From: Dehalococcoidia bacterium
Lineage (GTDB): Bacteria; Chloroflexota; Dehalococcoidia; Bin125
NCBI GenBank assembly: GCA_965215555.1
Contig: OZ244071.1
Coordinates: forward strand, 2,304,190 to 2,368,189
DNA: 64,000 nt
Direction of reading: 5' to 3'
Shown here: positions 1-64,000 of the stretch, piece by piece
How the letters are laid out: each line of letters starts with the position of its first letter
How positions within the stretch are numbered: the first letter of the stretch is position 1
Program-made: the position numbers and the translations under genes
The notes under the pieces: generated by a model
Databases searched by the model: none
Told to the model about the DNA's origin: nothing
The model's input: the letters and a program-made list of their open reading frames with translations, nothing else

Positions 1-951
1 CGGGTCAGCACGGTGGAGAATCCCGACTTCTATTGCCTGGTGACGCATGAGCAGCCGGGAGATGAAGCATTCTGGAACCTCGTCCGACAGGGCGCCAAGC
101 GCTACGCCGAGACATCCACAGTGCTTCATCGGGTTGTTGGCGCGCCGACGGTCGATACGCAGGCCGATCTGGTGCGCGAGTGCGTTGCCGACGGTGCGGC
201 CGGGATTTCGGTGACGCTCGCCGACCCTGACGGCATGGAGGCCGCGATTCAGCATGCACGCGCGGCTGGTGTGGTCGTGCACTCGTTCAACTCTGGTGGC
301 GAGGATTTCCGGCGTGTTGGTTCAGCTCGGCATGTGGCAGTCGACGAGCTGCGAGCCGGACACACAGCCGCTTCCCTGTTCGCCGAGAACGGAGTGAATG
401 GTCGATTGCTGTGCGTGGTTCACGAAGAGCGCAATGTCGGCCTGAATGAGCGATGCGACGGTCTCGCCGAGCGGCATGGCGGAGAGGTCGAGCGGCTCAG
501 TGTGGCCGCGACCGGAGTCGCAGACTTGGCCGGATCGACCGCAAGGATCGAGGCGCGATTGGCTGATCCCGAAGCGCCACAGGTTGCCGGTGTTCTGGCG
601 CTCAACTCGCAGGTGGCGCTGGCTGCCCGTGACGCAATCGCTACGGCTGGTGGCGAAACGGCGCTGGCCACGTTCGACCAGAGCACGGCGGTCATGCAGG
701 CGATCCTGGATGGTGAGATCTTGTTCGCCATCGACACGGTGCCCTGGCACCAGGCCTGGTATGCCATGAGTTCGCTGACTGCAGATGTCTACGCCATCCG
801 GATCCTGGTAGACCTGTACGACCTTGAGGATCCCTACCGGATCATCCCCAACGTCGGCGTGCGGATCGAGCCGGAGATTTTCACCACAGAGAACGCCCGC
901 GACTGGCTTGAAGTGATCGATCTGATCAACCAGATCAACGTCGGAGGCTAA
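1..951 (+). CDS. Sugar-type ABC substrate-binding protein (periplasmic binding protein type 1 / LacI-RbsB fold), 5' partial
   Basis: Frame +1 is open from base 1 to TAA at 949-951. Motifs VTHEQPGDEAFWNLVRQGAKRYA, GISVTLADPDGMEAAIQHARAAGVVVHSFNSG and TFDQSTAVMQAILDGEILFAIDTVPWHQAW are typical of RbsB-like binding proteins. Confidence 0.75.
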   Translation, partial: RVSTVENPDFYCLVTHEQPGDEAFWNLVRQGAKRYAETSTVLHRVVGAPTVDTQADLVRECVADGAAGISVTLADPDGMEAAIQHARAAGVVVHSFNSGGEDFRRVGSARHVAVDELRAGHTAASLFAENGVNGRLLCVVHEERNVGLNERCDGLAERHGGEVERLSVAATGVADLAGSTARIEARLADPEAPQVAGVLALNSQVALAARDAIATAGGETALATFDQSTAVMQAILDGEILFAIDTVPWHQAWYAMSSLTADVYAIRILVDLYDLEDPYRIIPNVGVRIEPEIFTTENARDWLEVIDLINQINVGG

Positions 952-1025
952 GTTCCACTCCCCGGCGATTCCGCTCTCGCCGGCTCAGCTTGGATTCCAG
1001 CTCCTGGAGTCCGCTCATGCGGACT

Positions 1026-2282
1026 TTAGAAGTGGTTCATGCAGTGCATGGCGTACTCGGTCGCGAAGAGGTGGTCGGCGCGGATGAGTGGCGCGGCGTC
1101 GCTTGCTTCGATCCGACCCAGCCGATGCGCATAGGTCGCGGTCTGCGCTCCGGTTGCGAGATGTGCGAGGGTGAACGCGTCCATGGTCAGTTGCGGCGTG
1201 GCGTCTACCTGGCGAATGTCCGCTCCTTCAGGACCGGTCGATAGCTTCCAGGTGCCCTGGTTCCAGTCGCAGAGATCGTCGATCACGCGGAATGTCAGCT
1301 CGGATTCCACTCCGTACTTGCGTGTCATCAACGCACGCGGGAGATCGACGATACGGACCAGGATGCCGTCCGCGACATCGACGCGCAGCGTCCGTGGGTC
1401 GCGAGCGAAGTGCTGGATCGGATCGTCGGACGGCGCGTCGTTCACGTAAATCCGGTAGACGAGATCCTGTCCTGCGGCGAACTGCCACATGGCGACGTAC
1501 GCCGCGGGGGTGAGCCAACCGTATTCGCGGATGGTCATGCGTTGGTCGCGCTGACCGGCGCTGAGCGCGTTCAGCGATCGGTCCTCACAGCTCGTGTAGA
1601 CCATGTACCCCAGCGTCTCGCCCTGCTCCTCGTAGAGCAGCACACGAACGGGCCCCTCGGTGATGTCGTCCGGCTCGGACAGCACCTCGGCGCTCCACAG
1701 ATTGAGGCCACGATGCAGCAGGCCGTTACGGGGCTGCATGTACTGGCGGTAGAGGTCGCGGATCACTTGCGCGTCGTCAGGTAGGTCCTTGGCGTTCGTG
1801 ACGCTCAGTTGTCCTGTCGGCGTCGGAGCCTGGACGAAGTTCAGATCGAGCGGGTCAATTTCGTACTTGTGGCGTCTGGAGCAGATCGCGTAGCCGAAGC
1901 GCTGGTAGATGCCGGCCTGCGAGGCATACAGCGCGGCCAGCGACTGTCCGCGCTCATACTGCTCGTCCAACGAGTGTTCCATGGCGAAGCGCAAGTAGCC
2001 GCGCCTGCGCTTGGTCGGGTCGGTGCCGACGGCCGTGACGCCGGCAACGTGCGCTCGTTCGCCATTGAAGCGCATCGAGAACGGCCAGGCGCCGTAGGTC
2101 GTGGCCAGCGAGCCGTGTTCGAACACACAGGTCGACCACTCGGGCTGGAGGAAGGTGACCGGATCGCGCTTTGGGTTGCCGTGTTCCTGCAGCGTCAGGT
2201 TGGCGATGAAGCGGAAATCTTCCATTTCTTCGGCGTTGGCGGCTCGGACTTCGACTCCGGCGGGTATCTCGCGACGCGTCAT
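1026..2282 (-). CDS. eis: Eis-family GNAT acetyltransferase (two GNAT domains plus SCP2-like C-terminus)
   Basis: Start reassigned to ATG 2282 (MTRREIP...). Acetyl-CoA motif VTAVGTDPTKRRRGYL, ALYASQAGIYQRFGY, and C-terminal LTFRVIDDLCDWNQGTW. Confidence 0.85.
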   Translation of the reverse strand: MTRREIPAGVEVRAANAEEMEDFRFIANLTLQEHGNPKRDPVTFLQPEWSTCVFEHGSLATTYGAWPFSMRFNGERAHVAGVTAVGTDPTKRRRGYLRFAMEHSLDEQYERGQSLAALYASQAGIYQRFGYAICSRRHKYEIDPLDLNFVQAPTPTGQLSVTNAKDLPDDAQVIRDLYRQYMQPRNGLLHRGLNLWSAEVLSEPDDITEGPVRVLLYEEQGETLGYMVYTSCEDRSLNALSAGQRDQRMTIREYGWLTPAAYVAMWQFAAGQDLVYRIYVNDAPSDDPIQHFARDPRTLRVDVADGILVRIVDLPRALMTRKYGVESELTFRVIDDLCDWNQGTWKLSTGPEGADIRQVDATPQLTMDAFTLAHLATGAQTATYAHRLGRIEASDAAPLIRADHLFATEYAMHCMNHF

Positions 2283-2423
2283 GTGGGCTCCTTGGCAGTG
2301 TGGACATCCTGAGGCTATCAACGACACGAGTTTTGGAGCATTGTCCGGATGCTGCCCGTGAAACCCGTCAACTACCGATTGAGGTTCTATAGTGAATTTT
2401 GGTTGGCTGGCAGGCTGGACGTC

Positions 2424-3164
2424 ATGAAAATACTCATCGCTGATGACGAGCCCCACATCCGTGAGTTAGTCCGGCTGTACCTCTCGCGAGAGGGATACGA
2501 GCTGGAGTTCGCTTCCGACGGTCAGGAGGCCCTCGAGAAAGCGGTCATGCTGCAACCTGACCTGGTGGTGCTTGACCTGATGATGCCCAAGCTAGACGGC
2601 TTTGAGGTGACTAAGGGGATCCGGCAGGATTCCGATGTCCCCATCCTGATGCTCACGGTGCGACGTGAGGACGCCGTTAAGGTCGCCGGCTTCGAGCTCG
2701 GCGCCGACGACTACCTGACCAAACCGTTCAACCCCAAGGAACTGGTCGCGAGGGTGAAGGCGATTTTGCGCCGCGCCGACGGGATCTCTCGCTCGGGCGT
2801 CGAGGTTGCGGTCGGCAGTCTGACGTTGAATCGGCAGACGCGCGAAGCTGATCTTGGTGGAACCTCGCTGAAGCTTCGGACGAAAGAGTTCGACCTGCTA
2901 TTCGCGTTGGCGCAAAATTTGCAGACGGTGATGTCTCGCGAGCAGCTGCTGTCGTTGGTGTGGGGCTACACCTTCAGTGGTGAAACGCGCACCGTTGACG
3001 TGCATATCAATCATCTCCGTCAGCACCTGCGTGACAGTGACCTGCAAATCGAAACGCTGCGCGGAGTTGGCTACAAGATGACCATGCGCCACAACCCGTC
3101 TGGTCTCTCCCTGTCATCCAATGGCGACGCCAGCGCCCTGTCGCTCAACGGTGACACCAACTAG
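2424..3164 (+). CDS. OmpR/PhoB-family response regulator
   Basis: MKILIADDE, phospho-acceptor DLVVLDLMMP, GADDYLTKPF, and winged helix RTVDVHINHLR...IETLRGVGYK. Start ATG 2424. Confidence 0.95.
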   Translation: MKILIADDEPHIRELVRLYLSREGYELEFASDGQEALEKAVMLQPDLVVLDLMMPKLDGFEVTKGIRQDSDVPILMLTVRREDAVKVAGFELGADDYLTKPFNPKELVARVKAILRRADGISRSGVEVAVGSLTLNRQTREADLGGTSLKLRTKEFDLLFALAQNLQTVMSREQLLSLVWGYTFSGETRTVDVHINHLRQHLRDSDLQIETLRGVGYKMTMRHNPSGLSLSSNGDASALSLNGDTN

Positions 3165-3200
3165 TCCGCAGCGGCACACGTTGCCAACAGGGCGAATCCA

Positions 3201-4766
3201 ATGATCCCCGGCATGCAGCGACGGCTACCGGCTCCGGGTTGGCCGGGCTTGCAGTTCAGCACGATTCGTTCCCGAATTTATGTGACCCTGGTCGCGATCG
3301 TTCTGCTGACCCTCGTCGTGGTTGGCCTGATCAGCTTCCTGTTGCTGGGCGGGTACCAGGACCGTGTCGAGCAATCTCGACTGCGTGAGCTCGCAACTGC
3401 CTGGGGTCCTGAGCTGTTCACGGAGGAGTGGGAAGGTCGCGAGCCGGACAATCTGCTGCGTCCCGAGAATCTGCTGCGCAGCTTCCAGACCGAGCGACGA
3501 CTGTCCGGCTCCATCGTGAGCGAGCTGGACGTTCCGGTGCTCGGTGTCACATCGTCAGGCGAGGTTGTGCGGGTGCTCGAGTCTGGCGATCGCTTCCTCG
3601 GCGAACAGCTTGAGTTTGATTTCGGCGCACTGGACACGAACCAGGTGGTAGAAGGACAGATCACCACGGAGGACGGCGAACGCCTGGCTTACGTCCTGAC
3701 CAGCCTGCCCAAGGAGGAAGAGGAGCGGCAAGGGTACTGCTGTGTCGTCGTGGCCCTGGTCGGCGAGTCGAGAGGCGCGCTGTTGGCGGATCTGGCGCCG
3801 AACCTGCTCAGCGCGGGCGCAATAGCATTGGTGGTCGCCTCGCTTGTGGGCTTCCTCGTGTCTCGCTCGATCTATCGGCCGATCCAGCGAGTAGCGGCTG
3901 CATCGCGCAGCGTGGCGCGCGGACAGTTGCAGCAACGCGTCGATGTCGGCGGGTCGCAGGAAGCGCAGGAACTGGCCCGTTCGTTCAATCAGATGACTGA
4001 AGAGGTTGAACGTCAACAGACCGCGCTAAGGGACTTTCTGGCCAATGTTTCGCACGATCTGCAGACCCCGCTGACGTCGATCAACGGCTTCTCTCAAGCG
4101 CTGATGGACGATGTGGTCAAGGGCGACGAGCAGCGGAACGCCTACCGAATCATCGAGGACGAGTCGCGCAGGCTGCTGCGACTGGTGGAAGGACTGTTGG
4201 ATCTGTCGCGGATCGAGGCCGGACAGGTCCAGGTCGAATCGAATCCAGTGGACGTTGTTTCCCTGCTCGATCACGTCGGTGATCTGTTCGCGCTGAGGGC
4301 GCAGGAGCTTGATGTCAGTCTGTCGGTCGTTCCATCGGATGTGGGCGATGTGCTCGGTGATTGGGATCGTCTGGACCAGGTACTGGGCAACCTGCTCGAC
4401 AACGCGTTACGCCACACACCGCCGGGCGGCAACGTACAGTTGAGCGCACAGAGCGAGAGTCGAACCAGCGTGTCGATCGCGGTCGCCGACACGGGCGTCG
4501 GCATTCCCGAGGAAGCAATCCCCAACCTGTTCGACCGCTATTACAAGTCGGATCGGCCTGGTGCGCAAGGCGGCACCGGACTTGGTCTGGCGATTGCGCG
4601 CGAGCTTGTGCGAGCGCAAGGAGGCGAGATTCGGGTGTCGAGTGCGCAGGGGGTCGGCACAACCTTCCACATCGTGCTGCTCGCGGCTCGCGACGACGAG
4701 TTCGTCGACGATCTGGCCGAAGCGAGCGCGGATGCGAAAGACCGCTCCAACCAGGAGAACGAGTAA
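3201..4766 (+). CDS. Membrane sensor histidine kinase (2 TM, HAMP, HisKA, HATPase)
   Basis: H-box NVSHDLQTPLTSI, N-box NLLDNALRHT, G1 DTGVGI, G2 GGTGLGLAIA. Two hydrophobic segments flank an extracytoplasmic loop. Confidence 0.95.
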   Translation: MIPGMQRRLPAPGWPGLQFSTIRSRIYVTLVAIVLLTLVVVGLISFLLLGGYQDRVEQSRLRELATAWGPELFTEEWEGREPDNLLRPENLLRSFQTERRLSGSIVSELDVPVLGVTSSGEVVRVLESGDRFLGEQLEFDFGALDTNQVVEGQITTEDGERLAYVLTSLPKEEEERQGYCCVVVALVGESRGALLADLAPNLLSAGAIALVVASLVGFLVSRSIYRPIQRVAAASRSVARGQLQQRVDVGGSQEAQELARSFNQMTEEVERQQTALRDFLANVSHDLQTPLTSINGFSQALMDDVVKGDEQRNAYRIIEDESRRLLRLVEGLLDLSRIEAGQVQVESNPVDVVSLLDHVGDLFALRAQELDVSLSVVPSDVGDVLGDWDRLDQVLGNLLDNALRHTPPGGNVQLSAQSESRTSVSIAVADTGVGIPEEAIPNLFDRYYKSDRPGAQGGTGLGLAIARELVRAQGGEIRVSSAQGVGTTFHIVLLAARDDEFVDDLAEASADAKDRSNQENE

Positions 4767-4767
4767 C

Positions 4768-5517
4768 GTGCCTCGCTGGTTGGTCCTGGCGGGACTGATC
4801 GCGATTGCCGCCTGGGCAGCGGCGACCGTTGCTGCGTGCAATGGAGACGCGCAACCCCCTGAGCAGGATCCGGTTGACCAAACCCAGACTGAGCGGCCGC
4901 CTCCGGATCAATCGACGCCGCCCACATTGCAACCCAGCGACGGCTTCACGTTGGAAGTTCCCGACGAGGTGGTTGGAGAGCACCTGGAAGCCACCGGGAT
5001 CTCAGTGCCGCTGGATCTGTTGCTGCAGGAATCGGACGATGCAGAGGTCGGCGCGTTGCCTCAACGGGCGAAAGCCTCGGTGGGCCTGCTGTATCAACCC
5101 ACGCTGGAAAGCCAGACGCAAGAGACATTCTGGTTTCATGTCATTACCGACGAATCTGAGCAGGCAGCCGTCGACTGGGTCAAGTACCTGGCGTCGCAGC
5201 CGCCGTCGCTCATGCGCTTCATCGCGCCGCATCCCGATCTGATCTCTGCCGAGTTTCGGCCGACACCCGTTGTCGGAGACGCCGCAGTCTCGATCCAACT
5301 GATTTCGGGCCATAGCGGCGGGTGTTGGTTGTCCGAGCTGCTCGTCTTTGCCCAACGGAACGCGCTCGTCTTCCTCAAGAATGCCATCGAAATCACGGCT
5401 CAGGAGGGCAATGTCGAGGGGTCAGCGTTGTGCGACGAGACCAGAGCGCAGTTTCAGTTGACCGATATCGATGCAATCGCACGATTGATCTCCGAACGCT
5501 TGTCAACAGCCCCATAG
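4768..5517 (+). CDS. Hypothetical lipoprotein
   Basis: GTG 1 nt after the kinase stop. Hydrophobic signal ending VAAC (lipobox), then a Pro/Gln-rich linker and a globular domain. Confidence 0.6.
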   Translation: MPRWLVLAGLIAIAAWAAATVAACNGDAQPPEQDPVDQTQTERPPPDQSTPPTLQPSDGFTLEVPDEVVGEHLEATGISVPLDLLLQESDDAEVGALPQRAKASVGLLYQPTLESQTQETFWFHVITDESEQAAVDWVKYLASQPPSLMRFIAPHPDLISAEFRPTPVVGDAAVSIQLISGHSGGCWLSELLVFAQRNALVFLKNAIEITAQEGNVEGSALCDETRAQFQLTDIDAIARLISERLSTAP

Positions 5518-5536
5518 GCTTCGGTTAAGACATCGC

Positions 5537-6640
5537 GTGTACAGTCCGTTAACCTGTATCGCTAGAGTCGGTACGATTGATCGCGCCACCTTGGACGATC
5601 ATGTGGGCAGTCTGATCGGGCAGAGCGGGAGGGCAACGGGGGCCGTGCGTCGGGTGCAAAGCATCAGCCGTCGAGAAGCGATAGGCGCCGTGAGCTGGGC
5701 CGCGTTGGCGGTCGGCATTGTTGCCGTGCTCCTGCGCCAGACCGTCTCTCTCGAACCTGTCGTCTTTGCTCCAATCAGCGGGATCGCCGTCCTGGCCGTG
5801 TTCGTCCTGGCACCCCGATGGCCCGACTGGGGCATCCTCGTCGCCTATGTCGTCGCGATGGCGTTCTTCATTCAGCTCCGCGACGCGGCCGATGAAACCG
5901 GATTGCGCACCCTGACCGCCTACGTGCTGGATTGGGAGCTCTGGATGTTCGCCGGCGTCACGCCGTCTGCCTGGTTGCAGGCGCGTATCGGTGGAGCCGG
6001 CTCGGATCCTGGACTGCCTGCGTATTTCTCCGCGTTCATTCACTGGACCTGGTTTGTGTTCCCTCATGCAGCCGTGCTGGGCGCGTGGCTCTTTGTCCGC
6101 AAGATGGCATGGCGCGTGACGATCATCGTCGCGCTGACCTTCTACCTCGGCGTGTTGCTCTACTTCACGGTTCCAACGGCGCCACCCTGGATGGCCTCGG
6201 ATCAGGGACTCGTTGACGGAATCGCACGCGGCATGAACGCGGTCGGTCCCGCCATTCTCGGTGTCGACCTGTACAACTGGGCCTTTGCCACCATGGCGGA
6301 ACCGAATCCAATTGCTGCGATGCCGTCGCTCCACTTCGCCGCGTCGTTTGTGGTGGTCGGCGTCGGTATCGTCCTGCGCTCGCGCTGGGTGGTGGCGGTG
6401 GCGCTGCTCTACTCGGCAGCGTTGACATTCTCCCTGGTCTACTTGGGCGAGCATTACATTGCCGACATCCTGGCCGGTGGGGTGGTGGCCTTCATCGCAT
6501 TCTCGGCGGTCGAGGGCGGTCGCTACGTGCGAGCACAGCTCATGCTGCGCCGCACCCAACTCAGCGCCAGCGGCCAACGCATAGCCCAATGGCTGCGAGA
6601 GGCCCTGCGGTTACCGCCGTCTCGAATCGAGGCAGGCTAG
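5537..6640 (+). CDS. PAP2-like / inositol-phosphorylceramide synthase (AUR1/PAP2_3)-family membrane protein
   Basis: Multi-TM protein with motifs PTAPPW, PNPIAAMPSLH and LVYLGEHYIADILAG. The true start is uncertain and may be downstream. Confidence 0.75.
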   Translation: MYSPLTCIARVGTIDRATLDDHVGSLIGQSGRATGAVRRVQSISRREAIGAVSWAALAVGIVAVLLRQTVSLEPVVFAPISGIAVLAVFVLAPRWPDWGILVAYVVAMAFFIQLRDAADETGLRTLTAYVLDWELWMFAGVTPSAWLQARIGGAGSDPGLPAYFSAFIHWTWFVFPHAAVLGAWLFVRKMAWRVTIIVALTFYLGVLLYFTVPTAPPWMASDQGLVDGIARGMNAVGPAILGVDLYNWAFATMAEPNPIAAMPSLHFAASFVVVGVGIVLRSRWVVAVALLYSAALTFSLVYLGEHYIADILAGGVVAFIAFSAVEGGRYVRAQLMLRRTQLSASGQRIAQWLREALRLPPSRIEAG

Positions 6641-6669
6641 CCTCCGCTTGAATACCGGCGGAGTGATCG

Positions 6670-7725
6670 ATGACGGTACGGATTCCAGGTTGGGCGACCG
6701 GTCGCGTCGCGCGTCTGGTGTTGGGAATGGGCGGCAGCAGCGCCTTCCTGGTGTTGTTCCTCCGAAATGCAGATTTCCATCAAGTTGGCCGCGCGTTCAC
6801 CGAGGTCTCCGCCTGGTGGATCGGTCCGGCGCTCGTTGTCTACTTCGCCGGTATCGCCGCGCGAGCTTGGCGCTGGCACTGGTTGCTGCTGCACATCAAA
6901 CACGTCTCCTGGTGGCGCCTGTTTCCGATCGTCGCGATTGGATTTGGCGTCAACAATGTCCTGCCGCTTCGGGCGGGAGAGTTTGTCCGTGCGCACGTCC
7001 TCTATCAACGCCACGACATCTCCCGGCTGACCGGGCTCTCCAGCATCTTCATGACGCGGGTCTACGACGGGCTGATGCTGACGTTCTTTCTCGTGATCGG
7101 CGTGATTGCCAGCCTGGTCGGGCTCTGGGGCATGACCGATGCCGGCGACGAGTTGACAGGGGCCATGTCGTTCCTGGTCTTTGGGATCACGGGCGCCTTT
7201 CTCGTCTTCGGGGCGATTGCGCGTCGCCCTGATGACGCTGAGCGGATCAGTGGCCGACTATTGGCTCGGTTGCCGGGCCAGTCCGAGCGCGAATGGACCT
7301 GGCTGCGCCCGCTGATCACCGGGATGTCGGCGCAGGCCAACCGCAAGCAAGTGACCGGCGCGCTGGTTGCCAGCCTGATCGCCTGGGCGCTGGAAGCGTT
7401 GATGTACTGGATGGTCGGGCAGGCCTTCAACCTAGGGTTGCCGTTTCCCGTGTATCTGCTGGTCGCGGCGGCAGCGAACCTGTTGATTACCGCGCCGTCA
7501 ACGGCCGGCGGCGTGGGTCCGTTTGAGTGGGCTGTCAAGGCGACACTACTGATCTGGCTTCCAACCCTGGGGACAATGGGCACGCAGGACGCCGAGTCGA
7601 CAGCGGTGGCCTTTGCCGCCATTCTCCATGCTCTGGTGCTCATTCCTATCTCTCTGACCGGCCTAATCTTCCTCTGGGTGTTTCAGGTTGCCCCGCAACG
7701 TCGGATGCTGCAGCCCGAGTCGTAA
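6670..7725 (+). CDS. Lysylphosphatidylglycerol-synthase TM / flippase-like (UPF0104/AglD2) protein
   Basis: About 8 TM. Motifs RAWRWHWLL, NNVLPLRAGEFVR, TRVYDG and APSTAGGVGPFE. Confidence 0.8.
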   Translation: MTVRIPGWATGRVARLVLGMGGSSAFLVLFLRNADFHQVGRAFTEVSAWWIGPALVVYFAGIAARAWRWHWLLLHIKHVSWWRLFPIVAIGFGVNNVLPLRAGEFVRAHVLYQRHDISRLTGLSSIFMTRVYDGLMLTFFLVIGVIASLVGLWGMTDAGDELTGAMSFLVFGITGAFLVFGAIARRPDDAERISGRLLARLPGQSEREWTWLRPLITGMSAQANRKQVTGALVASLIAWALEALMYWMVGQAFNLGLPFPVYLLVAAAANLLITAPSTAGGVGPFEWAVKATLLIWLPTLGTMGTQDAESTAVAFAAILHALVLIPISLTGLIFLWVFQVAPQRRMLQPES

Positions 7726-7766
7726 TCTGGGTAGAGCATGTGTCGGCTGGAGGAGGGCTGGATCTG

Positions 7767-8975
7767 ATGACAACCCAGGATGGACCATTGGACGGAATTC
7801 GCGTCGTCGACCTGTCGGCGTTGGCGCCGGGACCGTACTGCTCGATGTTGCTGGCCGATATGGGTGCGGAAGTGATTCTGATCGAGCAGGCCGGACGACC
7901 GCGCGGTCGCCGAGACATCGCAGGTAAAGACCCCAACGAAGAGCGACGACGCTACTCCTCCTACGCACTCGGACGAGGCAAGCGCTCGATTGGGCTCAAC
8001 CTGAAGTCTGACGAGGCCCGTGAGATTTTCTACCAGCTCTCCGACAGCGCCGATGTCGTGCTCGAGGGATTCCGTCCTGGAGTAGTCAATCGCCTCGGCG
8101 TCGACTGGGACACGCTCTCGGCGAGGAATCCGAAACTGGTGTATTGCTCGCTCTCGGGATTCGGGCAAACGGGTCCGTATGCCTCGCATGTGGGACACGA
8201 CATCAACTACATCGCCACTGCTGGCGCATTGGGCATGATCGGCGACTACGCCACTGGCGGTCGCCCGGCGATTCCGGTCAACATCATCGCCGACTTCGCC
8301 GGCGGCGGTCTGATGGCGGCGTTTGCCATCGTCTGCGCCATCCAGGCGCGGGAACGCACTGGCGAGGGACAGTACATCGACCTCGGGATGTCGGATGGAG
8401 CGATGTCGCTGATCACATCGGCGATGGCTGGCTACGAGGGCGCCGGGGCCGACATGCGACCCGCGCGGCACGTGCTCAATGGCGGCGAGCCGCATTACCA
8501 GGTCTACGAGACGGCCGACGGGCGTTGGTTCTCGGTGGGTTCGATGGAGCCGTACTTCTACGCCAACCTGTGCCGGGCGCTGGAGCTCGATCAATTCATC
8601 GATGACCAGGGCACGTCGAACGTCGAGCGGCGCGAGGAAATGCGTGCGGCGTTTGCCTCGGCATTCAAGACTCGCACCGCCGATGAATGGCACGAGCTAC
8701 TCAACGATGTCGATGTTTGCGCCAAGCCGGTTCTCAGCCTCGAGGAAGCGATGCACGACGAGCACAACATTGCCCGTGAGATGGTGGTCGAAGTCCCCAC
8801 TCCCGACGGCGGCGTCATGCGGCAGGCGGGAGTTGCTCCAAAACTGTCCGCGACGCCAGGTCGGGTTCGTGGAGGCGCCCCGAGTCGGGGGCAAGACACG
8901 GACGCGCTGTTGTCGACGCTGGGATACGACGCCGACGTTGTCGCTTCGTTGCGGGAACGCGAAATCATCGCTTGA
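7767..8975 (+). CDS. Family III CoA-transferase (CaiB/BaiF, AMACR-like)
   Basis: PLDGIRVVDLS, RGKRSIGLNLK, EGFRPGV, GHDINY, ADFAGG. Start ATG 7767. Confidence 0.92.
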   Translation: MTTQDGPLDGIRVVDLSALAPGPYCSMLLADMGAEVILIEQAGRPRGRRDIAGKDPNEERRRYSSYALGRGKRSIGLNLKSDEAREIFYQLSDSADVVLEGFRPGVVNRLGVDWDTLSARNPKLVYCSLSGFGQTGPYASHVGHDINYIATAGALGMIGDYATGGRPAIPVNIIADFAGGGLMAAFAIVCAIQARERTGEGQYIDLGMSDGAMSLITSAMAGYEGAGADMRPARHVLNGGEPHYQVYETADGRWFSVGSMEPYFYANLCRALELDQFIDDQGTSNVERREEMRAAFASAFKTRTADEWHELLNDVDVCAKPVLSLEEAMHDEHNIAREMVVEVPTPDGGVMRQAGVAPKLSATPGRVRGGAPSRGQDTDALLSTLGYDADVVASLREREIIA

Positions 8976-8987
8976 GTTCGTGCGCCG

Positions 8988-10265
8988 TTACGGGTCCACA
9001 AGGTCGTGATGGGCTCGACGCCATCCGGCCCAGAAGACGATTCCGCTGGACAACAACAGTGCGAAGGCCAGAGCGAATCCGGCCTGGAAATCAACAGCGT
9101 CCACGAGGACGGAGGCTGAACCGATCACGATTGTGATCATCACGGCCGTGATTAGTGAGAAGACTGAGAGCACTGTCGCCCGCTGGTCGGATGGGATGCG
9201 TCGGTTGATGTAGCCGCCAGCGAGCGGTTGCACGACCGCTGTACAAGCGGCCAAGAGCGCGAATGAGGCGACGATGGCCAGATGGTCAACGACGAGCAAG
9301 GGCAAGAAGACCAAGACGCCGACTACCAGCACCGTTGGCAACGCCCGGCGTTCCCCGAGCCGTGCGGCCAGCGGAGCGGCCACGATGGCCCCGAGCATCA
9401 AGCCGACGAACGAGGGCAGCATGAACGCGGAGTAGGTCAGTCCCTCAATCAACGTGATGGCAGGATCCACGCCGTGCGAACGGACAACGGGTTGGATGAA
9501 GAACTCGGGGAGATCGAGCGTGGCGAGCAGGATGCCAGCGAAGAGGATCGCCCAGAGTACCGGGCGGGTTCGCAGGGCGATTCTCAGTCCAGTGCGAATC
9601 TCGCTGAGGACTGCGGCGCCTGAGACGTGCGATGCCGATTGCGCACCCGTGTCGCTGAAGTCCGATTCGCGTCTCGGCGGTTCGCGCAGGGCTAAGGCGA
9701 GCAGGCCGGCCAATCCCATTCCCGCTGCGCTGATGATGATCACGGTGCGAAAGTCGAGCACCGAAACCAGTGGGCCAGCAAGGATCGTGGCGGCCAACAA
9801 GGACGCGGTCGCCACAGCGCTGGCACGACCGGCGTGGCGCTCGTACTCGTCAGTGCGCTTGAGTTGTCTGAGGCTGTCGTAGAGCAGCGCATCGTCTGAG
9901 CCGGACATGAGGGTGCGGGTGATCGACATGAGTAGGTGACCGAGGATCAGGCTGGGGAAGTTGAGCGTGGCAAAGAGCACCGTCGCTGCGGCGAAGCCCA
10001 GCGCTCCGATACCCAGGGCCACCCGGCGACCAAAGCGATCGGCGATCGCGCCGGTCGGAACCTCTGCCAAGATGGTCGCGATCCCGAACAGGACTTCCAT
10101 GAACCCGATCTGGACATAAGACAGTCCATGCTGGGATTGCAGGAAGAGGAACCAGACTGGCAGCCAGAAATGGAATCCGCGAACGAACTGGAAGCTGTAG
10201 TAGATCGGAATGTTGCGGGCGAATGGACTGCGAGCCGACACGCCGTCCGTCGGCGAGCTACTCAT
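8988..10265 (-). CDS. MFS transporter (paralogue 3 of tandem triplet)
   Basis: About 12 TM. MFS motif A EVPTGAIADRFGRR, plus SGSDDALLYD and RRIPSDQRATVLS. Confidence 0.9.
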   Translation of the reverse strand: MSSSPTDGVSARSPFARNIPIYYSFQFVRGFHFWLPVWFLFLQSQHGLSYVQIGFMEVLFGIATILAEVPTGAIADRFGRRVALGIGALGFAAATVLFATLNFPSLILGHLLMSITRTLMSGSDDALLYDSLRQLKRTDEYERHAGRASAVATASLLAATILAGPLVSVLDFRTVIIISAAGMGLAGLLALALREPPRRESDFSDTGAQSASHVSGAAVLSEIRTGLRIALRTRPVLWAILFAGILLATLDLPEFFIQPVVRSHGVDPAITLIEGLTYSAFMLPSFVGLMLGAIVAAPLAARLGERRALPTVLVVGVLVFLPLLVVDHLAIVASFALLAACTAVVQPLAGGYINRRIPSDQRATVLSVFSLITAVMITIVIGSASVLVDAVDFQAGFALAFALLLSSGIVFWAGWRRAHHDLVDP

Positions 10266-11734
10266 ACCCGATCGTGAGGTTCCGACATTGGAGCGGCCAG
10301 CATTGATTCCGAAGAGACACCGTTGGCCTGAGCCACCCGGCCGTTTGTTCGGTTTCCGTTCGCCCCGTTCGCCCCGTTGACCATGAGGCCGCCAGGAACC
10401 TCACCTCCAACATCGGCCTGGGGTGCTGGACGGATGCTGATACGACGCAACGTGTCTGCCTGATCGCGGCGATGAGAACGCCGCCAGGCAATCCAGAATC
10501 CCATGCCTACGGAGAGTACGACACCGACTGAGAGTCCGTAGGCGAAGCGGAAGTCGATGCTGTCGGCAGACGCTGAGATTGCAGGAACAATCAACGCCAT
10601 CTGGGCGGCCATCATCAACTCGAAGATCGACAGCACGGTGGCTCGTTGGTCGGATCGGATGCGCCGGTTGATGTAGCCAGTGGCGATGGGTCGGATTGCA
10701 GCATGAATCCCACCCAGAATCGCGATCGGCGCGATGATGCTGAGGTGGTCGAAGAGCAGCAGTGGAATGAAGAGGAAGGCCCCGCCGATCATCAGAATGG
10801 GGATCGCACGTCGTTCACCGACCCGGGCCACGAACGGAGCAGCCAGCAGGGAGCCGGCCGACATCGCTGCGAAGCCGGGCATGATCAACCCGCTCCAGAC
10901 TGCGCCATCGAACAGTCCGCCCGAAGGGCTGAGCCCATGATGCCGGAGGAACGGCTGCACGAAGAAGTTCGGCATCTCGAATGCCACCGTGACTACACCC
11001 GCTAACAGGATGATCCACAGCACCGGCTTTTGACGTATGACGATTCGGAAGCCATCGAGGATGTAGCTGACAATGCCTTGCGGCGAACGGTCGTCGGCGG
11101 ATGCATCGACTGCTGACACCGGAGCGGCGTACAGTCCGTCGTCGGCGAATTCTGCTTCGGTGCGCGGCGGCTCGCGTAGCAGGAGCGCGACGAATCCGGC
11201 CAACGCCATCGTTCCGGCGCCGATCAGGAAGACGGCTTCAAGGCCCCAGAGGCCGGCCATCGGACCGCCAAACAGCGCCGCGCCCAGCAGTGCGCCAGTC
11301 ATCATCGCTTCCGAGCGGCCCATGTGCTTCTCGTACTCGCGACTGCGCCCCAGCGTGCGCAGGGTGTCGAACAGCAACGCGTGCCCCGAGCCGGAATAGA
11401 GAGTCATCGACACGGCCATGACCACGTAACTCAGCGCGAGTCCCACGAAGCCATCGGCCATGACGAACAGGAACGTTCCGCCCGTAAACATGAAACCGCC
11501 CAGCGCCAGGGAGGTGCGCCGTCCCCAGCGGTCGGCGACCGCGCCGGTCGGAACTTCGGCGATGAACATCGTGACCCAGAAGACGGCTTCCATCAAACCG
11601 ACCTGGGTCAGTGAGAGACCGCGTTCGTCCTGCAGGAAAATGATCCAGACGGGCACCCAGATCAAGAATCCAGTGGCGAACTGGAACAGGTAGTAGATCG
11701 GAATGTTTCGCGCGAAGCGGTCAGTCTGTGTCAT
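10262..11734 (-). CDS. MFS transporter (paralogue 2)
   Basis: EVPTGAVADRWGRR, SGSGHALLFD, RRIRSDQRATVLS. Stop overlaps the next start by 4 nt. Confidence 0.9.
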   Translation of the reverse strand: MTQTDRFARNIPIYYLFQFATGFLIWVPVWIIFLQDERGLSLTQVGLMEAVFWVTMFIAEVPTGAVADRWGRRTSLALGGFMFTGGTFLFVMADGFVGLALSYVVMAVSMTLYSGSGHALLFDTLRTLGRSREYEKHMGRSEAMMTGALLGAALFGGPMAGLWGLEAVFLIGAGTMALAGFVALLLREPPRTEAEFADDGLYAAPVSAVDASADDRSPQGIVSYILDGFRIVIRQKPVLWIILLAGVVTVAFEMPNFFVQPFLRHHGLSPSGGLFDGAVWSGLIMPGFAAMSAGSLLAAPFVARVGERRAIPILMIGGAFLFIPLLLFDHLSIIAPIAILGGIHAAIRPIATGYINRRIRSDQRATVLSIFELMMAAQMALIVPAISASADSIDFRFAYGLSVGVVLSVGMGFWIAWRRSHRRDQADTLRRISIRPAPQADVGGEVPGGLMVNGANGANGNRTNGRVAQANGVSSESMLAAPMSEPHDRV

Positions 11735-11814
11735 CGGCGGGCGCGTGCAGAGTACCGGTCATCGTTGGCAATGCAGTAGAGCGTAGGGATTTGAGCTGAG
11801 GTGAGAGCGGTCGG

Positions 11815-13269
11815 TCAGTCCGTGTTCTGCACATTTGGGTACAGAGTCGGAGCATCGCCGCCGTGCCCGTTCTGATGCAACGGCGATTGTTGTCGAAGCG
11901 CTTGGGGTTTGGGCACGGTCATCGACCACTCGCGAATGCGTTCTGACTGGTCGTGCCGATGTGCAAACCGCCAGAGCAGCCACAGCGCCGTGCCGATCGT
12001 GACCACCACCAGCAGCGCCAGTCCGAATGCGGCCGGAAACGAAACGAGATCCGCCACTGGCAGGAGCGCGATCACCACAATGCTCATGACACCGCCGTGT
12101 ACCAGCGAAAAGATCGACAACACCGTTGCGCGCTGATTGGATGTGATTCGTCGGTTGATGTAGCCGGTCGCGATCGGCCGGATCGCCGCCTGGGCAATGC
12201 TGACCATGAAGATGGCGCCCAGCAGACCGAGATGGTTCCAGATCGCGAGCGGAATCAGGAAAAGCGCTCCAAACGCGAGGATTGCGGGGAAGGAGCGTCG
12301 CGCGCCCAACCTGCCGATCAGTCTCGCGGCCGCCATCATGCCCAGCATGGTTCCAAGGTAGCCAGGGATCAGCAACGCCGACCAGATGAACCCGTCAGCC
12401 ACGCCGGCTAGTGGGTCGAGACCATGCTGCGCCACGTACGGCTGAGACACGAAACGCGGGAGATCGAACAGCGCGATCAAGATCGCCGCGAACGGCACCA
12501 GGTAGCGAATCGGTCGATTGCGCCAGACGATGCGGAATCCTTCGAGCATCTCGTGCATGATCGGCATCCCGCTGTCTGTGTGGGGAGCCTGATTCGGGTG
12601 GTCGGCAGCCGTGTGCCGGACGTCTGACGGGGGCGCATGGAGTGGATCCGGTGCAAAATCCGATTCTCGGCGCGGCGGCTCACGCAGCGACAGCGCTGCG
12701 ATTGCTGAGACAACAAAGAATCCTGAGGAAACGAGGATGGTCGCGGAATATCCAAGGAAGTACGCGACTGGTCCACCGATCGCTGTCGCGAGCACCATCA
12801 TGGCCCAGAACAGCCCATGAGAACGCCCCGCGTGGCGTTCATAGTCGCCGGTTTGGCCCAGGACTCGCAGCGTGTCGTAGAGCAGGGCGTCGCCAGCGCC
12901 GGAGTAGAGGGTCATGCCCACACCCATCACGAGGTACGAGCCCAGCAGGAGCGAGAAGGAATCGGCCATCGCGAAGATGACTGTGGAGATCGCAAAGAGC
13001 ATCGCGCCGAGCGCCAGCGACACGCGCCGACCAAATCGGTCCGCGATCGCACCAGTCGGGACTTCGCAGATGATGATCGTGAGCCAAAAGAATGACTCGA
13101 TAATGCCGACTTCTGTCAGAGACAGGCCGCGTCCATCCATCAGATAGATGATCCAGATGGGCAGAAAGATCATGAACCCGGTCGAGGCCATGAACAGGTA
13201 GTACACGCGGATATTGCGTTGGAAGCGACGCGGTTCGTACTTCGGTAGGGCAGGAGCGAGAGCGGACAT
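11815..13269 (-). CDS. MFS transporter (paralogue 1)
   Basis: EVPTGAIADRFGRR, SGAGDALLYD, RRITSNQRATVLS. Confidence 0.9.
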   Translation of the reverse strand: MSALAPALPKYEPRRFQRNIRVYYLFMASTGFMIFLPIWIIYLMDGRGLSLTEVGIIESFFWLTIIICEVPTGAIADRFGRRVSLALGAMLFAISTVIFAMADSFSLLLGSYLVMGVGMTLYSGAGDALLYDTLRVLGQTGDYERHAGRSHGLFWAMMVLATAIGGPVAYFLGYSATILVSSGFFVVSAIAALSLREPPRRESDFAPDPLHAPPSDVRHTAADHPNQAPHTDSGMPIMHEMLEGFRIVWRNRPIRYLVPFAAILIALFDLPRFVSQPYVAQHGLDPLAGVADGFIWSALLIPGYLGTMLGMMAAARLIGRLGARRSFPAILAFGALFLIPLAIWNHLGLLGAIFMVSIAQAAIRPIATGYINRRITSNQRATVLSIFSLVHGGVMSIVVIALLPVADLVSFPAAFGLALLVVVTIGTALWLLWRFAHRHDQSERIREWSMTVPKPQALRQQSPLHQNGHGGDAPTLYPNVQNTD

Positions 13270-13284
13270 GCTCGCTCAGGGTAC

Positions 13285-13327
13285 GGCCAACGCCTCAGGG
13301 TTTGGCCAACGCCTCGGGGTATGGCCA
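13285..13327. repeat. 19-bp tandem direct repeat (2 copies plus partial) upstream of the MFS triplet
   Basis: GGCCAACGCCTCAGGGTTT (13285-13303), GGCCAACGCCTCGGGGTAT (13304-13322), GGCCA. Confidence 0.85.
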
Positions 13328-13335
13328 GGGACGAG

Positions 13336-14073
13336 TCAGTCAGGAGGGCGGCTCGGAGACAGCGGTCGCCGCCGCATCTGGTTCCAGGAACGCGGATACT
13401 GCGCGTTTGTGGGGCGCGTCTTAGTTGCAACCAGGATGTCTTCCGGTGGATCGATTGGCGTGATTTCTGCGCCCAACTCATGTGCCGTTTGTTCAGCCAG
13501 ACGCATCTCTGCCAGCGGGAGTTCGCCCGTCCAGGCCGCGGCGATGCCGCCAACCTGCAGGAAGGGAACCATGAGCTCGAGCGCTGTTGTCGGTGGAGCG
13601 ACTGCTCGGCTGATCGCCAGGGAGAACCCTTCGCGCATTTCAGTGTGTGCGGCCAACTCGGCGCGTTCCCGCAGGACTCCGATGTGAGGTGCGTCAAGCA
13701 TGGCAACGATCTCAGACAGGAAGTCCGCTGCACCGGTGCGCGAGTCCAGCAAGGTCGCCGCTCGTTCTGGTTCGCAGAGGGCGTAGGGCAAGCCCGGAGT
13801 GCCATTGCCGCTGCCGATGTCGACCATTGGTCCGTGCGGCACCGGCAAGTCGGCGCCGATCAGGCGATGTCGCCCTGCCAATGGCTCAATGATGTGCTTG
13901 TGAATCGCGGTGTCGGGCTCTCGAATTGCTGTGAGATTGCGTGGCGCATTGAGCATGCCGCTCAGCCAGATGCTCAGTTGCGCGGCCAGATTTGGATTCA
14001 GGTCCTCCACATAACTCAGGCCTGCCAGGCTGAGCGCCGTTCGAATCTGCTGCTGGGCTATCAGGTACGGCAT
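13336..14073 (-). CDS. rsmG: 16S rRNA m7G527 methyltransferase RsmG/GidB
   Basis: NLTAI, KHIIE, SAM motif VDIGSGNGTPG, RAE, SRAVA, and C-terminal KTRPTNAQYPR. Start probably ATG 14073. Confidence 0.88.
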   Translation of the reverse strand: MPYLIAQQQIRTALSLAGLSYVEDLNPNLAAQLSIWLSGMLNAPRNLTAIREPDTAIHKHIIEPLAGRHRLIGADLPVPHGPMVDIGSGNGTPGLPYALCEPERAATLLDSRTGAADFLSEIVAMLDAPHIGVLRERAELAAHTEMREGFSLAISRAVAPPTTALELMVPFLQVGGIAAAWTGELPLAEMRLAEQTAHELGAEITPIDPPEDILVATKTRPTNAQYPRSWNQMRRRPLSPSRPPD

Positions 14074-14187
14074 CGGCAAGGGAGTAGGATAGGGAAGTCG
14101 GGGCCTGGTGATGCTCTGTTCGCGCCGCGTGTCACGCGGGAGGGCCACCAGACGACTCGAACACTGCTCGATAGTTGGAGACGACTA

Positions 14188-15219
14188 ATGGCATTCTTTG
14201 ACGACGAACAGACAACCGACGCGGTGGAGGAGTCCGTGGACGACGTGGTTGAGGGCGACGCCGAGATCTTCGATGAGCCGGTCGCCGCAGAAACGGAAAA
14301 CGGAACCGTTGCTCCGTCCAAGCCGATCACCCTGGACCTGGCGGTGATGGAGTACTTCAAGTGGGAGGAAGAGCGAGAGGCGAAGCGCTCGCGACGCAAG
14401 ACGACGACGACCACGCGGCCGCGTCGAGGCGCATTCGTTCTGGACGAGCCGGCGCGCGAAGCGGTCACGAGATTTCTCTGGCACTTCGGTCCCAGTACGC
14501 CGATCTCGGAACTCTCACCCAAGACGATGGAGGGGTTCCAGGAAACCATCGGCACCAACGCCATGGATCTTGCCTCGCGCCTGCAACCAGTGAAGGAATT
14601 TCTGCGCTTTTGTTGGAAGCAGCAATACACGGTCACCGTCGATGCCGAGGGTGAGGTCAGCGCGCAGAACCTGGGCAACTACCTGCGAATCAAACGGGCC
14701 AGCAATGTGGTGCGCGACGCGTCGCGCTTCCAGCATGAACAGGCCCAGACCTTTGAGATGACCGCTGCTGGTCTCCAGTCGTTGCATGAGGAACTGGGAC
14801 AGCTCAACGCCGAGATGCCCGAAGCCGTGCAGGCTGTGGCCGCCGCGCGCGAGGACAAGGACATCCGTGAGAACGCTCCGCTCGAGGCAGCACGCGAGCA
14901 TCAGGAGCGTCTCAAGTCACGGATCGATGAACTCGAGTACCAGATTGCGCACGCCGTGGTTCGCGATGAACGAGCGACAGGGCGGGCCAAGCTGGGCAGT
15001 CGCGTGTCGGTCGTCGAAGTAGACGATAACGGCGGCTTGCTAGGCGAAGCCAGAGAGTACACTCTCGTTGGAACCACCGAAGCGAATGCCGCGGCGCGGC
15101 GGATCTCGGTCGAGAGCCCGCTCGGTCGCGGACTGCTTGACCAACCTGCCGAGCGGCAGATCGAAATCCAGGCCCCCAGCGGTCGCAAACGGTTCCGCCT
15201 CCTCGCGGTCACGGGCTGA
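14188..15219 (+). CDS. greA: Transcription elongation factor GreA with a long N-terminal extension
   Basis: C-terminal ~160 aa has MTAAGLQSLHEEL, acidic tip EDKDIRENAPLEAARE and ISVESPLGRGLL. ATG 14188 adds about 180 aa upstream. Confidence 0.9.
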   Translation: MAFFDDEQTTDAVEESVDDVVEGDAEIFDEPVAAETENGTVAPSKPITLDLAVMEYFKWEEEREAKRSRRKTTTTTRPRRGAFVLDEPAREAVTRFLWHFGPSTPISELSPKTMEGFQETIGTNAMDLASRLQPVKEFLRFCWKQQYTVTVDAEGEVSAQNLGNYLRIKRASNVVRDASRFQHEQAQTFEMTAAGLQSLHEELGQLNAEMPEAVQAVAAAREDKDIRENAPLEAAREHQERLKSRIDELEYQIAHAVVRDERATGRAKLGSRVSVVEVDDNGGLLGEAREYTLVGTTEANAAARRISVESPLGRGLLDQPAERQIEIQAPSGRKRFRLLAVTG

Positions 15220-15342
15220 CCGGCCAGATTCGGCCGGCCGTCCAGGCGAGACGAAACACGAGCGAGATGTGCCGCCTCCCGTGCGCACCGGGACGCGGTG
15301 TCCATCCACCAACTGAGCGTGCGCGCGGGGAAAGTGGCGCCG

Positions 15343-16512
15343 ATGTCCGATATTCCGACCATTGAGTTCACGATCACCAATGACAACCTCGACACCGGTT
15401 TGCGCGGCTATCCGGTGGGTACCTGCGAAACCAGTTACGTCGACCCGCAGGAAGGCGTGTCGTACGTCGGCTATCCGATCGCCGATCTGGCCTTCTTGCC
15501 GGCCGAGGACATCATTCACCTGCTGTTCAACAAGTCTCTGCCAACGGATGCCGAGCGTCAGGCAGTTGCTGACGACATCGCCGAACGCTCCGAGGTCTCC
15601 GAGGACGCGGTGGCCTCGATCTCGGCACTGCCGGCGGCCGGGCATCCGATGGACCAGTTCTGCGCCGCCATCCAGATTCTGGGTATGACCGGCAAGACCG
15701 ACGACTATTACGAAGACTCGCTCAACCTCGTCGCCCGGATTCCGACGGCACTCGCAGCAATCTTCCGCAAGCGTGAAGGCTGGGGCCCGCCAATCCCCTC
15801 GGAGCCCTCGCGCGGTTACGTGAACAACTTTGTCCACATGCTGGGCATGCCCGGCGGGGATGAGGAAGCGTTGACCCGACTGCTGTCGGTCTACTACAAC
15901 CTGCATGCCGACCACGGCGGCGGCAACCTCTCGACGTTCACCGGACGCGCGGTCGCTTCGGGTCTGGCCGACATGTATCGCTCGATGGCTTCTGGGATGA
16001 ACGCGCTGGCCGGACCTCGACACGGTATGGCCAACCAGGACGCCTTCAAGATGGTCCAGGAAGTCGACACCGAAGATCCTGATGCAGCCTACGAGGCGCT
16101 CAAGGAACGACTCGCCAGCGGCGGCCTGATCTTCGGCTTCGGTCACGCAGTCCTGCGTCAGGAAGACCCCAGGGCCAAGGTGCAGCTGGGTATCGGCGAG
16201 GAACTCTGCCCCGACGACCACTGGTTCAAGGTGGTCAAGGCAGTCCGCGAGGGCGGTATCCGTGCCCTGAGCGAGAACCCCAAGGTCTCCAATCCGTACC
16301 CCAACGTCGACCTGATCTCCGGCAGCCTGGTCAATGCGCTGGGCTTCACCGACCCCGACTATTACACCACCCTGTTCGGTTGGTCGCGGATCGCTGGCAT
16401 CGGCGCGCAGATCGTGGACGAGCGAACGCGCGCGCGGAATGGTCGAGGCGTGGCGATCTATCGACCCCGCTACATACCCATCAACCAGCCAGCCCGCTCA
16501 CTCTCCAGCTAA
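15343..16512 (+). CDS. gltA: Citrate synthase, eukaryote-like type
   Basis: GLRGYPVG, HADHGGGNLS, ALAGPRHGMANQ, GFGHAVLRQEDPR, NPYPNVD. The catalytic His/His/Asp are all present. Confidence 0.9.
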   Translation: MSDIPTIEFTITNDNLDTGLRGYPVGTCETSYVDPQEGVSYVGYPIADLAFLPAEDIIHLLFNKSLPTDAERQAVADDIAERSEVSEDAVASISALPAAGHPMDQFCAAIQILGMTGKTDDYYEDSLNLVARIPTALAAIFRKREGWGPPIPSEPSRGYVNNFVHMLGMPGGDEEALTRLLSVYYNLHADHGGGNLSTFTGRAVASGLADMYRSMASGMNALAGPRHGMANQDAFKMVQEVDTEDPDAAYEALKERLASGGLIFGFGHAVLRQEDPRAKVQLGIGEELCPDDHWFKVVKAVREGGIRALSENPKVSNPYPNVDLISGSLVNALGFTDPDYYTTLFGWSRIAGIGAQIVDERTRARNGRGVAIYRPRYIPINQPARSLSS

Positions 16513-16604
16513 TGCTCGAGAAGCGAGATCTGTGGACTCACAACGCCCAACTCATCCTGGGGGGATAGCCACTGTCGCAGGGCTGGGTTAGGATCGGAGA
16601 TCGA

Positions 16605-16627
16605 CCGCGCCCCTACTTGGGGCGCGG
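16605..16627. promoter_or_regulatory. Perfect 9-bp GC hairpin upstream of the oxidase operon (terminator of gltA or 5' leader stem)
   Basis: CCGCGCCCC-TACTT-GGGGCGCGG, with no U-tract. Confidence 0.5.
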
Positions 16628-16652
16628 CTGAGCGAGAGGCGAACAGACGGTA

Positions 16653-17795
16653 ATGCCCACGCTGGAATCGGCGAGGCAGAAGCGCGGGAGCGTCCTTCAG
16701 CAAATCGCTGAGGCGTCTTACGGCTATCCCAACGACGAGTTTCCCGATCGCGAAGTCACGACCAATTTCCCTGAGGAACAGATGGGCGTCCGCGTCCGAT
16801 CGGGCGGTTGGCTGTATCCCGACCTCGTCGTCACCGACGAGCCTGGCCACTTCGTTGCCCTCTCCGGCGATCTGGCACTCGCCCACGAAGTCACCAATGA
16901 AACCGCTGTTGAACGCTGGAAGCCACTGGCCCAGGCGTCGCCGCTCGTCCTCTACGTCCCCATGGGACACAGTGGCCGCGCGATTCGCCTCTGCCGCATG
17001 AACGGGATCAAGCTGCACAAGCTGATCGCTTACCGGCAGCGACCGGCTGGATTCGGCATCGATCTGCAAGAGGCCTACAGCGGTCCCGACCTGTTCAAGC
17101 CGATCGCCGGACTGCTGCCACCGGCCCTCCGACCGATGGTCTACCGCACCGAGCGCAAAGTCGTCGCAGATTCCTACTTGCAGCCATTCCCGGCTTCACG
17201 CAGCGGCGACGTGCCGGCGATCGCAGGTCCGGCAGAACAACCGCCAGCAACGCTCGCGCTGGCATCGGGTATCGAAGACGAACACGGCCATGGCGACCAT
17301 GACTCTCCCGAGACCCACCTGCCACCGCCCAGTCTCGCTCCGATCCTGTTTGCACTCGGCCTGATGATGACCGCCGCCGGAGCGGTGTTCGTTGGTGAGT
17401 TGCTCGGTGTCGGCATCACGTTGATCATCATCTCGGCCGTGCGTTGGTTGCTCGATGACATGGGCTACTTCGAAGCGGGCGGTCCGGCAGAGTTTCGTCA
17501 GAATCCTTTGCAGGTTATGCCTGAGGTGGCTCCGCCGCCCGGCGTGCACATGCCGCCTCCCAGCATTTCTCCAGTCATGTTCGCCATCGGCCTGATGATG
17601 ACCGCTGCAGGGGCAGTCTTTGTCGAGCATCTGCTGGGCGCCGGCATCACCCTGATCGTGTTTGGTGGCGTTGGCTGGTTCCTGGAAGACATCAAAGCCT
17701 TCGAAGAGCCTGTGCACGATGACCACCACGACGACCACGAATCGGACGCACCACTCATGGCCGGTGCGGACGGCGCAGAACAGCGCGCCGGATAG
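16653..17795 (+). CDS. Fusion protein: unknown soluble N-terminal domain plus two cytochrome c oxidase subunit IV (CtaF-like) TM hairpins
   Basis: First gene of the oxidase cluster. Repeats HLPPPSLAPILFALG...RWLLDD and HMPPPSISPVMFAIG...GWFLED, flanked by His-rich stretches. Confidence 0.65.
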   Translation: MPTLESARQKRGSVLQQIAEASYGYPNDEFPDREVTTNFPEEQMGVRVRSGGWLYPDLVVTDEPGHFVALSGDLALAHEVTNETAVERWKPLAQASPLVLYVPMGHSGRAIRLCRMNGIKLHKLIAYRQRPAGFGIDLQEAYSGPDLFKPIAGLLPPALRPMVYRTERKVVADSYLQPFPASRSGDVPAIAGPAEQPPATLALASGIEDEHGHGDHDSPETHLPPPSLAPILFALGLMMTAAGAVFVGELLGVGITLIIISAVRWLLDDMGYFEAGGPAEFRQNPLQVMPEVAPPPGVHMPPPSISPVMFAIGLMMTAAGAVFVEHLLGAGITLIVFGGVGWFLEDIKAFEEPVHDDHHDDHESDAPLMAGADGAEQRAG

Positions 17796-17851
17796 CGACA
17801 ACGAACAGTGCTGAACACAGAGCTGCAACAGGGAGAGAAGGGAGCGGGCGC

Positions 17852-19204
17852 GTGACGGCATTTCAACGGTTGTGGCGAACGCGATTCGGTCGACTAACGC
17901 TAGTTATGGGCGCTGCCGCCCTGGCTCTGCTCGCGCTCACCGGTTTGGCCAGCGCGCAGGTCGCACTGCCCGAAGCGGTCTCCGAGCAAGGCGATTCGAT
18001 CCGCACGCTCTACTTCATCGTCTTCGCCATTGGCGTCATCGTCTTCATCATCGTCGAGGCGATGATCCTATGGGTCGTGTTCCGCTACAAGCGCAAGTCC
18101 GACGACGAGCTGCCCACACAGGTTGGCCATAACACCACTGCTGAAGTCCTCTGGACGGGTATCCCGACGGTCATCGTCGTCATCCTGTTCTTCGTGTCGT
18201 TCTTCGTGTTGCAGGACATTCAGGCCGCCGCCGATCCCGACGAGGAAGTGACTATTGTCGACGTCCAGGGTCGTCAGTGGGCCTGGGCGTTCAACTACGC
18301 GGTGCCGCTCGGCACTGAGTTGTCCGAGAGTATGTCCGAGGACCTGGCCGAGACAGACATCCATCTTGAGGACCCGTCCCTCGTCGTCCCGTTCATGACA
18401 CTCAAGATGGGCGTCGAGCACATGCGCGTCGTCGCCCGGACCGGTGATGTCGTCACGGTTGAGCGAGCTGTCAACGGTACGGTCGCCATCCGGCATAGCG
18501 CAGGTTCTGAAATCATGCGCGTCTTCAATGGCACCGACACGGTCGCCGAGGGTCGACTGCAGGCCGCCGACAACACGCCGATTGTGACCGTCCCGGTTGG
18601 CCAGATGATTCGCTTCAATATCGCATCCGCTGATGTGCTGCACGCCTTCTACACTCCGCAGTTCCTGACCAAACTTGACGCGGTCCCCGGCCGTGTGCAG
18701 ACCCTCTGGGTTCGAATCACCGACACCGGTGACTTCCAGAGCCAATGCGCTGAGTTCTGCGGTCGCGACCACGCCCGGATGATCTACACAGTCAGGGCGT
18801 TGCCGATGGCCGATTACGAGGCCTGGTTCGAAGACAAGGCAGGCGACGCACCCGAGCCGATCGAAGGCGACTTCGGTGGCGAAGAAGAGGTCGAGATGGA
18901 AGAGGGCGCGATCGGCAATCCGGCCAACGGCCAGAACCTGTTCTTCTCCCTGGGCTGCAACGTCTGCCACGGCGACAGCGGTGAAGGCCTCGTTGGCCCG
19001 ACCATTGCCATGACCGTCGTACCGCTCGACCGAGTGATTCTGCAGTACCGTGAGCCGCTCGAGGCGATGACCGAGTTCACGCCCGATCAGGTTTCGGACG
19101 AAGAAATCGCCGACATCTACGCTTGGCTGCAGTCGGTCGAACGACCACCTGCGGCAGACGAAATCCCCAGCAAACTGGCAGAATTGATCGAGGCCGGCGG
19201 CTAG
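17852..19204 (+). CDS. ctaC: Cytochrome c oxidase subunit II with C-terminal cytochrome c (caa3 type)
   Basis: Signal peptide, 2 TM, GRQWAWAFNY, CuA ligands DVLHAF and CAEFCGRDHARM, heme c motif CNVCH. Confidence 0.95.
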   Translation: MTAFQRLWRTRFGRLTLVMGAAALALLALTGLASAQVALPEAVSEQGDSIRTLYFIVFAIGVIVFIIVEAMILWVVFRYKRKSDDELPTQVGHNTTAEVLWTGIPTVIVVILFFVSFFVLQDIQAAADPDEEVTIVDVQGRQWAWAFNYAVPLGTELSESMSEDLAETDIHLEDPSLVVPFMTLKMGVEHMRVVARTGDVVTVERAVNGTVAIRHSAGSEIMRVFNGTDTVAEGRLQAADNTPIVTVPVGQMIRFNIASADVLHAFYTPQFLTKLDAVPGRVQTLWVRITDTGDFQSQCAEFCGRDHARMIYTVRALPMADYEAWFEDKAGDAPEPIEGDFGGEEEVEMEEGAIGNPANGQNLFFSLGCNVCHGDSGEGLVGPTIAMTVVPLDRVILQYREPLEAMTEFTPDQVSDEEIADIYAWLQSVERPPAADEIPSKLAELIEAGG

Positions 19205-19246
19205 CCCCGCCACGGCGGACGCGAAGACGCAGAGGGAGGCATCACG

Positions 19247-20977
19247 ATGGCGACACTGGCGGGGGCTCAGAACACACCGTATGCAGGCGCAAATGCCTGG
19301 CGCGTGATCCTCGAATGGTTGACCACGGTCGACCACAAGAAGATCGGCATCATGTACCTCTGGACGGCCGGCGCGTTCGGACTGGTCGGCATGGCGTTCT
19401 CCCTGGTTATGCGCACCGAGCTGGCGCAGACCGGCACCATCATTTCAGCCGAGACTTACAACTCGATCTTCACGATGCACGGCAGCGTGATGATCTTCCT
19501 CTTCTTGCTACCGGTCGGCGCGGCGTTCATGAATTACTCGATGCCGCTGCAAATCGGCGCGCTCGACATGGCGTTCCCTCGAATTAACGCGCTGTCCTTC
19601 TGGATCTTCCTCTTCGCTGGAGTGCTGCTGACCCTCAGCTTCGCTGTTGAGGGTGGAACCGCCTCCGCAGGCTGGACCGCCTACGCGCCTATCACGCTTG
19701 ACACGGGCAACAATGCCGAGCCGCCCGGCGTCGGGATGGACATGTGGTTAGTCGGTGTCATCCTGTTGGGTCAGGCGTCCATCTTCGGGTCTGTGAACTT
19801 CTTAGTCACGATCTTCAAGATGCGCGCGCCCGGCATGACCATGTGGCGCCTGCCGTTGTTCACCTGGACTACGCTCGTCACCGGTCTGCTGATTCTGCTC
19901 TCGACTCCGGTCCTCGCCGCTGCACTGGTGCTCGGCTTCATCGACCGCAACGGCGCGGGCGGAGCATTCTTTGACCCGGCCGCCGGCGGACAACCGCTGC
20001 TCTGGCAGAACCTGTTCTGGTTCTATTCGCACCCAGCCGTCTACATCATGATCCTGCCCGCGATGGGGATCGTCTCCGACGTGTTCGGCGTCTTCACCCG
20101 ACGCCCCGTCTTCGGCTATCGCTCGATGGTCCTGGCGCTTGTCGGCATCGGGTTGCTTGGATTCATCGTCTGGGCACACCACATGTTCACTACCGGTGGC
20201 GTCTTCCTGCCCTTCTTCATGGGTGCGACGTTCCTGATCGCGGTGCCAACCGGGGTCAAGATGTTCAACTGGATCGCCACCATGTGGCGCGGATCGAACA
20301 TCTTCCCCACGGCGATGCTGTTTAGCGTCGGATTCCTCATGCTCTTCCTGATTGGCGGCATCACCGGCGTCTTCCACGCGGCCGTGCCTGTCGACTTCGC
20401 CCTGCACGACACCTACTTCGTCGTTGGGCACTTCCACTACACCATGTCGATTGCGGCAACCTTCGGATTCCTCGCCGGTTGCTACTACTGGTTCCCCAAG
20501 ATGTTCGGCAAGTTCATGAACGAGGGCCTGGGCAAGCTCCATTTCTGGCTGTTGTTCATTGGCGTCAACCTGGTCTTCTTTACCCAGCTCTTGCTCGGGC
20601 TCGACGGCATGCCTCGCCGGATCAATGACTACGTTGACAACCCCGGCTGGGAGCTGATGAACATGCTGATTACGATCGGCGCGTTCGTCTCGGCCGCTGG
20701 CATGATGGTGTTCCTCTGGAACGTGTTCTACTCGCTCAAGTGGGGCGAGCGCGCAGGCTCCGACCCGTGGGAAGGCACCACGCTCGAGTGGGCGACGACA
20801 TCGCCGCCGCCGCCACACAACTTCGACTCGCTGCCCGAGATTCGCTCTGAGCGACCGCTGTTCGACCTCCGCTTCGGCGAGAAGCTGCAGGACGACCCGC
20901 ACTACCACGTCAACAACGGCCACAGCGGTGGAGGCGGCGCCAAACCGCCCTCCGCGTCCGCGCGGGAGGAGGGCTAG
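19247..20977 (+). CDS. ctaD: Cytochrome c oxidase subunit I, A2 type
   Basis: TVDHKKIG, TMHG, WFYSHPAVY (YS motif), WAHHMF, DTYFVVGHFHY, GMPRR. Confidence 0.97.
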   Translation: MATLAGAQNTPYAGANAWRVILEWLTTVDHKKIGIMYLWTAGAFGLVGMAFSLVMRTELAQTGTIISAETYNSIFTMHGSVMIFLFLLPVGAAFMNYSMPLQIGALDMAFPRINALSFWIFLFAGVLLTLSFAVEGGTASAGWTAYAPITLDTGNNAEPPGVGMDMWLVGVILLGQASIFGSVNFLVTIFKMRAPGMTMWRLPLFTWTTLVTGLLILLSTPVLAAALVLGFIDRNGAGGAFFDPAAGGQPLLWQNLFWFYSHPAVYIMILPAMGIVSDVFGVFTRRPVFGYRSMVLALVGIGLLGFIVWAHHMFTTGGVFLPFFMGATFLIAVPTGVKMFNWIATMWRGSNIFPTAMLFSVGFLMLFLIGGITGVFHAAVPVDFALHDTYFVVGHFHYTMSIAATFGFLAGCYYWFPKMFGKFMNEGLGKLHFWLLFIGVNLVFFTQLLLGLDGMPRRINDYVDNPGWELMNMLITIGAFVSAAGMMVFLWNVFYSLKWGERAGSDPWEGTTLEWATTSPPPPHNFDSLPEIRSERPLFDLRFGEKLQDDPHYHVNNGHSGGGGAKPPSASAREEG

Positions 20978-20979
20978 TC

Positions 20980-21600
20980 ATGGCAGCAGGAGCCATCACC
21001 CACAAGCGGGTGCACCCCGTCCGTAGCTTCCTCGTCGGCGACGAGCCGATGACGACCGGGCTGTGGGGCATCATCTTCTTCATCTTCTCCGAGGTCATGT
21101 TCTTCGCGGGACTGATCGCAGCGATGCTCGCCCTGCACAGTGACACGCTCTTCTGGGAACCAACCAACGGCGGTCACCGTCTCGAAGGCGCTGAGTGGCG
21201 TCCGATTCTGTTCACGGCCCTCCTGGTTAGCACATCGATCCCGATGCAGATCGCGGCGTTCGCGATTCGCAAGGGCAATCGCAAGGCGATGTTGATCAAC
21301 ATGGGCATCGTGCTGGTGGTCGGCGTTGCCTTCATGATCAACCAGTACTTCGAGTGGCAGCACGCCGACTTCGGCATCTCCGATGGTCCGTACGCCGCCA
21401 CGTTCTACACGCTCACAGGATTCCACGGCGCTCACGTGATTGGCGGGCTGGTCTTCATCTTCGCGCAGTGGCTGCGCGGTCTGTTGGGGCACTTCGATGC
21501 CAAACGCAACACTGCGATTGAGGCCGCGACGCTCTACTGGCACTTCGTGGGCTTCGTATGGTTGCTCGTGATCTTCCCGCTCGTCTTCTTCCTCAGCTGA
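20980..21600 (+). CDS. ctaE: Cytochrome c oxidase subunit III
   Basis: FIFSEVMFFAGL, FYTLTGFHGAHV, LYWHFVGFVW. Confidence 0.95.
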   Translation: MAAGAITHKRVHPVRSFLVGDEPMTTGLWGIIFFIFSEVMFFAGLIAAMLALHSDTLFWEPTNGGHRLEGAEWRPILFTALLVSTSIPMQIAAFAIRKGNRKAMLINMGIVLVVGVAFMINQYFEWQHADFGISDGPYAATFYTLTGFHGAHVIGGLVFIFAQWLRGLLGHFDAKRNTAIEAATLYWHFVGFVWLLVIFPLVFFLS

Positions 21601-21613
21601 CTGGGACAGTCAG

Positions 21614-22615
21614 GTGAGAAGCAGGCCGCGAGCGCTGTTCGCGGTCGCCTGCGGACTCGCGGCCGTCGTCGCGCCATCGGCCGCGCTGGCGCATGACGGT
21701 CGGTACGCCGAGTCGGGCGACTTTCTTCATGCCCTCGGAGTCTGGAGTGTCGACGCTCCCGGTCTGGCGCTGGTGCTGATCGTCGGTGGACTCTACGCCT
21801 GGGGCTACTACCGACTGCGGCGCGACTCACCGAACTTTCATTTTCCCCGTTGGCACGGCTGGTGTTTCTTCGCCGGTTGGGTGTTCATGTTGTTGGGGCT
21901 CGTGTCTCCAATTGACACCTACTCGGACGATCTGTTCTGGGTACACATGGTCCAGCATGTGTTCATCACCATGCTGGTGGCGCCGCTGATGCTGCTGGGT
22001 GCTCCGGCGACTCTGGCGCTGCGATCCGCCTCGCCACGGATACGAACGTCGTATCTGGTGCCGTTCCTCAACTCCAGACTGGTCCGAGTCCTGACCTGGC
22101 CGCCGGCCGCGATCATCATCTACATCGCCAGCGTGTGGAGCTGGCACTGGCCCGACGCGTACGACGCGGCCATCGCGTCAGAGGCGGTGCACTTCGTCGA
22201 ACACGGTGTGTTTCTCTTCGGCGCTGTCCTGCTCTGGTGGATGGTGATCGGCGTCGACGCGACCCGTCTGCGACCGCATCACGTCTGGCGCTGCGCCTTG
22301 CTGGTCCTCGCGATCATGCAGAACATCGGTCTGGGGGTCATCCTGATCAACGTCGGAGACGCGATCTACGACACCTACGCGACCGCCGCCGCTGTTCGCG
22401 AGTGGGGACCGACCGCGCTGATTGATCAACGGATCGGCGCCGGCATCATGTGGGTGCCGGGATCCATGATGTTCGCACTCGCCGTCATCATGACGGTCTA
22501 CTTCTGGGCCGAGCGAGAGGGGTTCAAGGATCGCCGCAACGACGCGGTGCGCGATATGCAGATTCGTGTCCACGGTGAGATCCCGACTCTCGGACCGCGG
22601 CCTGGCGAACACTGA
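21614..22615 (+). CDS. ctaG: caa3 oxidase assembly factor CtaG
   Basis: SPIDTYSDDLFWVHMVQH, APLMLLG, WHWP, HFVEH, DQRIGAGIMWVPG. Confidence 0.9.
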   Translation: MRSRPRALFAVACGLAAVVAPSAALAHDGRYAESGDFLHALGVWSVDAPGLALVLIVGGLYAWGYYRLRRDSPNFHFPRWHGWCFFAGWVFMLLGLVSPIDTYSDDLFWVHMVQHVFITMLVAPLMLLGAPATLALRSASPRIRTSYLVPFLNSRLVRVLTWPPAAIIIYIASVWSWHWPDAYDAAIASEAVHFVEHGVFLFGAVLLWWMVIGVDATRLRPHHVWRCALLVLAIMQNIGLGVILINVGDAIYDTYATAAAVREWGPTALIDQRIGAGIMWVPGSMMFALAVIMTVYFWAEREGFKDRRNDAVRDMQIRVHGEIPTLGPRPGEH

Positions 22616-22630
22616 ACCACCGTGATGGCC

Positions 22631-22666
22631 AGCGAAGCTCAGCCCAGCTCAGCCAAGCTCAGTGAA
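22631..22666. repeat. 10-bp-period tandem repeat between ctaG and ctaA
   Basis: AGCGAAGCTC AGCCCAGCTC AGCCAAGCTC AGTGAA. Confidence 0.8.
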
Positions 22667-22762
22667 ACAATGTGCCCTGCGCATTTCGCCGATGCGCTGA
22701 AGAGTGCGACACTTAACCAGATAGGGTCCTCACAGGCCGGTTGATAGACGGATCTGCGTTCG

Positions 22763-23821
22763 ATGGCATCGATGACCAGGTTTCAACGAGTCGGTCTGGG
22801 ACTGGTCATTGGCCTGTTGGCGTTGACCGCCCTGGGCGGCATCGTTCGGGTCACAGGGTCTGGCCTCGCTTGTCCCGACTGGCCCGCTTGCTACGGAGGA
22901 CTGATTCCCTCCGGCGACTTCGGTGAGTTTGCGGCGTACCAGGTCTGGCTCGAGTGGACCCACCGCCTGGTCGCAGCGATCATGGGTTTCATCATCCTTG
23001 GCTACGCCATCGTCGCCTGGCGTCGATACCGAGATCAGGTTCGCGTCTGGCTGCCCGCCGTCCTTGCGATCCCGCTCTTGGCGCTTCAGGTCGTGTTGGG
23101 TGGCCTGACCGTGACCGAGCAGCTCGAATCGCTAATCGTCACGTCTCACCTTGCCACCGCCATGTTGATCATCGCGACCGTCGCAATCTCGTGGCTGAGT
23201 ACCTTCGCCTGGCAAACCGTGACGCCCGACGACGATGCGCCGCTCGGAACCGATGCTCCGTCGCAAGCGCGCAATTTCGCTCGCATCGTCCTGATCACGA
23301 CAATCCTCGTCTATGCGGTCGTCGTGGTCGGCTCCTATGTGACGCATGTCGGCGCAGGACCCGATGCGGGATCCCACGTAGGTCCGGGTGGCGCAGCCTG
23401 CGGAAATCAGTGGCCGTTCTGTTACGGAGGCCTGTTCCCCGAAGGCGAGTACGCTCAATGGAACATGGGTCACCGATTCTTGGTCCTGTTTGGCGGACTC
23501 GCCCTGTTCGGCGCATCAATGGGCGTCGTGATGTTGCGGCCCCGCTCGCGGTCATTGACATTCCTGATTCACGGAGCAACGACGCTGTTCGTCGCTCAGA
23601 TATTCATCGGCGGCGCGATGATCTGGATTAACTTCGACGCTTGGGCACGCGCAATGCACCTGTCTATGGGGTCAATCGTCTGGCTAGTGGTCACTTCATC
23701 TGCACTGGTCGCGGCCTACCGTGCAGGTTGGCTGCGATCTGGTCCGCAGGTTGTCGGACAACCACATCCGGCAACGGTCGATGCCGACGCAGTCCCGTCC
23801 GAGAGTGAGGTCAACGGATGA
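22763..23821 (+). CDS. ctaA: Heme A synthase CtaA (type 1, Cys pairs in both halves)
   Basis: GLACPDWPAC, EWTHRL, SHL, CGNQWPFC, MGHR, AMHL. Confidence 0.9.
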   Translation: MASMTRFQRVGLGLVIGLLALTALGGIVRVTGSGLACPDWPACYGGLIPSGDFGEFAAYQVWLEWTHRLVAAIMGFIILGYAIVAWRRYRDQVRVWLPAVLAIPLLALQVVLGGLTVTEQLESLIVTSHLATAMLIIATVAISWLSTFAWQTVTPDDDAPLGTDAPSQARNFARIVLITTILVYAVVVVGSYVTHVGAGPDAGSHVGPGGAACGNQWPFCYGGLFPEGEYAQWNMGHRFLVLFGGLALFGASMGVVMLRPRSRSLTFLIHGATTLFVAQIFIGGAMIWINFDAWARAMHLSMGSIVWLVVTSSALVAAYRAGWLRSGPQVVGQPHPATVDADAVPSESEVNG

Positions 23822-24747
23822 CCGATCGTCCTCTCACTTTGCAAGGACCCGCATCGATCTCGGTCTCACGTCGGACACTCGATCTGGCCAAAGGATTCTG
23901 GGATCTGACCAAGCCGGGCATTATCGGCCTGTTGCTGGTCACGACCGTGCCCACGATGATCGTTGCGGCCGACGGATGGCCGCGCGACAGCTTCGTCGAT
24001 GGCCTCGCACTGATCGTGCTCACCCTGCTCGGAGGCGTGCTGACCGCTGGCGGCGCGAACACGTTCAATCAGTGGTTCGACCGCGACATCGACGCAATCA
24101 TGGATCGCACCGCCGACCGACCCTTGCCGTCGGGCGTGATCCAACCCTGGCAGGCGTTGGCCTGGGGCGTATTCCTGGCGACCGTCGGCGGTATACAGCT
24201 CGCGTTGACTGTCAATCTGCTCGCCGCATTGCTGGCCGAGGCGGCCGTCCTGTTCTACGTCTTCATCTACACGATCTGGCTCAAGCGCTCGACGACCCAG
24301 AACATTGTCATCGGTGGCGCGGCCGGATCGATTCCGCCGCTGGTTGGCTGGGCTGCCGTCACTGGCGAGGTGACATGGACGCCGTTCATCCTCTTTCTGG
24401 TCATCTTCATGTGGACGCCGCCGCATTTCTGGGCGCTGGCGTTGAAGTATCGCGACGACTACGCCAAGGCCGATGTCCCGATGCTGCCCGTCGTCTCCGG
24501 CGAACGTGAGACACGCAAGCAGTTGTTGATCTACTCCATCGGTCTGGTCGCCGTCAGCCTGCTCGGACCGCTGGGTGGACATCTGAGTTGGTGTTACGAG
24601 ATCACCTGTGTGATTTCCGGCGCCATCTTCATCTACATCGCCTGGCAGGTTTGGAAAGAGCAGGCGCCGCCGATGCGCCTCTTCTTCGCTTCAATCGCCT
24701 ACCTGTTCATCATCTTCGTGGCCGTCGGGCTGGATGTGCTCGTCTAG
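23818..24747 (+). CDS. ctaB: Protoheme IX farnesyltransferase
   Basis: LTKPGI, NQWFDRDIDAIMDRTADRPLPSG, LKRSTTQNIVIGG, WTPPHFWALA, DYAKADVPMLPV. Confidence 0.97.
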   Translation: MTDRPLTLQGPASISVSRRTLDLAKGFWDLTKPGIIGLLLVTTVPTMIVAADGWPRDSFVDGLALIVLTLLGGVLTAGGANTFNQWFDRDIDAIMDRTADRPLPSGVIQPWQALAWGVFLATVGGIQLALTVNLLAALLAEAAVLFYVFIYTIWLKRSTTQNIVIGGAAGSIPPLVGWAAVTGEVTWTPFILFLVIFMWTPPHFWALALKYRDDYAKADVPMLPVVSGERETRKQLLIYSIGLVAVSLLGPLGGHLSWCYEITCVISGAIFIYIAWQVWKEQAPPMRLFFASIAYLFIIFVAVGLDVLV

Positions 24748-25637
24748 CGCAGTGCCTCTTCGATCGCTGCTGCCAAATCAGACATCTCGACCACGATTTC
24801 GAAGCGAGCTGCAACGCGGCCTGCTTCGTCGATCACGAAGAACTGCGGTTCCGCCTCGATCCCCCAACCTTCGTTGGCTGCGTCAATCAATGCCTGTAGC
24901 GCTGCAGGCCGGGGACGTCCGAACGGTTCCACGTGCAGGACGGCGATCATGTCTTGCTTGTAGATCGTGCGCGCCTGGTCAACTGCCCGAGCACAGGCCA
25001 ATCTGCCAGCACAGCGATCTGCGGACGCCCACACGATCAGAAACGGCTCGCGCGCGCTGACCAACTGTGGCGCAGTTCGCTCGTACAGGCCGAGGAATGC
25101 GTCAGGCGTCTCCGGCATACGCTCGAGCACACCGTCGGCCATTGTCGGCGTGGAAACATCGGGCACGATTGAGCCAGCAGCCAGTCCGCGCGGAGCGTCG
25201 TTCACGACAAACGACAGTCGCGGCGAACTCTCCGCATTGCCGTCGCCCAACTCCACTGTGACGGCGATCGCCCAGTTGCCGCCGACTTGAAACGGCGGCT
25301 CGGAGGCCACGAGGTATCGCAACCCTTCGACATCGATCGTGCTCAGTTCCGCTTGCGAATGGAACTTGATGCCGCCCTCAGTTGGCTCGAAGTATCGAAT
25401 GCGGAACGTTGCGTCTTCGCCGAACTCAGGCTGCCGATCACGCTCCAACAGGGTCAACACCAGCCTGGGAACACCGACAAACACGTCGGATGACTCGATC
25501 ACGGGCACGAATGCCGCCTCTGCAGGCGTAATCACCACGCGGTTGTCCGATGCGTCGCAAGCGGCGAATGTGACCGCGCCGGCGATCAGTCCGACCAGTC
25601 CAATCAGGATCAGAGTTGTCCGCAGTCGATCAATCAT
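24744..25637 (-). CDS. Hypothetical lipoprotein with a C-terminal thioredoxin-like domain
   Basis: Start ATG 25637. Signal ending FAAC; C-terminal FLIVWASADRCAGRLAC...LHVEP...EPQFFVIDEAGRVAARFE. Confidence 0.6.
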   Translation of the reverse strand: MIDRLRTTLILIGLVGLIAGAVTFAACDASDNRVVITPAEAAFVPVIESSDVFVGVPRLVLTLLERDRQPEFGEDATFRIRYFEPTEGGIKFHSQAELSTIDVEGLRYLVASEPPFQVGGNWAIAVTVELGDGNAESSPRLSFVVNDAPRGLAAGSIVPDVSTPTMADGVLERMPETPDAFLGLYERTAPQLVSAREPFLIVWASADRCAGRLACARAVDQARTIYKQDMIAVLHVEPFGRPRPAALQALIDAANEGWGIEAEPQFFVIDEAGRVAARFEIVVEMSDLAAAIEEALR

Positions 25638-25641
25638 GCGA

Positions 25642-26433
25642 CTACACCGCTCTGGGCGCCCGTCGCAGCCCGAACACGAACAGTGCGACCGCCAGACCTC
25701 CCAGCACCAGACCATCGATCAGTGGTCCGATCAGCCCTTCGGGCGAGTCCGCGTATGACGCGTAGTGCAAGAGGTCGACGGCGTATGTCAGGGGATTCGC
25801 ATAACCGATCACTTCCAGCCACGTCGGCACCTGATCCAACGGGAAGAACGCACCGGAAAGAAAGAACAGCGGGAACAGGACGAGGTTCATGATCAGATGA
25901 AAGCCCTGCATGGTCTTGATTCTGATCGCCAACAGCAGTGACAGGCCTGAGAGCATGAAGTTCAGGGCCAGAATCGTGACAACCACCGTCGCGACGCCGC
26001 CAAGCCAACCGAACTGCCAGGCAAGATCAATACCCGGGATCACGACGGCCAGCACCAGCACCGACAAGGCCTGTAGCGATCCGATCATGATCGACCCCAG
26101 CGCCTTGCCGAACAGGATCGTTTGCGCGCTGTGCGGCGAGGCCAGCATGGCCCGCAACAGTCCACTCTCGCGGTCGCGGTAGAAACCGGCGCTGGAGAAG
26201 GTGGATGAAAACAGCGCGGTCATTGCAATCATCCCCGGTGCCAGGAACGATGTGTAGTCACCATCCAGGATCCGCTCCGAAGTCGGAGACAATCCGCTGG
26301 AAACGCCGGTGCCCAGGAGTGCGAGCAACATCAGGGGAAACAGGATCGACGAGTACAACTGCGAACGCGATCGCGCGACCGCCTTCAGATCACGGGCCAA
26401 CAGCGCCCAGGATGCAGTCGCGGTGGCGATCAT
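25642..26433 (-). CDS. ABC-2 type transporter permease
   Basis: 6 TM. FLAPG, DRESGLL, PLFFLSGAFFPL, NPLTY. Confidence 0.9.
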   Translation of the reverse strand: MIATATASWALLARDLKAVARSRSQLYSSILFPLMLLALLGTGVSSGLSPTSERILDGDYTSFLAPGMIAMTALFSSTFSSAGFYRDRESGLLRAMLASPHSAQTILFGKALGSIMIGSLQALSVLVLAVVIPGIDLAWQFGWLGGVATVVVTILALNFMLSGLSLLLAIRIKTMQGFHLIMNLVLFPLFFLSGAFFPLDQVPTWLEVIGYANPLTYAVDLLHYASYADSPEGLIGPLIDGLVLGGLAVALFVFGLRRAPRAV

Positions 26434-27395
26434 TGCCTCTCCTCCGCGTCCTCCGCCAATGGTCGACCCACAATCTGGAACCAGGCGTCGCGCAGGCTGG
26501 ACTCGTGAATCCTCAGCCCAATGATCCGGGCACCGTATGACTCGAATAGCTGCGGCACGATTTCAGCCGAACTGTCCACGGTCAGGTGCAACCCACCTTC
26601 GGATCGCAATACCGCACCGACACCCGGCCAGCGTGCCAGCTCGGCCACGTCGTCATCATCCGCATCGGGCCAGTCGAGCTCAAGCGCGTCGGCCCGCAAC
26701 TCGGAGGTCAGATTCCTGGGAGTGTCTTCCGCGACAATGCGACCTTCACTAACCATCACCACGCGGTCGGCATGCGCCTCTGCTTCTGCCGTGTCATTCG
26801 AGCAGACCACGACGGCGATGCCCTCTGTCACCCGTTGGCGCAGCGTCTCCCAGATGGCGTCGCTTGAGTCGGGGTCAAGCGCCAGCGTCGGCTCATCGAG
26901 CAGCAATAGGTCAGGATGATGCAACAGCGCTCTGGCGATATCAAGGCGTCGTCGCAGACCGCCGGACAACGCCTCACATCGATCATGCGCACGGTCGGCG
27001 ATGCCCAGCGAGTCCAGCAACTCACTGCTACGCCGATTCAATTCAGCACGGCGCAGACCGAAGAGCCGACCGTGAAGCTGCAACGTTTCCTGCACCGTCA
27101 TCAGATCGTCGGTGCTCGCCTCCTGCAGAACCAGTCCGATGCGCCGTCGGGCATCTGGACCGTGCGGCGCGCCGAAGATTGAGACTTCGCCTTCCTGGAG
27201 CGCGATCTCGCCGCTCAGCACTTTCAGGATGGTGGACTTGCCCGCTCCGTTCGGACCAAGCAGCGTGACCACCTCGCCGTGACGAACGGTGAGGTCGATG
27301 TCGGACACGCCGCGCCCGCCAGGCCAGGCAAAGGCCGCGCCGCTCAGGTTCGCGGGCAGAACAGAATCGAAGCTGTCAATCGGGGTATTCGACAC
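26430..27395 (-). CDS. ABC transporter ATP-binding protein (DrrA-like)
   Basis: GPNGAGKS, LSGGLRRRL, LLLDEPT. Confidence 0.92.
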   Translation of the reverse strand: MSNTPIDSFDSVLPANLSGAAFAWPGGRGVSDIDLTVRHGEVVTLLGPNGAGKSTILKVLSGEIALQEGEVSIFGAPHGPDARRRIGLVLQEASTDDLMTVQETLQLHGRLFGLRRAELNRRSSELLDSLGIADRAHDRCEALSGGLRRRLDIARALLHHPDLLLLDEPTLALDPDSSDAIWETLRQRVTEGIAVVVCSNDTAEAEAHADRVVMVSEGRIVAEDTPRNLTSELRADALELDWPDADDDDVAELARWPGVGAVLRSEGGLHLTVDSSAEIVPQLFESYGARIIGLRIHESSLRDAWFQIVGRPLAEDAEERQ

Positions 27396-27473
27396 AGGTC
27401 AAAGTGTATCTGTGGTGCGATACTCTGCGATCCGTCAGCCGAATTGCGGCGATGGGACAGCTCAGGAGGCTCC

Positions 27474-29198
27474 GTGCGACGCTTGCGTGTGTCGTTAGCG
27501 CAGATCAACTCGACGGTTGGAGATCTCGACGGTAACGCCGACAAGATCATCGACCAGATCCGCGAGGCGGAGTCCCTGGGAGCGGACCTGATCGCGTTCC
27601 CCGAGCTGGCGCTCACGGGCTATCCACCCGAAGACCTCGTGCTCAGGCGCGGGTTCGTCGAGGACAACCTGGCGACCCTCGACCGAGTCCGGGAGGCCAC
27701 GACCGGCATGCATGTCGCTGCGATTGTCGGCTTTGTCGACTACGCGCACGACATTTTCAATGCCGCCGGAGTCCTGCACGACGGGGAACTCGCGGGTGCG
27801 TATCACAAGCAATATCTGCCCAATTATGGAGTCTTCGACGAGGCCCGCTACTTCAGGCCAGGACAGGGTGTTCAGCTCTTCGACATCGCCGGGGCCCGCG
27901 TGGGTGTCACGATCTGCGAGGACATCTGGTACTCCTCGGGTCCGATGCAGGATCAGTGTTTGGCGGGTGCTGAGGTCGTGGTCAACATCAACGGCTCACC
28001 CTTCCACGCCGGCAAGTCGCACCAGCGCGAGCAGATGCTCGCCACCCGCGCCGCCGACAATGCCGTGCTTACGCTCTACTGCAACCTCGTGGGCGGACAG
28101 GACCATCTGATTTTCGACGGTGGCTCAACCATCTACGGTCCCGGCGGCGACTTGATTGCCAGGGCCGACCTCTTCACGGAGCAATTGCTCACCGTCGACC
28201 TGGATGTGGAAGAGGTGCGCCAGACTCGACTCCACGATCCGCGTCTGAGGCGATTACCGCAGACTCAGGCAGAGCAGGCGGCAGTCTCGCGCGAGATCGA
28301 CGTTGACCGAGGACCGCTGCTCGAGCCGAGCATTGCCGAGACCTTGTCCAGCGACGTACAGGTCTACGAAGCCCTGGTGCTGGGCACCCGCGATTACGTC
28401 CATAAGACGGGCTTTAGCGACGTCGTGATCGCGCTATCCGGAGGGATCGATTCGACGATCACCGCGGTGATCGCCGTTGACGCACTGGGTGCAGACCATG
28501 TGCGCGGTGTGTCCATGCCTTCTCGCTACTCCTCCGAGGGCAGCGTCGCCGACGCGCGCGCGCTGGCCGACAACCTCGGCATCCAGATGGATGTGCTGCC
28601 GATCGAGGGCCCGTACCAGTCCTACCTGGACACGCTGGCGCCGCTGTTTGAAGGTTTGCCTCAGGACGTGACGGAAGAAAACTTGCAAGCACGAATTCGT
28701 GGCGTGCTGATGATGGCGATCTCAAACAAGACTGGCGCGTTGGTGCTGACCACCTCCAACAAGAGTGAATCTGCGACCGGATACACGACGCTCTACGGCG
28801 ATATGACCGGCGGGCTCGCGGTCATCCAGGATGTGCCCAAGCTGCTGGTCTATCGCATCTCGGAACTCGTCAATGAACGCGCCGGTCGTGAGATCATCCC
28901 CGTATCCGTGTTGACCAAACCACCCAGCGCCGAACTGCGCCCCGACCAGTTCGACGAGCAGTCATTGATGCCCTACGAGCGCCTCGATCCGATCCTCCAG
29001 TCCTTCGTGCAGGAGGACCGATCACTCGACGAAATCGTCGCTGCCGGCTTCGATGAGTCGGATGTCAAGCGTGTGATGTCCCTGGTCACGGGAGCGGAGT
29101 ACAAGCGCCGACAGGCCGCGCCCGGACTCAAAATCACACCTCGAGCCTTCGGTCGAGACCGGCGTTTCCCCATTGCCAATCGCTATCGGGGCTTCTGA
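27474..29198 (+). CDS. nadE: Glutamine-dependent NAD+ synthetase
   Basis: SD AGGAGG at 27464-27469 precedes GTG 27474. Nitrilase triad FPEL, YHKQYLPNYGVFDE, TICEDIW; synthetase motifs ALSGGIDS, EENLQARIRG, KPPSAEL, EYKRRQA. Confidence 0.96.
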   Translation: MRRLRVSLAQINSTVGDLDGNADKIIDQIREAESLGADLIAFPELALTGYPPEDLVLRRGFVEDNLATLDRVREATTGMHVAAIVGFVDYAHDIFNAAGVLHDGELAGAYHKQYLPNYGVFDEARYFRPGQGVQLFDIAGARVGVTICEDIWYSSGPMQDQCLAGAEVVVNINGSPFHAGKSHQREQMLATRAADNAVLTLYCNLVGGQDHLIFDGGSTIYGPGGDLIARADLFTEQLLTVDLDVEEVRQTRLHDPRLRRLPQTQAEQAAVSREIDVDRGPLLEPSIAETLSSDVQVYEALVLGTRDYVHKTGFSDVVIALSGGIDSTITAVIAVDALGADHVRGVSMPSRYSSEGSVADARALADNLGIQMDVLPIEGPYQSYLDTLAPLFEGLPQDVTEENLQARIRGVLMMAISNKTGALVLTTSNKSESATGYTTLYGDMTGGLAVIQDVPKLLVYRISELVNERAGREIIPVSVLTKPPSAELRPDQFDEQSLMPYERLDPILQSFVQEDRSLDEIVAAGFDESDVKRVMSLVTGAEYKRRQAAPGLKITPRAFGRDRRFPIANRYRGF

Positions 29199-29205
29199 GG
29201 CTCCG

Positions 29206-30180
29206 ATGGCCGACTCCGCCTCCGCAGAGTGGCAAGCGCTCGCCGAACGCATCAGTGCGCGTCATCGAGGCCGCGACTCGCTGATTCGCGGCGTCGGCGT
29301 GATCGGCGACTACGCCAGAAGCCAGGTCTGGGATGCATCGCTGCTGCAGATCCTTCTGTTTCGCCACCGAGACGAAGCGTTGATTGACGAAGGTGCGGTC
29401 ACAACTGAGAACGGCGTCTCTGTCACGGTCGACTCGATCACATCGGGATCGTTGGTCGAACTGGAAGAGCTTCTCCATCTGGAGCCGCTGGCCGGACAGC
29501 TCGCCGATATGCACACGTTGCGTATGGCCGACCCAACCTCGCGGGACATCTTGGCCACGTTCCGCGACCGCTACTACTCGGCCGAGGGACGACAGTTGCG
29601 AGCGGCTCGGGCCCTGCAGCGAGCCCGAGTCTCGCTGGATGACAGTGAGGCGGCAGCGCGCCCAATCGATGCCCTGGAAGCAGTGCGCAGTGGCATCTTC
29701 CCAGCGGTCAGCGCCATTGTCAGTGAGCCGGTCGATGTCCTGCGTATGCCAAGACGTATGCGTGCGGCCGGACGACTGCTCAAGCTCACCGACCTCTGGC
29801 CGCGAGTTCAGGACGCGCTTCAGCTTGACGAAGTCGGCGCGGAACGGCGATGGGCCTCGGTCGACCTATTGCATTCGCTCGCCAAGTCTCACCTGGATGC
29901 GCGGATGCCTGAAGTTGGGGCTGCGCTCCTGCCGCGACTTGATCGAGCACGCAATCCAGCCCGTCTGGGTAGCGAGGCGCTGTTGGAGGTCGGAGACGCG
30001 AGCGGAGCGACCTGGACCGCGATCGCCGCCGCCGCTGAGCTGGATGCAATCATCGAAGCGGCCTCACCGGGATGGCGTGAGCGAAACGACTACCAGCAAC
30101 GAGCAGTGGACGTTTATGGCAGTCCATCGATCACGGAGTTGCGTCGGGTCTGTGTCGAGGTGCAGTCGAGGGTCAACTGA
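29206..30180 (+). CDS. Hypothetical protein with a degenerate nucleotidyltransferase-like N-terminus and helical C-terminus
   Basis: Starts 7 nt after the nadE stop. GVGVIGDYARSQVWDASLLQIL resembles the hG[GS]xARG...SDxD NTase motif but lacks the two Asp. Confidence 0.5.
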   Translation: MADSASAEWQALAERISARHRGRDSLIRGVGVIGDYARSQVWDASLLQILLFRHRDEALIDEGAVTTENGVSVTVDSITSGSLVELEELLHLEPLAGQLADMHTLRMADPTSRDILATFRDRYYSAEGRQLRAARALQRARVSLDDSEAAARPIDALEAVRSGIFPAVSAIVSEPVDVLRMPRRMRAAGRLLKLTDLWPRVQDALQLDEVGAERRWASVDLLHSLAKSHLDARMPEVGAALLPRLDRARNPARLGSEALLEVGDASGATWTAIAAAAELDAIIEAASPGWRERNDYQQRAVDVYGSPSITELRRVCVEVQSRVN

Positions 30181-30200
30181 GACGCGCGCGTAGTTCGGGA

Positions 30201-32042
30201 TCAGGGCAGGACAACCAGCGGGTCGATGTACCAGTCGTTGTGGTGCACCTCGAAGTGCAGGTGCGGCCCCGTGCTGTAACCGGTGTTGCCGTTGTAGCCG
30301 ATGATGTCGCCTTGCGTGACGTATTGACCCTGCTGCACATTGAATTCGACGAGGTGAGCGTAGATCGTGCTCCAGCCGCCGTCGTGCTCGATCTCGACAT
30401 ACCATCCCAGCCCGAATGCAGAATCTCCACCAACGAACGTCACCAAGCCGTCAGCCGCTGCCACAATCGGTACGTAGAGATCGAGCGCCATGTCCAGTCC
30501 ATTGTGTCGGTAGGAGCAGTCCCAGCTTCGGCACAACCCGAAGAGATCGGTCAGCTCTCCCTGGGCGGGCCAGGCAAAGTTGGGGACGCTCAACGGCAGG
30601 ATGATCTCCTGGCCAATCACAATGGCGTTTGGATCGTTGACGCCGTTCGCCGGGTCGGCGAGGATCAGCGACATATCGACTCCATACGCATTCGCAATCC
30701 CCTGGAGCGTGTCACCCGCCTGAACCGTGACCAGCACCCCCTCGCGCAACGGCAAACGCCACGTGGTGCCGGCGTCCAGCCACTGGCCGGGTTCAACCCA
30801 GCCGTGATTGGCCAACAACGTGTGAGGCGTGACTCCGAGAATCGCCGCCGCGTACTGAACCAGGTCGGCCTCCCACAGTGTCTGTTCCTCCGACACGACG
30901 GGCGGATCAATCGTGCCGTGCAGGTACAGCAACTGGCCAATCACGACGAGGTCGTTGGGACGGTGTGGGTTGAGTGAACGCAGTTCGTCCATCGTCAGGT
31001 TGTGCAAGAGGGCGATGTTCTGGAACGTGTCGTGCCGCTGGACACGGTAGCTCCGACGACGCTGTTCGACGGCCGGGACGGTGCCAGGCGCGGCGTCGGG
31101 CGATGGGCCGGCCCACGGTACGTTGATTGTTTGGCCGATGCGGATGAGGTTCAGGTCTTCGCCGCCGTTCAGTCGACGAAGGTCGGCCAGACTGATGCCG
31201 TAGCGTTCGGCGATCCTGGATGCGAATTCGCCGGGGCGCACGATGTAAGTCGTGGTCAGGACGCCCAACGCCTCAGACGGTTCCAGTGCAGGTGCCAGAT
31301 AGTCAGGAACCGGGATGAGGAGAACATCGCCTGGATGGATCAGGTTCAGGTCGGTCCCCTGATTGTAACTCTGCAGCATTTCCAGCGATATCCCGAACCG
31401 TTCGGCGATCACTGTTGCCCACTCGTTTTCCTTGACGGTGTACTCCGACACGCGAGTGAGGCTCGGGCCGGAGTTGTTGCTGAGAACTCCTGCCGTCAAG
31501 GCCCGCGCCGCCGCTGGTGCTGATTGCGAACTCCCCGTAGAGGCACCGCAAGGCACGATCAGCGTCGCGCCCAACTGGAGGACATCGGGTTTGATATTCG
31601 GGTTGAGGTTGGTCATCGTCTGCGTGTCGGTGCCGTAGTCAAGCGCGATGCTGCCGAGGATGTCGCCTGACTGAACCAGATGTGTACACGAGCCGCCATT
31701 GTTCGCAAGTGCGTTGATCGATCCTGCAGCCGAAGGCGTCGTGCGAGCTACGGTTGTGTTCGCTGCTGCGCAGCCGTATGCGAGGTTCAGAGCGTTGTCC
31801 GGCACATTGATGCGCTGGCCGACGAAAATCTCGTCGGCTGAGGAGATCTCGATGTTGAGCGCCTGCAACACCGAGGTGCTCACATTCAGACAACTGGCGA
31901 TGTCCGACAAGGTATCTCCGGGTTGTACCTCATATGTGTCAGCGGCAGCGCGATCGCTTCCAACTGTGGCTGACCATACGGCGATGATCAGCAGCATCAC
32001 TGCAAAGGCGGCCCATCTGGGCCCGATAGCGGATTGAGGCAT
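30201..32042 (-). CDS. Secreted multi-LysM (6 clear plus 1 degenerate) M23 metallopeptidase
   Basis: Signal peptide; repeats of the type Y.VQ.GD.L..IA...G......L..LN; M23 motifs HNGLD, YAHL, HLHFEV. Confidence 0.92.
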   Translation of the reverse strand: MPQSAIGPRWAAFAVMLLIIAVWSATVGSDRAAADTYEVQPGDTLSDIASCLNVSTSVLQALNIEISSADEIFVGQRINVPDNALNLAYGCAAANTTVARTTPSAAGSINALANNGGSCTHLVQSGDILGSIALDYGTDTQTMTNLNPNIKPDVLQLGATLIVPCGASTGSSQSAPAAARALTAGVLSNNSGPSLTRVSEYTVKENEWATVIAERFGISLEMLQSYNQGTDLNLIHPGDVLLIPVPDYLAPALEPSEALGVLTTTYIVRPGEFASRIAERYGISLADLRRLNGGEDLNLIRIGQTINVPWAGPSPDAAPGTVPAVEQRRRSYRVQRHDTFQNIALLHNLTMDELRSLNPHRPNDLVVIGQLLYLHGTIDPPVVSEEQTLWEADLVQYAAAILGVTPHTLLANHGWVEPGQWLDAGTTWRLPLREGVLVTVQAGDTLQGIANAYGVDMSLILADPANGVNDPNAIVIGQEIILPLSVPNFAWPAQGELTDLFGLCRSWDCSYRHNGLDMALDLYVPIVAAADGLVTFVGGDSAFGLGWYVEIEHDGGWSTIYAHLVEFNVQQGQYVTQGDIIGYNGNTGYSTGPHLHFEVHHNDWYIDPLVVLP

Positions 32043-32168
32043 GCCATCACTTTATGCACGAAGTGGCCGCTCACGGCGAGGCTAAGTGTCATGCCAGTGA
32101 TAACTTCTACGACGTGACGTAATCCAGCAACCGGACGTGCCAGGCTTTCCCCCGAAACGGAGTGTTCA

Positions 32169-32957
32169 ATGAGCTACGAACTGATTGAAGTCGAACAGCG
32201 CGGAGCAGTTGGCGTCATTCGCAAGAACCGACCCGAGAAGCTGAACGCCTGGAGCCGCGCCATGGCGGCCGAAGAGAAAGATGCCGTCACCAACTTCAAC
32301 AACAACCCGGAGGTCGCAGCGATCGTCTTTGCAGGCAACGGTCGCTCCTATTGCGCCGGCCTGGACCTGCAACAACAGCAAGCCGAGGTGAACACCGGAG
32401 AAGCCTCACGCCGAGCCGGCGAAGCAGACGAACACGACGAGACCTGGGTCGACTTTTGTAACGCCAGTAAGCCGATCATCGCCGCCGTGCACGGCTACGC
32501 CGTCGGCGTCGGCGTGACGACGGTGCTGCCATTCGATTTCCGCATCGCCGGCGAGAGTGCGCAGTTCGGGTTCCGCTTCGTCAAAATGGGCTTGCTGCCT
32601 GAGGCTGCATCCACCACATTGCTACCGCGACTGGTCGGAGTCGGCCGCGCGCTCGATTGGTGCCTCACCGGACGATTCGTCGGCGCGCAAGAAGCGTTGG
32701 AAGCGGGGTTGGTCCGTGACGTTGCGCCAGACGATGAGCTGCTGGACCGCGCTGTGGCTCTCGGTGAAGAGCTGGCCGAGAATCCCGATTCGATCATGCG
32801 TCGCGTGAAATCGCTATTTTCGCAAAATCAGTTGGAAACGAATATTGGGCTGGTGCAACAGCGCGAAGGAGAAGCGCTAGAGTGGGCGATGCAGACACCG
32901 GAGCATGCGGAAGCTATCTCGGCGTTTCTTGAGAAGCGTCCAGCGAAATTCCGCTAA
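32169..32957 (+). CDS. Enoyl-CoA hydratase/isomerase (crotonase) family protein
   Basis: NRPEKLNA, YCAGLDL, KPIIAAVHGYAVGVG, GLLPEAAS. It lacks the two hydratase Glu and has the Glu in the isomerase-like position. Confidence 0.9.
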   Translation: MSYELIEVEQRGAVGVIRKNRPEKLNAWSRAMAAEEKDAVTNFNNNPEVAAIVFAGNGRSYCAGLDLQQQQAEVNTGEASRRAGEADEHDETWVDFCNASKPIIAAVHGYAVGVGVTTVLPFDFRIAGESAQFGFRFVKMGLLPEAASTTLLPRLVGVGRALDWCLTGRFVGAQEALEAGLVRDVAPDDELLDRAVALGEELAENPDSIMRRVKSLFSQNQLETNIGLVQQREGEALEWAMQTPEHAEAISAFLEKRPAKFR

Positions 32958-33011
32958 GCGACACGCCTTCGGGCACAATATGCGGCGGGGTGACTCGGTT
33001 GGGAGACCGGG

Positions 33012-34178
33012 ATGTCCCTACAAGAAGCAGCCTCGTCGGGTTCATTCAAGCCCCGCGCGGCACAGCCATCTGACGTAGAGCAAGCTGATACGCCGTTCAA
33101 CCCATCAACGGTTGACCAAGCGGCGGCCGAGCCGGCTGCGCCGTTTGGTGACTCGTACGGGTTCGCGCCTGGCGCGAACGACGACGTGGTCGAGAGCGGC
33201 GATCCAGACATGCGCGCGACACGTCGTCGTGCCTGGACCATCGTCGGGCTGGCAATCGTTGTTCCTGCTGCTATCGCCGCCGTGATCGCGTGGCAGCTCT
33301 TTGGGACCGATTCAGAGCCTGCGCCGACCGTCACCAGGGTCGCCACGACTCCAGCGACGGTGGCCGTACAGGAGACCACGGTCGCGACCACTGCGCCGGC
33401 AGAGGCGACCGTCGCCGCAACGACCGAGGCTCAGACGACTGCGTCAACGACCACAGCGTCGACGACGGCGGCGACTTCGGCTGAGACGGCAAGTGCCGCG
33501 AGCGTCGAAGCACAGTCCGCCGCGACCGTTGTTTCAGAAGTCGACCTTGCCTCGCTCGACCCGGCCGCACGTCTCGCCGCCTGGCCTGAGATTGCAACGA
33601 TCGAAGTGCTGCCTGGCGAAACGCTCTGGCTGATTGCCCAGAACTACAGCACCACGATTTCAGCGATCGCGACGCTCAACGACATCACGGATCCGTCGAC
33701 CCTGAGCATCGGACAACAGCTGATGATTCCCGTTGGCTTTGCCGAAGAAATCGCTGCGGTGGCTCCTGTCGAAGCAACCGAGAGCGCGACGAGTGTCGAG
33801 AACGAGGGTTCCGCGGTGGTCGCCGTCACGCCAACCGAAGCCCCGGTGTTGACCGATGACCTGGCCAACTGGCACACCGTCGGCGTCGTGGAAGTGGTGG
33901 ATGGCGACAGCCTGGCCGCGATCGCCGCCGCCAACAATACGACGATGGAAGCGATCATGGCGCTCAATAGCCTCACCGATCCAAACCTGATTCTGGTTGG
34001 CGATGTGCTGTTGGTTCCGGTTGGCTACCAGGGAGACGCATCACTGGTGCTGTCCACCTCGGAGTCGCAGATCCAGGTCGATTCGGGCACGTCCACGAGC
34101 GGCACCAGCGACGAGCTGGAAGACACGACCGCAGGGACCACTGGTCAGAGCGACGACCAAGACTCGTTGTCGGAATAG
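33012..34178 (+). CDS. Membrane-anchored LysM protein (2 LysM, Thr/Ala-rich stalk)
   Basis: TM at about aa 75-97; T/A-rich linker; VLPGETLWLIAQNYSTTISAIATLN and VVDGDSLAAIAAANNTTMEAIMALN. Confidence 0.88.
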   Translation: MSLQEAASSGSFKPRAAQPSDVEQADTPFNPSTVDQAAAEPAAPFGDSYGFAPGANDDVVESGDPDMRATRRRAWTIVGLAIVVPAAIAAVIAWQLFGTDSEPAPTVTRVATTPATVAVQETTVATTAPAEATVAATTEAQTTASTTTASTTAATSAETASAASVEAQSAATVVSEVDLASLDPAARLAAWPEIATIEVLPGETLWLIAQNYSTTISAIATLNDITDPSTLSIGQQLMIPVGFAEEIAAVAPVEATESATSVENEGSAVVAVTPTEAPVLTDDLANWHTVGVVEVVDGDSLAAIAAANNTTMEAIMALNSLTDPNLILVGDVLLVPVGYQGDASLVLSTSESQIQVDSGTSTSGTSDELEDTTAGTTGQSDDQDSLSE

Positions 34179-34208
34179 CGCAAGTCGCGAACGTCGTCTG
34201 GCACAGTA

Positions 34209-34277
34209 AACGCGCCCTCGCTGCCGCAGTGTTGCGGTTCAGCGATGGGCGCGTTCGCGTGTCTGCCCGAAGGGCAG
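34209..34277. terminator. Two hairpins between convergent genes
   Basis: Long imperfect stem AACGCGCCC-TCGCTG-CCGCA / TGCGG-CAGCGA-GGGCGCGTT (34209-34255) and CTGCCC-GAA-GGGCAG (34263-34277). Confidence 0.6.
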
Positions 34278-34289
34278 GAAGTCCGGAGA

Positions 34290-34682
34290 CTAGTCCTTCG
34301 GATCCGGCGTCACCTGGCGATTCGTAAACCGCCACTGACCGTCGATCTTCTTCAGCGTGTCGTCGTAGCGACCGGTCACGATGCTGGAACCACCGTCCTT
34401 GGTCTGGACGAGATTCAGGTAGCAGGAGTGCGTCGCCTCGTCGCCGTCAACGTCGACGACATGGTTGTTCGTCCAGTGCCGTGCGCCAGCCATGTTGGTG
34501 CCGAAGCCAGCCGCGAACTGCGCCAGGCTCTCGTGACCGGTGACTGGCTGCGGTCCGCCATTGAAGACGCCGTCCTCTGCGAACGTGCCCGCCCAGGCCT
34601 CGGGATCGCCGTAGTCGATCGCGTGGTTGTAGCGCGCCGCCAACTGCAGAATCTCCAGGGTGTCCGCTGCGTCGATTGCCAT
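34290..34682 (-). CDS. SnoaL-like/NTF2-fold protein (LinA/BaiE-like)
   Basis: EILQLAARYNHAID, WAGTFAEDG, RHWTNN, GRYDDTL...WRF. Confidence 0.85.
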   Translation of the reverse strand: MAIDAADTLEILQLAARYNHAIDYGDPEAWAGTFAEDGVFNGGPQPVTGHESLAQFAAGFGTNMAGARHWTNNHVVDVDGDEATHSCYLNLVQTKDGGSSIVTGRYDDTLKKIDGQWRFTNRQVTPDPKD

Positions 34683-34715
34683 TTCGGTTCCTTCCGTTCA
34701 ATCACGTTGTTGGAA

Positions 34716-34868
34716 TCAAGGGTCCTTGCGCAGGATAGCGAGGTCCTGAGCGACTTGATCCACCGAGCGATGTACGCCGTACTCGAACAACAGCAGCGTG
34801 ATCAGATTCAGGCTGAGCGGATCATCGTCGGAGTATTGCTCTTGAATCCAGGAGAGTTGAATTGACAC
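34716..34868 (-). CDS. Putative 50-aa small protein
   Basis: GTG...TGA ORF MSIQLSWIQEQYSDDDPLSLNLITLLLFEYGVHRSVDQVAQDLAILRKDP fills the gap upstream of the SnoaL gene on the same strand. No strong SD. Confidence 0.35.
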   Translation of the reverse strand: MSIQLSWIQEQYSDDDPLSLNLITLLLFEYGVHRSVDQVAQDLAILRKDP

Positions 34869-35024
34869 CTCTGCCTGTGAGGGAAAGGCGTCGCGCGACC
34901 CCTCCACGTGCGCCAACAGCGTGGGCAGGCGCGTGGATTCATCTGCGGTCAATCGAACACGTGGCGGCATGGAGCAAAGGTATCCTGCCGTCGAAGCACG
35001 TTCCCGATGCAGCGAGGCAGCACC

Positions 35025-36209
35025 ATGCAGGGACCCCTGGACGGCTATCGAATTCTCGATTTCACCCGCTATCAACAGGGGCCCTATGCAACCGTGATGC
35101 TGTCCGACATGGGGGCTGAGATCTGGAAAATAGAGCCGCCGGGTGGCGACCCGGGTCGCGGTTCCGACCTCTCTGACGACGGATTCTCTCGCTACTTCGA
35201 AGCGCACGACCGAGGCAAGCGATCGATCGTCCTGAACCTGAGAGACCCATCGGCGGTCAATGCGGCTCTGCGAATGGCCGAGCGGTGTGACGCCGTAATC
35301 GAGAACTATCGCCCCGGTGTCATGGACCGCCTCGGCCTGAGCTATGAGGCCCTGAGTGCTCGAAATCCGCGGATAGTCATGGTCTCTGCTTCCGCGTTCG
35401 GCGCGAAGGGTCCACAGGCCGGCGAGCCCGGCTACGACGTCATCGGCCAGGCCACCGGAGGCGTCATGACCCTGCAGGCGCTCGGAGAAGAGGCCGAGCC
35501 TCGCACCTTGCCGGGCGGCTTCGCTGATCAGGTCGGGGCGATGCAAGCCTGCATTGGCTTGCTGGCGGCCCTGATCGCCGCCAAGGACTCCGGACAGGGA
35601 CAGCACGTCGATGTCTCCTTGCTCGGCTCTCAGCTCGCGCTGCAGTCTGTGTATCTGACCGGCTTCCTCAAGACCGGTGTCCAGCCCCATATGACCCGAC
35701 GGCGGATGCCGACGTTCACGTTCTATCAGGCCGCCGACAGACGCTGGCTCGTGATTGGCGTGGTCGATCCGCGGAACTGGCGAGCGCTCTGCGAGTTGAT
35801 GGGACATCCCGAATGGGAGTCCGACGAGCGATTCGCCACAGCGCCGGCCAGGCAGAAGCACACGCTGGATCTCGAGGCGTTGCTCGAGGACTGCTTCATC
35901 GCGGCAGATCGCAACGAGTGGCTGCGTCGCCTGCGCGAAGCCGATATTCCCGCTGCACCAGTCAACAGTTACGGCGACGTGGCCGCCTCCGAGCAGGTCT
36001 GGGCCAACGGCTACCTGACCGAGATCGCCGATCCGCGCTTTGGAACTCGACGCGTGACCGGTTTGCCCTGGAACTTCTCCGCCACTCCCGGAGCGGTCCA
36101 GGGTCGAGCACCTGAACTCAACTCCGATGCCAACTCGATTCTGGCTGAGTGCGGCTATAGCGTTGAGGACATTGAAGCACTCCGCGCCAGCGGTGCGCTA
36201 CCTGCATAG
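35025..36209 (+). CDS. Family III CoA-transferase
   Basis: GPLDGYRILDFT, RGKRSIVLNL, ENYRPGVM, PGYD, ADQVG. Start ATG 35025. Confidence 0.92.
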   Translation: MQGPLDGYRILDFTRYQQGPYATVMLSDMGAEIWKIEPPGGDPGRGSDLSDDGFSRYFEAHDRGKRSIVLNLRDPSAVNAALRMAERCDAVIENYRPGVMDRLGLSYEALSARNPRIVMVSASAFGAKGPQAGEPGYDVIGQATGGVMTLQALGEEAEPRTLPGGFADQVGAMQACIGLLAALIAAKDSGQGQHVDVSLLGSQLALQSVYLTGFLKTGVQPHMTRRRMPTFTFYQAADRRWLVIGVVDPRNWRALCELMGHPEWESDERFATAPARQKHTLDLEALLEDCFIAADRNEWLRRLREADIPAAPVNSYGDVAASEQVWANGYLTEIADPRFGTRRVTGLPWNFSATPGAVQGRAPELNSDANSILAECGYSVEDIEALRASGALPA

Positions 36210-36251
36210 CATCCGCATGATGACCGTCTGAGCTAGCAAAGAGGCACTCCC

Positions 36252-37718
36252 ATGAGCGATACGCCGGCCGATGTGATCGGCTTCTACGCCAACCAGCTCG
36301 GCGTTGACGAGGCTGCGGCTGAGTCGGTGCTCGATTCGGCGTTGGGACGAGGAGGTTCGTTCGCCGAGCTGTACTTCGAGCACAAGCGATCGGGATCGCT
36401 CAGCTTCGAAGACCAACAAGTCAAATCAACGCAGGCGTCGCTCTCTCAGGGCGTCGGTATCCGCGTGGTCGAGGGTGACGCGATCGGCTACGCCTACACC
36501 GAAGATCTGTCGCTCGACGCGATGCGACGAGCCGCAGCGACTGCCGCGCAGATCGCGCATGGCACCTCCGACGCCGATCCTGTTGACGTCACGGCCGAGT
36601 CGTATCCCGCCGATCGCTATGCCATTGCCTCACCCAGCACCTCAACCCCGCTCGCGGACAAGGTTGAGCTACTCAGACGCGCGGACGATGCAGCTCGGGC
36701 CTGGAACTCCAGCATCACCCGCGTGGACGCTTCGATGGTTGATGAAGAGAAGCGAGTCCTGATTGTCCGTAGCGACGGACGTCTGGTCGCCGACTATCAG
36801 CCTCTGCTTCGATTCAACGTCTCCTGCCTCTCCGAGCTGGACGGCGAACGCCGCAATGCCCGCTGGGGCGGTGGCGGTCGCATGGGCATGGCCTACTTCG
36901 ACGAACACTCGCCCGAATCGTTGGCGGAAGAGGCGGCTCGACAGGCTGTCCTCCAGCAAGAGGCGCGTGAGGCGCCGGCAGGAACCTTCCCCGTCGTGCT
37001 GGCGGCAGGAGACTCCGGAATTCTCTTGCATGAGGCTGTCGGACACGGACTCGAGGCCGACTTCAATCGCAAAGAAACATCGAACTATTCGAACCGAATC
37101 GGACAACCGGTCGCCTCGGACCTCGTGACCGTGATTGACGACGCGACGCTGAACCTGTCGAGAGGTTCAGTCAACATCGACGACGAGGGTGAGGTCGCCG
37201 GCCACAACCTGTTGATCGAGAACGGTCAGCTCGCGGCCTACATGCAGGACCGCATCTCTTCCGACCACTTCGGCGTCGCCCCGTCTGGCAATGGACGCCG
37301 CCAGTCATTCCGTCATGCGCCAATGCCGCGGATGACCAACACCTACATGACCGCCGGCGAGGACGAGCCGGAAGATCTGATCCGGCGTGTGGACTTTGGC
37401 ATCTACTGCAAGGCGTTTAGCGGCGGACAGGTCAACATCACCAACGGCGACTTTGTCTTCTCCGTGACCGAGGGTTACCTGATCGAGAACGGCCAGGTCA
37501 CCGCGCCGATTCGCGATGTCAACCTGATCGGTAACGGTCCCGATGTCCTCTCAAAGGTCACCGGCGTGGGACACGACCTGGAGATGTCCGACGGTCGCTG
37601 GACCTGCGGTAAGTCGGGCCAGTCGGTACCCGTCGGGGTCGGAATTCCGACGGTGCTGGTCTCTGGCATCACGGTTGGCGGCACGCAGATGCAGCCGGGC
37701 GCTGGGATGTCGGCATAA
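36252..37718 (+). CDS. tldD: TldD metalloprotease subunit
   Basis: GVGIRV, LLHEAVGHGLEADF (HExxxH), GNGRR, PRMTNT, CGKSGQSVPVGVG. Confidence 0.95.
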   Translation: MSDTPADVIGFYANQLGVDEAAAESVLDSALGRGGSFAELYFEHKRSGSLSFEDQQVKSTQASLSQGVGIRVVEGDAIGYAYTEDLSLDAMRRAAATAAQIAHGTSDADPVDVTAESYPADRYAIASPSTSTPLADKVELLRRADDAARAWNSSITRVDASMVDEEKRVLIVRSDGRLVADYQPLLRFNVSCLSELDGERRNARWGGGGRMGMAYFDEHSPESLAEEAARQAVLQQEAREAPAGTFPVVLAAGDSGILLHEAVGHGLEADFNRKETSNYSNRIGQPVASDLVTVIDDATLNLSRGSVNIDDEGEVAGHNLLIENGQLAAYMQDRISSDHFGVAPSGNGRRQSFRHAPMPRMTNTYMTAGEDEPEDLIRRVDFGIYCKAFSGGQVNITNGDFVFSVTEGYLIENGQVTAPIRDVNLIGNGPDVLSKVTGVGHDLEMSDGRWTCGKSGQSVPVGVGIPTVLVSGITVGGTQMQPGAGMSA

Positions 37719-39085
37719 TGGCGAACCAGACACTCTCCACCGAACCACTCGAAATCGCGGCCCGACTGCTCGAGATGGCTGAAGCCGCAGGCGCCGACCA
37801 GGCCGATGCCGTCGCTGCCAGCTCAACCAACGCGTCGACCACCGTGCGCAAGCAACAGATCGAAAAGGTCTCCGAGTCAACGTCCCGCTCCGTCGGACTG
37901 CGAGTCATCCTCGACGGACGACAAGCGACCGTCTCGACCAGTGACATCAGCGACACCGCGCTCGCGGAGACCGTGCAGACAGCGCTTGAACTGGCTCGCG
38001 TCTCAGAGCCGGATCCCTATGCCGGACTCGCCGATCCGAAGGATCAAGCGCGCAACGTGCCGCAGTTGGGCCTGTTCGACGAGCAGATTCCCGAGATCGA
38101 CGGCGACCATCGGCTCGCGCAGGCCATGTCCTGCGAACTGTCAGCGCTGGACGCCGATGAGCGAATCGTGAACAGCGGCGGAGCGACCTTCAGCACCAAC
38201 GTCAGCAACTTCGCGCTGGTCGACACCAATGGGTTCGCCGGCACATACGCCGATACCGGTGCGTCGATGTGGGTCGAGGTGATGGCCCAGGAGGAAGACG
38301 GACAATTACGCAATGCTGGTTGGTCAGCGTCGGAGCGCAGCCTGCACCGGCTAGACAGTCCTGAGGATGTTGGCCGAGAGGCAGCCGCACGCACGCTGCG
38401 TCAACTCGGAGCGACCAAGGCGTCGACCTGCGAGGTGCCCGTCGTCTGGGAGCCGAGAATGGCGTCTGGTCTCGCCGGGATCGTTGCGGGAGCGGCCAAC
38501 GGGGAAGCACTCTATCGCCGCGCCACATTCCTGGCGAATCGAGAGCTGACTGAAATTGCGTCGCCGCTGCTCACCATCGTCGATGACTCAACCATGAGCA
38601 ATCGCCTTGGATCGCGCCCGTTTGATGGCGAAGGCGTCGTCACGCGACGCAACGCGCTAATCCAGCAGGGCGTCTTCCAGGGCTTCCTGTTCGACTCATA
38701 CAACGCACGCCGGCTCGATGCCGCCAGCACCGGCTCTGCCTGGCGCAGCGTCGGCGGACTGCCGCAAATCGGCAGTGGCAATCTTGCCCTCGAACCTGGC
38801 GATACTCCGCCGGAGCAGATCATCGCCGAAGTCGAAGACGGTCTCTACCTGACAACGCTGATGGGATTCGGGATCAACTACACGACCGGAGATTTTTCCC
38901 GAGGCGCAGCCGGCATCTGGATTCGTAACGGCGCACTCGCCGAGCCGGTGCAGGAAATCAACGTATCGGGCAATCTGCTCGAGATGTTCCAGAGAGTCGA
39001 CGCCGTTGGCAATGATGCCCAATGGTTCGGAGCCAGCTCGGCGCCAACAGTGAGAATGTCAAGCATGACCGTCAGCGGCGTCTGA
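37718..39085 (+). CDS. tldE: TldE/PmbA subunit
   Basis: Translationally coupled to tldD. VGLRV, RPFDGEGV, TGDFS, no HExxH. Confidence 0.92.
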   Translation: MANQTLSTEPLEIAARLLEMAEAAGADQADAVAASSTNASTTVRKQQIEKVSESTSRSVGLRVILDGRQATVSTSDISDTALAETVQTALELARVSEPDPYAGLADPKDQARNVPQLGLFDEQIPEIDGDHRLAQAMSCELSALDADERIVNSGGATFSTNVSNFALVDTNGFAGTYADTGASMWVEVMAQEEDGQLRNAGWSASERSLHRLDSPEDVGREAAARTLRQLGATKASTCEVPVVWEPRMASGLAGIVAGAANGEALYRRATFLANRELTEIASPLLTIVDDSTMSNRLGSRPFDGEGVVTRRNALIQQGVFQGFLFDSYNARRLDAASTGSAWRSVGGLPQIGSGNLALEPGDTPPEQIIAEVEDGLYLTTLMGFGINYTTGDFSRGAAGIWIRNGALAEPVQEINVSGNLLEMFQRVDAVGNDAQWFGASSAPTVRMSSMTVSGV

Positions 39086-39125
39086 GGGCGCATCCGTTCT
39101 CTGAACTTCGGCAACAAACTGCGCC

Positions 39126-39153
39126 GTCATTCCCGCGCCTGTCGCGGGAATCC
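39126..39153. repeat. REP/dRS3-like palindrome
   Basis: GTC-ATTCCCGCG-CCTGT-CGCGGGAAT-CC, a perfect 9-bp stem. Single copy seen in the window. Confidence 0.6.
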
Positions 39154-39328
39154 CGTCGAGTGCTCCTCAATCGTCGGACTGCTTCACCTGCCGCAGCATT
39201 TGTGTACCCGCCTCGCTACTTCCGGCAGGCTGGTAGCAGCGAGATACCCCCGCTCGAGCCGAGGGCAGGCTCCGCTGCAAACACAGGTACAACGAAGGAC
39301 CTGCAGACATTGACTGAATGACCAGGTC

Positions 39329-39769
39329 TCAGCCAGGAAGAAAGACCACGGCGGATGATCGCACGCTGCGGTCTCCGGACGCCTGCTCGATCCAGAGTTC
39401 CAGATGTATCTCGCGACCACCCTCGGTGGCTTCGACGCGTGTCACTTGGCCGCTGATCGTGAAGCGGTTGCCGTGATAGTCGGGACGCCGGAATCCTGAC
39501 TGCAGTCGGACGATTCGCCCATGCGGCTTGGCCAGGTGTCGCAGATAGCCCAGCAGAAACGCCGATTTGTACTCGGCCGGAATCAGTGGACCCTCAAGAC
39601 CTGTCTGACGGGCGGCGACGGGATCGAGAAAAATCGGAATCGCGAAGCCGGCCGCTCCGATAAATTTGGCGACATCCATGATGTCGGGAGCGAGCGAGAG
39701 CTCGGGCAACGCCGTACCCTCGGTCAGTTCCCCAAGATCGAGCAGATTCGGCAATGGCACGGAGTTCAC
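39329..39769 (-). CDS. MaoC-like hotdog-fold protein
   Basis: PIFLDPVAARQTGLEGPLIP, FRRPDYHG. Confidence 0.75.
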   Translation of the reverse strand: MNSVPLPNLLDLGELTEGTALPELSLAPDIMDVAKFIGAAGFAIPIFLDPVAARQTGLEGPLIPAEYKSAFLLGYLRHLAKPHGRIVRLQSGFRRPDYHGNRFTISGQVTRVEATEGGREIHLELWIEQASGDRSVRSSAVVFLPG

Positions 39770-39775
39770 TCCGGC

Positions 39776-40192
39776 CTAGTCAAATGCGATCGTCGCCGCG
39801 CCCCGCACCGACCGGTCGCCCTGGGGATTGTCGATGTGGATTTCCAGATCGGCCATCCGCCGTCCGTCCGCCTCGTAGGTGCGCGTGATTTCGCCGCCAA
39901 GCGTCATTTCGGCGTTGTGTACATCGGGACGGCGGTGGTTGAGCTGCAGGCGAGTGATCTGATTGCGGCCAAAGTGGCGGCGCAGATATTGATCGAGGAA
40001 GCCCTGCTTCATGTTGCCCGGAATGATCGGTCCGGGCAGACCCATCTTTTCTTTGGCGAACTCGGGATCGAGGAACTGGGGTCCGGCGTTGCCGGTCGCA
40101 TTGCAGAACGCCACCACCTGATCGGTTGTCGGCGTGCGTTGCTCTGACGGGAGCTCGGTGCCCTCGCTGAGGGCGTCGTATTCCAAAGTCAT
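39776..40192 (-). CDS. MaoC-like hotdog-fold protein
   Basis: EGTELP, QFLDPEFAKEKMGLPGPIIPG, HRRPDVH. Confidence 0.78.
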   Translation of the reverse strand: MTLEYDALSEGTELPSEQRTPTTDQVVAFCNATGNAGPQFLDPEFAKEKMGLPGPIIPGNMKQGFLDQYLRRHFGRNQITRLQLNHRRPDVHNAEMTLGGEITRTYEADGRRMADLEIHIDNPQGDRSVRGAATIAFD

Positions 40193-40199
40193 GGTGCTC

Positions 40200-40670
40200 T
40201 TACTCCCCTGTGTGACGCGCCTGGAAGTGCGTCACGGTCCTGCGCACACGAGCCACTTCGATATCGTCCTGATTGGTGTAGACCCACTCGTGATGAATGA
40301 ACAACGAGTGACCAACCCGGCCGCCGATCCGCTCCTGGATTTCGGCCAGCCTTGGCACGATGGTCATCTTGTCACCAAGATGGATGTCGGCCTTGACCTC
40401 CCAGGCATCAGCCGCCATCAGCGCGCGCTCGGGCGCGTCGGGCACATTCAACTGCCGCTGTGATGTGCTGGTGGTGAGCAGGGCGTACGTCGGAATCGGA
40501 TACGACGTGTCGCCCGACTCGACCGCAGCCATCAGCTCTTCATCATCCTCGTCCAGCGCGTGCATCAGACGCAGGATCAGCTCTTTGTCAATGGTGACTT
40601 CCCGCGGCTCGCCTTCGGTGCCGATGGCGGCCTCCATCGCGGGCGTGATCAGACTCTCGTCATCGCTCAT
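40200..40670 (-). CDS. MaoC N-terminal / FAS1-like dehydratase partner (HadA-like)
   Basis: AAIGTEGEPREVTIDKELI, IHLGDKMTI, YTNQDDIEVA. Confidence 0.7.
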   Translation of the reverse strand: MSDDESLITPAMEAAIGTEGEPREVTIDKELILRLMHALDEDDEELMAAVESGDTSYPIPTYALLTTSTSQRQLNVPDAPERALMAADAWEVKADIHLGDKMTIVPRLAEIQERIGGRVGHSLFIHHEWVYTNQDDIEVARVRRTVTHFQARHTGE

Positions 40671-40692
40671 TGTGGACTCTCTTCTTAGGTCG

Positions 40693-40734
40693 GCTCGTCA
40701 GACACGCTCGTCAGACAAGCTTGTCGGGCCGACA
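40693..40734. repeat. 13-bp tandem duplication plus adjacent palindrome upstream of the MaoC triplet
   Basis: GCTCGTCAGACAC GCTCGTCAGACAA, then TGTCGG-G-CCGACA. Confidence 0.7.
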
Positions 40735-40804
40735 GGTTGGGCCAAACAGACTCAAACTGATTCGCTCAAGTATCGCCCGCCAGCCACTCACGCGCTATCG
40801 GAGA

Positions 40805-41269
40805 TTACTGGTTGGCCGGTTCAAAGAACCGATCGATGTCCTCGGCATGCTCCGGATAGTGTTCCAACACGACGCCGTCAACCATCCGATTGATCGTCTT
40901 GCCCTCGCCAAATCGAGCAGAGTCGACCTCGCCAACCGCCTCGACGAACTCCTCATGTGCGCTGTCAAAGGCAGCCCGGGCTTCATCGTAGCTCTGCTCG
41001 CCTCGCTCGGCGACGAATCCCGGATTCCAGTCTTCGGGATCGGAGTAGTCCACGCCCTCAGGCGTCGGCCGCTGACCGGCGTTCATTCGCTCCACCCCTG
41101 CGGTCATCTCGGTCAACCAGCCATGCAGGTGTTGCAGCAATTGTGCCACCGACCACTCGCCGATCGCGCCCTCCCACTCACCATGTACCTCATCGATCTT
41201 GCTCAACCGCTCATCCAAGGTCTCTTTGGCCTCGGCCATCGCGGCCAACGTGGTGTCTCGGTCCGTCAT
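40805..41269 (-). CDS. DinB/ClbS-DfsB-like four-helix bundle protein
   Basis: WSVAQLLQHLHGW, DWN, LEHYPEH. Confidence 0.75.
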   Translation of the reverse strand: MTDRDTTLAAMAEAKETLDERLSKIDEVHGEWEGAIGEWSVAQLLQHLHGWLTEMTAGVERMNAGQRPTPEGVDYSDPEDWNPGFVAERGEQSYDEARAAFDSAHEEFVEAVGEVDSARFGEGKTINRMVDGVVLEHYPEHAEDIDRFFEPANQ

Positions 41270-41300
41270 GCCGACCCTCCAGTGATTGAGATCCGTGACG

Positions 41301-42050
41301 TCAGTTGGGAAGAATCAGTCCGCCGGGCGTGCGACGTTCACCTGGCTGCACGCCGCGTTGCTCAAGCGTCTGCAGGATGAAGGGATTCTGCGCTCGCTCG
41401 GCGGCCAGCGTCGTTTGGTCCATGTGGCCAGGGAGCACAATCGTCTCGTCGGGCAGCATCAGTAGCTTGTCGACGATGGACGACATCTCCTGGTTGTAGT
41501 CGCCGCCGGGCAAATCAGTGCGTCCGATGCTCTGCTTGAACAAGGTATCGCCCGAGAACAGCACGCCATGTCCGTAGAAGCAGACTGATCCGCGTGTATG
41601 TCCCGGCGTGTGGATCACTTGAAGCTCGACGCCGTCAACTTCGACTTTCTGCTCATCGTCGATGTAGTGATCGGGATCAGGCGGCTGTTCAACTTGCATC
41701 CCGCCTGTCAGCCCGAGCCGCGCCGCCGACTCCGCCGTGCTCCGGAGAATGTCCAGATCTGCCTCATGCAGCAGAAACTGAGCATCGCTGTCCGACTGCA
41801 CGCCTCGCACCCCTAGCACGTGGTCAAGGTGGGCGTGCGAATTCGCGATCAGCTTGATCGTGACACCCATCTCCGAGGCCATGTGCACAATGTCATCGGC
41901 CTGTTCGCCCGGATCGATGCAGATCGCCTCGCCGGTTCGTCGGTTGCCGATGACCCAGCAGTTCTCCTGAAACGCGCCCACGATCAGGCCACGGACTTCA
42001 ATTTCGTTGACAAACGGTTCTTCGCTGGTCGCTGGCTCGCGTTCACTCAT
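41301..42050 (-). CDS. MBL-fold metallo-hydrolase (glyoxalase II/YcbL-like)
   Basis: SHAHLDH, HTPGHT, FSGDTLF, GRTDLPGG, PGH. Confidence 0.92.
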   Translation of the reverse strand: MSEREPATSEEPFVNEIEVRGLIVGAFQENCWVIGNRRTGEAICIDPGEQADDIVHMASEMGVTIKLIANSHAHLDHVLGVRGVQSDSDAQFLLHEADLDILRSTAESAARLGLTGGMQVEQPPDPDHYIDDEQKVEVDGVELQVIHTPGHTRGSVCFYGHGVLFSGDTLFKQSIGRTDLPGGDYNQEMSSIVDKLLMLPDETIVLPGHMDQTTLAAERAQNPFILQTLEQRGVQPGERRTPGGLILPN

Positions 42051-42051
42051 G

Positions 42052-42948
42052 TCAGTTCGATTCGTCTCCCCGCAGGAGCCGATTCACCGCCTCCATGATG
42101 TCGTCACTGTCCAGTGGTTCCGCTTCCATCTCGTCCGCAGGCGATTCCTCATCATTCTGAGCTTCAAGGTTGCGGACATAGTCACGAATGTCGGGCTTGT
42201 CTTCGAGGGCGGAGTCGATCTGTGCTCGATAGCGCTCCTGCGCCCCATCGAGGTGATGCAGATCGAGTTCAAGTTCAAACACGCGATCGAGCTCAGTCAA
42301 CAGTGCCTTCGTCGCGCCGGGATTATGTCTTGAGGTCACATAGTGGGGCACCGACGCCCAGAATCCCATGTGCGGAATCTGAGCGATCCGGCAAGCGTCG
42401 CCAACTGACCCGACGATTCCCGTGGGGCCCTCATACTTCGACGCCTGGAAACCGAACTGCTTCTGACGCTCCGGATTCGAGGATCCTCCGGACACCCTGG
42501 TCGGTCGCGTGTGCGCGACATCGGCCAGCAGCGCGCCGATCGTGATCACTTCTTCCACACCGGCCATCTCCGCAACCTGAAGGACGGCGCGGCAATAGCG
42601 GCGCCAGCGTAGGTCGGGCTCGGTGCCGAGGCCAACGATCAGGTCGTGCTCCGCTTGCGGCCGGCGCAGCACCGTAAAGTCAGTCACCGGCCAGACGACT
42701 TCGCGGCGCGGATTGTCGCCATCGATCCACTTCACCGTCGGCCGATGTTCACTAAAGACAAAGAAGTCGTCCGGATCCAACGTCGCCACCGCCGCTGTCT
42801 GGTCGAGGTTGCGCAGAAACCTGATCGCGTCCGTGGCTGCTTCGGCCGCATCGTTCCAACCGAAAAACGCCAGCACGAGGATGGGCCGGCGTAGATCGTC
42901 GGGTATCCCGTCGATCGTCAGTGCCTCATCGATGCGGTCGATACTCAT
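42052..42948 (-). CDS. PAC2-family (proteasome assembly chaperone-like) protein
   Basis: AFFGWNDAAEAA, EPDLRWRRY, GALLADVAHTRP, YEGPTGIVG, VPHYV. Confidence 0.85.
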   Translation of the reverse strand: MSIDRIDEALTIDGIPDDLRRPILVLAFFGWNDAAEAATDAIRFLRNLDQTAAVATLDPDDFFVFSEHRPTVKWIDGDNPRREVVWPVTDFTVLRRPQAEHDLIVGLGTEPDLRWRRYCRAVLQVAEMAGVEEVITIGALLADVAHTRPTRVSGGSSNPERQKQFGFQASKYEGPTGIVGSVGDACRIAQIPHMGFWASVPHYVTSRHNPGATKALLTELDRVFELELDLHHLDGAQERYRAQIDSALEDKPDIRDYVRNLEAQNDEESPADEMEAEPLDSDDIMEAVNRLLRGDESN

Positions 42949-42988
42949 GTACTGAGGGTAGCCGTTGCCGACCGCGCTGGGCAGTCAA

Positions 42989-43948
42989 CTACAGTTCCAC
43001 CGCGCCGTACTTCTCGCGCAGCGCCGGTACGACCTCCTTGACGTAGACCGACAACGCCTCGTCACTCCAGGGAGCACGCAAGGCGACATTGACGCCCGCT
43101 GCGCCGGCGTCGCAGTACATCGAGACTCGGTCAAACGCATCCTCCGGCGTGCCCTGCAGCGCACCCTCCGAGACTCGATCGGCCTGATCGCCCCATTGTT
43201 CTTCCAGTTTCTGCCGCGCAATCTCGGCTTCAGCCCGCGTCAGGCTCAGGTTGAACTGCAGGTTGACCGTGCGGTCGATGGTGGCAGGATCGCGTCCCTG
43301 CTCACCACAGCGGACATCGAGCACGCCCGACAGTCGGGCAAACTCCTCTGGGCCGATATAGGGCACGTTCCAGCCGTCGCAATATTGCGCCGCCATGCGC
43401 AGTGTCTTGCGCTCGCCGCGTCCGCCGATCCAGAGCGGCACATGTTCCTGCACCGGGCCGGGCTCGTTGGTCGCATCGAGCGCGTTGTAGTGAACGCCTT
43501 CAAACGTCGTGCGCTCCTGCGAGAGCATGCCCTTGATGATCTGCGTGCCTTCTTCAAGCATCTCGAAGCGGGTCTTGAGACTGGGCCAGCCGTAGCCGAA
43601 GCCCTCAAACTCCATCTGATGCCAGCCAGCGCCCAGGCCGGGTTCGATCCGGCCGTTGGAGATGTGATCCAGTGTCATCAGCGACTTGGCCAGGTAGGCC
43701 GGATTTCGGTACGGGACACAGAAGACCAGGCAACCAATCCGAACCCGCTCGGTCTCGGCTGCGATGGTTGCCATGCAAGTCAACGATTCAAAGTGGGGCG
43801 ACATGCCGTCTACCGGCGGCGCCTCGTAGAAGTGATCCCAGACCGAAATCCAGTCCATGCCCTCGTCGTCGATCCAGCGCCATAGTTGGCGCAGGTCGCC
43901 CATCGTCACATTCTGTTGTCCAGTGTGAACACCAAAAGAAACGGCCAT
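42989..43948 (-). CDS. LLM-class (probably F420-dependent) oxidoreductase
   Basis: WISVWDHF, YRNPAYLAK, DHISNGRIEPGLGAGW, LWIGGRGERKTL. Confidence 0.9.
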   Translation of the reverse strand: MAVSFGVHTGQQNVTMGDLRQLWRWIDDEGMDWISVWDHFYEAPPVDGMSPHFESLTCMATIAAETERVRIGCLVFCVPYRNPAYLAKSLMTLDHISNGRIEPGLGAGWHQMEFEGFGYGWPSLKTRFEMLEEGTQIIKGMLSQERTTFEGVHYNALDATNEPGPVQEHVPLWIGGRGERKTLRMAAQYCDGWNVPYIGPEEFARLSGVLDVRCGEQGRDPATIDRTVNLQFNLSLTRAEAEIARQKLEEQWGDQADRVSEGALQGTPEDAFDRVSMYCDAGAAGVNVALRAPWSDEALSVYVKEVVPALREKYGAVEL

Positions 43949-44035
43949 CAGAATCCACTCCCCTCAACGCCGACCACAGCCGACGCACGCGCAGTCAGTG
44001 GAGGATAACGCTCACATCCCGCCGAGTCGCCGCAA

Positions 44036-44041
44036 TAGAAT
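44036..44041 (+). promoter_or_regulatory. Candidate -10 box of a leaderless transcript (MNT-HEPN)
   Basis: TAGAAT 6 nt before ATG 44048, with no SD. Confidence 0.5.
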
Positions 44042-44047
44042 GAGCAC

Positions 44048-44386
44048 ATGACGACGCAGACGGAGAGTCAGTCGAAGCTGAAGCTGATTGTCGATCGAAT
44101 CGTCGAGGGATTCGATCCACACAGCGTGTGGCTGGTCGGCTATCGCGGCTACAGCCAACCGGACGACTTTTACCACGTCGATCTCTTGGTCATATTGGAC
44201 GAACAATGCGCTGCACGGTATGAGCGCCCGAGTATTGCGGTTCGCGGTTGCTTGCACGGTGTTGGGATGAGCAACGACATCTTCGTCTCTACGCCGCACA
44301 AGTTCGCAAAGCGGAAGCATCGAATTAACACGATGGAAGAGCAGGCACACTCGTTGGGTAAGGCGCTCTATGAACGGGGACGCTGA
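44048..44386 (+). CDS. Minimal nucleotidyltransferase (MNT)-like putative antitoxin, degenerate motif
   Basis: IVDRIVEGFDPHSVWLVGYRG...HVDLLVI; overlaps the HEPN gene by 17 nt. Confidence 0.7.
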   Translation: MTTQTESQSKLKLIVDRIVEGFDPHSVWLVGYRGYSQPDDFYHVDLLVILDEQCAARYERPSIAVRGCLHGVGMSNDIFVSTPHKFAKRKHRINTMEEQAHSLGKALYERGR

Positions 44387-44777
44387 CGCCGAGCCCCTGC
44401 CTGAAACCTGGCTGCGATATGCCGACATCGATCTTGCGTTGATGCGGTCTGTGCTGAATGCAGGCGGTCCTGCGGGAGAAGTCTGCTTTCACGCACAGCA
44501 AGCCACAGAAAAAGCACTCAAAGGGCTATTGGAGTCGCAGCAAATCAAAGTTCCCTACACCCACCACCTAGTCGCTCTCCACGAAATGACACCAGCTACG
44601 CTTCGTCCTGGCGTAAACCTGGAACGCCTAGACCGATTGACTGAGCTAGAAGCACAGTCACGCTATCCGGGCGAATGGCCGGAACCGACCGACGAGGAGG
44701 CTCGCTGGTCTGCTGACGTTGCCACATCTGTGGTGCAAGCGGTCAAGGAGGCGTTCGGGGAGTTGGAGGAGCTTTAG
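44370..44777 (+). CDS. HEPN domain protein (putative toxin)
   Basis: VCFHAQQATEKALKG, THHLVAL, SRYP. Confidence 0.88.
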   Translation: MNGDADAEPLPETWLRYADIDLALMRSVLNAGGPAGEVCFHAQQATEKALKGLLESQQIKVPYTHHLVALHEMTPATLRPGVNLERLDRLTELEAQSRYPGEWPEPTDEEARWSADVATSVVQAVKEAFGELEEL

Positions 44778-44779
44778 GA

Positions 44780-45307
44780 CTAGTCAGGCAGATCGACCGG
44801 AATCACATCGCGCCATCCGGGGATGTCCATGCCGTAGTAGCGCGCCAGCAAGAGGATGGCGATCTTCTGCTTTGCCGGGCCGACTCCGGGCACCCCGCCC
44901 AGTCGCTTCATGATCGTTTTCGCGTCGGGTTGGTTGTCCCAGATGTTCTCGGCGTTGTTGTCGAACTCATCCCGCACCATCGCACAGGCGGCTTGCACGC
45001 GCTTGCCCATCGAGGCCGGGAAGCGATGGATGGCCGGCTTCTCCCGGAAGATCGTCAGGAACTCATCCTCGTCCATCTCGGCAATCTGCGCCGGGTCGAG
45101 GTGGCCCAACCGTTGCTTGAGGTCGCGTGGGCCCGAGAACGCTTTGGTCGAAGAAATCTGCTGATCCAGCACGATCGCAATCAGCAGCGCATTCGGATCA
45201 TTGGCCAGCAGCGAGTTGGCGTCGTCGTCGTTGGTGAACTTGATCACCGGCGTCCCCGAGTCGGTGAACTCGGGTGCGAGATCGATGTACATCTCCGGGT
45301 TGCCCAT
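44780..45307 (-). CDS. HhH-GPD-family putative DNA repair protein (actinobacterial-type short form)
   Basis: FTNDDDANSLLANDPNALLIAIVLDQQ, AIHRFPASM, HhH VPGVGPAK. Confidence 0.8.
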   Translation of the reverse strand: MGNPEMYIDLAPEFTDSGTPVIKFTNDDDANSLLANDPNALLIAIVLDQQISSTKAFSGPRDLKQRLGHLDPAQIAEMDEDEFLTIFREKPAIHRFPASMGKRVQAACAMVRDEFDNNAENIWDNQPDAKTIMKRLGGVPGVGPAKQKIAILLLARYYGMDIPGWRDVIPVDLPD

Positions 45308-45337
45308 GGCGATTCTCCTTCAGTTGGTGTACCTGAG

Positions 45338-46735
45338 CTACGGGAAGAGCCCGAGCTCCAGATAGCTTTGTGCGACCAATTCCAACGAGTACAGATACGA
45401 AGCGCAGCGTAGATCGGGAAGGTCCCGCTTGCGCCGCAGTGTCGATATCCGGTCGTACGATTCTGCCATTGTCTGTGCCAGAGCGTCGTAGACGATATCC
45501 CGCTCGGAGGGTCCACGCTCCAACTCCCAACGCTTGACATCATCGATCAGTGTGCCGGTGTGCTGTTCGATCGTGTCGAGCAGTCGTCGATTGTGCATTT
45601 CGGCGTTGCGAGTCAGCATCCGATCGAACGAGACATGCGAGAGATTCTTGATCCACTCGAAGTACGACACCGTGACGCCGCCCGCGTTCAGATACAGATC
45701 GGGAATGACGATGATGCCGCGCTTGCGTAGGATCCGGTCAGCGTCAGGAGTGGTCGGTCCGTTCGCCGCTTCAGCGACGATCGACGCCTGTATCCGTTCG
45801 GCGTTGGCTGTGGTGATCTGATGTTCGAGCGCGGCCGGGACCAAGATGTCACAGGGCTGCTCGATCGTCTCCAGGGAATCGGCAAACACCTGTCCGGCTG
45901 GATAGCCAGCGATGCCGCCATGTTCCCATCGATGGGCCGAGACTGCTTCCAGGTCAAGGCCGTTTGGGTCGTAGACGCCGGCGTCGATTTCTGCGATCCC
46001 AACGATCCGGGCGCCATGCTCCGAGAGCTCGCGCGCGACGTGATAGCCGACATTGCCAAGCCCCTGCACGATCACACGTTTGCCATCAAGCCCCGGTGAC
46101 AGTCCGTGGGTCTGATGTGGATCGCCCAGACACTGCATGATTCCATGAAACACGCCGAGCCCCGTGGCCTCGCGGCGTCCCGGGATTCCGTGCAAGGACA
46201 GTGGTTTGCCCGTGACGCAACTCCAGTAGTTGATGTCGTGCGGATTGAGCGTGCGGTAGGTGTCGGCAATCCAGGCCATCTCACGCTCACTGGTGCCGTA
46301 GTCGGGCGCCGGGACGTCAACCGCCGGGCCGATGAAGTTATGCGAGTTCAGTTCGATCACCAGCCGTCGTGTGACGCGTTCGACAAACTCCGGCGAAGAC
46401 GTGAACGGATCGATACAGACGCCACCCTTTGCGCCGCCAAACGGGACATCAACGATGGCGCACTTGAACGTCATCAGGGCTGCGAGCCCCTTGACTTCTT
46501 CCGCATCGACCATCGTCGAGTAGCGAATCCCACCCTTGGTTGGCAGTCGGTGGTGACTGTGCTGGGCGCGGTACGCTTCGATGACTTCGATCTCCCCATC
46601 GTCGTTCTCGACCGGGAAGGTCATTTGATAGATGTTGTTGCAGCTCTTGACCTGCTCCAGCAAGCGCGGGTCATGGTTCGAATACTGAGCGGCCTGCTCG
46701 AAGTACTCAGTAAAATCGTCGTAGAGCGAGGCCAT
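45338..46735 (-). CDS. gdhA: Glutamate dehydrogenase (Glu/Leu/Phe/Val family, GLUD1-like)
   Basis: HSHHRLPTKGGIRY, LMTFKCA, PFGGAKGG, VPAPD, VTGKP, VQGLGNVG, DLYLNAGGVTVSYFEW. Start ATG 46735. Confidence 0.93.
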   Translation of the reverse strand: MASLYDDFTEYFEQAAQYSNHDPRLLEQVKSCNNIYQMTFPVENDDGEIEVIEAYRAQHSHHRLPTKGGIRYSTMVDAEEVKGLAALMTFKCAIVDVPFGGAKGGVCIDPFTSSPEFVERVTRRLVIELNSHNFIGPAVDVPAPDYGTSEREMAWIADTYRTLNPHDINYWSCVTGKPLSLHGIPGRREATGLGVFHGIMQCLGDPHQTHGLSPGLDGKRVIVQGLGNVGYHVARELSEHGARIVGIAEIDAGVYDPNGLDLEAVSAHRWEHGGIAGYPAGQVFADSLETIEQPCDILVPAALEHQITTANAERIQASIVAEAANGPTTPDADRILRKRGIIVIPDLYLNAGGVTVSYFEWIKNLSHVSFDRMLTRNAEMHNRRLLDTIEQHTGTLIDDVKRWELERGPSERDIVYDALAQTMAESYDRISTLRRKRDLPDLRCASYLYSLELVAQSYLELGLFP

Positions 46736-46795
46736 CCGGTATCTCCCCGGCACGGTTCAGGCTGATTTGAACCGAGAACGTGATTGTTCAACACG

Positions 46796-46852
46796 CCCGT
46801 CAACCGGACGGGTCTCCTTCAGCCTGCGGCTCCCCCTGCAAGGAGAGGGGAG
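46796..46852. terminator. Two GC-rich hairpins between the acyl-CoA dehydrogenase and gdh
   Basis: CCCGTC-AACCG-GACGGG (46796-46812) and CTCCCC...GGGGAG (46830-46852). No clear U-tract. Confidence 0.35.
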
Positions 46853-46853
46853 A

Positions 46854-48023
46854 TCATGCGCGCGGCAAGCCCAGGCCGCGGGTGGCGATGATGCCGCGCT
46901 GAATCTCGGACGATCCGCCCGCAATCGTGGCCGGCACCGATGACATGTACTGCTCGGTGAACCAGCCCTGCATCTGCGCGTACGGGTCGCCCTTTCGGAC
47001 CTGGCCGTAGCTGCCCATCGTGTTGACCCCGAAGCGGGCGAAACGTTGTGACAGTTCCGACGAGAACATCTTCGCCACCGACGCCTCATGGTTCGGGGCC
47101 AGACCGCCCTGCTGCATCGAGAGGACGCGCAAGGACAGCATCCGAGATACCTCGATGTTGATCGCCGTATCGGCAACACCGAGCTTGGCTTCGCGACCTG
47201 TCGCAGGATTGTCGCCCAGGTAGCCGATGAAGTCCTCGAAGTTACGTCGCAGCGCAGCGCTACCTGAGAGCGCGCTGCGCTCGAAGTCCATCGTCGCCAT
47301 GCCGACGTACCATCCGCGGTTCTCTTCCCCGACGCGGTTCTCGACCGGCACACGAACGTCCTCGAAGAACACTTCGTTGAACCCGTGTCCACCGAGCATG
47401 TTGATCAACGGACGCACCGTAATGCCGGGGGTCTTCATGTCGACCAACAGGTACGTGATGCCGCGATGCTTGGGCGCATCGGGATCGGTGCGGACCAGGG
47501 CGAACATCCAGTCCGCTCGGTGAGCGTTGGATGTCCAGATCTTCTGTCCGTTGATGACATAGTCGTCGCCGTCTTTGACGGCGCGTGTCTGCAGCGACGC
47601 CAGGTCCGATCCTGAACCTGGCTCGGAGTATCCCTGACACCAGGAAGCGCGAGAGTTGACGATGTCGTCCAGGAACTGACTCTTCTGATCGTCAGTGCCG
47701 TAGACCAGCAGGGTCGGGCCGACATAACCAACCGAGATCAGATCCGGACCGGGGACGCGATTGTAGGCGAGTTCCTCGTTAAAGATCGCCTGCTCGGCGA
47801 AGGACAGACCCATCCCGCCGTGCTCGGTCGGCCAGGCTGGTGCCGTCCAACCCTTTTCCGCCAGCTTGGCGCGGATGCCCTTGGAGAATGCCCAGGCCTC
47901 GTCTGAACCCTCTTCGTCGTTGGAGACGTCGAGTCCGTTCCAGTCCTCACCGAATTCTTCGCGGATCCATCCGCGAATCTCGTTCCGCCACGATTCCTGA
48001 TCGGCGCTGAATTCAAAGTCCAT
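46854..48023 (-). CDS. Acyl-CoA dehydrogenase (FadE-like)
   Basis: WCQGYSEPGSGSDLA, INGQKIWTS, FNEVFFEDVRVP, TIAGGSSEIQRGIIA. Confidence 0.95.
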   Translation of the reverse strand: MDFEFSADQESWRNEIRGWIREEFGEDWNGLDVSNDEEGSDEAWAFSKGIRAKLAEKGWTAPAWPTEHGGMGLSFAEQAIFNEELAYNRVPGPDLISVGYVGPTLLVYGTDDQKSQFLDDIVNSRASWCQGYSEPGSGSDLASLQTRAVKDGDDYVINGQKIWTSNAHRADWMFALVRTDPDAPKHRGITYLLVDMKTPGITVRPLINMLGGHGFNEVFFEDVRVPVENRVGEENRGWYVGMATMDFERSALSGSAALRRNFEDFIGYLGDNPATGREAKLGVADTAINIEVSRMLSLRVLSMQQGGLAPNHEASVAKMFSSELSQRFARFGVNTMGSYGQVRKGDPYAQMQGWFTEQYMSSVPATIAGGSSEIQRGIIATRGLGLPRA

Positions 48024-48087
48024 CGTGCGTCCTCGCTGTCACTTGGTCTAACGATCCCAGTCTACCTGCGACCTTCAGAATCTCACG

Positions 48088-48792
48088 CTACTGCCTCTCG
48101 AACTGATACAGAATGTCGTCAGAGGACGGTGTCCCGTCCAGTCTCCGGGACGGTACGTCTCGCGAGACAACGAAGCCGATCAGTTCGTCTGCCGACTCCA
48201 GCACATTGGGATCGATTGACACGGCGGCCCGACCCTCAACATCCCGCCCAAAGGTTGGGCCAGGTTCAACCGATCCCGACGCTCTGACCAGCCAGATCTG
48301 CCAGGTCTCCTCGACGCTCAACGCTGGCAATCCCCAGAAGATCAGGGCAAACAACTGGTCTTCGTACCTGGGCAGTAACACTCCCGTCGCGCCATCGTCC
48401 GTCAATGCAATCGCCCGACCAGAAATCGGTTCTTCGGCGCGAAACGCGAGGTAGCCAAACAGAGCGGCGATCGCGACCAATGACACCAACAGCAATCGCA
48501 CTACGTTGCGCCGCACGACACGCAAGGCGTAGTGCGAGCGAACCACAGGCGGACGGACAATGCGAGCTCGCTGAATGAGTCGCTGCTCAAGCCGGGCTTC
48601 GGCGGGATCGGGCGGGACCACCAACGTCGCGCCAGTGATTGCGGCGGCAGCCGTGGGCCACGCGCTGCAACGGCGACGAATTGCAGGATCCGAACGGACA
48701 ATCCGCTCTACTTCGTCATGCTCTTCCTGGGGAAGCAGTCCAAGGTAGAACGCGGCCAGACGCTGTTCTGGTTCGGTGCTTCTGGAGGTCAC
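48088..48792 (-). CDS. RskA-like anti-sigma factor, diverged
   Basis: LAAFYLGLL..EE N-terminus, one TM, LP...WQIWLV...GPTF. Lacks HxxxCxxC. Confidence 0.7.
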   Translation of the reverse strand: MTSRSTEPEQRLAAFYLGLLPQEEHDEVERIVRSDPAIRRRCSAWPTAAAAITGATLVVPPDPAEARLEQRLIQRARIVRPPVVRSHYALRVVRRNVVRLLLVSLVAIAALFGYLAFRAEEPISGRAIALTDDGATGVLLPRYEDQLFALIFWGLPALSVEETWQIWLVRASGSVEPGPTFGRDVEGRAAVSIDPNVLESADELIGFVVSRDVPSRRLDGTPSSDDILYQFERQ

Positions 48793-48826
48793 AACAACTC
48801 CGACATTAGCTCCGACATTCCTACAT

Positions 48827-49333
48827 TCATCGGTCCGAGCGATCCATGCGACCGCTCAAGATTTGTCCGACCAGTGCATCCATCGCCTGGTTCATTGACT
48901 CGTCGTCATGGCGGATCGCGTCAAACCAGGCGTCCTCCAGGTGCCGACCCTGATCAAGTGGCAACCGAATCACGGCTCGTTGCAACTCCTCGTGATCCAA
49001 TCCCTCAACGACGTCCGGGAGGCCCGTTGCCGGACCGATCGGGAACGGCTGAACTTCGTCTGCGGCCAGCGCAGAGGTGATGCCGCGTCGTCGAACTGCC
49101 AGGGCGATATCGCGAACCAACCGCAGGATGTGAACATCGAGCGCAACCGAGGCCCAGTGTTCCGGCTCCGTCCAGATCAGCAGAAAGGCCTCTTCGACGA
49201 TTTCGTCGGCCTGGTCTGAACCGACGATGCGCCGCGCCAGTGCTCGCGCCGTCGATCCATAAGCACGGAACGCGTCACGCAGCGCTATCTCGTCACCATC
49301 AACGATTCGCTGGAACAGGTCAGGCGCGGCCAC
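48827..49333 (-). CDS. ECF (SigK-like) sigma factor homologue lacking the sigma4 helix-turn-helix
   Basis: Region 2-like GDEIALRDAFRAY...ADEIVEEAFLLIW, then LPLDQ...AWF followed directly by the final helix. Confidence 0.65.
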   Translation of the reverse strand: MAAPDLFQRIVDGDEIALRDAFRAYGSTARALARRIVGSDQADEIVEEAFLLIWTEPEHWASVALDVHILRLVRDIALAVRRRGITSALAADEVQPFPIGPATGLPDVVEGLDHEELQRAVIRLPLDQGRHLEDAWFDAIRHDDESMNQAMDALVGQILSGRMDRSDR

Positions 49334-49344
49334 GAGTATCGAAA

Positions 49345-49380
49345 TCAGTCCCTGTCAGTCTCTGTCAGTCTCTGTCAGTC
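49345..49380. repeat. 10-bp tandem repeat (3.6 copies) upstream of the ECF-like gene
   Basis: TCAGTCCCTG TCAGTCTCTG TCAGTCTCTG TCAGTC. The last copy contains the cupin stop codon. Confidence 0.9.
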
Positions 49381-49794
49381 TTGAGCAAGGAAATCTACAC
49401 GTCCGTAATCGTCAGCCAGTCGCACGATGTCGTCTCCATCTTCTTCTGCCGCTCGAGATGCGACCTCGAGAATATCGGCGCCGTCGCCACCGGCGCTGAC
49501 TCGATGCACGACACCGGCGGCGATGTCTCCGCGCACGCCGGTCAGCATCGACACGTGGCGCAAGCGATCCGCGCTGGGACCAACAGTCAATATCGCACTG
49601 CCGCTCAGCAGCATGAGGGTTTCCTGTTTGCGCCGGTGGAACTGCAGTGACAACCGTCGGTGCGGAGCAATGCGCAGCATTTTCACAATCGAAGTATCGG
49701 TTCGGCTGAGGATCAGCTCCTCACCCCATGGTTTGTCGATGCGTTCCAGAATCGGCCCGGCGACAGATGTTGAAGTCGCTGAATCGAGTACCAC
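49375..49794 (-). CDS. Cupin protein (mannose-6-phosphate isomerase type II C-terminal-like)
   Basis: KPWGEE, RLSLQFHRRKQET, GVVHRV, EVAS, DIVRLADDYGR. SD GAGGAGG precedes the GTG. Confidence 0.88.
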   Translation of the reverse strand: MVLDSATSTSVAGPILERIDKPWGEELILSRTDTSIVKMLRIAPHRRLSLQFHRRKQETLMLLSGSAILTVGPSADRLRHVSMLTGVRGDIAAGVVHRVSAGGDGADILEVASRAAEEDGDDIVRLADDYGRVDFLAQD

Positions 49795-49923
49795 TTCGCC
49801 TCCTCAATCCCCTCATGGTTCGCAAGGCCCGATTACTTACTAGAGTGAGAGTACGAGCGCGAGCGGCGTCATCCAACTGCCGCGCCAACAAGTTTCTGCA
49901 TTTGCGAGCAATGGGGGTTCGGC

Positions 49924-51210
49924 TTGAGCGGACGGTGGTGGGCGCTGGTTGTGAGTCTGGCCATTGTGTCCGCCGCCATTGGGGCAGGCGCAGCGCTACT
50001 GATCAAGCAAGATGACGACGCTCCGCCCACCCCAGATCAAGTGCCCGTCGTCGCCAATGAGGCGGAACTCGCAGGGGACGAGCAATCGACAGAGCTTGGC
50101 GAGTCTCAACAGTCCACACCAGAGGAAACCGATTCGATCGGTCAGGACGCGCCGCCGGCAGAGCCTTCGCAGCAGGCATCAGCACCTGAGACTGCAACCG
50201 ATCAACCAAGCGATTCACCGCCGGAGCAGTCTGGTCAGTCTGACGACCAACAAATCCAACCACAACAGGACGAATCTCAACAGGATCTCCAGGAGGCTCA
50301 GGCTCGGTCTGAGGAGTCGTCGGATTCCAGCGCCGACATGACCCGCGCCGACATGACCAGTGCCGACATGCCCAACGCCGCTTCGGCCAGCATCAGTCCC
50401 GGCACCATCGCCCAGGGAGAGTCATTTGCCGTCACCGTGGAAGCAGAGAACGCCACCGCCGTCGCAGTGACGCTCTTGCGGCGGAGCTGGAGTTTGAGCG
50501 AGGTCGCGCCGGGCATTTGGTGGGTCATCGTGCCTGTGCCTCGCGACAGCGAGATCGGCGCGACGGAGTTAGTCATCGATCTGTACGGCGAAGGCGGTGT
50601 CTGGTTGGATGCCATCACCTCTCAGCTCGTTGTCCTTGCGAATGCGGCGCCGTTTGAGGAGATCACGCTGGGTGGTACCGGGCCATCGCCCGATCCTGCC
50701 GAGGTCGCGCGAGACATCGCCGTGCGCTTCGAGCAGCACACAGCGGTTACCGGTCCGCCACGCTGGAGCGGACCGTGGATCCTTCCCGTTGAGGGCGAAG
50801 TCTCGGGAGTGTTCGGTTCGCAGCGCTCTTATGACGGCGTACCTTCTGACCAGTGGCATCACGGCCACGACATCGCCGCTCAGCACGGAGATCCCATCCT
50901 CGCTCCGGCTCCGGGAACCGTGGTCTGGACTGGTGACCTCGTGCTCCATGGCACGGGCGTCATCATCGACCATGGAGCCGGCGTCTACAGCGGCTACTGG
51001 CATATGTCTCTGATCGCCGTGCGCGCAGGCGTCGAAGTCGAGCCCGGAGATTACCTCGGCAACATCGGCACGACCGGACTCTCGACCGGACCGCATCTGC
51101 ACTGGGAGGTCATCATTCAGGGCATTGACGTCGACCCGGTGCAGTGGACCACCGGGGACCAGCCGCCGCTGCCGTCGGTGCTGGAAGCAACGGCCGATAC
51201 ACTCGAATAA
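49924..51210 (+). CDS. Membrane-anchored M23 metallopeptidase with low-complexity linker
   Basis: N-terminal TM; Q/S/E/P-rich linker with a 15-nt repeat x3 (50332-50376, ADMTR/ADMTS/ADMPN); HHGHD, YWHMS, HLHWEV. Confidence 0.9.
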   Translation: MSGRWWALVVSLAIVSAAIGAGAALLIKQDDDAPPTPDQVPVVANEAELAGDEQSTELGESQQSTPEETDSIGQDAPPAEPSQQASAPETATDQPSDSPPEQSGQSDDQQIQPQQDESQQDLQEAQARSEESSDSSADMTRADMTSADMPNAASASISPGTIAQGESFAVTVEAENATAVAVTLLRRSWSLSEVAPGIWWVIVPVPRDSEIGATELVIDLYGEGGVWLDAITSQLVVLANAAPFEEITLGGTGPSPDPAEVARDIAVRFEQHTAVTGPPRWSGPWILPVEGEVSGVFGSQRSYDGVPSDQWHHGHDIAAQHGDPILAPAPGTVVWTGDLVLHGTGVIIDHGAGVYSGYWHMSLIAVRAGVEVEPGDYLGNIGTTGLSTGPHLHWEVIIQGIDVDPVQWTTGDQPPLPSVLEATADTLE

Positions 51211-52118
51211 TGCCCGACGCGCCCGCAATAGCAGACCAGAAGTCCGAGTACGCATTTGCACTCGGTGCGACGTTTTCCGATCTGAAGGCTGAAGACTTAG
51301 AGATCATCTCGGAACCAGATGCGGAGCTGGTTCGCGCTGATTGGCCTGGGTGGACCGCCCTGTTCCCGCAGTCGGAGAAAGCCGCAGTCCAACTCTCCAA
51401 TATGACTTCCGTCATGCCGCACCTGCGAGGGTTCCTCAGTCCGGCCGTGCCGGTCTGGGAGTCTGGCAGCGGCTCCGGCAACTGGCAACGCCAATGGCGC
51501 GCCGCTGAGCGACCTGAAGGCCGACCCCTGGTTCCCGAGCTGATCGTGGACCAGAATCGGGAACGCCTGGTTAGGGACCTGGCGACCTTCTGCCATGAGC
51601 TGCACGAGTTCTCTGTCGAGCGCGCCCGATCGTTAGGTGCAACGTCGTTCCGCGAATGGCGAGATGAGCATGAAGCGCTGGCCAGGCGGTCCTTGAGCAT
51701 CCTGAGACCATTGATGGCCTGGTCCGAGATCACCTGGGCGAGACGTTGGTGGTCGAGGTTCCTCGAAGACGACGCCATCTGGAAGATTCAGCCGACGCTC
51801 GTGCACGGCGGCATTTCGACTGAACGGCTGCTGGTCGACCCGCTCGTGCAACAACTGGTCGGTGTGACCGGTTGGCACGGGCTCCGCGTCGCCGATCCAG
51901 CCATCGATTTCGCCCATCTCGTCGATTGCTACGGCACCGAGCTCGGCTGGCGGATCGTCGAACACTACGGTGAACTTGGATCCACTGCCGACGCATCCCT
52001 CTTCCGTCGGGTGCGCCTGTTGCTCACGGTCAGGCGTTTCCGCGAAGTCGTCGCGATCGCTGACGGAGAGGGTGTCGACAGTGAAGCGATGCCCGTAGCG
52101 ATCAAGGCGTTGCGCTAG
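51210..52118 (+). CDS. Aminoglycoside phosphotransferase (APH)-fold protein, catalytic residues substituted
   Basis: TAATG overlap with the M23 gene. LARDLATF-like helix, LVHGGISTERLLV, GVTGW, ADPAIDFA. Confidence 0.7.
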   Translation: MPDAPAIADQKSEYAFALGATFSDLKAEDLEIISEPDAELVRADWPGWTALFPQSEKAAVQLSNMTSVMPHLRGFLSPAVPVWESGSGSGNWQRQWRAAERPEGRPLVPELIVDQNRERLVRDLATFCHELHEFSVERARSLGATSFREWRDEHEALARRSLSILRPLMAWSEITWARRWWSRFLEDDAIWKIQPTLVHGGISTERLLVDPLVQQLVGVTGWHGLRVADPAIDFAHLVDCYGTELGWRIVEHYGELGSTADASLFRRVRLLLTVRRFREVVAIADGEGVDSEAMPVAIKALR

Positions 52119-52167
52119 TCGTGTGCCAGTGCGGCCACGGTTTTGTTACCTTTGACGGCACTTGCAC

Positions 52168-52183
52168 ATCATTGGCGAATGAT
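52168..52183. promoter_or_regulatory. Palindromic operator candidate upstream of VOC-hpaB
   Basis: ATCATT-GGCG-AATGAT, downstream of TTGACG (52152-52157). Confidence 0.45.
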
Positions 52184-52200
52184 CGGAAGGATGGCCAATC

Positions 52201-52764
52201 ATGAGTGATGCACCCGCACGCGCGATGACTCCCGTCGGCGTCAACCATCTGGTCTTGAATGTCCGTGACCTCGATGTCGCGCACGAGTTCTGGACCGAAG
52301 TGATGGGGTTCCGCCACATCGGATCGCTCAAACCGCGCTCCGAGCGCTCGATGAACATGCGCTTCTATAACGGTCTCTCCGAGAGCCACCACGACCTCGC
52401 CCTGGCTGAAATCATGGGCGACTCCGAGGACTCCGGCGACTGGTCGATGGCGCCCAAGCGACCCGGACTCAACCATCTCGCCATTCACTACCCCGACCGC
52501 GACTCCTGGCTCAAACAGATCGCCTTCCTGCAGGCCAAGGGCGTCAAGTTCAATCTGCGCATCAACCACGGGATGACGCACTCCGTCTACATCAACGATC
52601 CCGACGGTCACGGCATCGAGGTGCTCTACGAGCTGCCGCGCGAGGACTGGGAAGCCGACATCGACGGTGCGTTGAACTACGCGGACGTGCTGCCCACCGA
52701 AGGAGCTGAAGCGTTGGTCGACGAACCCACGCCTGTGTTTGCTGCGCCCGGCGTCGGCGACTAG
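52201..52764 (+). CDS. VOC-family protein (single-domain extradiol dioxygenase-like)
   Basis: GVNHLVLNV, HHDLAL, LNHLAI, HGMTHSVYINDPDGHGIEV. Confidence 0.85.
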   Translation: MSDAPARAMTPVGVNHLVLNVRDLDVAHEFWTEVMGFRHIGSLKPRSERSMNMRFYNGLSESHHDLALAEIMGDSEDSGDWSMAPKRPGLNHLAIHYPDRDSWLKQIAFLQAKGVKFNLRINHGMTHSVYINDPDGHGIEVLYELPREDWEADIDGALNYADVLPTEGAEALVDEPTPVFAAPGVGD

Positions 52765-52784
52765 CGCGGCGCTCGGTAACTGCT

Positions 52785-54251
52785 ATGGCTATGCGAGACG
52801 GCGCAGCCTACCTGGCCGGCCTGCGCGATGGACGCCGTATCTGGCACAACGGCGCATTAGTTGAGGACGTCACCACCGCGCCCGGCTTCGCCGGGGCAGC
52901 GCGCACCATCGCGGCCTACTACGACTTCCAGTGCGACCCTGCCGTCCGCGATGTCATCAGTTACGAAGACGAGGATGGCGAGCGCTCACACCTCTCGTTC
53001 AAGATTCCCCGCTCGAAGGAGGACTTGCGCAATCGCTCCGCCGCTTACGCAGCCTGGGCAGAACACACCGGTGGACAGCTTGGCCGAGCCCCCGACTACA
53101 TGAACGCGGCCATCGCTGGGGTGGCGGCGGCCAGCCATCATTGGGGCCAGGACGATCCCGCCCTGGGCGAACACGCCAGGCAGATCCACGATCACTGTCG
53201 CCGCAACGATGTCTGCCTGACCCATACCTTCATCACCCCGCAGATCGACCGCAAGACGCCGCTGGGCGAACAGGAACCGTTCCTCAATGCCGGCGTCGTC
53301 AAGCGAACCTCGGACAGCATCATCGTGCGCGGCGCGCGGGTCTTGGGAACGCTGGCGCCATTCTCGGACGAGAACTTGTCGATGGTCCTGCCGATCGTGA
53401 GCGGGGAGAACGAACGCAAGTACGCCCTGGGCTTCACCATCCCCGTCGACGCTCCCGGCCTGCATTGGGTCTGCCGCGACTCGTTCGACCCCGACCGCTC
53501 AACCCGCGATTACCCAATCTCCAGCCGGTTCGAAGAGATCGACACGGTCGCGGTCTTCGACGATGTCGAAGTCCCCTGGGAGAACGTCTTTGACTACCAG
53601 GACGGCAAGATTCACAACATGGCGCTGATGGCGATGCGTTTTCAGGAATCGCTCGGCCATCACGTGATCGTCAAGAACGTGGCCAAGACGCGCTTCCTGC
53701 TCGGTCTCGCCCACCTGATCGCCGAAAACGCTCAGACCAACTCATTCATCAACGTGCAGATTCGGCTCGGCGAGATCGTCACCATGCTGCAAACGCTCGA
53801 GTCAATCGCGATCGCGGCAGTCGAGGGCGGCGTCGAGAATCCCGACAACGGTGTTTGGTACTGCAATGCCAACGCGATCACGGCGGGGCTGCGGCTCTTC
53901 CCCGAGTATTACGTGCAGATCGTCGACCACATCAAGCAGATCGGCGGCAGCAACTTCATGGCTGCTCCGTCCGAAGCAAACATGGAGGCGATCACCGAAG
54001 CCCTCGGTCCATCAGTCGAGCGCTACTTCAAGGGCGCAGCCGACATGAACGAAGAGGGCATCGACAAGGTCCCGCTCTTCCGCCTCGCCTGGGACGTGGT
54101 CGGTACCTCGTTGGCCGGTCGGCAGGAACTGTACGAGCGTTTCTTCTTCGGCGATCAGCAGGTCTCAAAATCACAGTCATACCAGCGCTACGACAAGTCA
54201 GAGGCGATCGACGTGGTGCGTCGGCTGCTGGACCCGGAGTGGCTGAGCTGA
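52785..54251 (+). CDS. hpaB: 4-hydroxyphenylacetate 3-hydroxylase-family flavin monooxygenase, oxygenase component
   Basis: YLAGLRDGR, GRAPDYMN, HTFITPQIDR, SRFEEID..VFDDVEVPWENVF, SLAGRQELYERFFFGD. The substrate is not established. Confidence 0.88.
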   Translation: MAMRDGAAYLAGLRDGRRIWHNGALVEDVTTAPGFAGAARTIAAYYDFQCDPAVRDVISYEDEDGERSHLSFKIPRSKEDLRNRSAAYAAWAEHTGGQLGRAPDYMNAAIAGVAAASHHWGQDDPALGEHARQIHDHCRRNDVCLTHTFITPQIDRKTPLGEQEPFLNAGVVKRTSDSIIVRGARVLGTLAPFSDENLSMVLPIVSGENERKYALGFTIPVDAPGLHWVCRDSFDPDRSTRDYPISSRFEEIDTVAVFDDVEVPWENVFDYQDGKIHNMALMAMRFQESLGHHVIVKNVAKTRFLLGLAHLIAENAQTNSFINVQIRLGEIVTMLQTLESIAIAAVEGGVENPDNGVWYCNANAITAGLRLFPEYYVQIVDHIKQIGGSNFMAAPSEANMEAITEALGPSVERYFKGAADMNEEGIDKVPLFRLAWDVVGTSLAGRQELYERFFFGDQQVSKSQSYQRYDKSEAIDVVRRLLDPEWLS

Positions 54252-54301
54252 GGGAGGAGTCGGTCCGGCCGGAGATTGGTTAAGCTCGAGGCTTGAGAGG
54301 G

Positions 54302-54580
54302 ATGATGATGCCTGAGGAAAGCCAAGCAGCCGAACACTGGATTCAGCCGGCGCGCGTTGAGCCCATCCCGCAAGAGCGAGCACGTCCACCGCTCGATTGG
54401 GGCGACGAGGATCCAGATTTGGTGTGGGAGAGGCTGTATCACCGCGGTCTCGTTGATCCGCCCTACCGTTCGGTCGAGGACAGAGTGCAGGTGCTGAGGG
54501 ACCATCCACCGCTGGACCTTACTTGGCCGACTGATCAGATGCTGCGAGATTTGGGTCGATTGCCGTGCACAGTGGAGTAA
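54302..54580 (+). CDS. Small hypothetical protein (paralogue A)
   Basis: GAGAGG precedes ATGATGATG. Shares an ungapped 46-aa block with the next ORF. Confidence 0.6.
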   Translation: MMMPEESQAAEHWIQPARVEPIPQERARPPLDWGDEDPDLVWERLYHRGLVDPPYRSVEDRVQVLRDHPPLDLTWPTDQMLRDLGRLPCTVE

Positions 54581-54605
54581 TCTGGGCCCCATCCGAGGGA
54601 GCGCA

Positions 54606-54899
54606 ATGATGACGCATCGGTCCGAAACACAGCGAGTCCTGTCGGCGGAAACCATTGACGAGATCACGCGGCTTTCCGGCGGTGTACGACCGAGCTCGAA
54701 CTGGCTACGTCTGTACTGCGACGGTTTGGTCCGCCCTCCCTACAAGGGCAAGGCAAACCGGAAGCGGTTTGCAGAACTAGCTCCTCCAATCGACGTCTCG
54801 TGGTCAAATGACGACTTGTTGCAAGCGCTCGGGCGCTTGGCTTCGATGTCCAGCCGCCAATCGATTGAGCGTTTGACCCTGTGCGCTGAACGCGCCTAG
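54606..54899 (+). CDS. Small hypothetical protein (paralogue B)
   Basis: GAGGGA precedes the ATG. Core WLRLYCDGLVRPPY...PPIDVSWSNDDLLQALGRL. Confidence 0.6.
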   Translation: MMTHRSETQRVLSAETIDEITRLSGGVRPSSNWLRLYCDGLVRPPYKGKANRKRFAELAPPIDVSWSNDDLLQALGRLASMSSRQSIERLTLCAERA

Positions 54900-54950
54900 C
54901 CTCTGTTCGTATTGCACACCTGAAACTCATCAGAGGCTAGGAGCGCGCAC

Positions 54951-55865
54951 ATGGGACACCTCGATGGCAAGGTGGCGTTGGTCACCGGCGGAGCCGGCGG
55001 AATGGGATCGCATATCTGCCGAGTGTTTGCCGAGGAAGGCGCGTCGGTCGTCGCCTGTGACACCGGTTTCGACGTCGAAGGTCGTGCGGGGATGGATCCC
55101 TCAAAGATCCAGGCCGTGGTCGATCAGATCATCGCCAATGGTGGTCAGGCGACGGCGGTCGCCGGCGACATCGCCGACATGGACACGGCAGAGCGGGCGG
55201 TCCAAACAGCAATCGAGACCTACGGCGACCTCGACATCCTCGTCTGTGCTCACGGCATCCTGCGCGAGCGCATGGTCTTCAACATGACCGAGGAAGAGTG
55301 GGACGAGCTGGTCCGCATCCACCTCAAAGGTTGCTTCGCGCCGACCAAGTTCGCTGCTATCCACTGGCGAGCTAACCGCGACAAGGGCAACCGGCGGATC
55401 ATCTACTTCACGTCCTCGGCAGGGGTGCGCGGCGAGGCTGGGCAGCCAAATTACTCGGCGGCACACGCTGGCAAGATCGGGTTGTCGCTGTCCAACGCCG
55501 AGGCGCTAGGTCGCTACGGCGCGACCTCGAACTGCATCTCACCCGGCGCGTCGACCCGCATGACCGATCGCGGACGGGGCGTGGACCAATCGGCGGATGC
55601 TCCCAGCGCCTCGGCGACTGGCACCGCCATGGATCCGAACAACGTCACGCCAGTCGTGACATTTCTGGCATCGGACGCAAGCGCCGAGATCAGCGGTCGT
55701 GTGGTGGGAACGACGGGCAACAAGATCACGATCTGGAAAGAACCCGAGTGGGACCAGACGATCTGGAACGTCGAACCGTACTGGGACATCGACACCTTGT
55801 TTGCCCTCATGCCACAGACGCTTGAGGTGCAGGGAGTCGGCCCGCCGCCGCGTCAGTTCCCATAG
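54951..55865 (+). CDS. Short-chain dehydrogenase/reductase (paralogue 1)
   Basis: LDGKVALVTGGAGGMG, GILRERMVFNM, GQPNYSAAHAGK, TRMT. Confidence 0.92.
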   Translation: MGHLDGKVALVTGGAGGMGSHICRVFAEEGASVVACDTGFDVEGRAGMDPSKIQAVVDQIIANGGQATAVAGDIADMDTAERAVQTAIETYGDLDILVCAHGILRERMVFNMTEEEWDELVRIHLKGCFAPTKFAAIHWRANRDKGNRRIIYFTSSAGVRGEAGQPNYSAAHAGKIGLSLSNAEALGRYGATSNCISPGASTRMTDRGRGVDQSADAPSASATGTAMDPNNVTPVVTFLASDASAEISGRVVGTTGNKITIWKEPEWDQTIWNVEPYWDIDTLFALMPQTLEVQGVGPPPRQFP

Positions 55866-55926
55866 CACCCAACTCCGAGACCATCGACAGTCTCTGTGAG
55901 ACGTTTTGAGTGAGGAAGTGGGAATC

Positions 55927-56850
55927 ATGACAAAGCACTTGGATGGCAGAATTTGCATCATCACCGGTGGAGCCGGCGGTATCGGTTCGAATCTCTGCCG
56001 CGTCTTCGGCGAGCAGGGAGCAAAAGTCGTCGTCGCCGATACCGGCTTCGACGTCGAAGGCCGATTCGGCATGGACGCGTCCAAAGTTGATGCGATCGTG
56101 GCAGAAATTCGAGACGCCGGCGGCGAAGCCGTCCCCTTTGTGGGCGACGTCGCCGACATGGACACCGCCGAGCGGATGATCCAGACCGCGTTGGACGAGT
56201 TCGGCGGGCTCGACGTGCTCGTCTGCGCTCACGGCATCCTGCGCGAGCGAATGATCTTCAACATGCTCGAAGAAGAATGGGATGGCCTGGTTCGTGCACA
56301 CCTCAAGGGCTGTTTCGCGCCAACCAAGTTCGCCTCGATCTACTGGCGCGCCAACCGTGAAGGTCAGAATCGGCGGATCATCTACTTCACCTCCGACGCT
56401 GGCATCCGCGGCTCGGCAGGTCAGCCCAACTACTCGGCGGCGCACGCAGCCAAGCTGGGGCTGATGCGATCCAACGTCGGCGCGCTCTCGCGCTATGGCG
56501 TCACGACCAACTGCATTGCCCCTGGCGCATCTACGCGCATGACCGACCGCGGCCGCGGCGTGGAAGCGTCCGGACCGGCGCCGTCAGAATCGGCGGCAGG
56601 AACGGCTCGCGACCCCAAGAACGTCGCGCCGATCGTGGCCTGGCTCGCCTCGGACCAATCCGATGCTGCCAATGGACGCGTGTTCGGTGCGAGCGGACAC
56701 CGCATCTCGCTGTTCTCCGAACCAGTCCTGGAGCGCTACCTGCACTTCGACGACAACCGCATCGAGATCGACACACTGTTTGATGTCTGGCCACACACGC
56801 TGGGCGCCGGAGGATTCCCCCGCAACAGCATCCGGCCGGGATTGGTCTAG
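55927..56850 (+). CDS. Short-chain dehydrogenase/reductase (paralogue 2)
   Basis: TGGAGGIG, GILRERMIFNM, GQPNYSAAHAAK, TRMT. Start ATG 55927. Confidence 0.92.
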   Translation: MTKHLDGRICIITGGAGGIGSNLCRVFGEQGAKVVVADTGFDVEGRFGMDASKVDAIVAEIRDAGGEAVPFVGDVADMDTAERMIQTALDEFGGLDVLVCAHGILRERMIFNMLEEEWDGLVRAHLKGCFAPTKFASIYWRANREGQNRRIIYFTSDAGIRGSAGQPNYSAAHAAKLGLMRSNVGALSRYGVTTNCIAPGASTRMTDRGRGVEASGPAPSESAAGTARDPKNVAPIVAWLASDQSDAANGRVFGASGHRISLFSEPVLERYLHFDDNRIEIDTLFDVWPHTLGAGGFPRNSIRPGLV

Positions 56851-56931
56851 GTTCCCGCAACGTTCGCTGGCAGTTGCAGCAGCAGGTGTCCGATCATAGG
56901 CTAGCTCCGCACCTGGAGAAGAGACGCCGCG

Positions 56932-57918
56932 ATGGTGCGGTCCGCTACCTGTGTGTTCCTGGGACTAGTCGCCTTGGTAGCGACCACCGCAATTGCGTGC
57001 GGAAGCGACGGCCCCGACAGTGACACCCTGCTGGTGGTGACCACAGTCGCGCCGCTGCGCAACATCATCGAAGAGGTAGGCGGAGACCGGATCGAAGTCG
57101 TCGGACTGGTTCCTGAAGGTGTCAACAGTCACACATACGATCCACCTCCATCTGCTGTCGGCGAAATCGAGAAAGCAGACCTGATCGTCATCAACGGCCT
57201 CAACCTTGAGTTACCAACGCTGGAGTTGGCAGAAGCCAATCGCAACGGCGATACGACAATCCTGCAGCTTGGCAACGAGGCGGTCTCGCCCGAGGACTAC
57301 ATCTACGACTTCTCATTCCCCAGGGCAGGGGGTAACCCCAATCCCCACCTCTGGACTGCGCCTCATCTGGCGGTGCGCTACGCGGAGATCGTCCGCGACG
57401 CCCTGATCGATCTCGACCCAGACGGCCGCGCCTACTACGAGACCAACACCGAGCGGCTGAGCGACCGCCTCTGGGAGTTGGATGAAGCCATCACTCAAGC
57501 AACGATGACGATTCCCGAGGCCCACCGCAGGTTGATTACGTATCACGACTCGTTCCCCTACTTCGCGCCTCGATACGGACTGGAAGTCATCGGCGCCATT
57601 CAACCCTCCGACTTTTCACAGCCGTCGCCGCGAGAGGTGGCGGAGCTGATCGAACAGGTCAAAGGCGCGGGCGTGCCAGCCATTTTTGGTTCAGAGGTGT
57701 TCCCGTCTGAAGTTCTACAAACAATCGCCAACGAAGCCGGTGCCATTCAAGTCTCTACGCTGTCCGACGACGATCTGCCCGGCGAACCAGGGGACACAGG
57801 CAATACCTTGGTGGGGATGATGGTTGAGAACGTCCGGACCATGGTCACCGCGCTTGGCGGAGACGCCTCGGCGCTCGACGGATTTGATACAGGCAGCACA
57901 TGGCAAGCGTCCCAATAG
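56932..57918 (+). CDS. Zn/Mn ABC transporter substrate-binding lipoprotein (TroA/ZnuA/MntC family)
   Basis: Lipobox AIAC; metal ligands NSHTY, NPHLW, YHDSF and a terminal Asp cluster. Confidence 0.93.
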   Translation: MVRSATCVFLGLVALVATTAIACGSDGPDSDTLLVVTTVAPLRNIIEEVGGDRIEVVGLVPEGVNSHTYDPPPSAVGEIEKADLIVINGLNLELPTLELAEANRNGDTTILQLGNEAVSPEDYIYDFSFPRAGGNPNPHLWTAPHLAVRYAEIVRDALIDLDPDGRAYYETNTERLSDRLWELDEAITQATMTIPEAHRRLITYHDSFPYFAPRYGLEVIGAIQPSDFSQPSPREVAELIEQVKGAGVPAIFGSEVFPSEVLQTIANEAGAIQVSTLSDDDLPGEPGDTGNTLVGMMVENVRTMVTALGGDASALDGFDTGSTWQASQ

Positions 57919-58742
57919 GGGAACTGGTCCGACTCGACGGCGTCGCCCTGGGTTACGACGGTGAAGTGGCGCTGCGCGATGTCAATTTGCGGATTGCGCC
58001 CGGAGAACTGATCGGAATCGTTGGCCCCAGCGGCTGCGGCAAGACAACGCTGTTGCGATCGCTCCTGGGTGAAACCGAGGTGTACGCCGGCGATGCATCG
58101 GTGGCCGACAACACCAGGGTCGGTTACGTCCCCCAGGTGGAAACGGTCGACTGGAATTTCCCAATCACCGTCGAGCAGGTCGCGATGCTCGGCAGTTGGC
58201 GAACGAGGCGATGGCTGCCCTGGACAAGCCGCGACGAACGCAGCCGCGCACGTGTGGTGCTCTCGCAACTCGGCATCGCCGATCTTGCCGACCGACCGAT
58301 TCGCGCCCTCTCCGGGGGGCAACAGCAACGCACATTCCTCGCACGAGCATTAGTCCGTTCACCAGACCTGCTGCTGCTTGACGAACCGACTTCCGGTGTC
58401 GATATCAAAACCCGGCACGAAATCCTGCATCAGTTGGCGACGCTCAATCACGCTGGCGCCACCGTCGTCCTGACGACACATGACCTCAACGGAGTCGCGT
58501 CACACTTGCCCCGTCTGATCGCCCTGGGCGAACAGACGGTGCTGGCCGACGGCCCGCCGGAGGAAGTGTTGCAACCGCCCATTCTCGAGCGTGCCTACGG
58601 TCAGCCAATGCTCGTGGTGCAGAGCGGTCATGAGACGTACGTCTTGCCGGTGCCAGAAGAAGCGCCCGGAGCGCATGAGGAACCATTGGTGCCGCCCCAC
58701 GTCGTCAATGTCATCGGACGGCCGGACGCCGACGATGCTTGA
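57900..58742 (+). CDS. Zn/Mn ABC transporter ATP-binding protein
   Basis: GPSGCGKT, VGYVPQ, LSGGQQQR, LLLDEPTSGVD, TTHDL. Confidence 0.93.
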   Translation: MASVPIGELVRLDGVALGYDGEVALRDVNLRIAPGELIGIVGPSGCGKTTLLRSLLGETEVYAGDASVADNTRVGYVPQVETVDWNFPITVEQVAMLGSWRTRRWLPWTSRDERSRARVVLSQLGIADLADRPIRALSGGQQQRTFLARALVRSPDLLLLDEPTSGVDIKTRHEILHQLATLNHAGATVVLTTHDLNGVASHLPRLIALGEQTVLADGPPEEVLQPPILERAYGQPMLVVQSGHETYVLPVPEEAPGAHEEPLVPPHVVNVIGRPDADDA

Positions 58743-59604
58743 GCCGTTCGAGTTCGGCTTCATGCAACGGGCGATGATCGCCGCCACGCTGGTCGGTGGC
58801 GTCACGGCGGCAGTCGGTGTGTTTGTCATCCTCAGGCGTCTGGCCTATATCGGACACGGCCTGGCCCACAGCATCTTCGGCGGCGCCGTGGTCTCTTTCA
58901 CGATTGGATTCAACTTTTTTCTCGGCGCCAGCATCTGGGGCGCGTTCTCCGTCTTTCTGATCAACCAGGCCGCACGACGCCGGCAGATCGGTGGCGACGC
59001 CGCCATCGGCATCATCACCACCGCTGCCTTCGCCATCGGCATCGCCGTGATTTCCCGAGCTCGCAGTTTCACCCGCGACTTCGAGGCTGCCCTGTTCGGC
59101 GAGATTCTCGGCATCACCAACCAGGACCTGTACGTCACGACCGGCATGATCGTGCTGATCGCTCTGGTGCTCTTCCTGCTCTGGAAGCCATTGGTCTTTA
59201 TCACCTTCGATCACGATGTGGCCACGTCCTACGGGATTCCCGTGCGCTGGGTCGAGGCGGTGTTTTCGCTTGCCCTGGCAGCCACGGTCGTCGCCGCGCT
59301 TCAGGTGTTGGGTGTCACCCTGATTGCCGCCGCCCTCGTCATTCCGCCTGTCGTCGCGAGAATGATGACCGATTCATTCCCGCGACTCTTTCTGATCGCA
59401 GTCGTGCTGGGTGCGCTCACAGGATTCCTCGGCGTGTACATCTCCTGGTTTGTCGATGTGTCCTCAGGGGCGACCGTCGTTCTGGTCCAGGCAGCCGTGT
59501 TTGCCCTGACCCTCGGATGGGGTGTCCTCGAGTCACGACGAGGACTGAGCGCCGCTCGGCGCGCCGAACGGCTCGCCGGTCTGGAGCGCTCGCTCAACGA
59601 CTGA
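58735..59604 (+). CDS. Zn/Mn ABC transporter permease (ABC-3)
   Basis: PFEFGFMQRA, GHGLAH, DAAIGI, LFGEIL, VGVTLIAA. Start ATG 58735. Confidence 0.93.
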   Translation: MLEPFEFGFMQRAMIAATLVGGVTAAVGVFVILRRLAYIGHGLAHSIFGGAVVSFTIGFNFFLGASIWGAFSVFLINQAARRRQIGGDAAIGIITTAAFAIGIAVISRARSFTRDFEAALFGEILGITNQDLYVTTGMIVLIALVLFLLWKPLVFITFDHDVATSYGIPVRWVEAVFSLALAATVVAALQVLGVTLIAAALVIPPVVARMMTDSFPRLFLIAVVLGALTGFLGVYISWFVDVSSGATVVLVQAAVFALTLGWGVLESRRGLSAARRAERLAGLERSLND

Positions 59605-59661
59605 ACGAGTGGCTACAGTCAACACAGATTGATCTCTGCGATCGCTCCAAAGATTTGACAC

Positions 59662-62421
59662 ATGCCCAGCCAATCCGGTTCTTCACCTGCGGATCTGTTC
59701 GATGAAGCTCCGCCGCATTTTGACCTGGCAGCACTGGAAGAGGGACAACCTCCGCTCGACCAACCCACGCTCGAGCGAGTCACCCAGACGTTGGCCGAGA
59801 TCGAGGGACGAGTTGACGGCGGCTGGTTGACCGATTGGCCGTCGCCCGCCGCTCAGGAGACGCCTCCACCGCTTGTCCTTGAGTCCCCTCCGGCAGCGCT
59901 GCTTACGGACATCGAGACGCGCCCGCCATCGACGGCTCCCGCAGCGGAATCAACCGAATCAGCCGAACCTCCCGATCTGGTGGGACTGTCCGAGGCCGAG
60001 GTCGCACAACGCATCGCCAACGGGCGAGTGAATCGGGATTCATCCAAGCAGCGCTCCGACATCGATGTCATCGTTTCCAACGTCTTCACCTACTTCAACC
60101 TGATCCTCTTCGGACTAATCGGAGTCTTGCTCGTCCTGGCAGTGACGGAACAGAAGACCGATCACCTGCAAGACGCCGCATTCGTCGGCATGGTTGTGCT
60201 GGCCAATGTGCTGATCGGCACATTCCAGGAGCTGCGTGCGACTCGTAAGTTGCGGCAGCTCGTGGCGCTGACCGCTCCCAAGGCGACCGTTGTACGGGGA
60301 GGATTCGAGCGCGAGGTCTACGCCATCGACGTCGTCGAAGATGATCTGCTCGTCTTGCGCAGCGGCGATCAAGTCGTGGCGGATGGACCCGTCGTCTGGG
60401 ACCAGGCAGAGATGGATGAGTCGATTCTCACGGGCGAGACGAGCTCTGTGCGGCGCGGCCGCGGCGACGAACTCGAATCAGGCGCATTCTGCGTCGGCGG
60501 CTCGTGCTACTACCGCGCTGCGCGAGTCGGTGACCAGTCCCGAGCGATCCGCGAGACCCGCGACGCTCGAGAGCTCAAGCGCACCGAAACACCGCTGCAA
60601 CTCCGCTTCAAACGAATCCTCGATGGACTGATTGTCGGCACGGCGATCCTGGCGCTGCTAATCCTGATCTCGTTTCTGATCACCGGACGGGAGTTCGATG
60701 AAGCGGTCAGAGCGACGATCGCGACCACCACCTCCGTCGTGCCCGAAGGCCTCATGCTCGGATTCACAGTCGCATTCGCCGTCGGCGCGCTGCGTGTGTC
60801 GCGCATGGGCGCCATCGTCCAGGACAACACCGCCGTCGAAGCGCTGAACTATCTCGACACCATCTGTCTCGACAAGACCGGCACCATCACTGCAAATCGG
60901 CTGAGAGTCGACGATGTGCGGTGGGCGCCCGGCGGCCGCGCCCTCGCCGGCTGGCTGGGAGCGTTTGCCGTGTCGACATCGGCGAACAACAAAACAGCCG
61001 AAGCGCTCTCCACGGCGTTCACAGCGCAATCCAACGGAGCGCAACTCGTCGACAACGAACCATTCAACTCCGAGCGGCGCTGGAGCGCAGCTCGCCTGCG
61101 CCTCGGAGACGAGGAGCGAGTGTTCGTGCTCGGTGCGCCGGAACGTCTGCTCCGCGCGACATCGCCCTCCGCCGGCGACGGCCAGTCCGAGTTGCTCTCC
61201 GAGTATGAGACTGCCGCCGAGCGTGGGTTGCGCGGAGTCGTCTTTGCCGAGGCGGCAGCGATGCCGGATGCAGAGACCGATTCGCTGCCATCCTTGCGGA
61301 TTGTTGCGTTGATCACGGTCGCCGACGAACTGCGCGCAGAGATCGCCGACGCATTCCGCATGATGGCTGATCTGGGCATCGAGCCGAAGATCATCAGCGG
61401 AGACAATCCTGCCACAGTCGCAGCGCTGGTCCAGCAGCTGGGCGTTCAGCTCCCCGGTGGACTGATCACCGGAACCGCCCTGGAACGGCTCAGCGAGGAC
61501 GAGTTCGCCGATGCAGTTGAGGAAAACTCTGTGTTCGGCCGGATCGCGCCGCAACAGAAAGAGGAGATCATCTCCGCCCTGCAGGACAACGGTCACTACG
61601 TGGCGATGGTCGGAGACGGGGCGAACGATGTCCGGGCCTTACGCAAGGCAGACGTTGGTGTTGCGATGGAATCGGGCGCCAACACAGCCAAGGGCGTGGC
61701 ATCGATCATCTTGCGCAACGACTCATTCGAAGCGTTGGTGCGTGGATCGGCCATCGCACAGAGCGTGCTTGGCAATGCGTCGCAACTCTCGAAGCTGTTC
61801 GTCACCAAGAGCTTCTACGCCTTCCTGATTATCTTCATCTCCAACATGATGAGCCTCGAGTTCCCATTCCTGCCTCGCCACGGCTCGTTGACCGCGCTGT
61901 TCACGCTGGGCGTTCCCGCCGTATTCATCACGCTCACCCGACCACCCAGGTCGGCCGGTCGCAACTTTCTCTCTTCAACGATGCGATTTGCCATCCCTGC
62001 CTCGCTGGCATTGGCGGTCGCAGCGGTTTCCGTCCATCTGCTCACCGAAGGCATCCTTGGCCGACCTGTCGAAGACGCGCGCACCCTGGTCTCGGCCACG
62101 ATTGGGATTGTCGGACTTGCCTACATGGTTGAAGTGATCGGCTTCGAAGGCGCGACACGAGACAACCTCATGCGTCCGGTACTGGTGACCTTCTTCGGTC
62201 TGGCGCTACTGGGTGTGTTCATCCTGACCCTCTACACGCCGCCGCTGAGAAACTTCTTCGACTTCTCACCGCTCTCGGCGGCCGAGTGGGCAATCGTGAT
62301 CACGGCCGTCGCCGCCGCCGTCGCTGGCAAGTGGGTACTCTCGACATACGCAGCACAGATCATGAGACGCCTCACCGGTCAGGCCTACGAAGAACTCGCC
62401 TCCCGCGGCCGAGCGCAATAG
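59662..62421 (+). CDS. P-type ATPase (HAD-IC, CtpE-like) with Pro-rich N-terminal extension
   Basis: GLSEAEV, DESILTGET, VPEGL, DKTGT, SGDN, GDGANDV. Confidence 0.92.
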   Translation: MPSQSGSSPADLFDEAPPHFDLAALEEGQPPLDQPTLERVTQTLAEIEGRVDGGWLTDWPSPAAQETPPPLVLESPPAALLTDIETRPPSTAPAAESTESAEPPDLVGLSEAEVAQRIANGRVNRDSSKQRSDIDVIVSNVFTYFNLILFGLIGVLLVLAVTEQKTDHLQDAAFVGMVVLANVLIGTFQELRATRKLRQLVALTAPKATVVRGGFEREVYAIDVVEDDLLVLRSGDQVVADGPVVWDQAEMDESILTGETSSVRRGRGDELESGAFCVGGSCYYRAARVGDQSRAIRETRDARELKRTETPLQLRFKRILDGLIVGTAILALLILISFLITGREFDEAVRATIATTTSVVPEGLMLGFTVAFAVGALRVSRMGAIVQDNTAVEALNYLDTICLDKTGTITANRLRVDDVRWAPGGRALAGWLGAFAVSTSANNKTAEALSTAFTAQSNGAQLVDNEPFNSERRWSAARLRLGDEERVFVLGAPERLLRATSPSAGDGQSELLSEYETAAERGLRGVVFAEAAAMPDAETDSLPSLRIVALITVADELRAEIADAFRMMADLGIEPKIISGDNPATVAALVQQLGVQLPGGLITGTALERLSEDEFADAVEENSVFGRIAPQQKEEIISALQDNGHYVAMVGDGANDVRALRKADVGVAMESGANTAKGVASIILRNDSFEALVRGSAIAQSVLGNASQLSKLFVTKSFYAFLIIFISNMMSLEFPFLPRHGSLTALFTLGVPAVFITLTRPPRSAGRNFLSSTMRFAIPASLALAVAAVSVHLLTEGILGRPVEDARTLVSATIGIVGLAYMVEVIGFEGATRDNLMRPVLVTFFGLALLGVFILTLYTPPLRNFFDFSPLSAAEWAIVITAVAAAVAGKWVLSTYAAQIMRRLTGQAYEELASRGRAQ

Positions 62422-62486
62422 GCAAGCCTCCGCCAAGCCGGCGATCGCACGCAGGAATCACGCAAGTTGAACAGTAGGAACCTGAC

Positions 62487-63545
62487 CTAAACGCCGTACA
62501 ACTCCGCCAGCTCGGGATCCTTTTCAGCCAGCATGTCGGCCAGATCGAGCAACACCTGGCACTGTTTGTACGTCGCGTCGTCCTGCATCTTGCCATCGAC
62601 GACAGCCACGCCGCCCGAGCCTCCGGCCTCCTGCATCGCAGCCACAACGCGGCGCGCAAACGACACCTCATCGGGGTTAGGTCTGAATACGGACTTGGCA
62701 ATCGGAATCTGGTTGGGATGCAACGTCCAGGCGCCGACGCAACCAAGGATGAACGACGCGCGGAACTGATCCTCGCAGCCAACCGGGTCAGAGAAGTCGC
62801 CGAAGGGTCCGTAGAACGGGTAGATCTCGTTCGCTGCGCAAGCGTCAATCATCCGCGCCAACGTGTAATGCCACGGATCCTGGACGTAGGAAGTCCGCGC
62901 TGCCGACTCATCTTCGGGATCAGCGTCGGTGCGCACGACGTATCCAGGGTGCGGACCACCAACGCGCGTCGTCTTCATCCGACGCGACGCCGCCAGGTCC
63001 GACGGTCCCAGGCTCATCCCCTGCAGTCGCGGACTTGACTGAGCGATCGCTTCAACATTCGACACACCCTGCGCCGTCTCAAGGATGGCATGAATCAGGA
63101 TCGGTCGCGTCAAGCCGTTTCGAGCCTCAAGCTGCGCCAGCAGCAGATCGAGGAATCGAATCTCTTCCGGACCATTCACCTTGGGCAGCATGACGGTATC
63201 GAGCACGTCGCCGATCTCTGCCGTCAGCTCCAGCATGTCGTCGAGGAACCAGGGACTGTCAACCGCATTGACCCGGGTCCACAGCTTCGTCGCGCCCAGT
63301 TCAAGCGTCTGGCCAACCGTGATCAGCCCGGCTCTCGCTGCTTCTTTGGCAGTCGGCGGAATCGCATCCTCGAGATTGCCGAGCAAGATGTCAACGGTCG
63401 GCGCAAGCTGCGGCAATCGGTTGAGAATCCGCTCGTTGGACGGATCGAAAAAGTGGATCATCCGCGACGGATACGTCGGAATGTCGGTCGGAGGATTCGG
63501 CGCGCCCAGCACGAGCGGCCGCAGAAACTGGCGAGGTGTTGGCAT
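62487..63545 (-). CDS. mcl: Malyl-CoA/beta-methylmalyl-CoA lyase (CitE superfamily)
   Basis: HFF, GNLEDAIP..KEAAR, RVNAVDSPW, LETAQG, SLGPSDLAASRRMKTTRVGG, FYGPFGD, DGKMQDDAT. Closely recalls Chloroflexus Mcl. Confidence 0.88.
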   Translation of the reverse strand: MPTPRQFLRPLVLGAPNPPTDIPTYPSRMIHFFDPSNERILNRLPQLAPTVDILLGNLEDAIPPTAKEAARAGLITVGQTLELGATKLWTRVNAVDSPWFLDDMLELTAEIGDVLDTVMLPKVNGPEEIRFLDLLLAQLEARNGLTRPILIHAILETAQGVSNVEAIAQSSPRLQGMSLGPSDLAASRRMKTTRVGGPHPGYVVRTDADPEDESAARTSYVQDPWHYTLARMIDACAANEIYPFYGPFGDFSDPVGCEDQFRASFILGCVGAWTLHPNQIPIAKSVFRPNPDEVSFARRVVAAMQEAGGSGGVAVVDGKMQDDATYKQCQVLLDLADMLAEKDPELAELYGV

Positions 63546-63593
63546 GAGCAGGTCTCCTCTGCGATGCGTAGAGCCTATGGCCGTCCATCACTA

Positions 63594-63633
63594 TGTGCAG
63601 GTAGGTGCAGGTACTCGCAGGTACGTGCAGGCC
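63594..63633. repeat. 10-bp-period direct repeat x4 in the divergent mcl/LLM promoter region
   Basis: TGTGCAGGTA GGTGCAGGTA CTCGCAGGTA CGTGCAGGCC. Confidence 0.85.
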
Positions 63634-63705
63634 ACGCCGGTCATGTCGAGGCTATGATCGCGTAGGCCGTTCTCAACCGGACTGCCGTTCACGAAGGAGA
63701 ACACC

Positions 63706-64000
63706 ATGGCAATCGATCTCACCATGGGTGCTGTGCTGCCGACCAATGAAATCGGCGCCGACCCGTCATCCATCCGCGATTTCGCGCAAGCAGTCGAGGG
63801 CATGGGGTTCGACCATCTGTTGATCTACGACCACGTGCTCGGCGCCGACCCGTCGGTGCATCGCTTGACCGGCCCGTACACCGACCAGGACCAGTTCCAC
63901 GAGGTCTTCGTCACCCTCGGCTACATCGCCGCATGCACGACCAACCTGGGACTCGCGACGGCGGTACTGGTCTTGCCTCAGCGTCAGACCGCGTTGGTTG
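63706..64000 (+). CDS. LLM-class F420-dependent oxidoreductase, 3' partial
   Basis: Not in the supplied ORF track. SD AAGGAG precedes ATG 63706. MAIDLTMGAVLPTNEIGADP...GFDHLLIYDHVLGAD...HEVFVTLGYIAA...AVLVLPQRQTALV runs off the window. Confidence 0.9.
   Translation, partial: MAIDLTMGAVLPTNEIGADPSSIRDFAQAVEGMGFDHLLIYDHVLGADPSVHRLTGPYTDQDQFHEVFVTLGYIAACTTNLGLATAVLVLPQRQTALV

Follow-up and report, generated by a model that had tools for sequence, protein, structure and literature searches.

The window analyzed here, a stretch of 64,000 nucleotides from a Dehalococcoidia bacterium, contains a gene whose product raises a simple question: what is the 188-residue segment that precedes its GreA sequence, and what could it contribute to a transcript cleavage factor? 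The whole gene (14188..15219, + strand) encodes 343 amino acids and a stop codon. Its translation, its Pfam and NCBIfam matches, and 37 orthologues describe it as a core-binding (CB)-like domain joined to GreA. The initial annotation had read the product as GreA fused to a SAM-like, core-binding domain of the tyrosine-recombinase kind.

Gene model, translation, and locus

The reading frame runs over 343 codons from an ATG at 14188 to the stop codon at 15217-15219. A Shine-Dalgarno-like GGAG (14177..14180, + strand) can be read from the sequence 7 nt 5' of the ATG. A scan for promoters and terminators around the gene yielded nothing informative. A longer open frame from 13321 was considered and rejected, as it is just a GC-rich, stop-free stretch antisense to the GidB/RsmG gene (13336..14148, - strand). 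Every string quoted in the initial annotation occurs in the translation, namely the acidic tail at aa 1-45, KRSRRKTTTTTRPRRG at aa 66-81, EAVTRFLWHFG, ISELSPKTMEGFQETI, LASRLQPVKEFLRFCWKQQY, NLGNYLR, and DIRENA at aa 225-230.

The extension might lie outside the protein altogether if the true start were placed just before the Gre domain. An internal methionine at aa 191 (FEMTAAG) would offer such a start, and nothing else speaks for it. When one genome per species was scanned, 37 loci were recovered, all in Dehalococcoidia or Chloroflexota MAGs and many of them from sponge bins, in which the identity of the extension ranges from 44 to 95%. Each of the 37 encodes a full fusion (322-356 aa) that begins at the same methionine, so that frame, start, and motifs are kept down to 44% identity. 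Several of these loci have a stop codon one codon 5' of the start methionine. Pairwise dN/dS values are 0.13-0.45 in the acidic tail, 0.07-0.11 in the helical domain, 0.06-0.23 in the linker, and 0.04-0.09 in GreA, and are thus well below 1 across the extension, for which AlphaFold also returns a confident model. Given the upstream stops, the conserved start methionine, and the dN/dS values, the late start is refuted, and we give it next to no credence. The comparisons show that residues 1-188 are translated, conserved, and under purifying selection, in agreement with the start ahead of the extension that had been assumed at the outset. The earlier remark that long GreA proteins occur in Dehalococcoidia also holds, since fusions of the 343-residue type are confined to 37 species-level Dehalococcoidia MAGs.

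Gene order around the fusion is that of a housekeeping locus. In the window, a divergent GidB gene is followed by GreA, citrate synthase, a CoxIV-like protein, COX2, COX1, and COX3. A short member of the family, P0024 (268 aa), lies in an identical order (rsmG / greA / citrate synthase / cox) and is therefore regarded as an orthologue in the same housekeeping locus. A second short member occupies a different, equally ordinary neighborhood. With E. coli XerD as query, no tyrosine recombinase was detected in the window and 41 loci, and the window and loci (64 kb of genome) held no second GreA and no second copy of the CB-like domain. Mobile elements, recombinases, and repeats were likewise not found as context at the gene's own locus. 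A housekeeping locus of this kind, with neither recombinase nor mobile-element context, does not bear out the earlier suggestion that the protein acts at specific loci or couples pause rescue to chromosome transactions.

The C-terminal part of the protein comprises the GreA N-terminal coiled-coil domain (aa 189-260; 14752..14967, + strand), recognized by PF03449 and by a match to 1grj, and the GreA C-terminal globular domain (aa 261-343; 14968..15216, + strand), recognized by PF01272. Pfam places GreA_GreB_N (PF03449) at aa 191-258 with an E-value of 1.9e-17 and 63.6 bits against a cut-off of 24.5, and GreA_GreB (PF01272) at aa 264-342 with 3.9e-14 and 52.8 bits against 26.9. Both Gre domains are full length and carry the acidic tip DIRENA at aa 225-230, as the initial annotation had stated in calling the Gre domain intact. 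The tip residues D225-I-R-E228 (14860..14871, + strand) are invariant across 38 orthologues. Within KDIRENA, the invariant D225 and E228 correspond to D41 and E44 of E. coli GreA. By sequence, the closest solved structure is 1grj, the E. coli GreA, at an E-value of 1.1e-18; Thermus Gfh1 comes second (E 3.8e-14). Among NCBIfam models, those for GreA rank at the top, all under their equivalog cut-offs (NF001263, 113.5 against 145; TIGR01462, 108.6 against 139), which marks the protein as a divergent GreA and not an NCBI 'equivalog'. Judged by these matches, residues 189-343 are a normal GreA with a D-x-x-E acidic tip, for which cleavage activity is predicted.

Architecture and fold of the extension

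The protein opens with an acidic tail (aa 1-45; 14188..14322, + strand) whose net charge, by residue count, is -14. The tail lies outside the structure models and is probably disordered; by alignment, it is specific to the window's clade and missing from relatives of about 270 aa. It contains the motif DDVVEG (aa 18-23; 14239..14256, + strand), detected through alignments. D19, V20, V21, and E22 are invariant in both alignments A1 and A2, and the 38-sequence alignment reads D/G-D-V-V-E-G/D.

Behind the tail, AlphaFold models the window's aa 45-187 with a pLDDT of 86 and a pTM of 0.77 as four helices, after which come a beta-hairpin and a short helix. The CB-like domain begins at helix A (ITLDLAVMEYFKW), which spans aa 49-73 (LDLAVMEYFKWEEEREAKRSRRKTT; 14332..14406, + strand; model residues 5-29, pLDDT 82-96) and aligns with the family motif TLxEAxxxYLxxL. 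Between helices A and B lies a basic, Thr-rich insert (aa 66-82; 14383..14433, + strand), which is specific to the clade and missing from the short forms. This insert, KRSRRKTTTTTRPRRGA, carries a net charge of +8. Its basic run lengthens the C-terminal end of helix A and then passes into a loop of low confidence before helix B (model residues 31-40, pLDDT 55). The initial annotation had listed the basic stretch as a unit of its own ahead of the helical domain; it is instead an insert within the CB-like domain, which starts earlier, at helix A.

The CB-like core follows (aa 83-147; 14434..14628, + strand), modeled at pLDDT 89-97 and identified by a profile match to 3nrw and by Foldseek. In the AlphaFold model, it consists of helices B (aa 87-100), C (aa 111-121), and D (aa 125-144). 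After helix D, a beta-hairpin insert of 13 residues (aa 148-160, TVTVDAEGEVSAQ; 14629..14667, + strand; strands at model residues 105-107 and 113-115) is missing from the L033-L037 subgroup and from the short forms. The domain closes with a last short helix and a basic end, NLGNYLRIKR (aa 161-170; 14668..14697, + strand), defined by alignment. This segment has a mean identity of 0.93 over 38 orthologues and corresponds to the family motif NLxxHLRxKK. A linker with a net charge of 0 (aa 171-188; 14698..14751, + strand; pLDDT 62-65) leads to GreA; in the short forms, by comparison, the linker is rich in Lys and Arg.

Domain libraries name the extension only indirectly. Residues 1-185 have no Pfam match, the extension has no credible NCBIfam match, and neither Pfam (2025 copy) nor NCBIfam release 20 holds a model that covers the CB-like domain. 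The window protein itself lacks a Phage_int_SAM match in Pfam. Among 98 relatives, the only recurrent Pfam families outside GreA are Phage_int_SAM_4 (five proteins) and Phage_int_SAM_1 (three), with a single additional match to Phage_int_M; the best E-values, 0.0023 and 0.0013 respectively, belong to single members and are sub-threshold. A profile built from 71 N-terminal domains gave, against PDB sequences, 3nrw as its top match (E 0.0013; profile positions 3-98 on chain residues 2-106). The PDB title of this entry describes it as the N-terminal domain of a phage integrase/site-specific recombinase. The integrase N-domains 2kd1 and 2kj5 are also among the six PDB matches listed. A search for relatives of 3nrw, intended for a deep CB profile, returned four matches, some of them frameshifted and one carrying PF13495 and PF02899. 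Against the alignment of 3nrw relatives, a thin template of five sequences, hhalign reported a probability of 78% over 94 columns.

Structure comparison, the last of four independent lines of evidence, points in the same direction. With the model of the window domain, integrase N-domains lead the Foldseek list of PDB matches at E-values of 0.7-2.8, and the best matches in a viral structure library are mostly integrases (probability up to 0.94). The match is poorer than it could be because the inserts degrade it, and the insert-free orthologue P0024 (aa 1-104, pLDDT 84) gives a clear result: each of its top 18 PDB matches is a tyrosine-recombinase CB or N-terminal domain. This model superposes on 3nrw with TM-scores of 0.73/0.73, an rmsd of 2.5 A, and a Foldseek probability of 1.00, and on lambda Int (1z1b, 1p7d, and 1z19) with TMq values of 0.60-0.72. 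Tn1549 Int, 3lys, 2kob, and 2kd1 are among its other top matches. The corresponding E-values are modest in absolute terms (0.04-0.9), as is usual for helical domains of about 100 residues. A four-helix fold of the tyrosine-recombinase core-binding type is well supported by these models, and remote homology to recombinase core-binding domains is likely. The initial reading of the helical unit as CB/SAM-like is thereby upheld by the AlphaFold and Foldseek results, including the structure search that had been suggested as a check; the sequence similarity is weak but specific.

Phage_integrase, the catalytic domain with its R-H-R-Y residues, has no Pfam match in the 343-aa protein, the remainder of which is GreA. 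Since the catalytic domain is absent, the protein is no recombinase, and the earlier statement that it is not an integrase stands.

A widespread family and its remodeled form

The first homologue search with the extension found 7 proteins only, and the wider family surfaced only in an exhaustive profile search, which, at E <= 0.001, returned representatives of 100 clusters formed at 50% identity. Most relatives are about 270 aa long, with the matching domain at about residues 5-115 and GreA after it. Pfam detects GreA_GreB_N in 69 of 98 relatives, and a local GreA model finds both parts in 72 of 105; nearly all the others are truncated fragments. On this distribution, the CB-like domain appears to be tied to GreA and is almost only seen with it. 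For complete fusions (n=56), the median length is 273 aa. The short forms derive from metagenomic contigs, and where source annotations name the protein, they call it simply 'transcription elongation factor GreA'. Two kinds of candidate were rejected in this survey: 12 tandem 'copies' of the domain in P0023, which reflect a spurious repeat ORF, and apparent fusions to 4HBT (P0061) and to GFA and DUF6961 (both P0023), which are artefacts of gene calling or repeats.

The family consensus begins with TLxEAxxxYLxxL, continues after about 10 residues with QxExxRFVRWxGxxR and further on with LxPxxVxxYAE, and ends with RLxPVKxFLxYAKKxGxTxxNLxxHLRxxK. Identity in the CB-like domain ranges from 21 to 40% across the family, and helices B and D are its best-conserved portion. 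In one member, P0016, helices A and B are separated by an insert of some 270 residues made up of repeats rich in K, A, E, and Q. The A/B junction is an insertion hot spot. The form of about 270 aa is probably ancestral, as inferred from distribution only.

Relative to the short forms, the 343-aa protein has gained the acidic tail, the basic insert, and the beta-hairpin, and has lost positive charge elsewhere. The alignments identify these three elements as clade-specific additions to a wider family. In the short forms, the N-terminal segments average a net charge of +5.4, and 11 columns contain at least 60% Lys/Arg. The window protein keeps seven of these 11 conserved basic positions, which by conversion of the alignment columns are R95, R131, K136, K144, R167, K169, and R170, whereas the remaining four are occupied by D, W, T, and W. 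Its extension as a whole carries a net charge of about -11, its helix B-D core is approximately neutral (-1), and its linker is neutral.

Several known proteins resemble parts of this arrangement. Canonical GreA (1GRJ; PF03449 and PF01272) is alike in the C-terminal 155 aa, with both Gre domains full length and a D-x-x-E-N-A tip, whereas the window protein has 188 extra N-terminal residues and NCBIfam scores under the cut-offs. Core-binding domains of recombinases (3NRW, 1Z1B/1P7D, and Tn1549 Int 6EN2; PF13495 and PF02899) share the four-helix fold and the order of hydrophobic positions. In the window copy, no catalytic domain follows, an insert separates helix A from helix B, and helix D leads into a hairpin. 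Long GreA proteins of Chlamydia and spirochaetes (NF004969, 718 positions; NF011309, 906 positions) also combine a C-terminal Gre module with a lineage-specific N-terminal extension, and NF004969 is titled 'transcript cleavage factor/unknown domain fusion protein'. The window protein matches only the Gre part of these models (positions 565-703 and 750-893), and their extensions are unrelated and much larger. No account of a GreA-CB fusion turned up in full-text searches of the literature.

Candidate functions and what they would mean

The coiled coil of Gre factors enters the secondary channel of RNA polymerase and brings its acidic tip to the active site. In GreA and GreB structures, the coiled coil has the N-terminus of GreA at its outer end. 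The coiled coil of the fusion would occupy the secondary channel as usual, and the appended domain would sit outside, close to the rim helices and the jaw as well as the duplex downstream. With the N-terminus so placed and a linker of about 18 residues, the domain is expected at the channel rim, with downstream DNA in reach.

We infer that the fusion combines GreA with a tether to nucleic acid or RNA polymerase that would raise the occupancy of GreA at elongation complexes, and we put the probability of this function at roughly one in two. Given a fold of DNA-binding type, and Lys/Arg residues conserved in helices B and D and just beyond D, a tether that holds nucleic acid non-specifically is the reading with the best support. 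The conserved Arg/Lys residues of helices B and D, along with the basic stretch after D, would bind nucleic acid with no sequence specificity, and downstream DNA would be the likeliest target of the domain. Recombinase CB domains normally clamp DNA jointly with the catalytic domain, and by analogy, an isolated CB domain may be a poor DNA binder. The expected outcome would be that a weak, transient binder becomes a factor held on elongation complexes. GreA binds these complexes transiently, with a KD of ~1 uM, and the rim-helix tip, the jaw, and downstream double-stranded DNA adjoin one another (PMC11724273).

For the window protein, a simple DNA tether is a weaker reading, because its extension is net acidic and 4 of the 11 basic positions are lost. 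Judging from the sequence, its binding of DNA may be weaker or subject to regulation, or protein binding may have taken its place. In the window's clade, the module would have been rebuilt, with four basic positions lost and a basic extension of helix A and an acidic DDVVEG tail gained. The acidic tail would most likely fold back on the basic surfaces (the extension of helix A and what is left of the basic face), in an autoinhibitory or competing manner, or dock on a partner through DDVVEG. A bolder and rather doubtful version holds that the CB-like domain clamps the downstream duplex or fork of the elongation complex and turns GreA into a resident, DNA-anchored subunit. In the sponge-associated clade, the DDVVEG tail would then imitate DNA, preventing the factor from binding free DNA and letting go of it only on the polymerase. 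A DNA-binding module of recombinases would in that case have been recruited to the control of transcription elongation.

The same features admit a protein-protein module that docks on a lineage-specific surface of the Chloroflexota RNA polymerase, or on another factor, with no binding of nucleic acid. Such a module would anchor or regulate GreA by analogy with eukaryotic TFIIS, in which domain I is a helical bundle dispensable for catalysis and domain III sends an acidic hairpin to the active site beyond the polymerase-binding domain II. The layout is analogous, with an N-terminal bundle, a polymerase-binding part, and an acidic element acting through the pore or secondary channel; however, no homology is known, and TFIIS domain I is a protein-interaction module and not a recombinase-type fold. 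We consider this alternative less probable than the tether. The near-neutral core of the window domain, the replacement of two basic positions by Trp, and the acidic extension as a whole are what it would lead one to expect, the invariant DDVVEG resembles a short docking motif, and the near-exclusive pairing of the domain with GreA fits co-evolution with one partner. It accounts less well for the short-form majority, which is basic (mean +5.4, 11 Lys/Arg columns) with a K/R-rich linker, and for structural relatives that, as far as found, are all DNA-binding domains.

If the domain instead read a specific DNA sequence or structure, it would recruit GreA to particular loci or promoters. Recombinase CB domains do contribute to the recognition of core sites, and helices B and D are the best-conserved parts of the domain here. 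The reading is nevertheless unlikely in view of a housekeeping locus without associated repeats, recombinase, or mobile element, and of a domain that is widely divergent (21-40% identity) and comes with no conserved candidate site. Equally improbable is a role like that of Gfh1, in which the protein would not stimulate cleavage but act at the secondary channel as an inhibitor or competitor, and the extension would control when the channel is blocked. Thermus Gfh1 as second-best PDB sequence match (E 3.8e-14) and GreA equivalog scores that all fall under the NCBIfam cut-offs are compatible with it, but E. coli GreA matches better (E 1.1e-18), the D-I-R-E-N-A tip is invariant and follows the D41/E44 pattern of GreA, and the gene lies in a conserved, single-copy housekeeping locus.

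Gre factors are usually portrayed as small, freely exchanging, two-domain competitors for the secondary channel. In the widespread family to which the fusion described here belongs, GreA is joined to a recombinase-type DNA-binding fold; this family comprises 100 clusters at the 50% identity level, and 37 Dehalococcoidia species have its long form. The CB-like domain has no Pfam or NCBIfam model at present and can be defined for annotation pipelines. Should the tether to DNA or polymerase prove true, the family would represent a new way of controlling the occupancy of the secondary channel and would clearly show a recombinase core-binding domain at work outside recombination.

Gene order around the fusion gene

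Within positions 13336..20977, the window has a gene order in common with L038, a related locus. Both loci carry a divergently oriented GidB/RsmG gene, followed by GreA, citrate synthase, and a CoxIV-like gene. In the window, the last of these is a 380-aa ORF (16653..17795, +) that contains a pair of nearly identical membrane modules, beginning PPPSLAPILFALGLMMTAAGAVFV... in one and PPPSISPVMFAIGLMMTAAGAVFV... in the other, and that gives a weak, below-cut-off match to Cyt_c_ox_IV. The similar 340-aa gene of L038 matches the same family faintly and lies immediately before COX2, COX1, and COX3, into which the order of that locus continues. Matched by size, the window ORFs at 17852..19204 and 19247..20977 are the putative counterparts of L038 cox genes.

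On the other side, rsmG adjoins a gene for a 484-aa MFS transporter (11815..13269, −). A large number of long antisense ORFs in the GC-rich region around these two genes are composition artefacts. Neither tRNA genes nor Rfam families at gathering score were found across the entire 64 kb (1..64000).

Spurious and apparently frameshifted relatives

P0023, a W/C/S-rich ORF of 1098 aa, consists of 12 near-identical repeats of ~86 aa each. The whole protein matched the profile of the extension with an E-value of 1.9e-13, but single copies reached only 0.1-0.3. It was rejected as spurious, an apparent false positive that resembles the translation of a tandem DNA repeat. P0002 (152 aa) is closely related to the long form and seems to carry frameshifts, its matching segments being interleaved with unrelated sequence. 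This entry is an assembly error or a pseudogene.

Duplications and insertions among relatives

The GreA coiled-coil tip is partly duplicated in P0017, a 381-aa relative, where a degenerate copy, AEARENKDSLGDAPLEAARED, precedes the intact tip, AQAREDKDIRENAPLEAAREY. In this protein, two GreA_GreB_N stretches are reported by Pfam. Small tandem duplications, all in-frame, also occur in the gene of the long-form orthologue at L031. Its tail contains APLTLEA twice, and LVGTTE and ANAAA repeats lie in the GreA C-terminal domain.

The core-binding-like domain itself accommodates inserted sequence. In P0016, a 573-aa relative, ~270 aa of K/A/E/Q-rich repeats interrupt this domain at the junction of helices A and B, the same position as the 17-aa basic insert of the window protein. 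Because the two inserts share this site, the helix A-helix B junction is an insertion hot spot of the core-binding-like domain.

Follow-up and report, generated by a model that had tools for sequence, protein, structure and literature searches.

A phage-tail-type beta-barrel module in the cupredoxin domain of a Dehalococcoidia caa3-type cytochrome c oxidase subunit II

The cytochrome c oxidase subunit II (CtaC) encoded in the 64-kb stretch of Dehalococcoidia DNA that we analyzed (hereafter called the window) almost certainly carries, nested in the cupredoxin domain of a caa3-type enzyme, a single copy of a widespread small beta-barrel repeat of about 55-70 residues. Its family connects proteins of the phage tail, fiber, hub, and capsid with giant proteins that bacteria secrete. 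Few respiratory proteins have been studied as much as subunit II of heme-copper oxidases, whose docking face for cytochrome c is regarded as highly stereotyped; a foreign domain that is folded and retained at this face throughout an entire lineage would be a natural experiment in the remodeling of electron-donor docking. We view the insert-bearing CtaC as a novel form of an established enzyme, with a role of the module that we infer.

The oxidase subunit and its operon

The ctaC gene (17852-19204; like all features described here, on the forward strand of the window) is an open reading frame for 450 amino acids from a GTG start, and databases also contain a 432-residue form that begins at M19. 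Judged from its sequence, the product is subunit II of a caa3-type enzyme and has a cytochrome c fused to it: Pfam matches comprise COX2_TM (residues 35-117, E = 1.1e-11), COX2 (residues 231-315, E = 3.7e-20), and Cytochrome_CBB3 (residues 356-426), and the NCBIfam model TIGR02866 (CoxB) is matched with 168.7 bits at a cutoff of 147.7. The protein was not assigned to the actinobacterial CtaC family, given an NF050117 score of 190.2 bits that lies below the cutoff of 250.

A signal-like N-terminal segment and two transmembrane helices (residues 1-125, 17852-18226, Pfam COX2_TM; AlphaFold helices at 11-36, 45-80, and 95-124) lead into the first cupredoxin hairpin (residues 131-149, 18242-18298), located by HMMER alignment and containing Q142-W143-A-W145-A-F147-N-Y149. 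The QWAWAFNY columns of this hairpin are invariant among the clade sequences, and HMMER alignment to 1qle_B and 8hcr_E places W143 in the column of the electron-entry tryptophan of the QWYW motif. A strand in the AlphaFold model (AVPLGTE, residues 150-156, 18299-18319) then carries the hairpin into the inserted beta-barrel module (residues 157-224, 18320-18523) with its core (residues 168-224, 18353-18523), both assigned from profiles, hhalign, column frequencies, models, and fold matches. Pfam and HMMER alignment thus bear out the initial annotation in that the host has a fused cytochrome c and the insert directly follows the strand of the electron-entry tryptophan. The remainder of the cupredoxin (CuA) domain (residues 225-328, 18524-18835), which includes the Pfam COX2 match, contains the CuA ligands H264 and C299-A-E301-F-C303-G-R-D-H307-A-R-M310 (18641-18781) as invariant columns; H264, C299, E301, C303, H307, and M310 as well as W143 are present and invariant in 35 clade sequences, and the whole set aligns with the same motifs in 1qle_B and 8hcr_E. 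An acidic and poorly conserved linker follows (residues 329-355, 18836-18916), with a mean pairwise identity of 28%, a mean net charge of -6.5, and a pLDDT that falls to 57 at residues 341-350. The fused class I cytochrome c domain (residues 356-430, 18917-19141; Pfam Cytochrome_CBB3 and Cytochrom_C) contains the heme c motif C369-N-V-C372-H373 (18956-18970), found in a CxxCH search, and its residues C369, C372, and H373 are invariant in the clade alignment together with the distal M406.

Downstream of ctaC lie ctaD for subunit I (19247-20977), an open reading frame that shares 70-99% identity with the genes following ctaC in the 11 insert-bearing loci (L001-L011), and ctaE for a short subunit III of 206 amino acids (20980-21600), which was assigned by its position and sequence character. 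These are followed by assembly genes (21614-24747) in which Pfam recognizes Caa3_CtaG (21614-22615), the COX15/CtaA heme A synthase (22763-23821), and the UbiA-family heme O synthase CtaB (23818-24747). The synteny of this operon, in which ctaC is combined with subunits I and III and with genes for heme A and CuA assembly, is conserved in all 11 loci. Directly upstream of ctaC, and in these loci only, we found a clade-specific gene (16653-17795) encoding a protein of 380 amino acids with a weak Pfam Cyt_c_ox_IV match in two stretches. Its soluble N-terminal part has no signal peptide. Behind it lie two hairpins in tandem, each of two helices and with the pattern H(L/M)PPPS...AAGAVF, which are similar to oxidase subunit IV or to the initial helix pair of COX3. 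No relative of this protein was found in the PDB, and it is possibly an accessory subunit of the oxidase.

A small beta-barrel inside the cupredoxin domain

The initial annotation had described the interval 18299-18571 as an insert of about 90 residues between the QWAWAFNY motif and the IVTVP strand. In the ctaC frame, this interval reads AVPLGTELSES...RLQAAD (residues 150-240), and 93 residues separate Y149, the last residue of QWAWAFNY, from PIVTVP (P243), a spacing shared by 103 of the 111 homologs that have both motifs. HMMER leaves query residues 151-235 unaligned against solved COX2 structures, in which the equivalent gap comprises 27 residues for Paracoccus (1qle_B, 128->155) and 61 residues for CtaC of M. 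tuberculosis (8hcr_E, 167->228). A scan of GTDB species genomes gave a QWxW-to-DVxH distance of 119-131 amino acids in 11 Chloroflexota/Dehalococcoidia genomes compared to 32-52 amino acids in every other motif-scorable relative, including Anaerolineae and Limnocylindria. From this difference in spacing, the net insertion amounts to about 65-70 residues (approximately 157-224) and not the full 90. An extra domain is present where it had been annotated, but the final ~16 residues of the interval (FNGTDTVAEGRLQAAD) form ordinary strands of the cupredoxin domain. Similarly, the statement that this loop is usually much shorter holds for Paracoccus and the scored relatives but not for actinobacterial CtaC, which has an unrelated insertion of about 60 amino acids at the same site.

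An assembly artifact is excluded because more than 100 independent database sequences have the insert. The GC content of 0.60-0.62 over the insert matches the flanks, and searches of ctaC with Pfam and NCBIfam gave no Hint/intein or transposase match. A recent horizontal insertion or mobile element was ruled out by the uniform GC content, the clade-wide presence, and the ordinary chromosomal neighborhood, and an intein or other self-excising insertion was rejected given that there is no motif match, no compositional break, and no patchy distribution.

According to AlphaFold, residues ~157-224 form an independently folding small beta-barrel, in line with the extra beta-rich domain proposed initially: The pLDDT of 93-96 over residues 151-230 is the highest in CtaC, and the module still folds when it is modeled alone (pLDDT 85). 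Two strands of the model (144-157 and 220-226) run unbroken from the cupredoxin domain into the module. Foldseek searches against BFVD returned three matches with E<1e-3 (TMq 0.8-0.86), and predicted structures of phage tail fibers matched with an rmsd of 1-2 Å. Among PDB matches of the isolated module, 9in6_M (TMq 0.78), 8rk3_b (0.74), and 8vjh_A (0.73) all remained above E = 1e-3, and generic small barrels such as the B domain of pyruvate kinase or the N-terminal barrel of F1-ATPase rank level with the phage matches, which is why the PDB fold search by itself is no proof of homology. For the VP1 capsid structure, no literature account was found.

The kinship with phage virion and surface proteins that had been suspected for the insert is supported by sequence profiles. 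Searching with a profile of the insert, we obtained matches to 3350 protein clusters (defined at 50% identity) at E<=1e-3 and to 483 at E<=1e-10, with giant RTX/cadherin/FG-GAP proteins among them and up to 30 copies per protein. Reciprocally, a profile of 741 repeats from proteins other than CtaC matched the insert of the window with 57 bits, and hhalign of insert versus family gave a probability of 99.5% (E = 4e-23). The solved minor tail protein of phage Chi (8vjh_A) was matched by the insert profile at E = 2.6e-8 (Chi residues 536-571 and 947-984), and PHROG tail-fiber families matched at E values from 3e-5 to 3e-4. Residues conserved across this family are all found in the window copy (E189, 99%; R205, 99%; H215, 96%; V203, 91%; T210, 88%), and in the module signature ...I.ID.E.M.V....GNTLTV.RG.NGT.A..H..G..V. 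the glutamate is located in the ..D.E.M.V strand, the arginine in TV.RG, the threonine in NGT, and the histidine in A..H..G.

The module occurs singly in phage tail, tail-fiber, baseplate, and capsid proteins, is strung together in long tandem arrays in the giant RTX/cadherin/FG-GAP proteins, which are secreted, and is also found as a single copy in stand-alone proteins of ~100 amino acids; since single copies exist in the latter and in phages, tandem arrangement is common but not obligatory. Across the family, its co-domains are RTX, cadherin, FG-GAP, Invasin_D3, Peptidase_S74, and Tad, which place the module in an extracellular setting. The CtaC copy is single, and no further copies were found in the window or in 80 related loci. 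Neither Pfam nor NCBIfam matched the insert alone, and no Pfam model was found to cover the repeat in 21 proteins of the family, each having as many as 16 copies, in which NfeD, MJ0548_C, DUF6531, and SWM_repeat were merely brushed by matches that were sub-threshold, fragmentary, or confined to one protein. Spanning at least 3350 clusters and yet unmodeled in these databases, this large beta-barrel repeat family merits its own family definition. A cluster look-up returned no names of family members, and a word-indexed search with the family alignment found only unnamed proteins of ~100 amino acids. When the single insert was compared to 50,697 phage genomes by tblastn, the matches were marginal (E 0.005-0.9) and thus suggestive but not significant alone; all annotated ones fell into tail, baseplate, fiber, or structural genes or hypothetical proteins.

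Inheritance and possible role of the module

The insert is present in 11 of 80 genome loci, each from a species-level genome of Chloroflexota/Dehalococcoidia, and no other relative that was scored has it. Every sampled member of the lineage, comprising 11 genomes and more than 100 sequences with divergence down to 46% identity, has retained it, and no losses were seen. The presence in all members of one clade indicates vertical inheritance. The insertion goes back to a single gain in the ancestor of a Dehalococcoidia lineage to which the sponge-symbiont order "Bin125" belongs, and it is a handy sequence marker for this lineage in metagenomes. Since its gain, the insert has been kept under purifying selection, with a dN/dS of ~0.13 for the module compared to 0.10 for the cupredoxin domain. 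The amino acid identity of the module (51%) lies between that of the linkers (28-38%) and that of the catalytic parts (63-68%). Three residues of the module, H190, R192, and V211, are invariants specific to CtaC; the first two are rare at their positions in the family, where arginine accounts for 14% at the position of R192 and histidine falls outside the three most frequent residues, none of them below 12%, at that of H190. One of the loci, L011, retains the module including H190 and R192, although none of its reading frames encodes a cytochrome c domain, and P0198 similarly contains the module without an intact fused cytochrome c.

The insertion is located between the QWxWxFxY strand, which bears W143, and the next cupredoxin strand (FNGT). 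In the bovine enzyme, residues D112, E114, S117, D119, and Y121 just past the QW strand contribute to cytochrome c binding. From this position we infer that the module sits at the rim of the cytochrome c docking face, and its continuous two-stranded beta link to the cupredoxin sheet suggests a rigid projection on the outer (P) side of the membrane. Standing at this rim, where cytochrome c docks and passes its electrons to W143 and CuA, the module, itself without a redox cofactor, would form a fixed wall or staple and thereby shape the docking face. It could hold in place whichever cytochrome c donates electrons to CuA, namely the fused domain in the majority of members and a separate donor in the single lineage without a fused domain, and the contacts may be made through the surface residues that are invariant only in CtaC copies (H190 and R192). 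A wall or staple at the docking face is the likeliest role that we see for the module, and we put it forward tentatively. Since L011 keeps the module without a cytochrome c domain and P0198 without an intact one, a clamp solely for the fused domain was excluded.

Several observations touch on the wall or staple. It has a precedent in the brace of phage JBD30, with 8rk3 chains among the best fold matches (TMq 0.74). Against it, conservation of the module falls short of that of the catalytic domains, its charge gives no docking signature, the window contains no candidate partner that we could identify, and the purifying selection could reflect only the need of an inserted domain to fold. A more specific version seems unlikely to us, namely that the barrel was recruited via H190 and R192 as a dedicated docking surface for a cytochrome c donor or partner complex and forms a new subtype together with the 380-residue protein. 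If true, the barrel and this co-inherited membrane protein would define an unrecognized subtype of A-family heme-copper oxidases in marine and sponge-associated Dehalococcoidia.

The module might also be a passive decoration, acquired accidentally from the gene of a surface protein or of a phage and without any role in electron transfer or binding, contributing at most to the stability of the ectodomain. On this account, it would have been tolerated since its N and C termini are close to each other, in an ectodomain that is exposed in a cell without an outer membrane, and would be kept folded only to spare the cupredoxin domain. Such a history would fit a family of generic repeats or spacers with tandem arrays of up to 30 copies, an identity below that of the catalytic parts, persistence of the module with or without the fused cytochrome c domain, and the finding of no candidate partner in the window. 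It would also fit the absence of a special charge signature: The net charge of the module (-3.7) is similar to the family mean (-2.7) and the rest of the ectodomain is similarly acidic, which is why the idea of an electrostatic docking signature was dropped. However, a mere decoration should hardly have survived divergence to 46% identity without a single loss among 11 genomes and more than 100 sequences or display a dN/dS of 0.13, nor would it be expected to have exposed invariant residues of its own (H190 and R192, rare at these positions in the family) and to occupy the sensitive cytochrome c docking rim instead of a neutral loop. We consider this explanation somewhat doubtful.

Two further readings invoke a binding partner. 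The module could be a platform for supercomplex formation or an external donor by binding a bc-type complex, an alternative complex III (ACIII), or a membrane-anchored cytochrome c, which would tether the donor to the oxidase in a cell unable to retain soluble periplasmic cytochromes. L011, which keeps the module yet must use a separate donor, is in line with this idea, and the clade-specific extra membrane protein co-inherited with the insert-bearing ctaC suggests a remodeled complex. The site is the same as that of the Mycobacterium/Corynebacterium insertion proposed to contact QcrC (PMC5040959), but there is no sequence similarity between the two. Furthermore, no gene for complex III, ACIII, or a cytochrome c was found in the 64-kb window, and the fused cytochrome c of most members would fill the CuA face. 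This platform, which we regard as quite unlikely, partly overlaps with the wall or staple and would be separable from it only by structures. Alternatively, as in phage fibers and adhesins, the barrel could bind a component of the cell wall or S-layer and thereby tether or orient the oxidase ectodomain. The family is almost confined to virion-surface and secreted adhesin-like proteins, and genes for wall-binding LysM and M23 proteins show that the organism has a wall to bind. Nevertheless, the module has no documented ligand binding, the described structural case is a brace between domains, and its rigid two-strand attachment near the membrane-proximal CuA domain would leave little reach to the wall, making such an anchor or glycan binder highly improbable.

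Relation to known oxidases and phage proteins

With its two transmembrane helices, CuA cupredoxin domain, and C-terminal class I cytochrome c, CtaC resembles subunit IIc of the Thermus thermophilus caa3 oxidase (2YEV chain B), which ranks first among the Foldseek matches to the complete CtaC model (E = 5.7e-16) and also matches in sequence (E = 1.4e-26). Alignment of the two confirmed that 2yev_B is without the inserted barrel, whereas ~68 extra residues form a separate domain in CtaC; the phmmer match consists of two stretches, the better of which starts from query residue 243, after the insert.

The top-scoring sequence relatives in the PDB (E = 1.2e-31) are actinobacterial CtaC proteins (Mycobacterium 8HCR/6ADQ and Corynebacterium 7Q21), which share an insertion between the QWxWxFxY and PVLVLP strands but, unlike CtaC here, have no fused cytochrome c. 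This insertion has been described only as an additional cluster of charged amino acids close to the cytochrome c-binding domain, with a proposed contact to QcrC or the donor cytochrome (PMC5040959), whereas the insertion in CtaC here is a folded barrel module. The insert profile found no CtaC chain in the PDB, and the actinobacterial insertion is unrelated in sequence, with the site alone being shared. The barrel parallels this actinobacterial insertion, which is independent of it and goes along with obligate supercomplex formation.

The same fold as that of the module (TMq 0.73-0.74) is found in phage Chi (8VJH_A) and in the baseplate hub gp53 of phage JBD30 (8RK3), where the hosts of the barrel are virion components and not an enzyme. 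The sequence match of JBD30 to the insert profile is weak (E = 1.1). Domain VI of JBD30 gp53, which is perhaps not exactly the matched segment, is a small six-stranded beta-barrel that emerges from a beta-sandwich and braces an adjacent domain, the same arrangement of an inserted staple as we propose for the wall or staple of CtaC. Giant secreted proteins such as P0121 (1252 amino acids, 16 copies) and P0123 (7472 amino acids, 30 copies) share the module and its E...R...H signature with CtaC, but their repeats are arranged head to tail with a period of ~55-85 amino acids, whereas CtaC has a single nested copy distinguished by H190, R192, and V211.

An additional barrel within cytochrome c oxidase subunit II

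The ctaC gene (17852-19204 of the window, + strand) is an ORF of 450 aa in which Pfam recognises COX2_TM at residues 35-117, COX2 at 231-315 and a cbb3-type/class I cytochrome c domain at 356-426, and its product passes the cutoff of the NCBIfam CoxB equivalog (168.7 versus 147.7 bits). The initial annotation had proposed that about 90 extra residues occupy one loop of this protein at 18299-18571, which translates to residues 150-240. The extra segment is real: HMMER alignments with solved subunit II structures end at residue 150 and restart at 236-243, skipping 151-235, and of the 120 best database homologues, the 111 having both flanking motifs all place at least 93 residues between them. 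In Paracoccus (1qle_B) the equivalent gap measures 27 residues, and in M. tuberculosis CtaC (8hcr_E) it measures 61. Its size had been overstated, because the end of the reported interval (FNGTDT...RLQAAD) is made of ordinary cupredoxin strands outside the true insertion; the net insertion is about 68 residues (157-224). Two conserved N-G-T triplets are probably structural turns rather than glycosylation sequons, one within the module at 18473-18481 (residues 208-210; family-wide turn N 44%, G 75%, T 88%) and the other at 18527-18535 (residues 226-228), where FNGT opens the next cupredoxin strand. An antisense open frame of 422 aa (18068-19336, - strand) spans most of ctaC, and similar long antisense frames lie over the downstream subunit I gene ctaD; this frame is typical of 62% GC DNA, and nothing supports a gene.

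An AlphaFold2 model of CtaC built with a 35-sequence clade alignment (mean pLDDT 83.7, pTM 0.79) reaches its highest confidence anywhere at residues 151-230 (pLDDT 93-96). The 69-residue insert modelled by itself retains a five-to-six-stranded barrel (pLDDT 85, pTM 0.71), in agreement with its first description as a separate beta-rich domain. Since predicted strand 144-157 links the cupredoxin hairpin to the insert without interruption and predicted strand 220-226 leads back to the cupredoxin, the module is modelled as sitting on a two-stranded stalk rather than a flexible tether.

Homology to a repeat of phage tails and surface proteins

No Pfam or NCBIfam model recognises the CtaC insert, and among PHROGs, families of tail fibres, tails and virions match weakly but consistently (best E 2.9e-5). 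A HMMER profile of 24 CtaC inserts, searched against 1.84 billion cluster representatives, matched 3350 proteins at E<=1e-3 (483 of them at E<=1e-10, 50 at E<=1e-30); the top matches are proteins of 1000-8000 aa with up to 30 matched stretches. Local re-analysis of the 150 proteins listed found 743 repeat copies; the typical period is about 55-85 aa, and TTITVADASAF..GFTIQIDSEQMLVTAVSGNTLTVTRGVNGTTAAAHAAGAAV is the consensus of the family. Conversely, a profile built on the 741 non-CtaC copies scores the window CtaC at 57 bits, and hhalign of non-CtaC repeats against CtaC inserts gives a probability of 99.5% (E 4e-23). The insert profile also finds two copies in the solved phage Chi minor tail protein (8vjh_A, 1296 aa; E 2.6e-8). 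Five residues are near-invariant across the family (Glu 99%, Arg 99%, His 96%, Thr 88%, Val 91%) and correspond to E189, R205, H215, T210 and V203 of the window CtaC.

Foldseek searches with the isolated module model retrieved predicted phage proteins at TM 0.8-0.86 and rmsd 1-2 Å, many annotated as tail fibre and three below E 1e-3. Against the PDB, the highest TM scores belong to phage VP1 capsid (0.78), JBD30 baseplate (0.74) and Chi tail tip (0.73), none at a significant E-value and with generic barrels scoring alongside the phage structures. Domains accompanying the repeat include RTX nonapeptide repeats, cadherin, FG-GAP, Invasin_D3, Peptidase_S74 (endosialidase chaperone) and a TadE/G-like N-terminus, all hallmarks of secreted adhesin-like proteins or phage fibres. 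Together, the two-way profile matches, the solved Chi protein, the fold matches and these co-domains turn what had been put forward as a likeness to phage virion and surface-protein modules into true homology, and we are highly confident that the module is a copy of this barrel repeat.

The family as a whole (from database proteins P0121-P0268) comprises 3350 clusters at 50% identity, and its members reach ~8000 aa and 30 copies per protein; it is marked by an almost invariant Glu/Arg/His triad and unites giant RTX/cadherin/FG-GAP proteins with proteins of phage tails, fibres, hubs and capsids. No Pfam model covers the repeat in the family members examined, and a barrel family of this size with neither a Pfam nor an NCBIfam model merits its own definition.

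Distribution and genomic surroundings

One genome per GTDB species was queried with the clade alignment, and the best 80 of 586 relatives were kept. Among these, the QWxW-to-DVxH distance is 119-131 aa in eleven loci, all labelled as Chloroflexi, Chloroflexota or Dehalococcoidia MAGs, and 32-52 aa in all remaining motif-scorable loci, which include Anaerolineae, Limnocylindria and another Chloroflexota MAG. This confinement, together with ctaD identities of 70-99% among the eleven and at most 58% to loci outside, fits a single gain of the insert in their common ancestor. The nearest genome is named "Chloroflexi bacterium bin125" and shows 96% aa identity; this MAG comes from the sponge Aplysina aerophoba (PMC5649159). 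"Bin125" serves as an order-level name within Dehalococcoidia (PMC10608941). GC content does not change abruptly at the insert, and the 64-kb neighbourhood consists of ordinary chromosomal genes with housekeeping and catabolic functions. The deeper-branching insert-bearing CtaCs (L009, L011, P0115, P0119, P0120) carry a further, smaller insertion (12-18 aa; DDRGELTD...DP..G; alignment columns ~294-306) in the next cupredoxin loop, past the FNGT strand, where P0116 has only 4 residues; P0115, P0116 and P0120 have small additional loops within the module itself.

Directly upstream of ctaC lies a 380-aa ORF (16653-17795, + strand) that, among the same best 80 of 586 loci, occurs only in the 11 insert-bearing genomes and by this distribution is co-inherited with the insert-bearing ctaC. 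Its soluble N-terminal part of ~215 aa has no signal peptide, Pfam match or PDB relative. It is followed by two tandem two-helix hairpins, H(L/M)PPPS..P...A.GLMMTAAGAVF, which weakly match Pfam Cyt_c_ox_IV and resemble subunit IV or COX3 helices I-II, and by a His/Asp-rich C-terminal tail. The protein may be a lineage-specific oxidase subunit, so that, with the CtaC insert, the oxidase of this lineage may have more than one feature foreign to textbook A-type enzymes. Elsewhere in the window, a 632-aa ORF (13321-15219, + strand) has GreA/GreB N- and C-terminal domains confined to residues 480-631 and no Pfam match in its first ~480 residues; at this length, unusual for a Gre factor, it may be a fusion, or the ORF may have been called too long. 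Three MFS_1 transporter genes (425, 490 and 484 aa) form a tandem run at 8988-13269 (- strand).

Possible role at the docking face and relation to known oxidases

The insert starts seven residues past W143, which aligns with the Trp of the QWYW motif, the site of electron entry from cytochrome c to CuA in Paracoccus, Rhodobacter and bovine oxidases. This upholds its earlier placement beside the CuA electron-entry site of a subunit II with a fused cytochrome c. In the bovine enzyme, D112, E114, S117, D119 and Y121, just past the QW strand, are part of the cytochrome c binding surface. From this position, the bovine surface and an actinobacterial CtaC insertion at the same site, we tentatively propose that the module forms a rigid wall or staple at the edge of the face on which cytochrome c docks, in a geometry that we infer, where it would help to position whichever cytochrome c feeds electrons to CuA. 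It is not merely a clamp for the fused cytochrome c, because two insert-bearing proteins keep it without an intact domain: Locus L011 (CBDBNA010000010.1, 4001-5230) has the module with H190 and R192 and neither a cytochrome c domain nor CxxCH in any reading frame ahead of ctaD, and P0198 (378 aa) lacks the CxxCH core through an internal deletion of the heme-binding core. The L011 protein ends in a low-complexity acidic/proline tail of ~115 aa, with ctaD beginning about 45 nt later.

A passive decoration with no working role in CtaC is a rather doubtful alternative. Mean pairwise identity in the clade is 51% for the module, 68% for the cupredoxin domain, 63% for the cytochrome c domain, 60% for the transmembrane part and 28% and 38% for the two linkers; among the nine closest genomes, dN/dS is 0.13, 0.10, 0.11 and 0.14 for the first four, values that are approximate because dS is partly saturated. 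H190, R192 and V211 are invariant in CtaC copies and not preferred by the wider family, which favours Q/V/E, L/T/R and T at these columns. H190 and R192 probably point outwards, as they alternate with hydrophobic M191 and V193 in the strand E189-H190-M191-R192-V193. We consider it unlikely that the module serves as a platform on which an external donor or a supercomplex partner docks, a reading that partly overlaps with the wall or staple; an envelope or glycan anchor is highly improbable. Bearing on the latter, genes for a 5xLysM-M23 peptidase (30201-32042, - strand), a 2xLysM protein (33012-34178, + strand) and another M23 peptidase (49924-51210, + strand) imply, as far as gene content can, a peptidoglycan wall in this Dehalococcoidia lineage. 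Net charge does not separate the wall or staple from its rivals, since that of the module (-3.7) is similar to the family average (-2.7) and to the rest of the acidic ectodomain.

The enzyme itself belongs to the caa3-type subunit II family, showing all sequence-defined features tested, and Thermus 2YEV chain B is its nearest known structure. Membership of the actinobacterial CtaC family is ruled out by a score below the NF050117 cutoff, and the insertion of that family is unrelated: it is described as additional charged residues clustered near the domain that binds cytochrome c, and a contact with the second heme domain of the bcc complex has been proposed for it (PMC5040959). Apart from this cluster, we came across no report of a subunit II with a folded domain inserted here. 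At the level of structure, a barrel inserted in subunit II is a solid and mildly surprising addition to these known enzymes.
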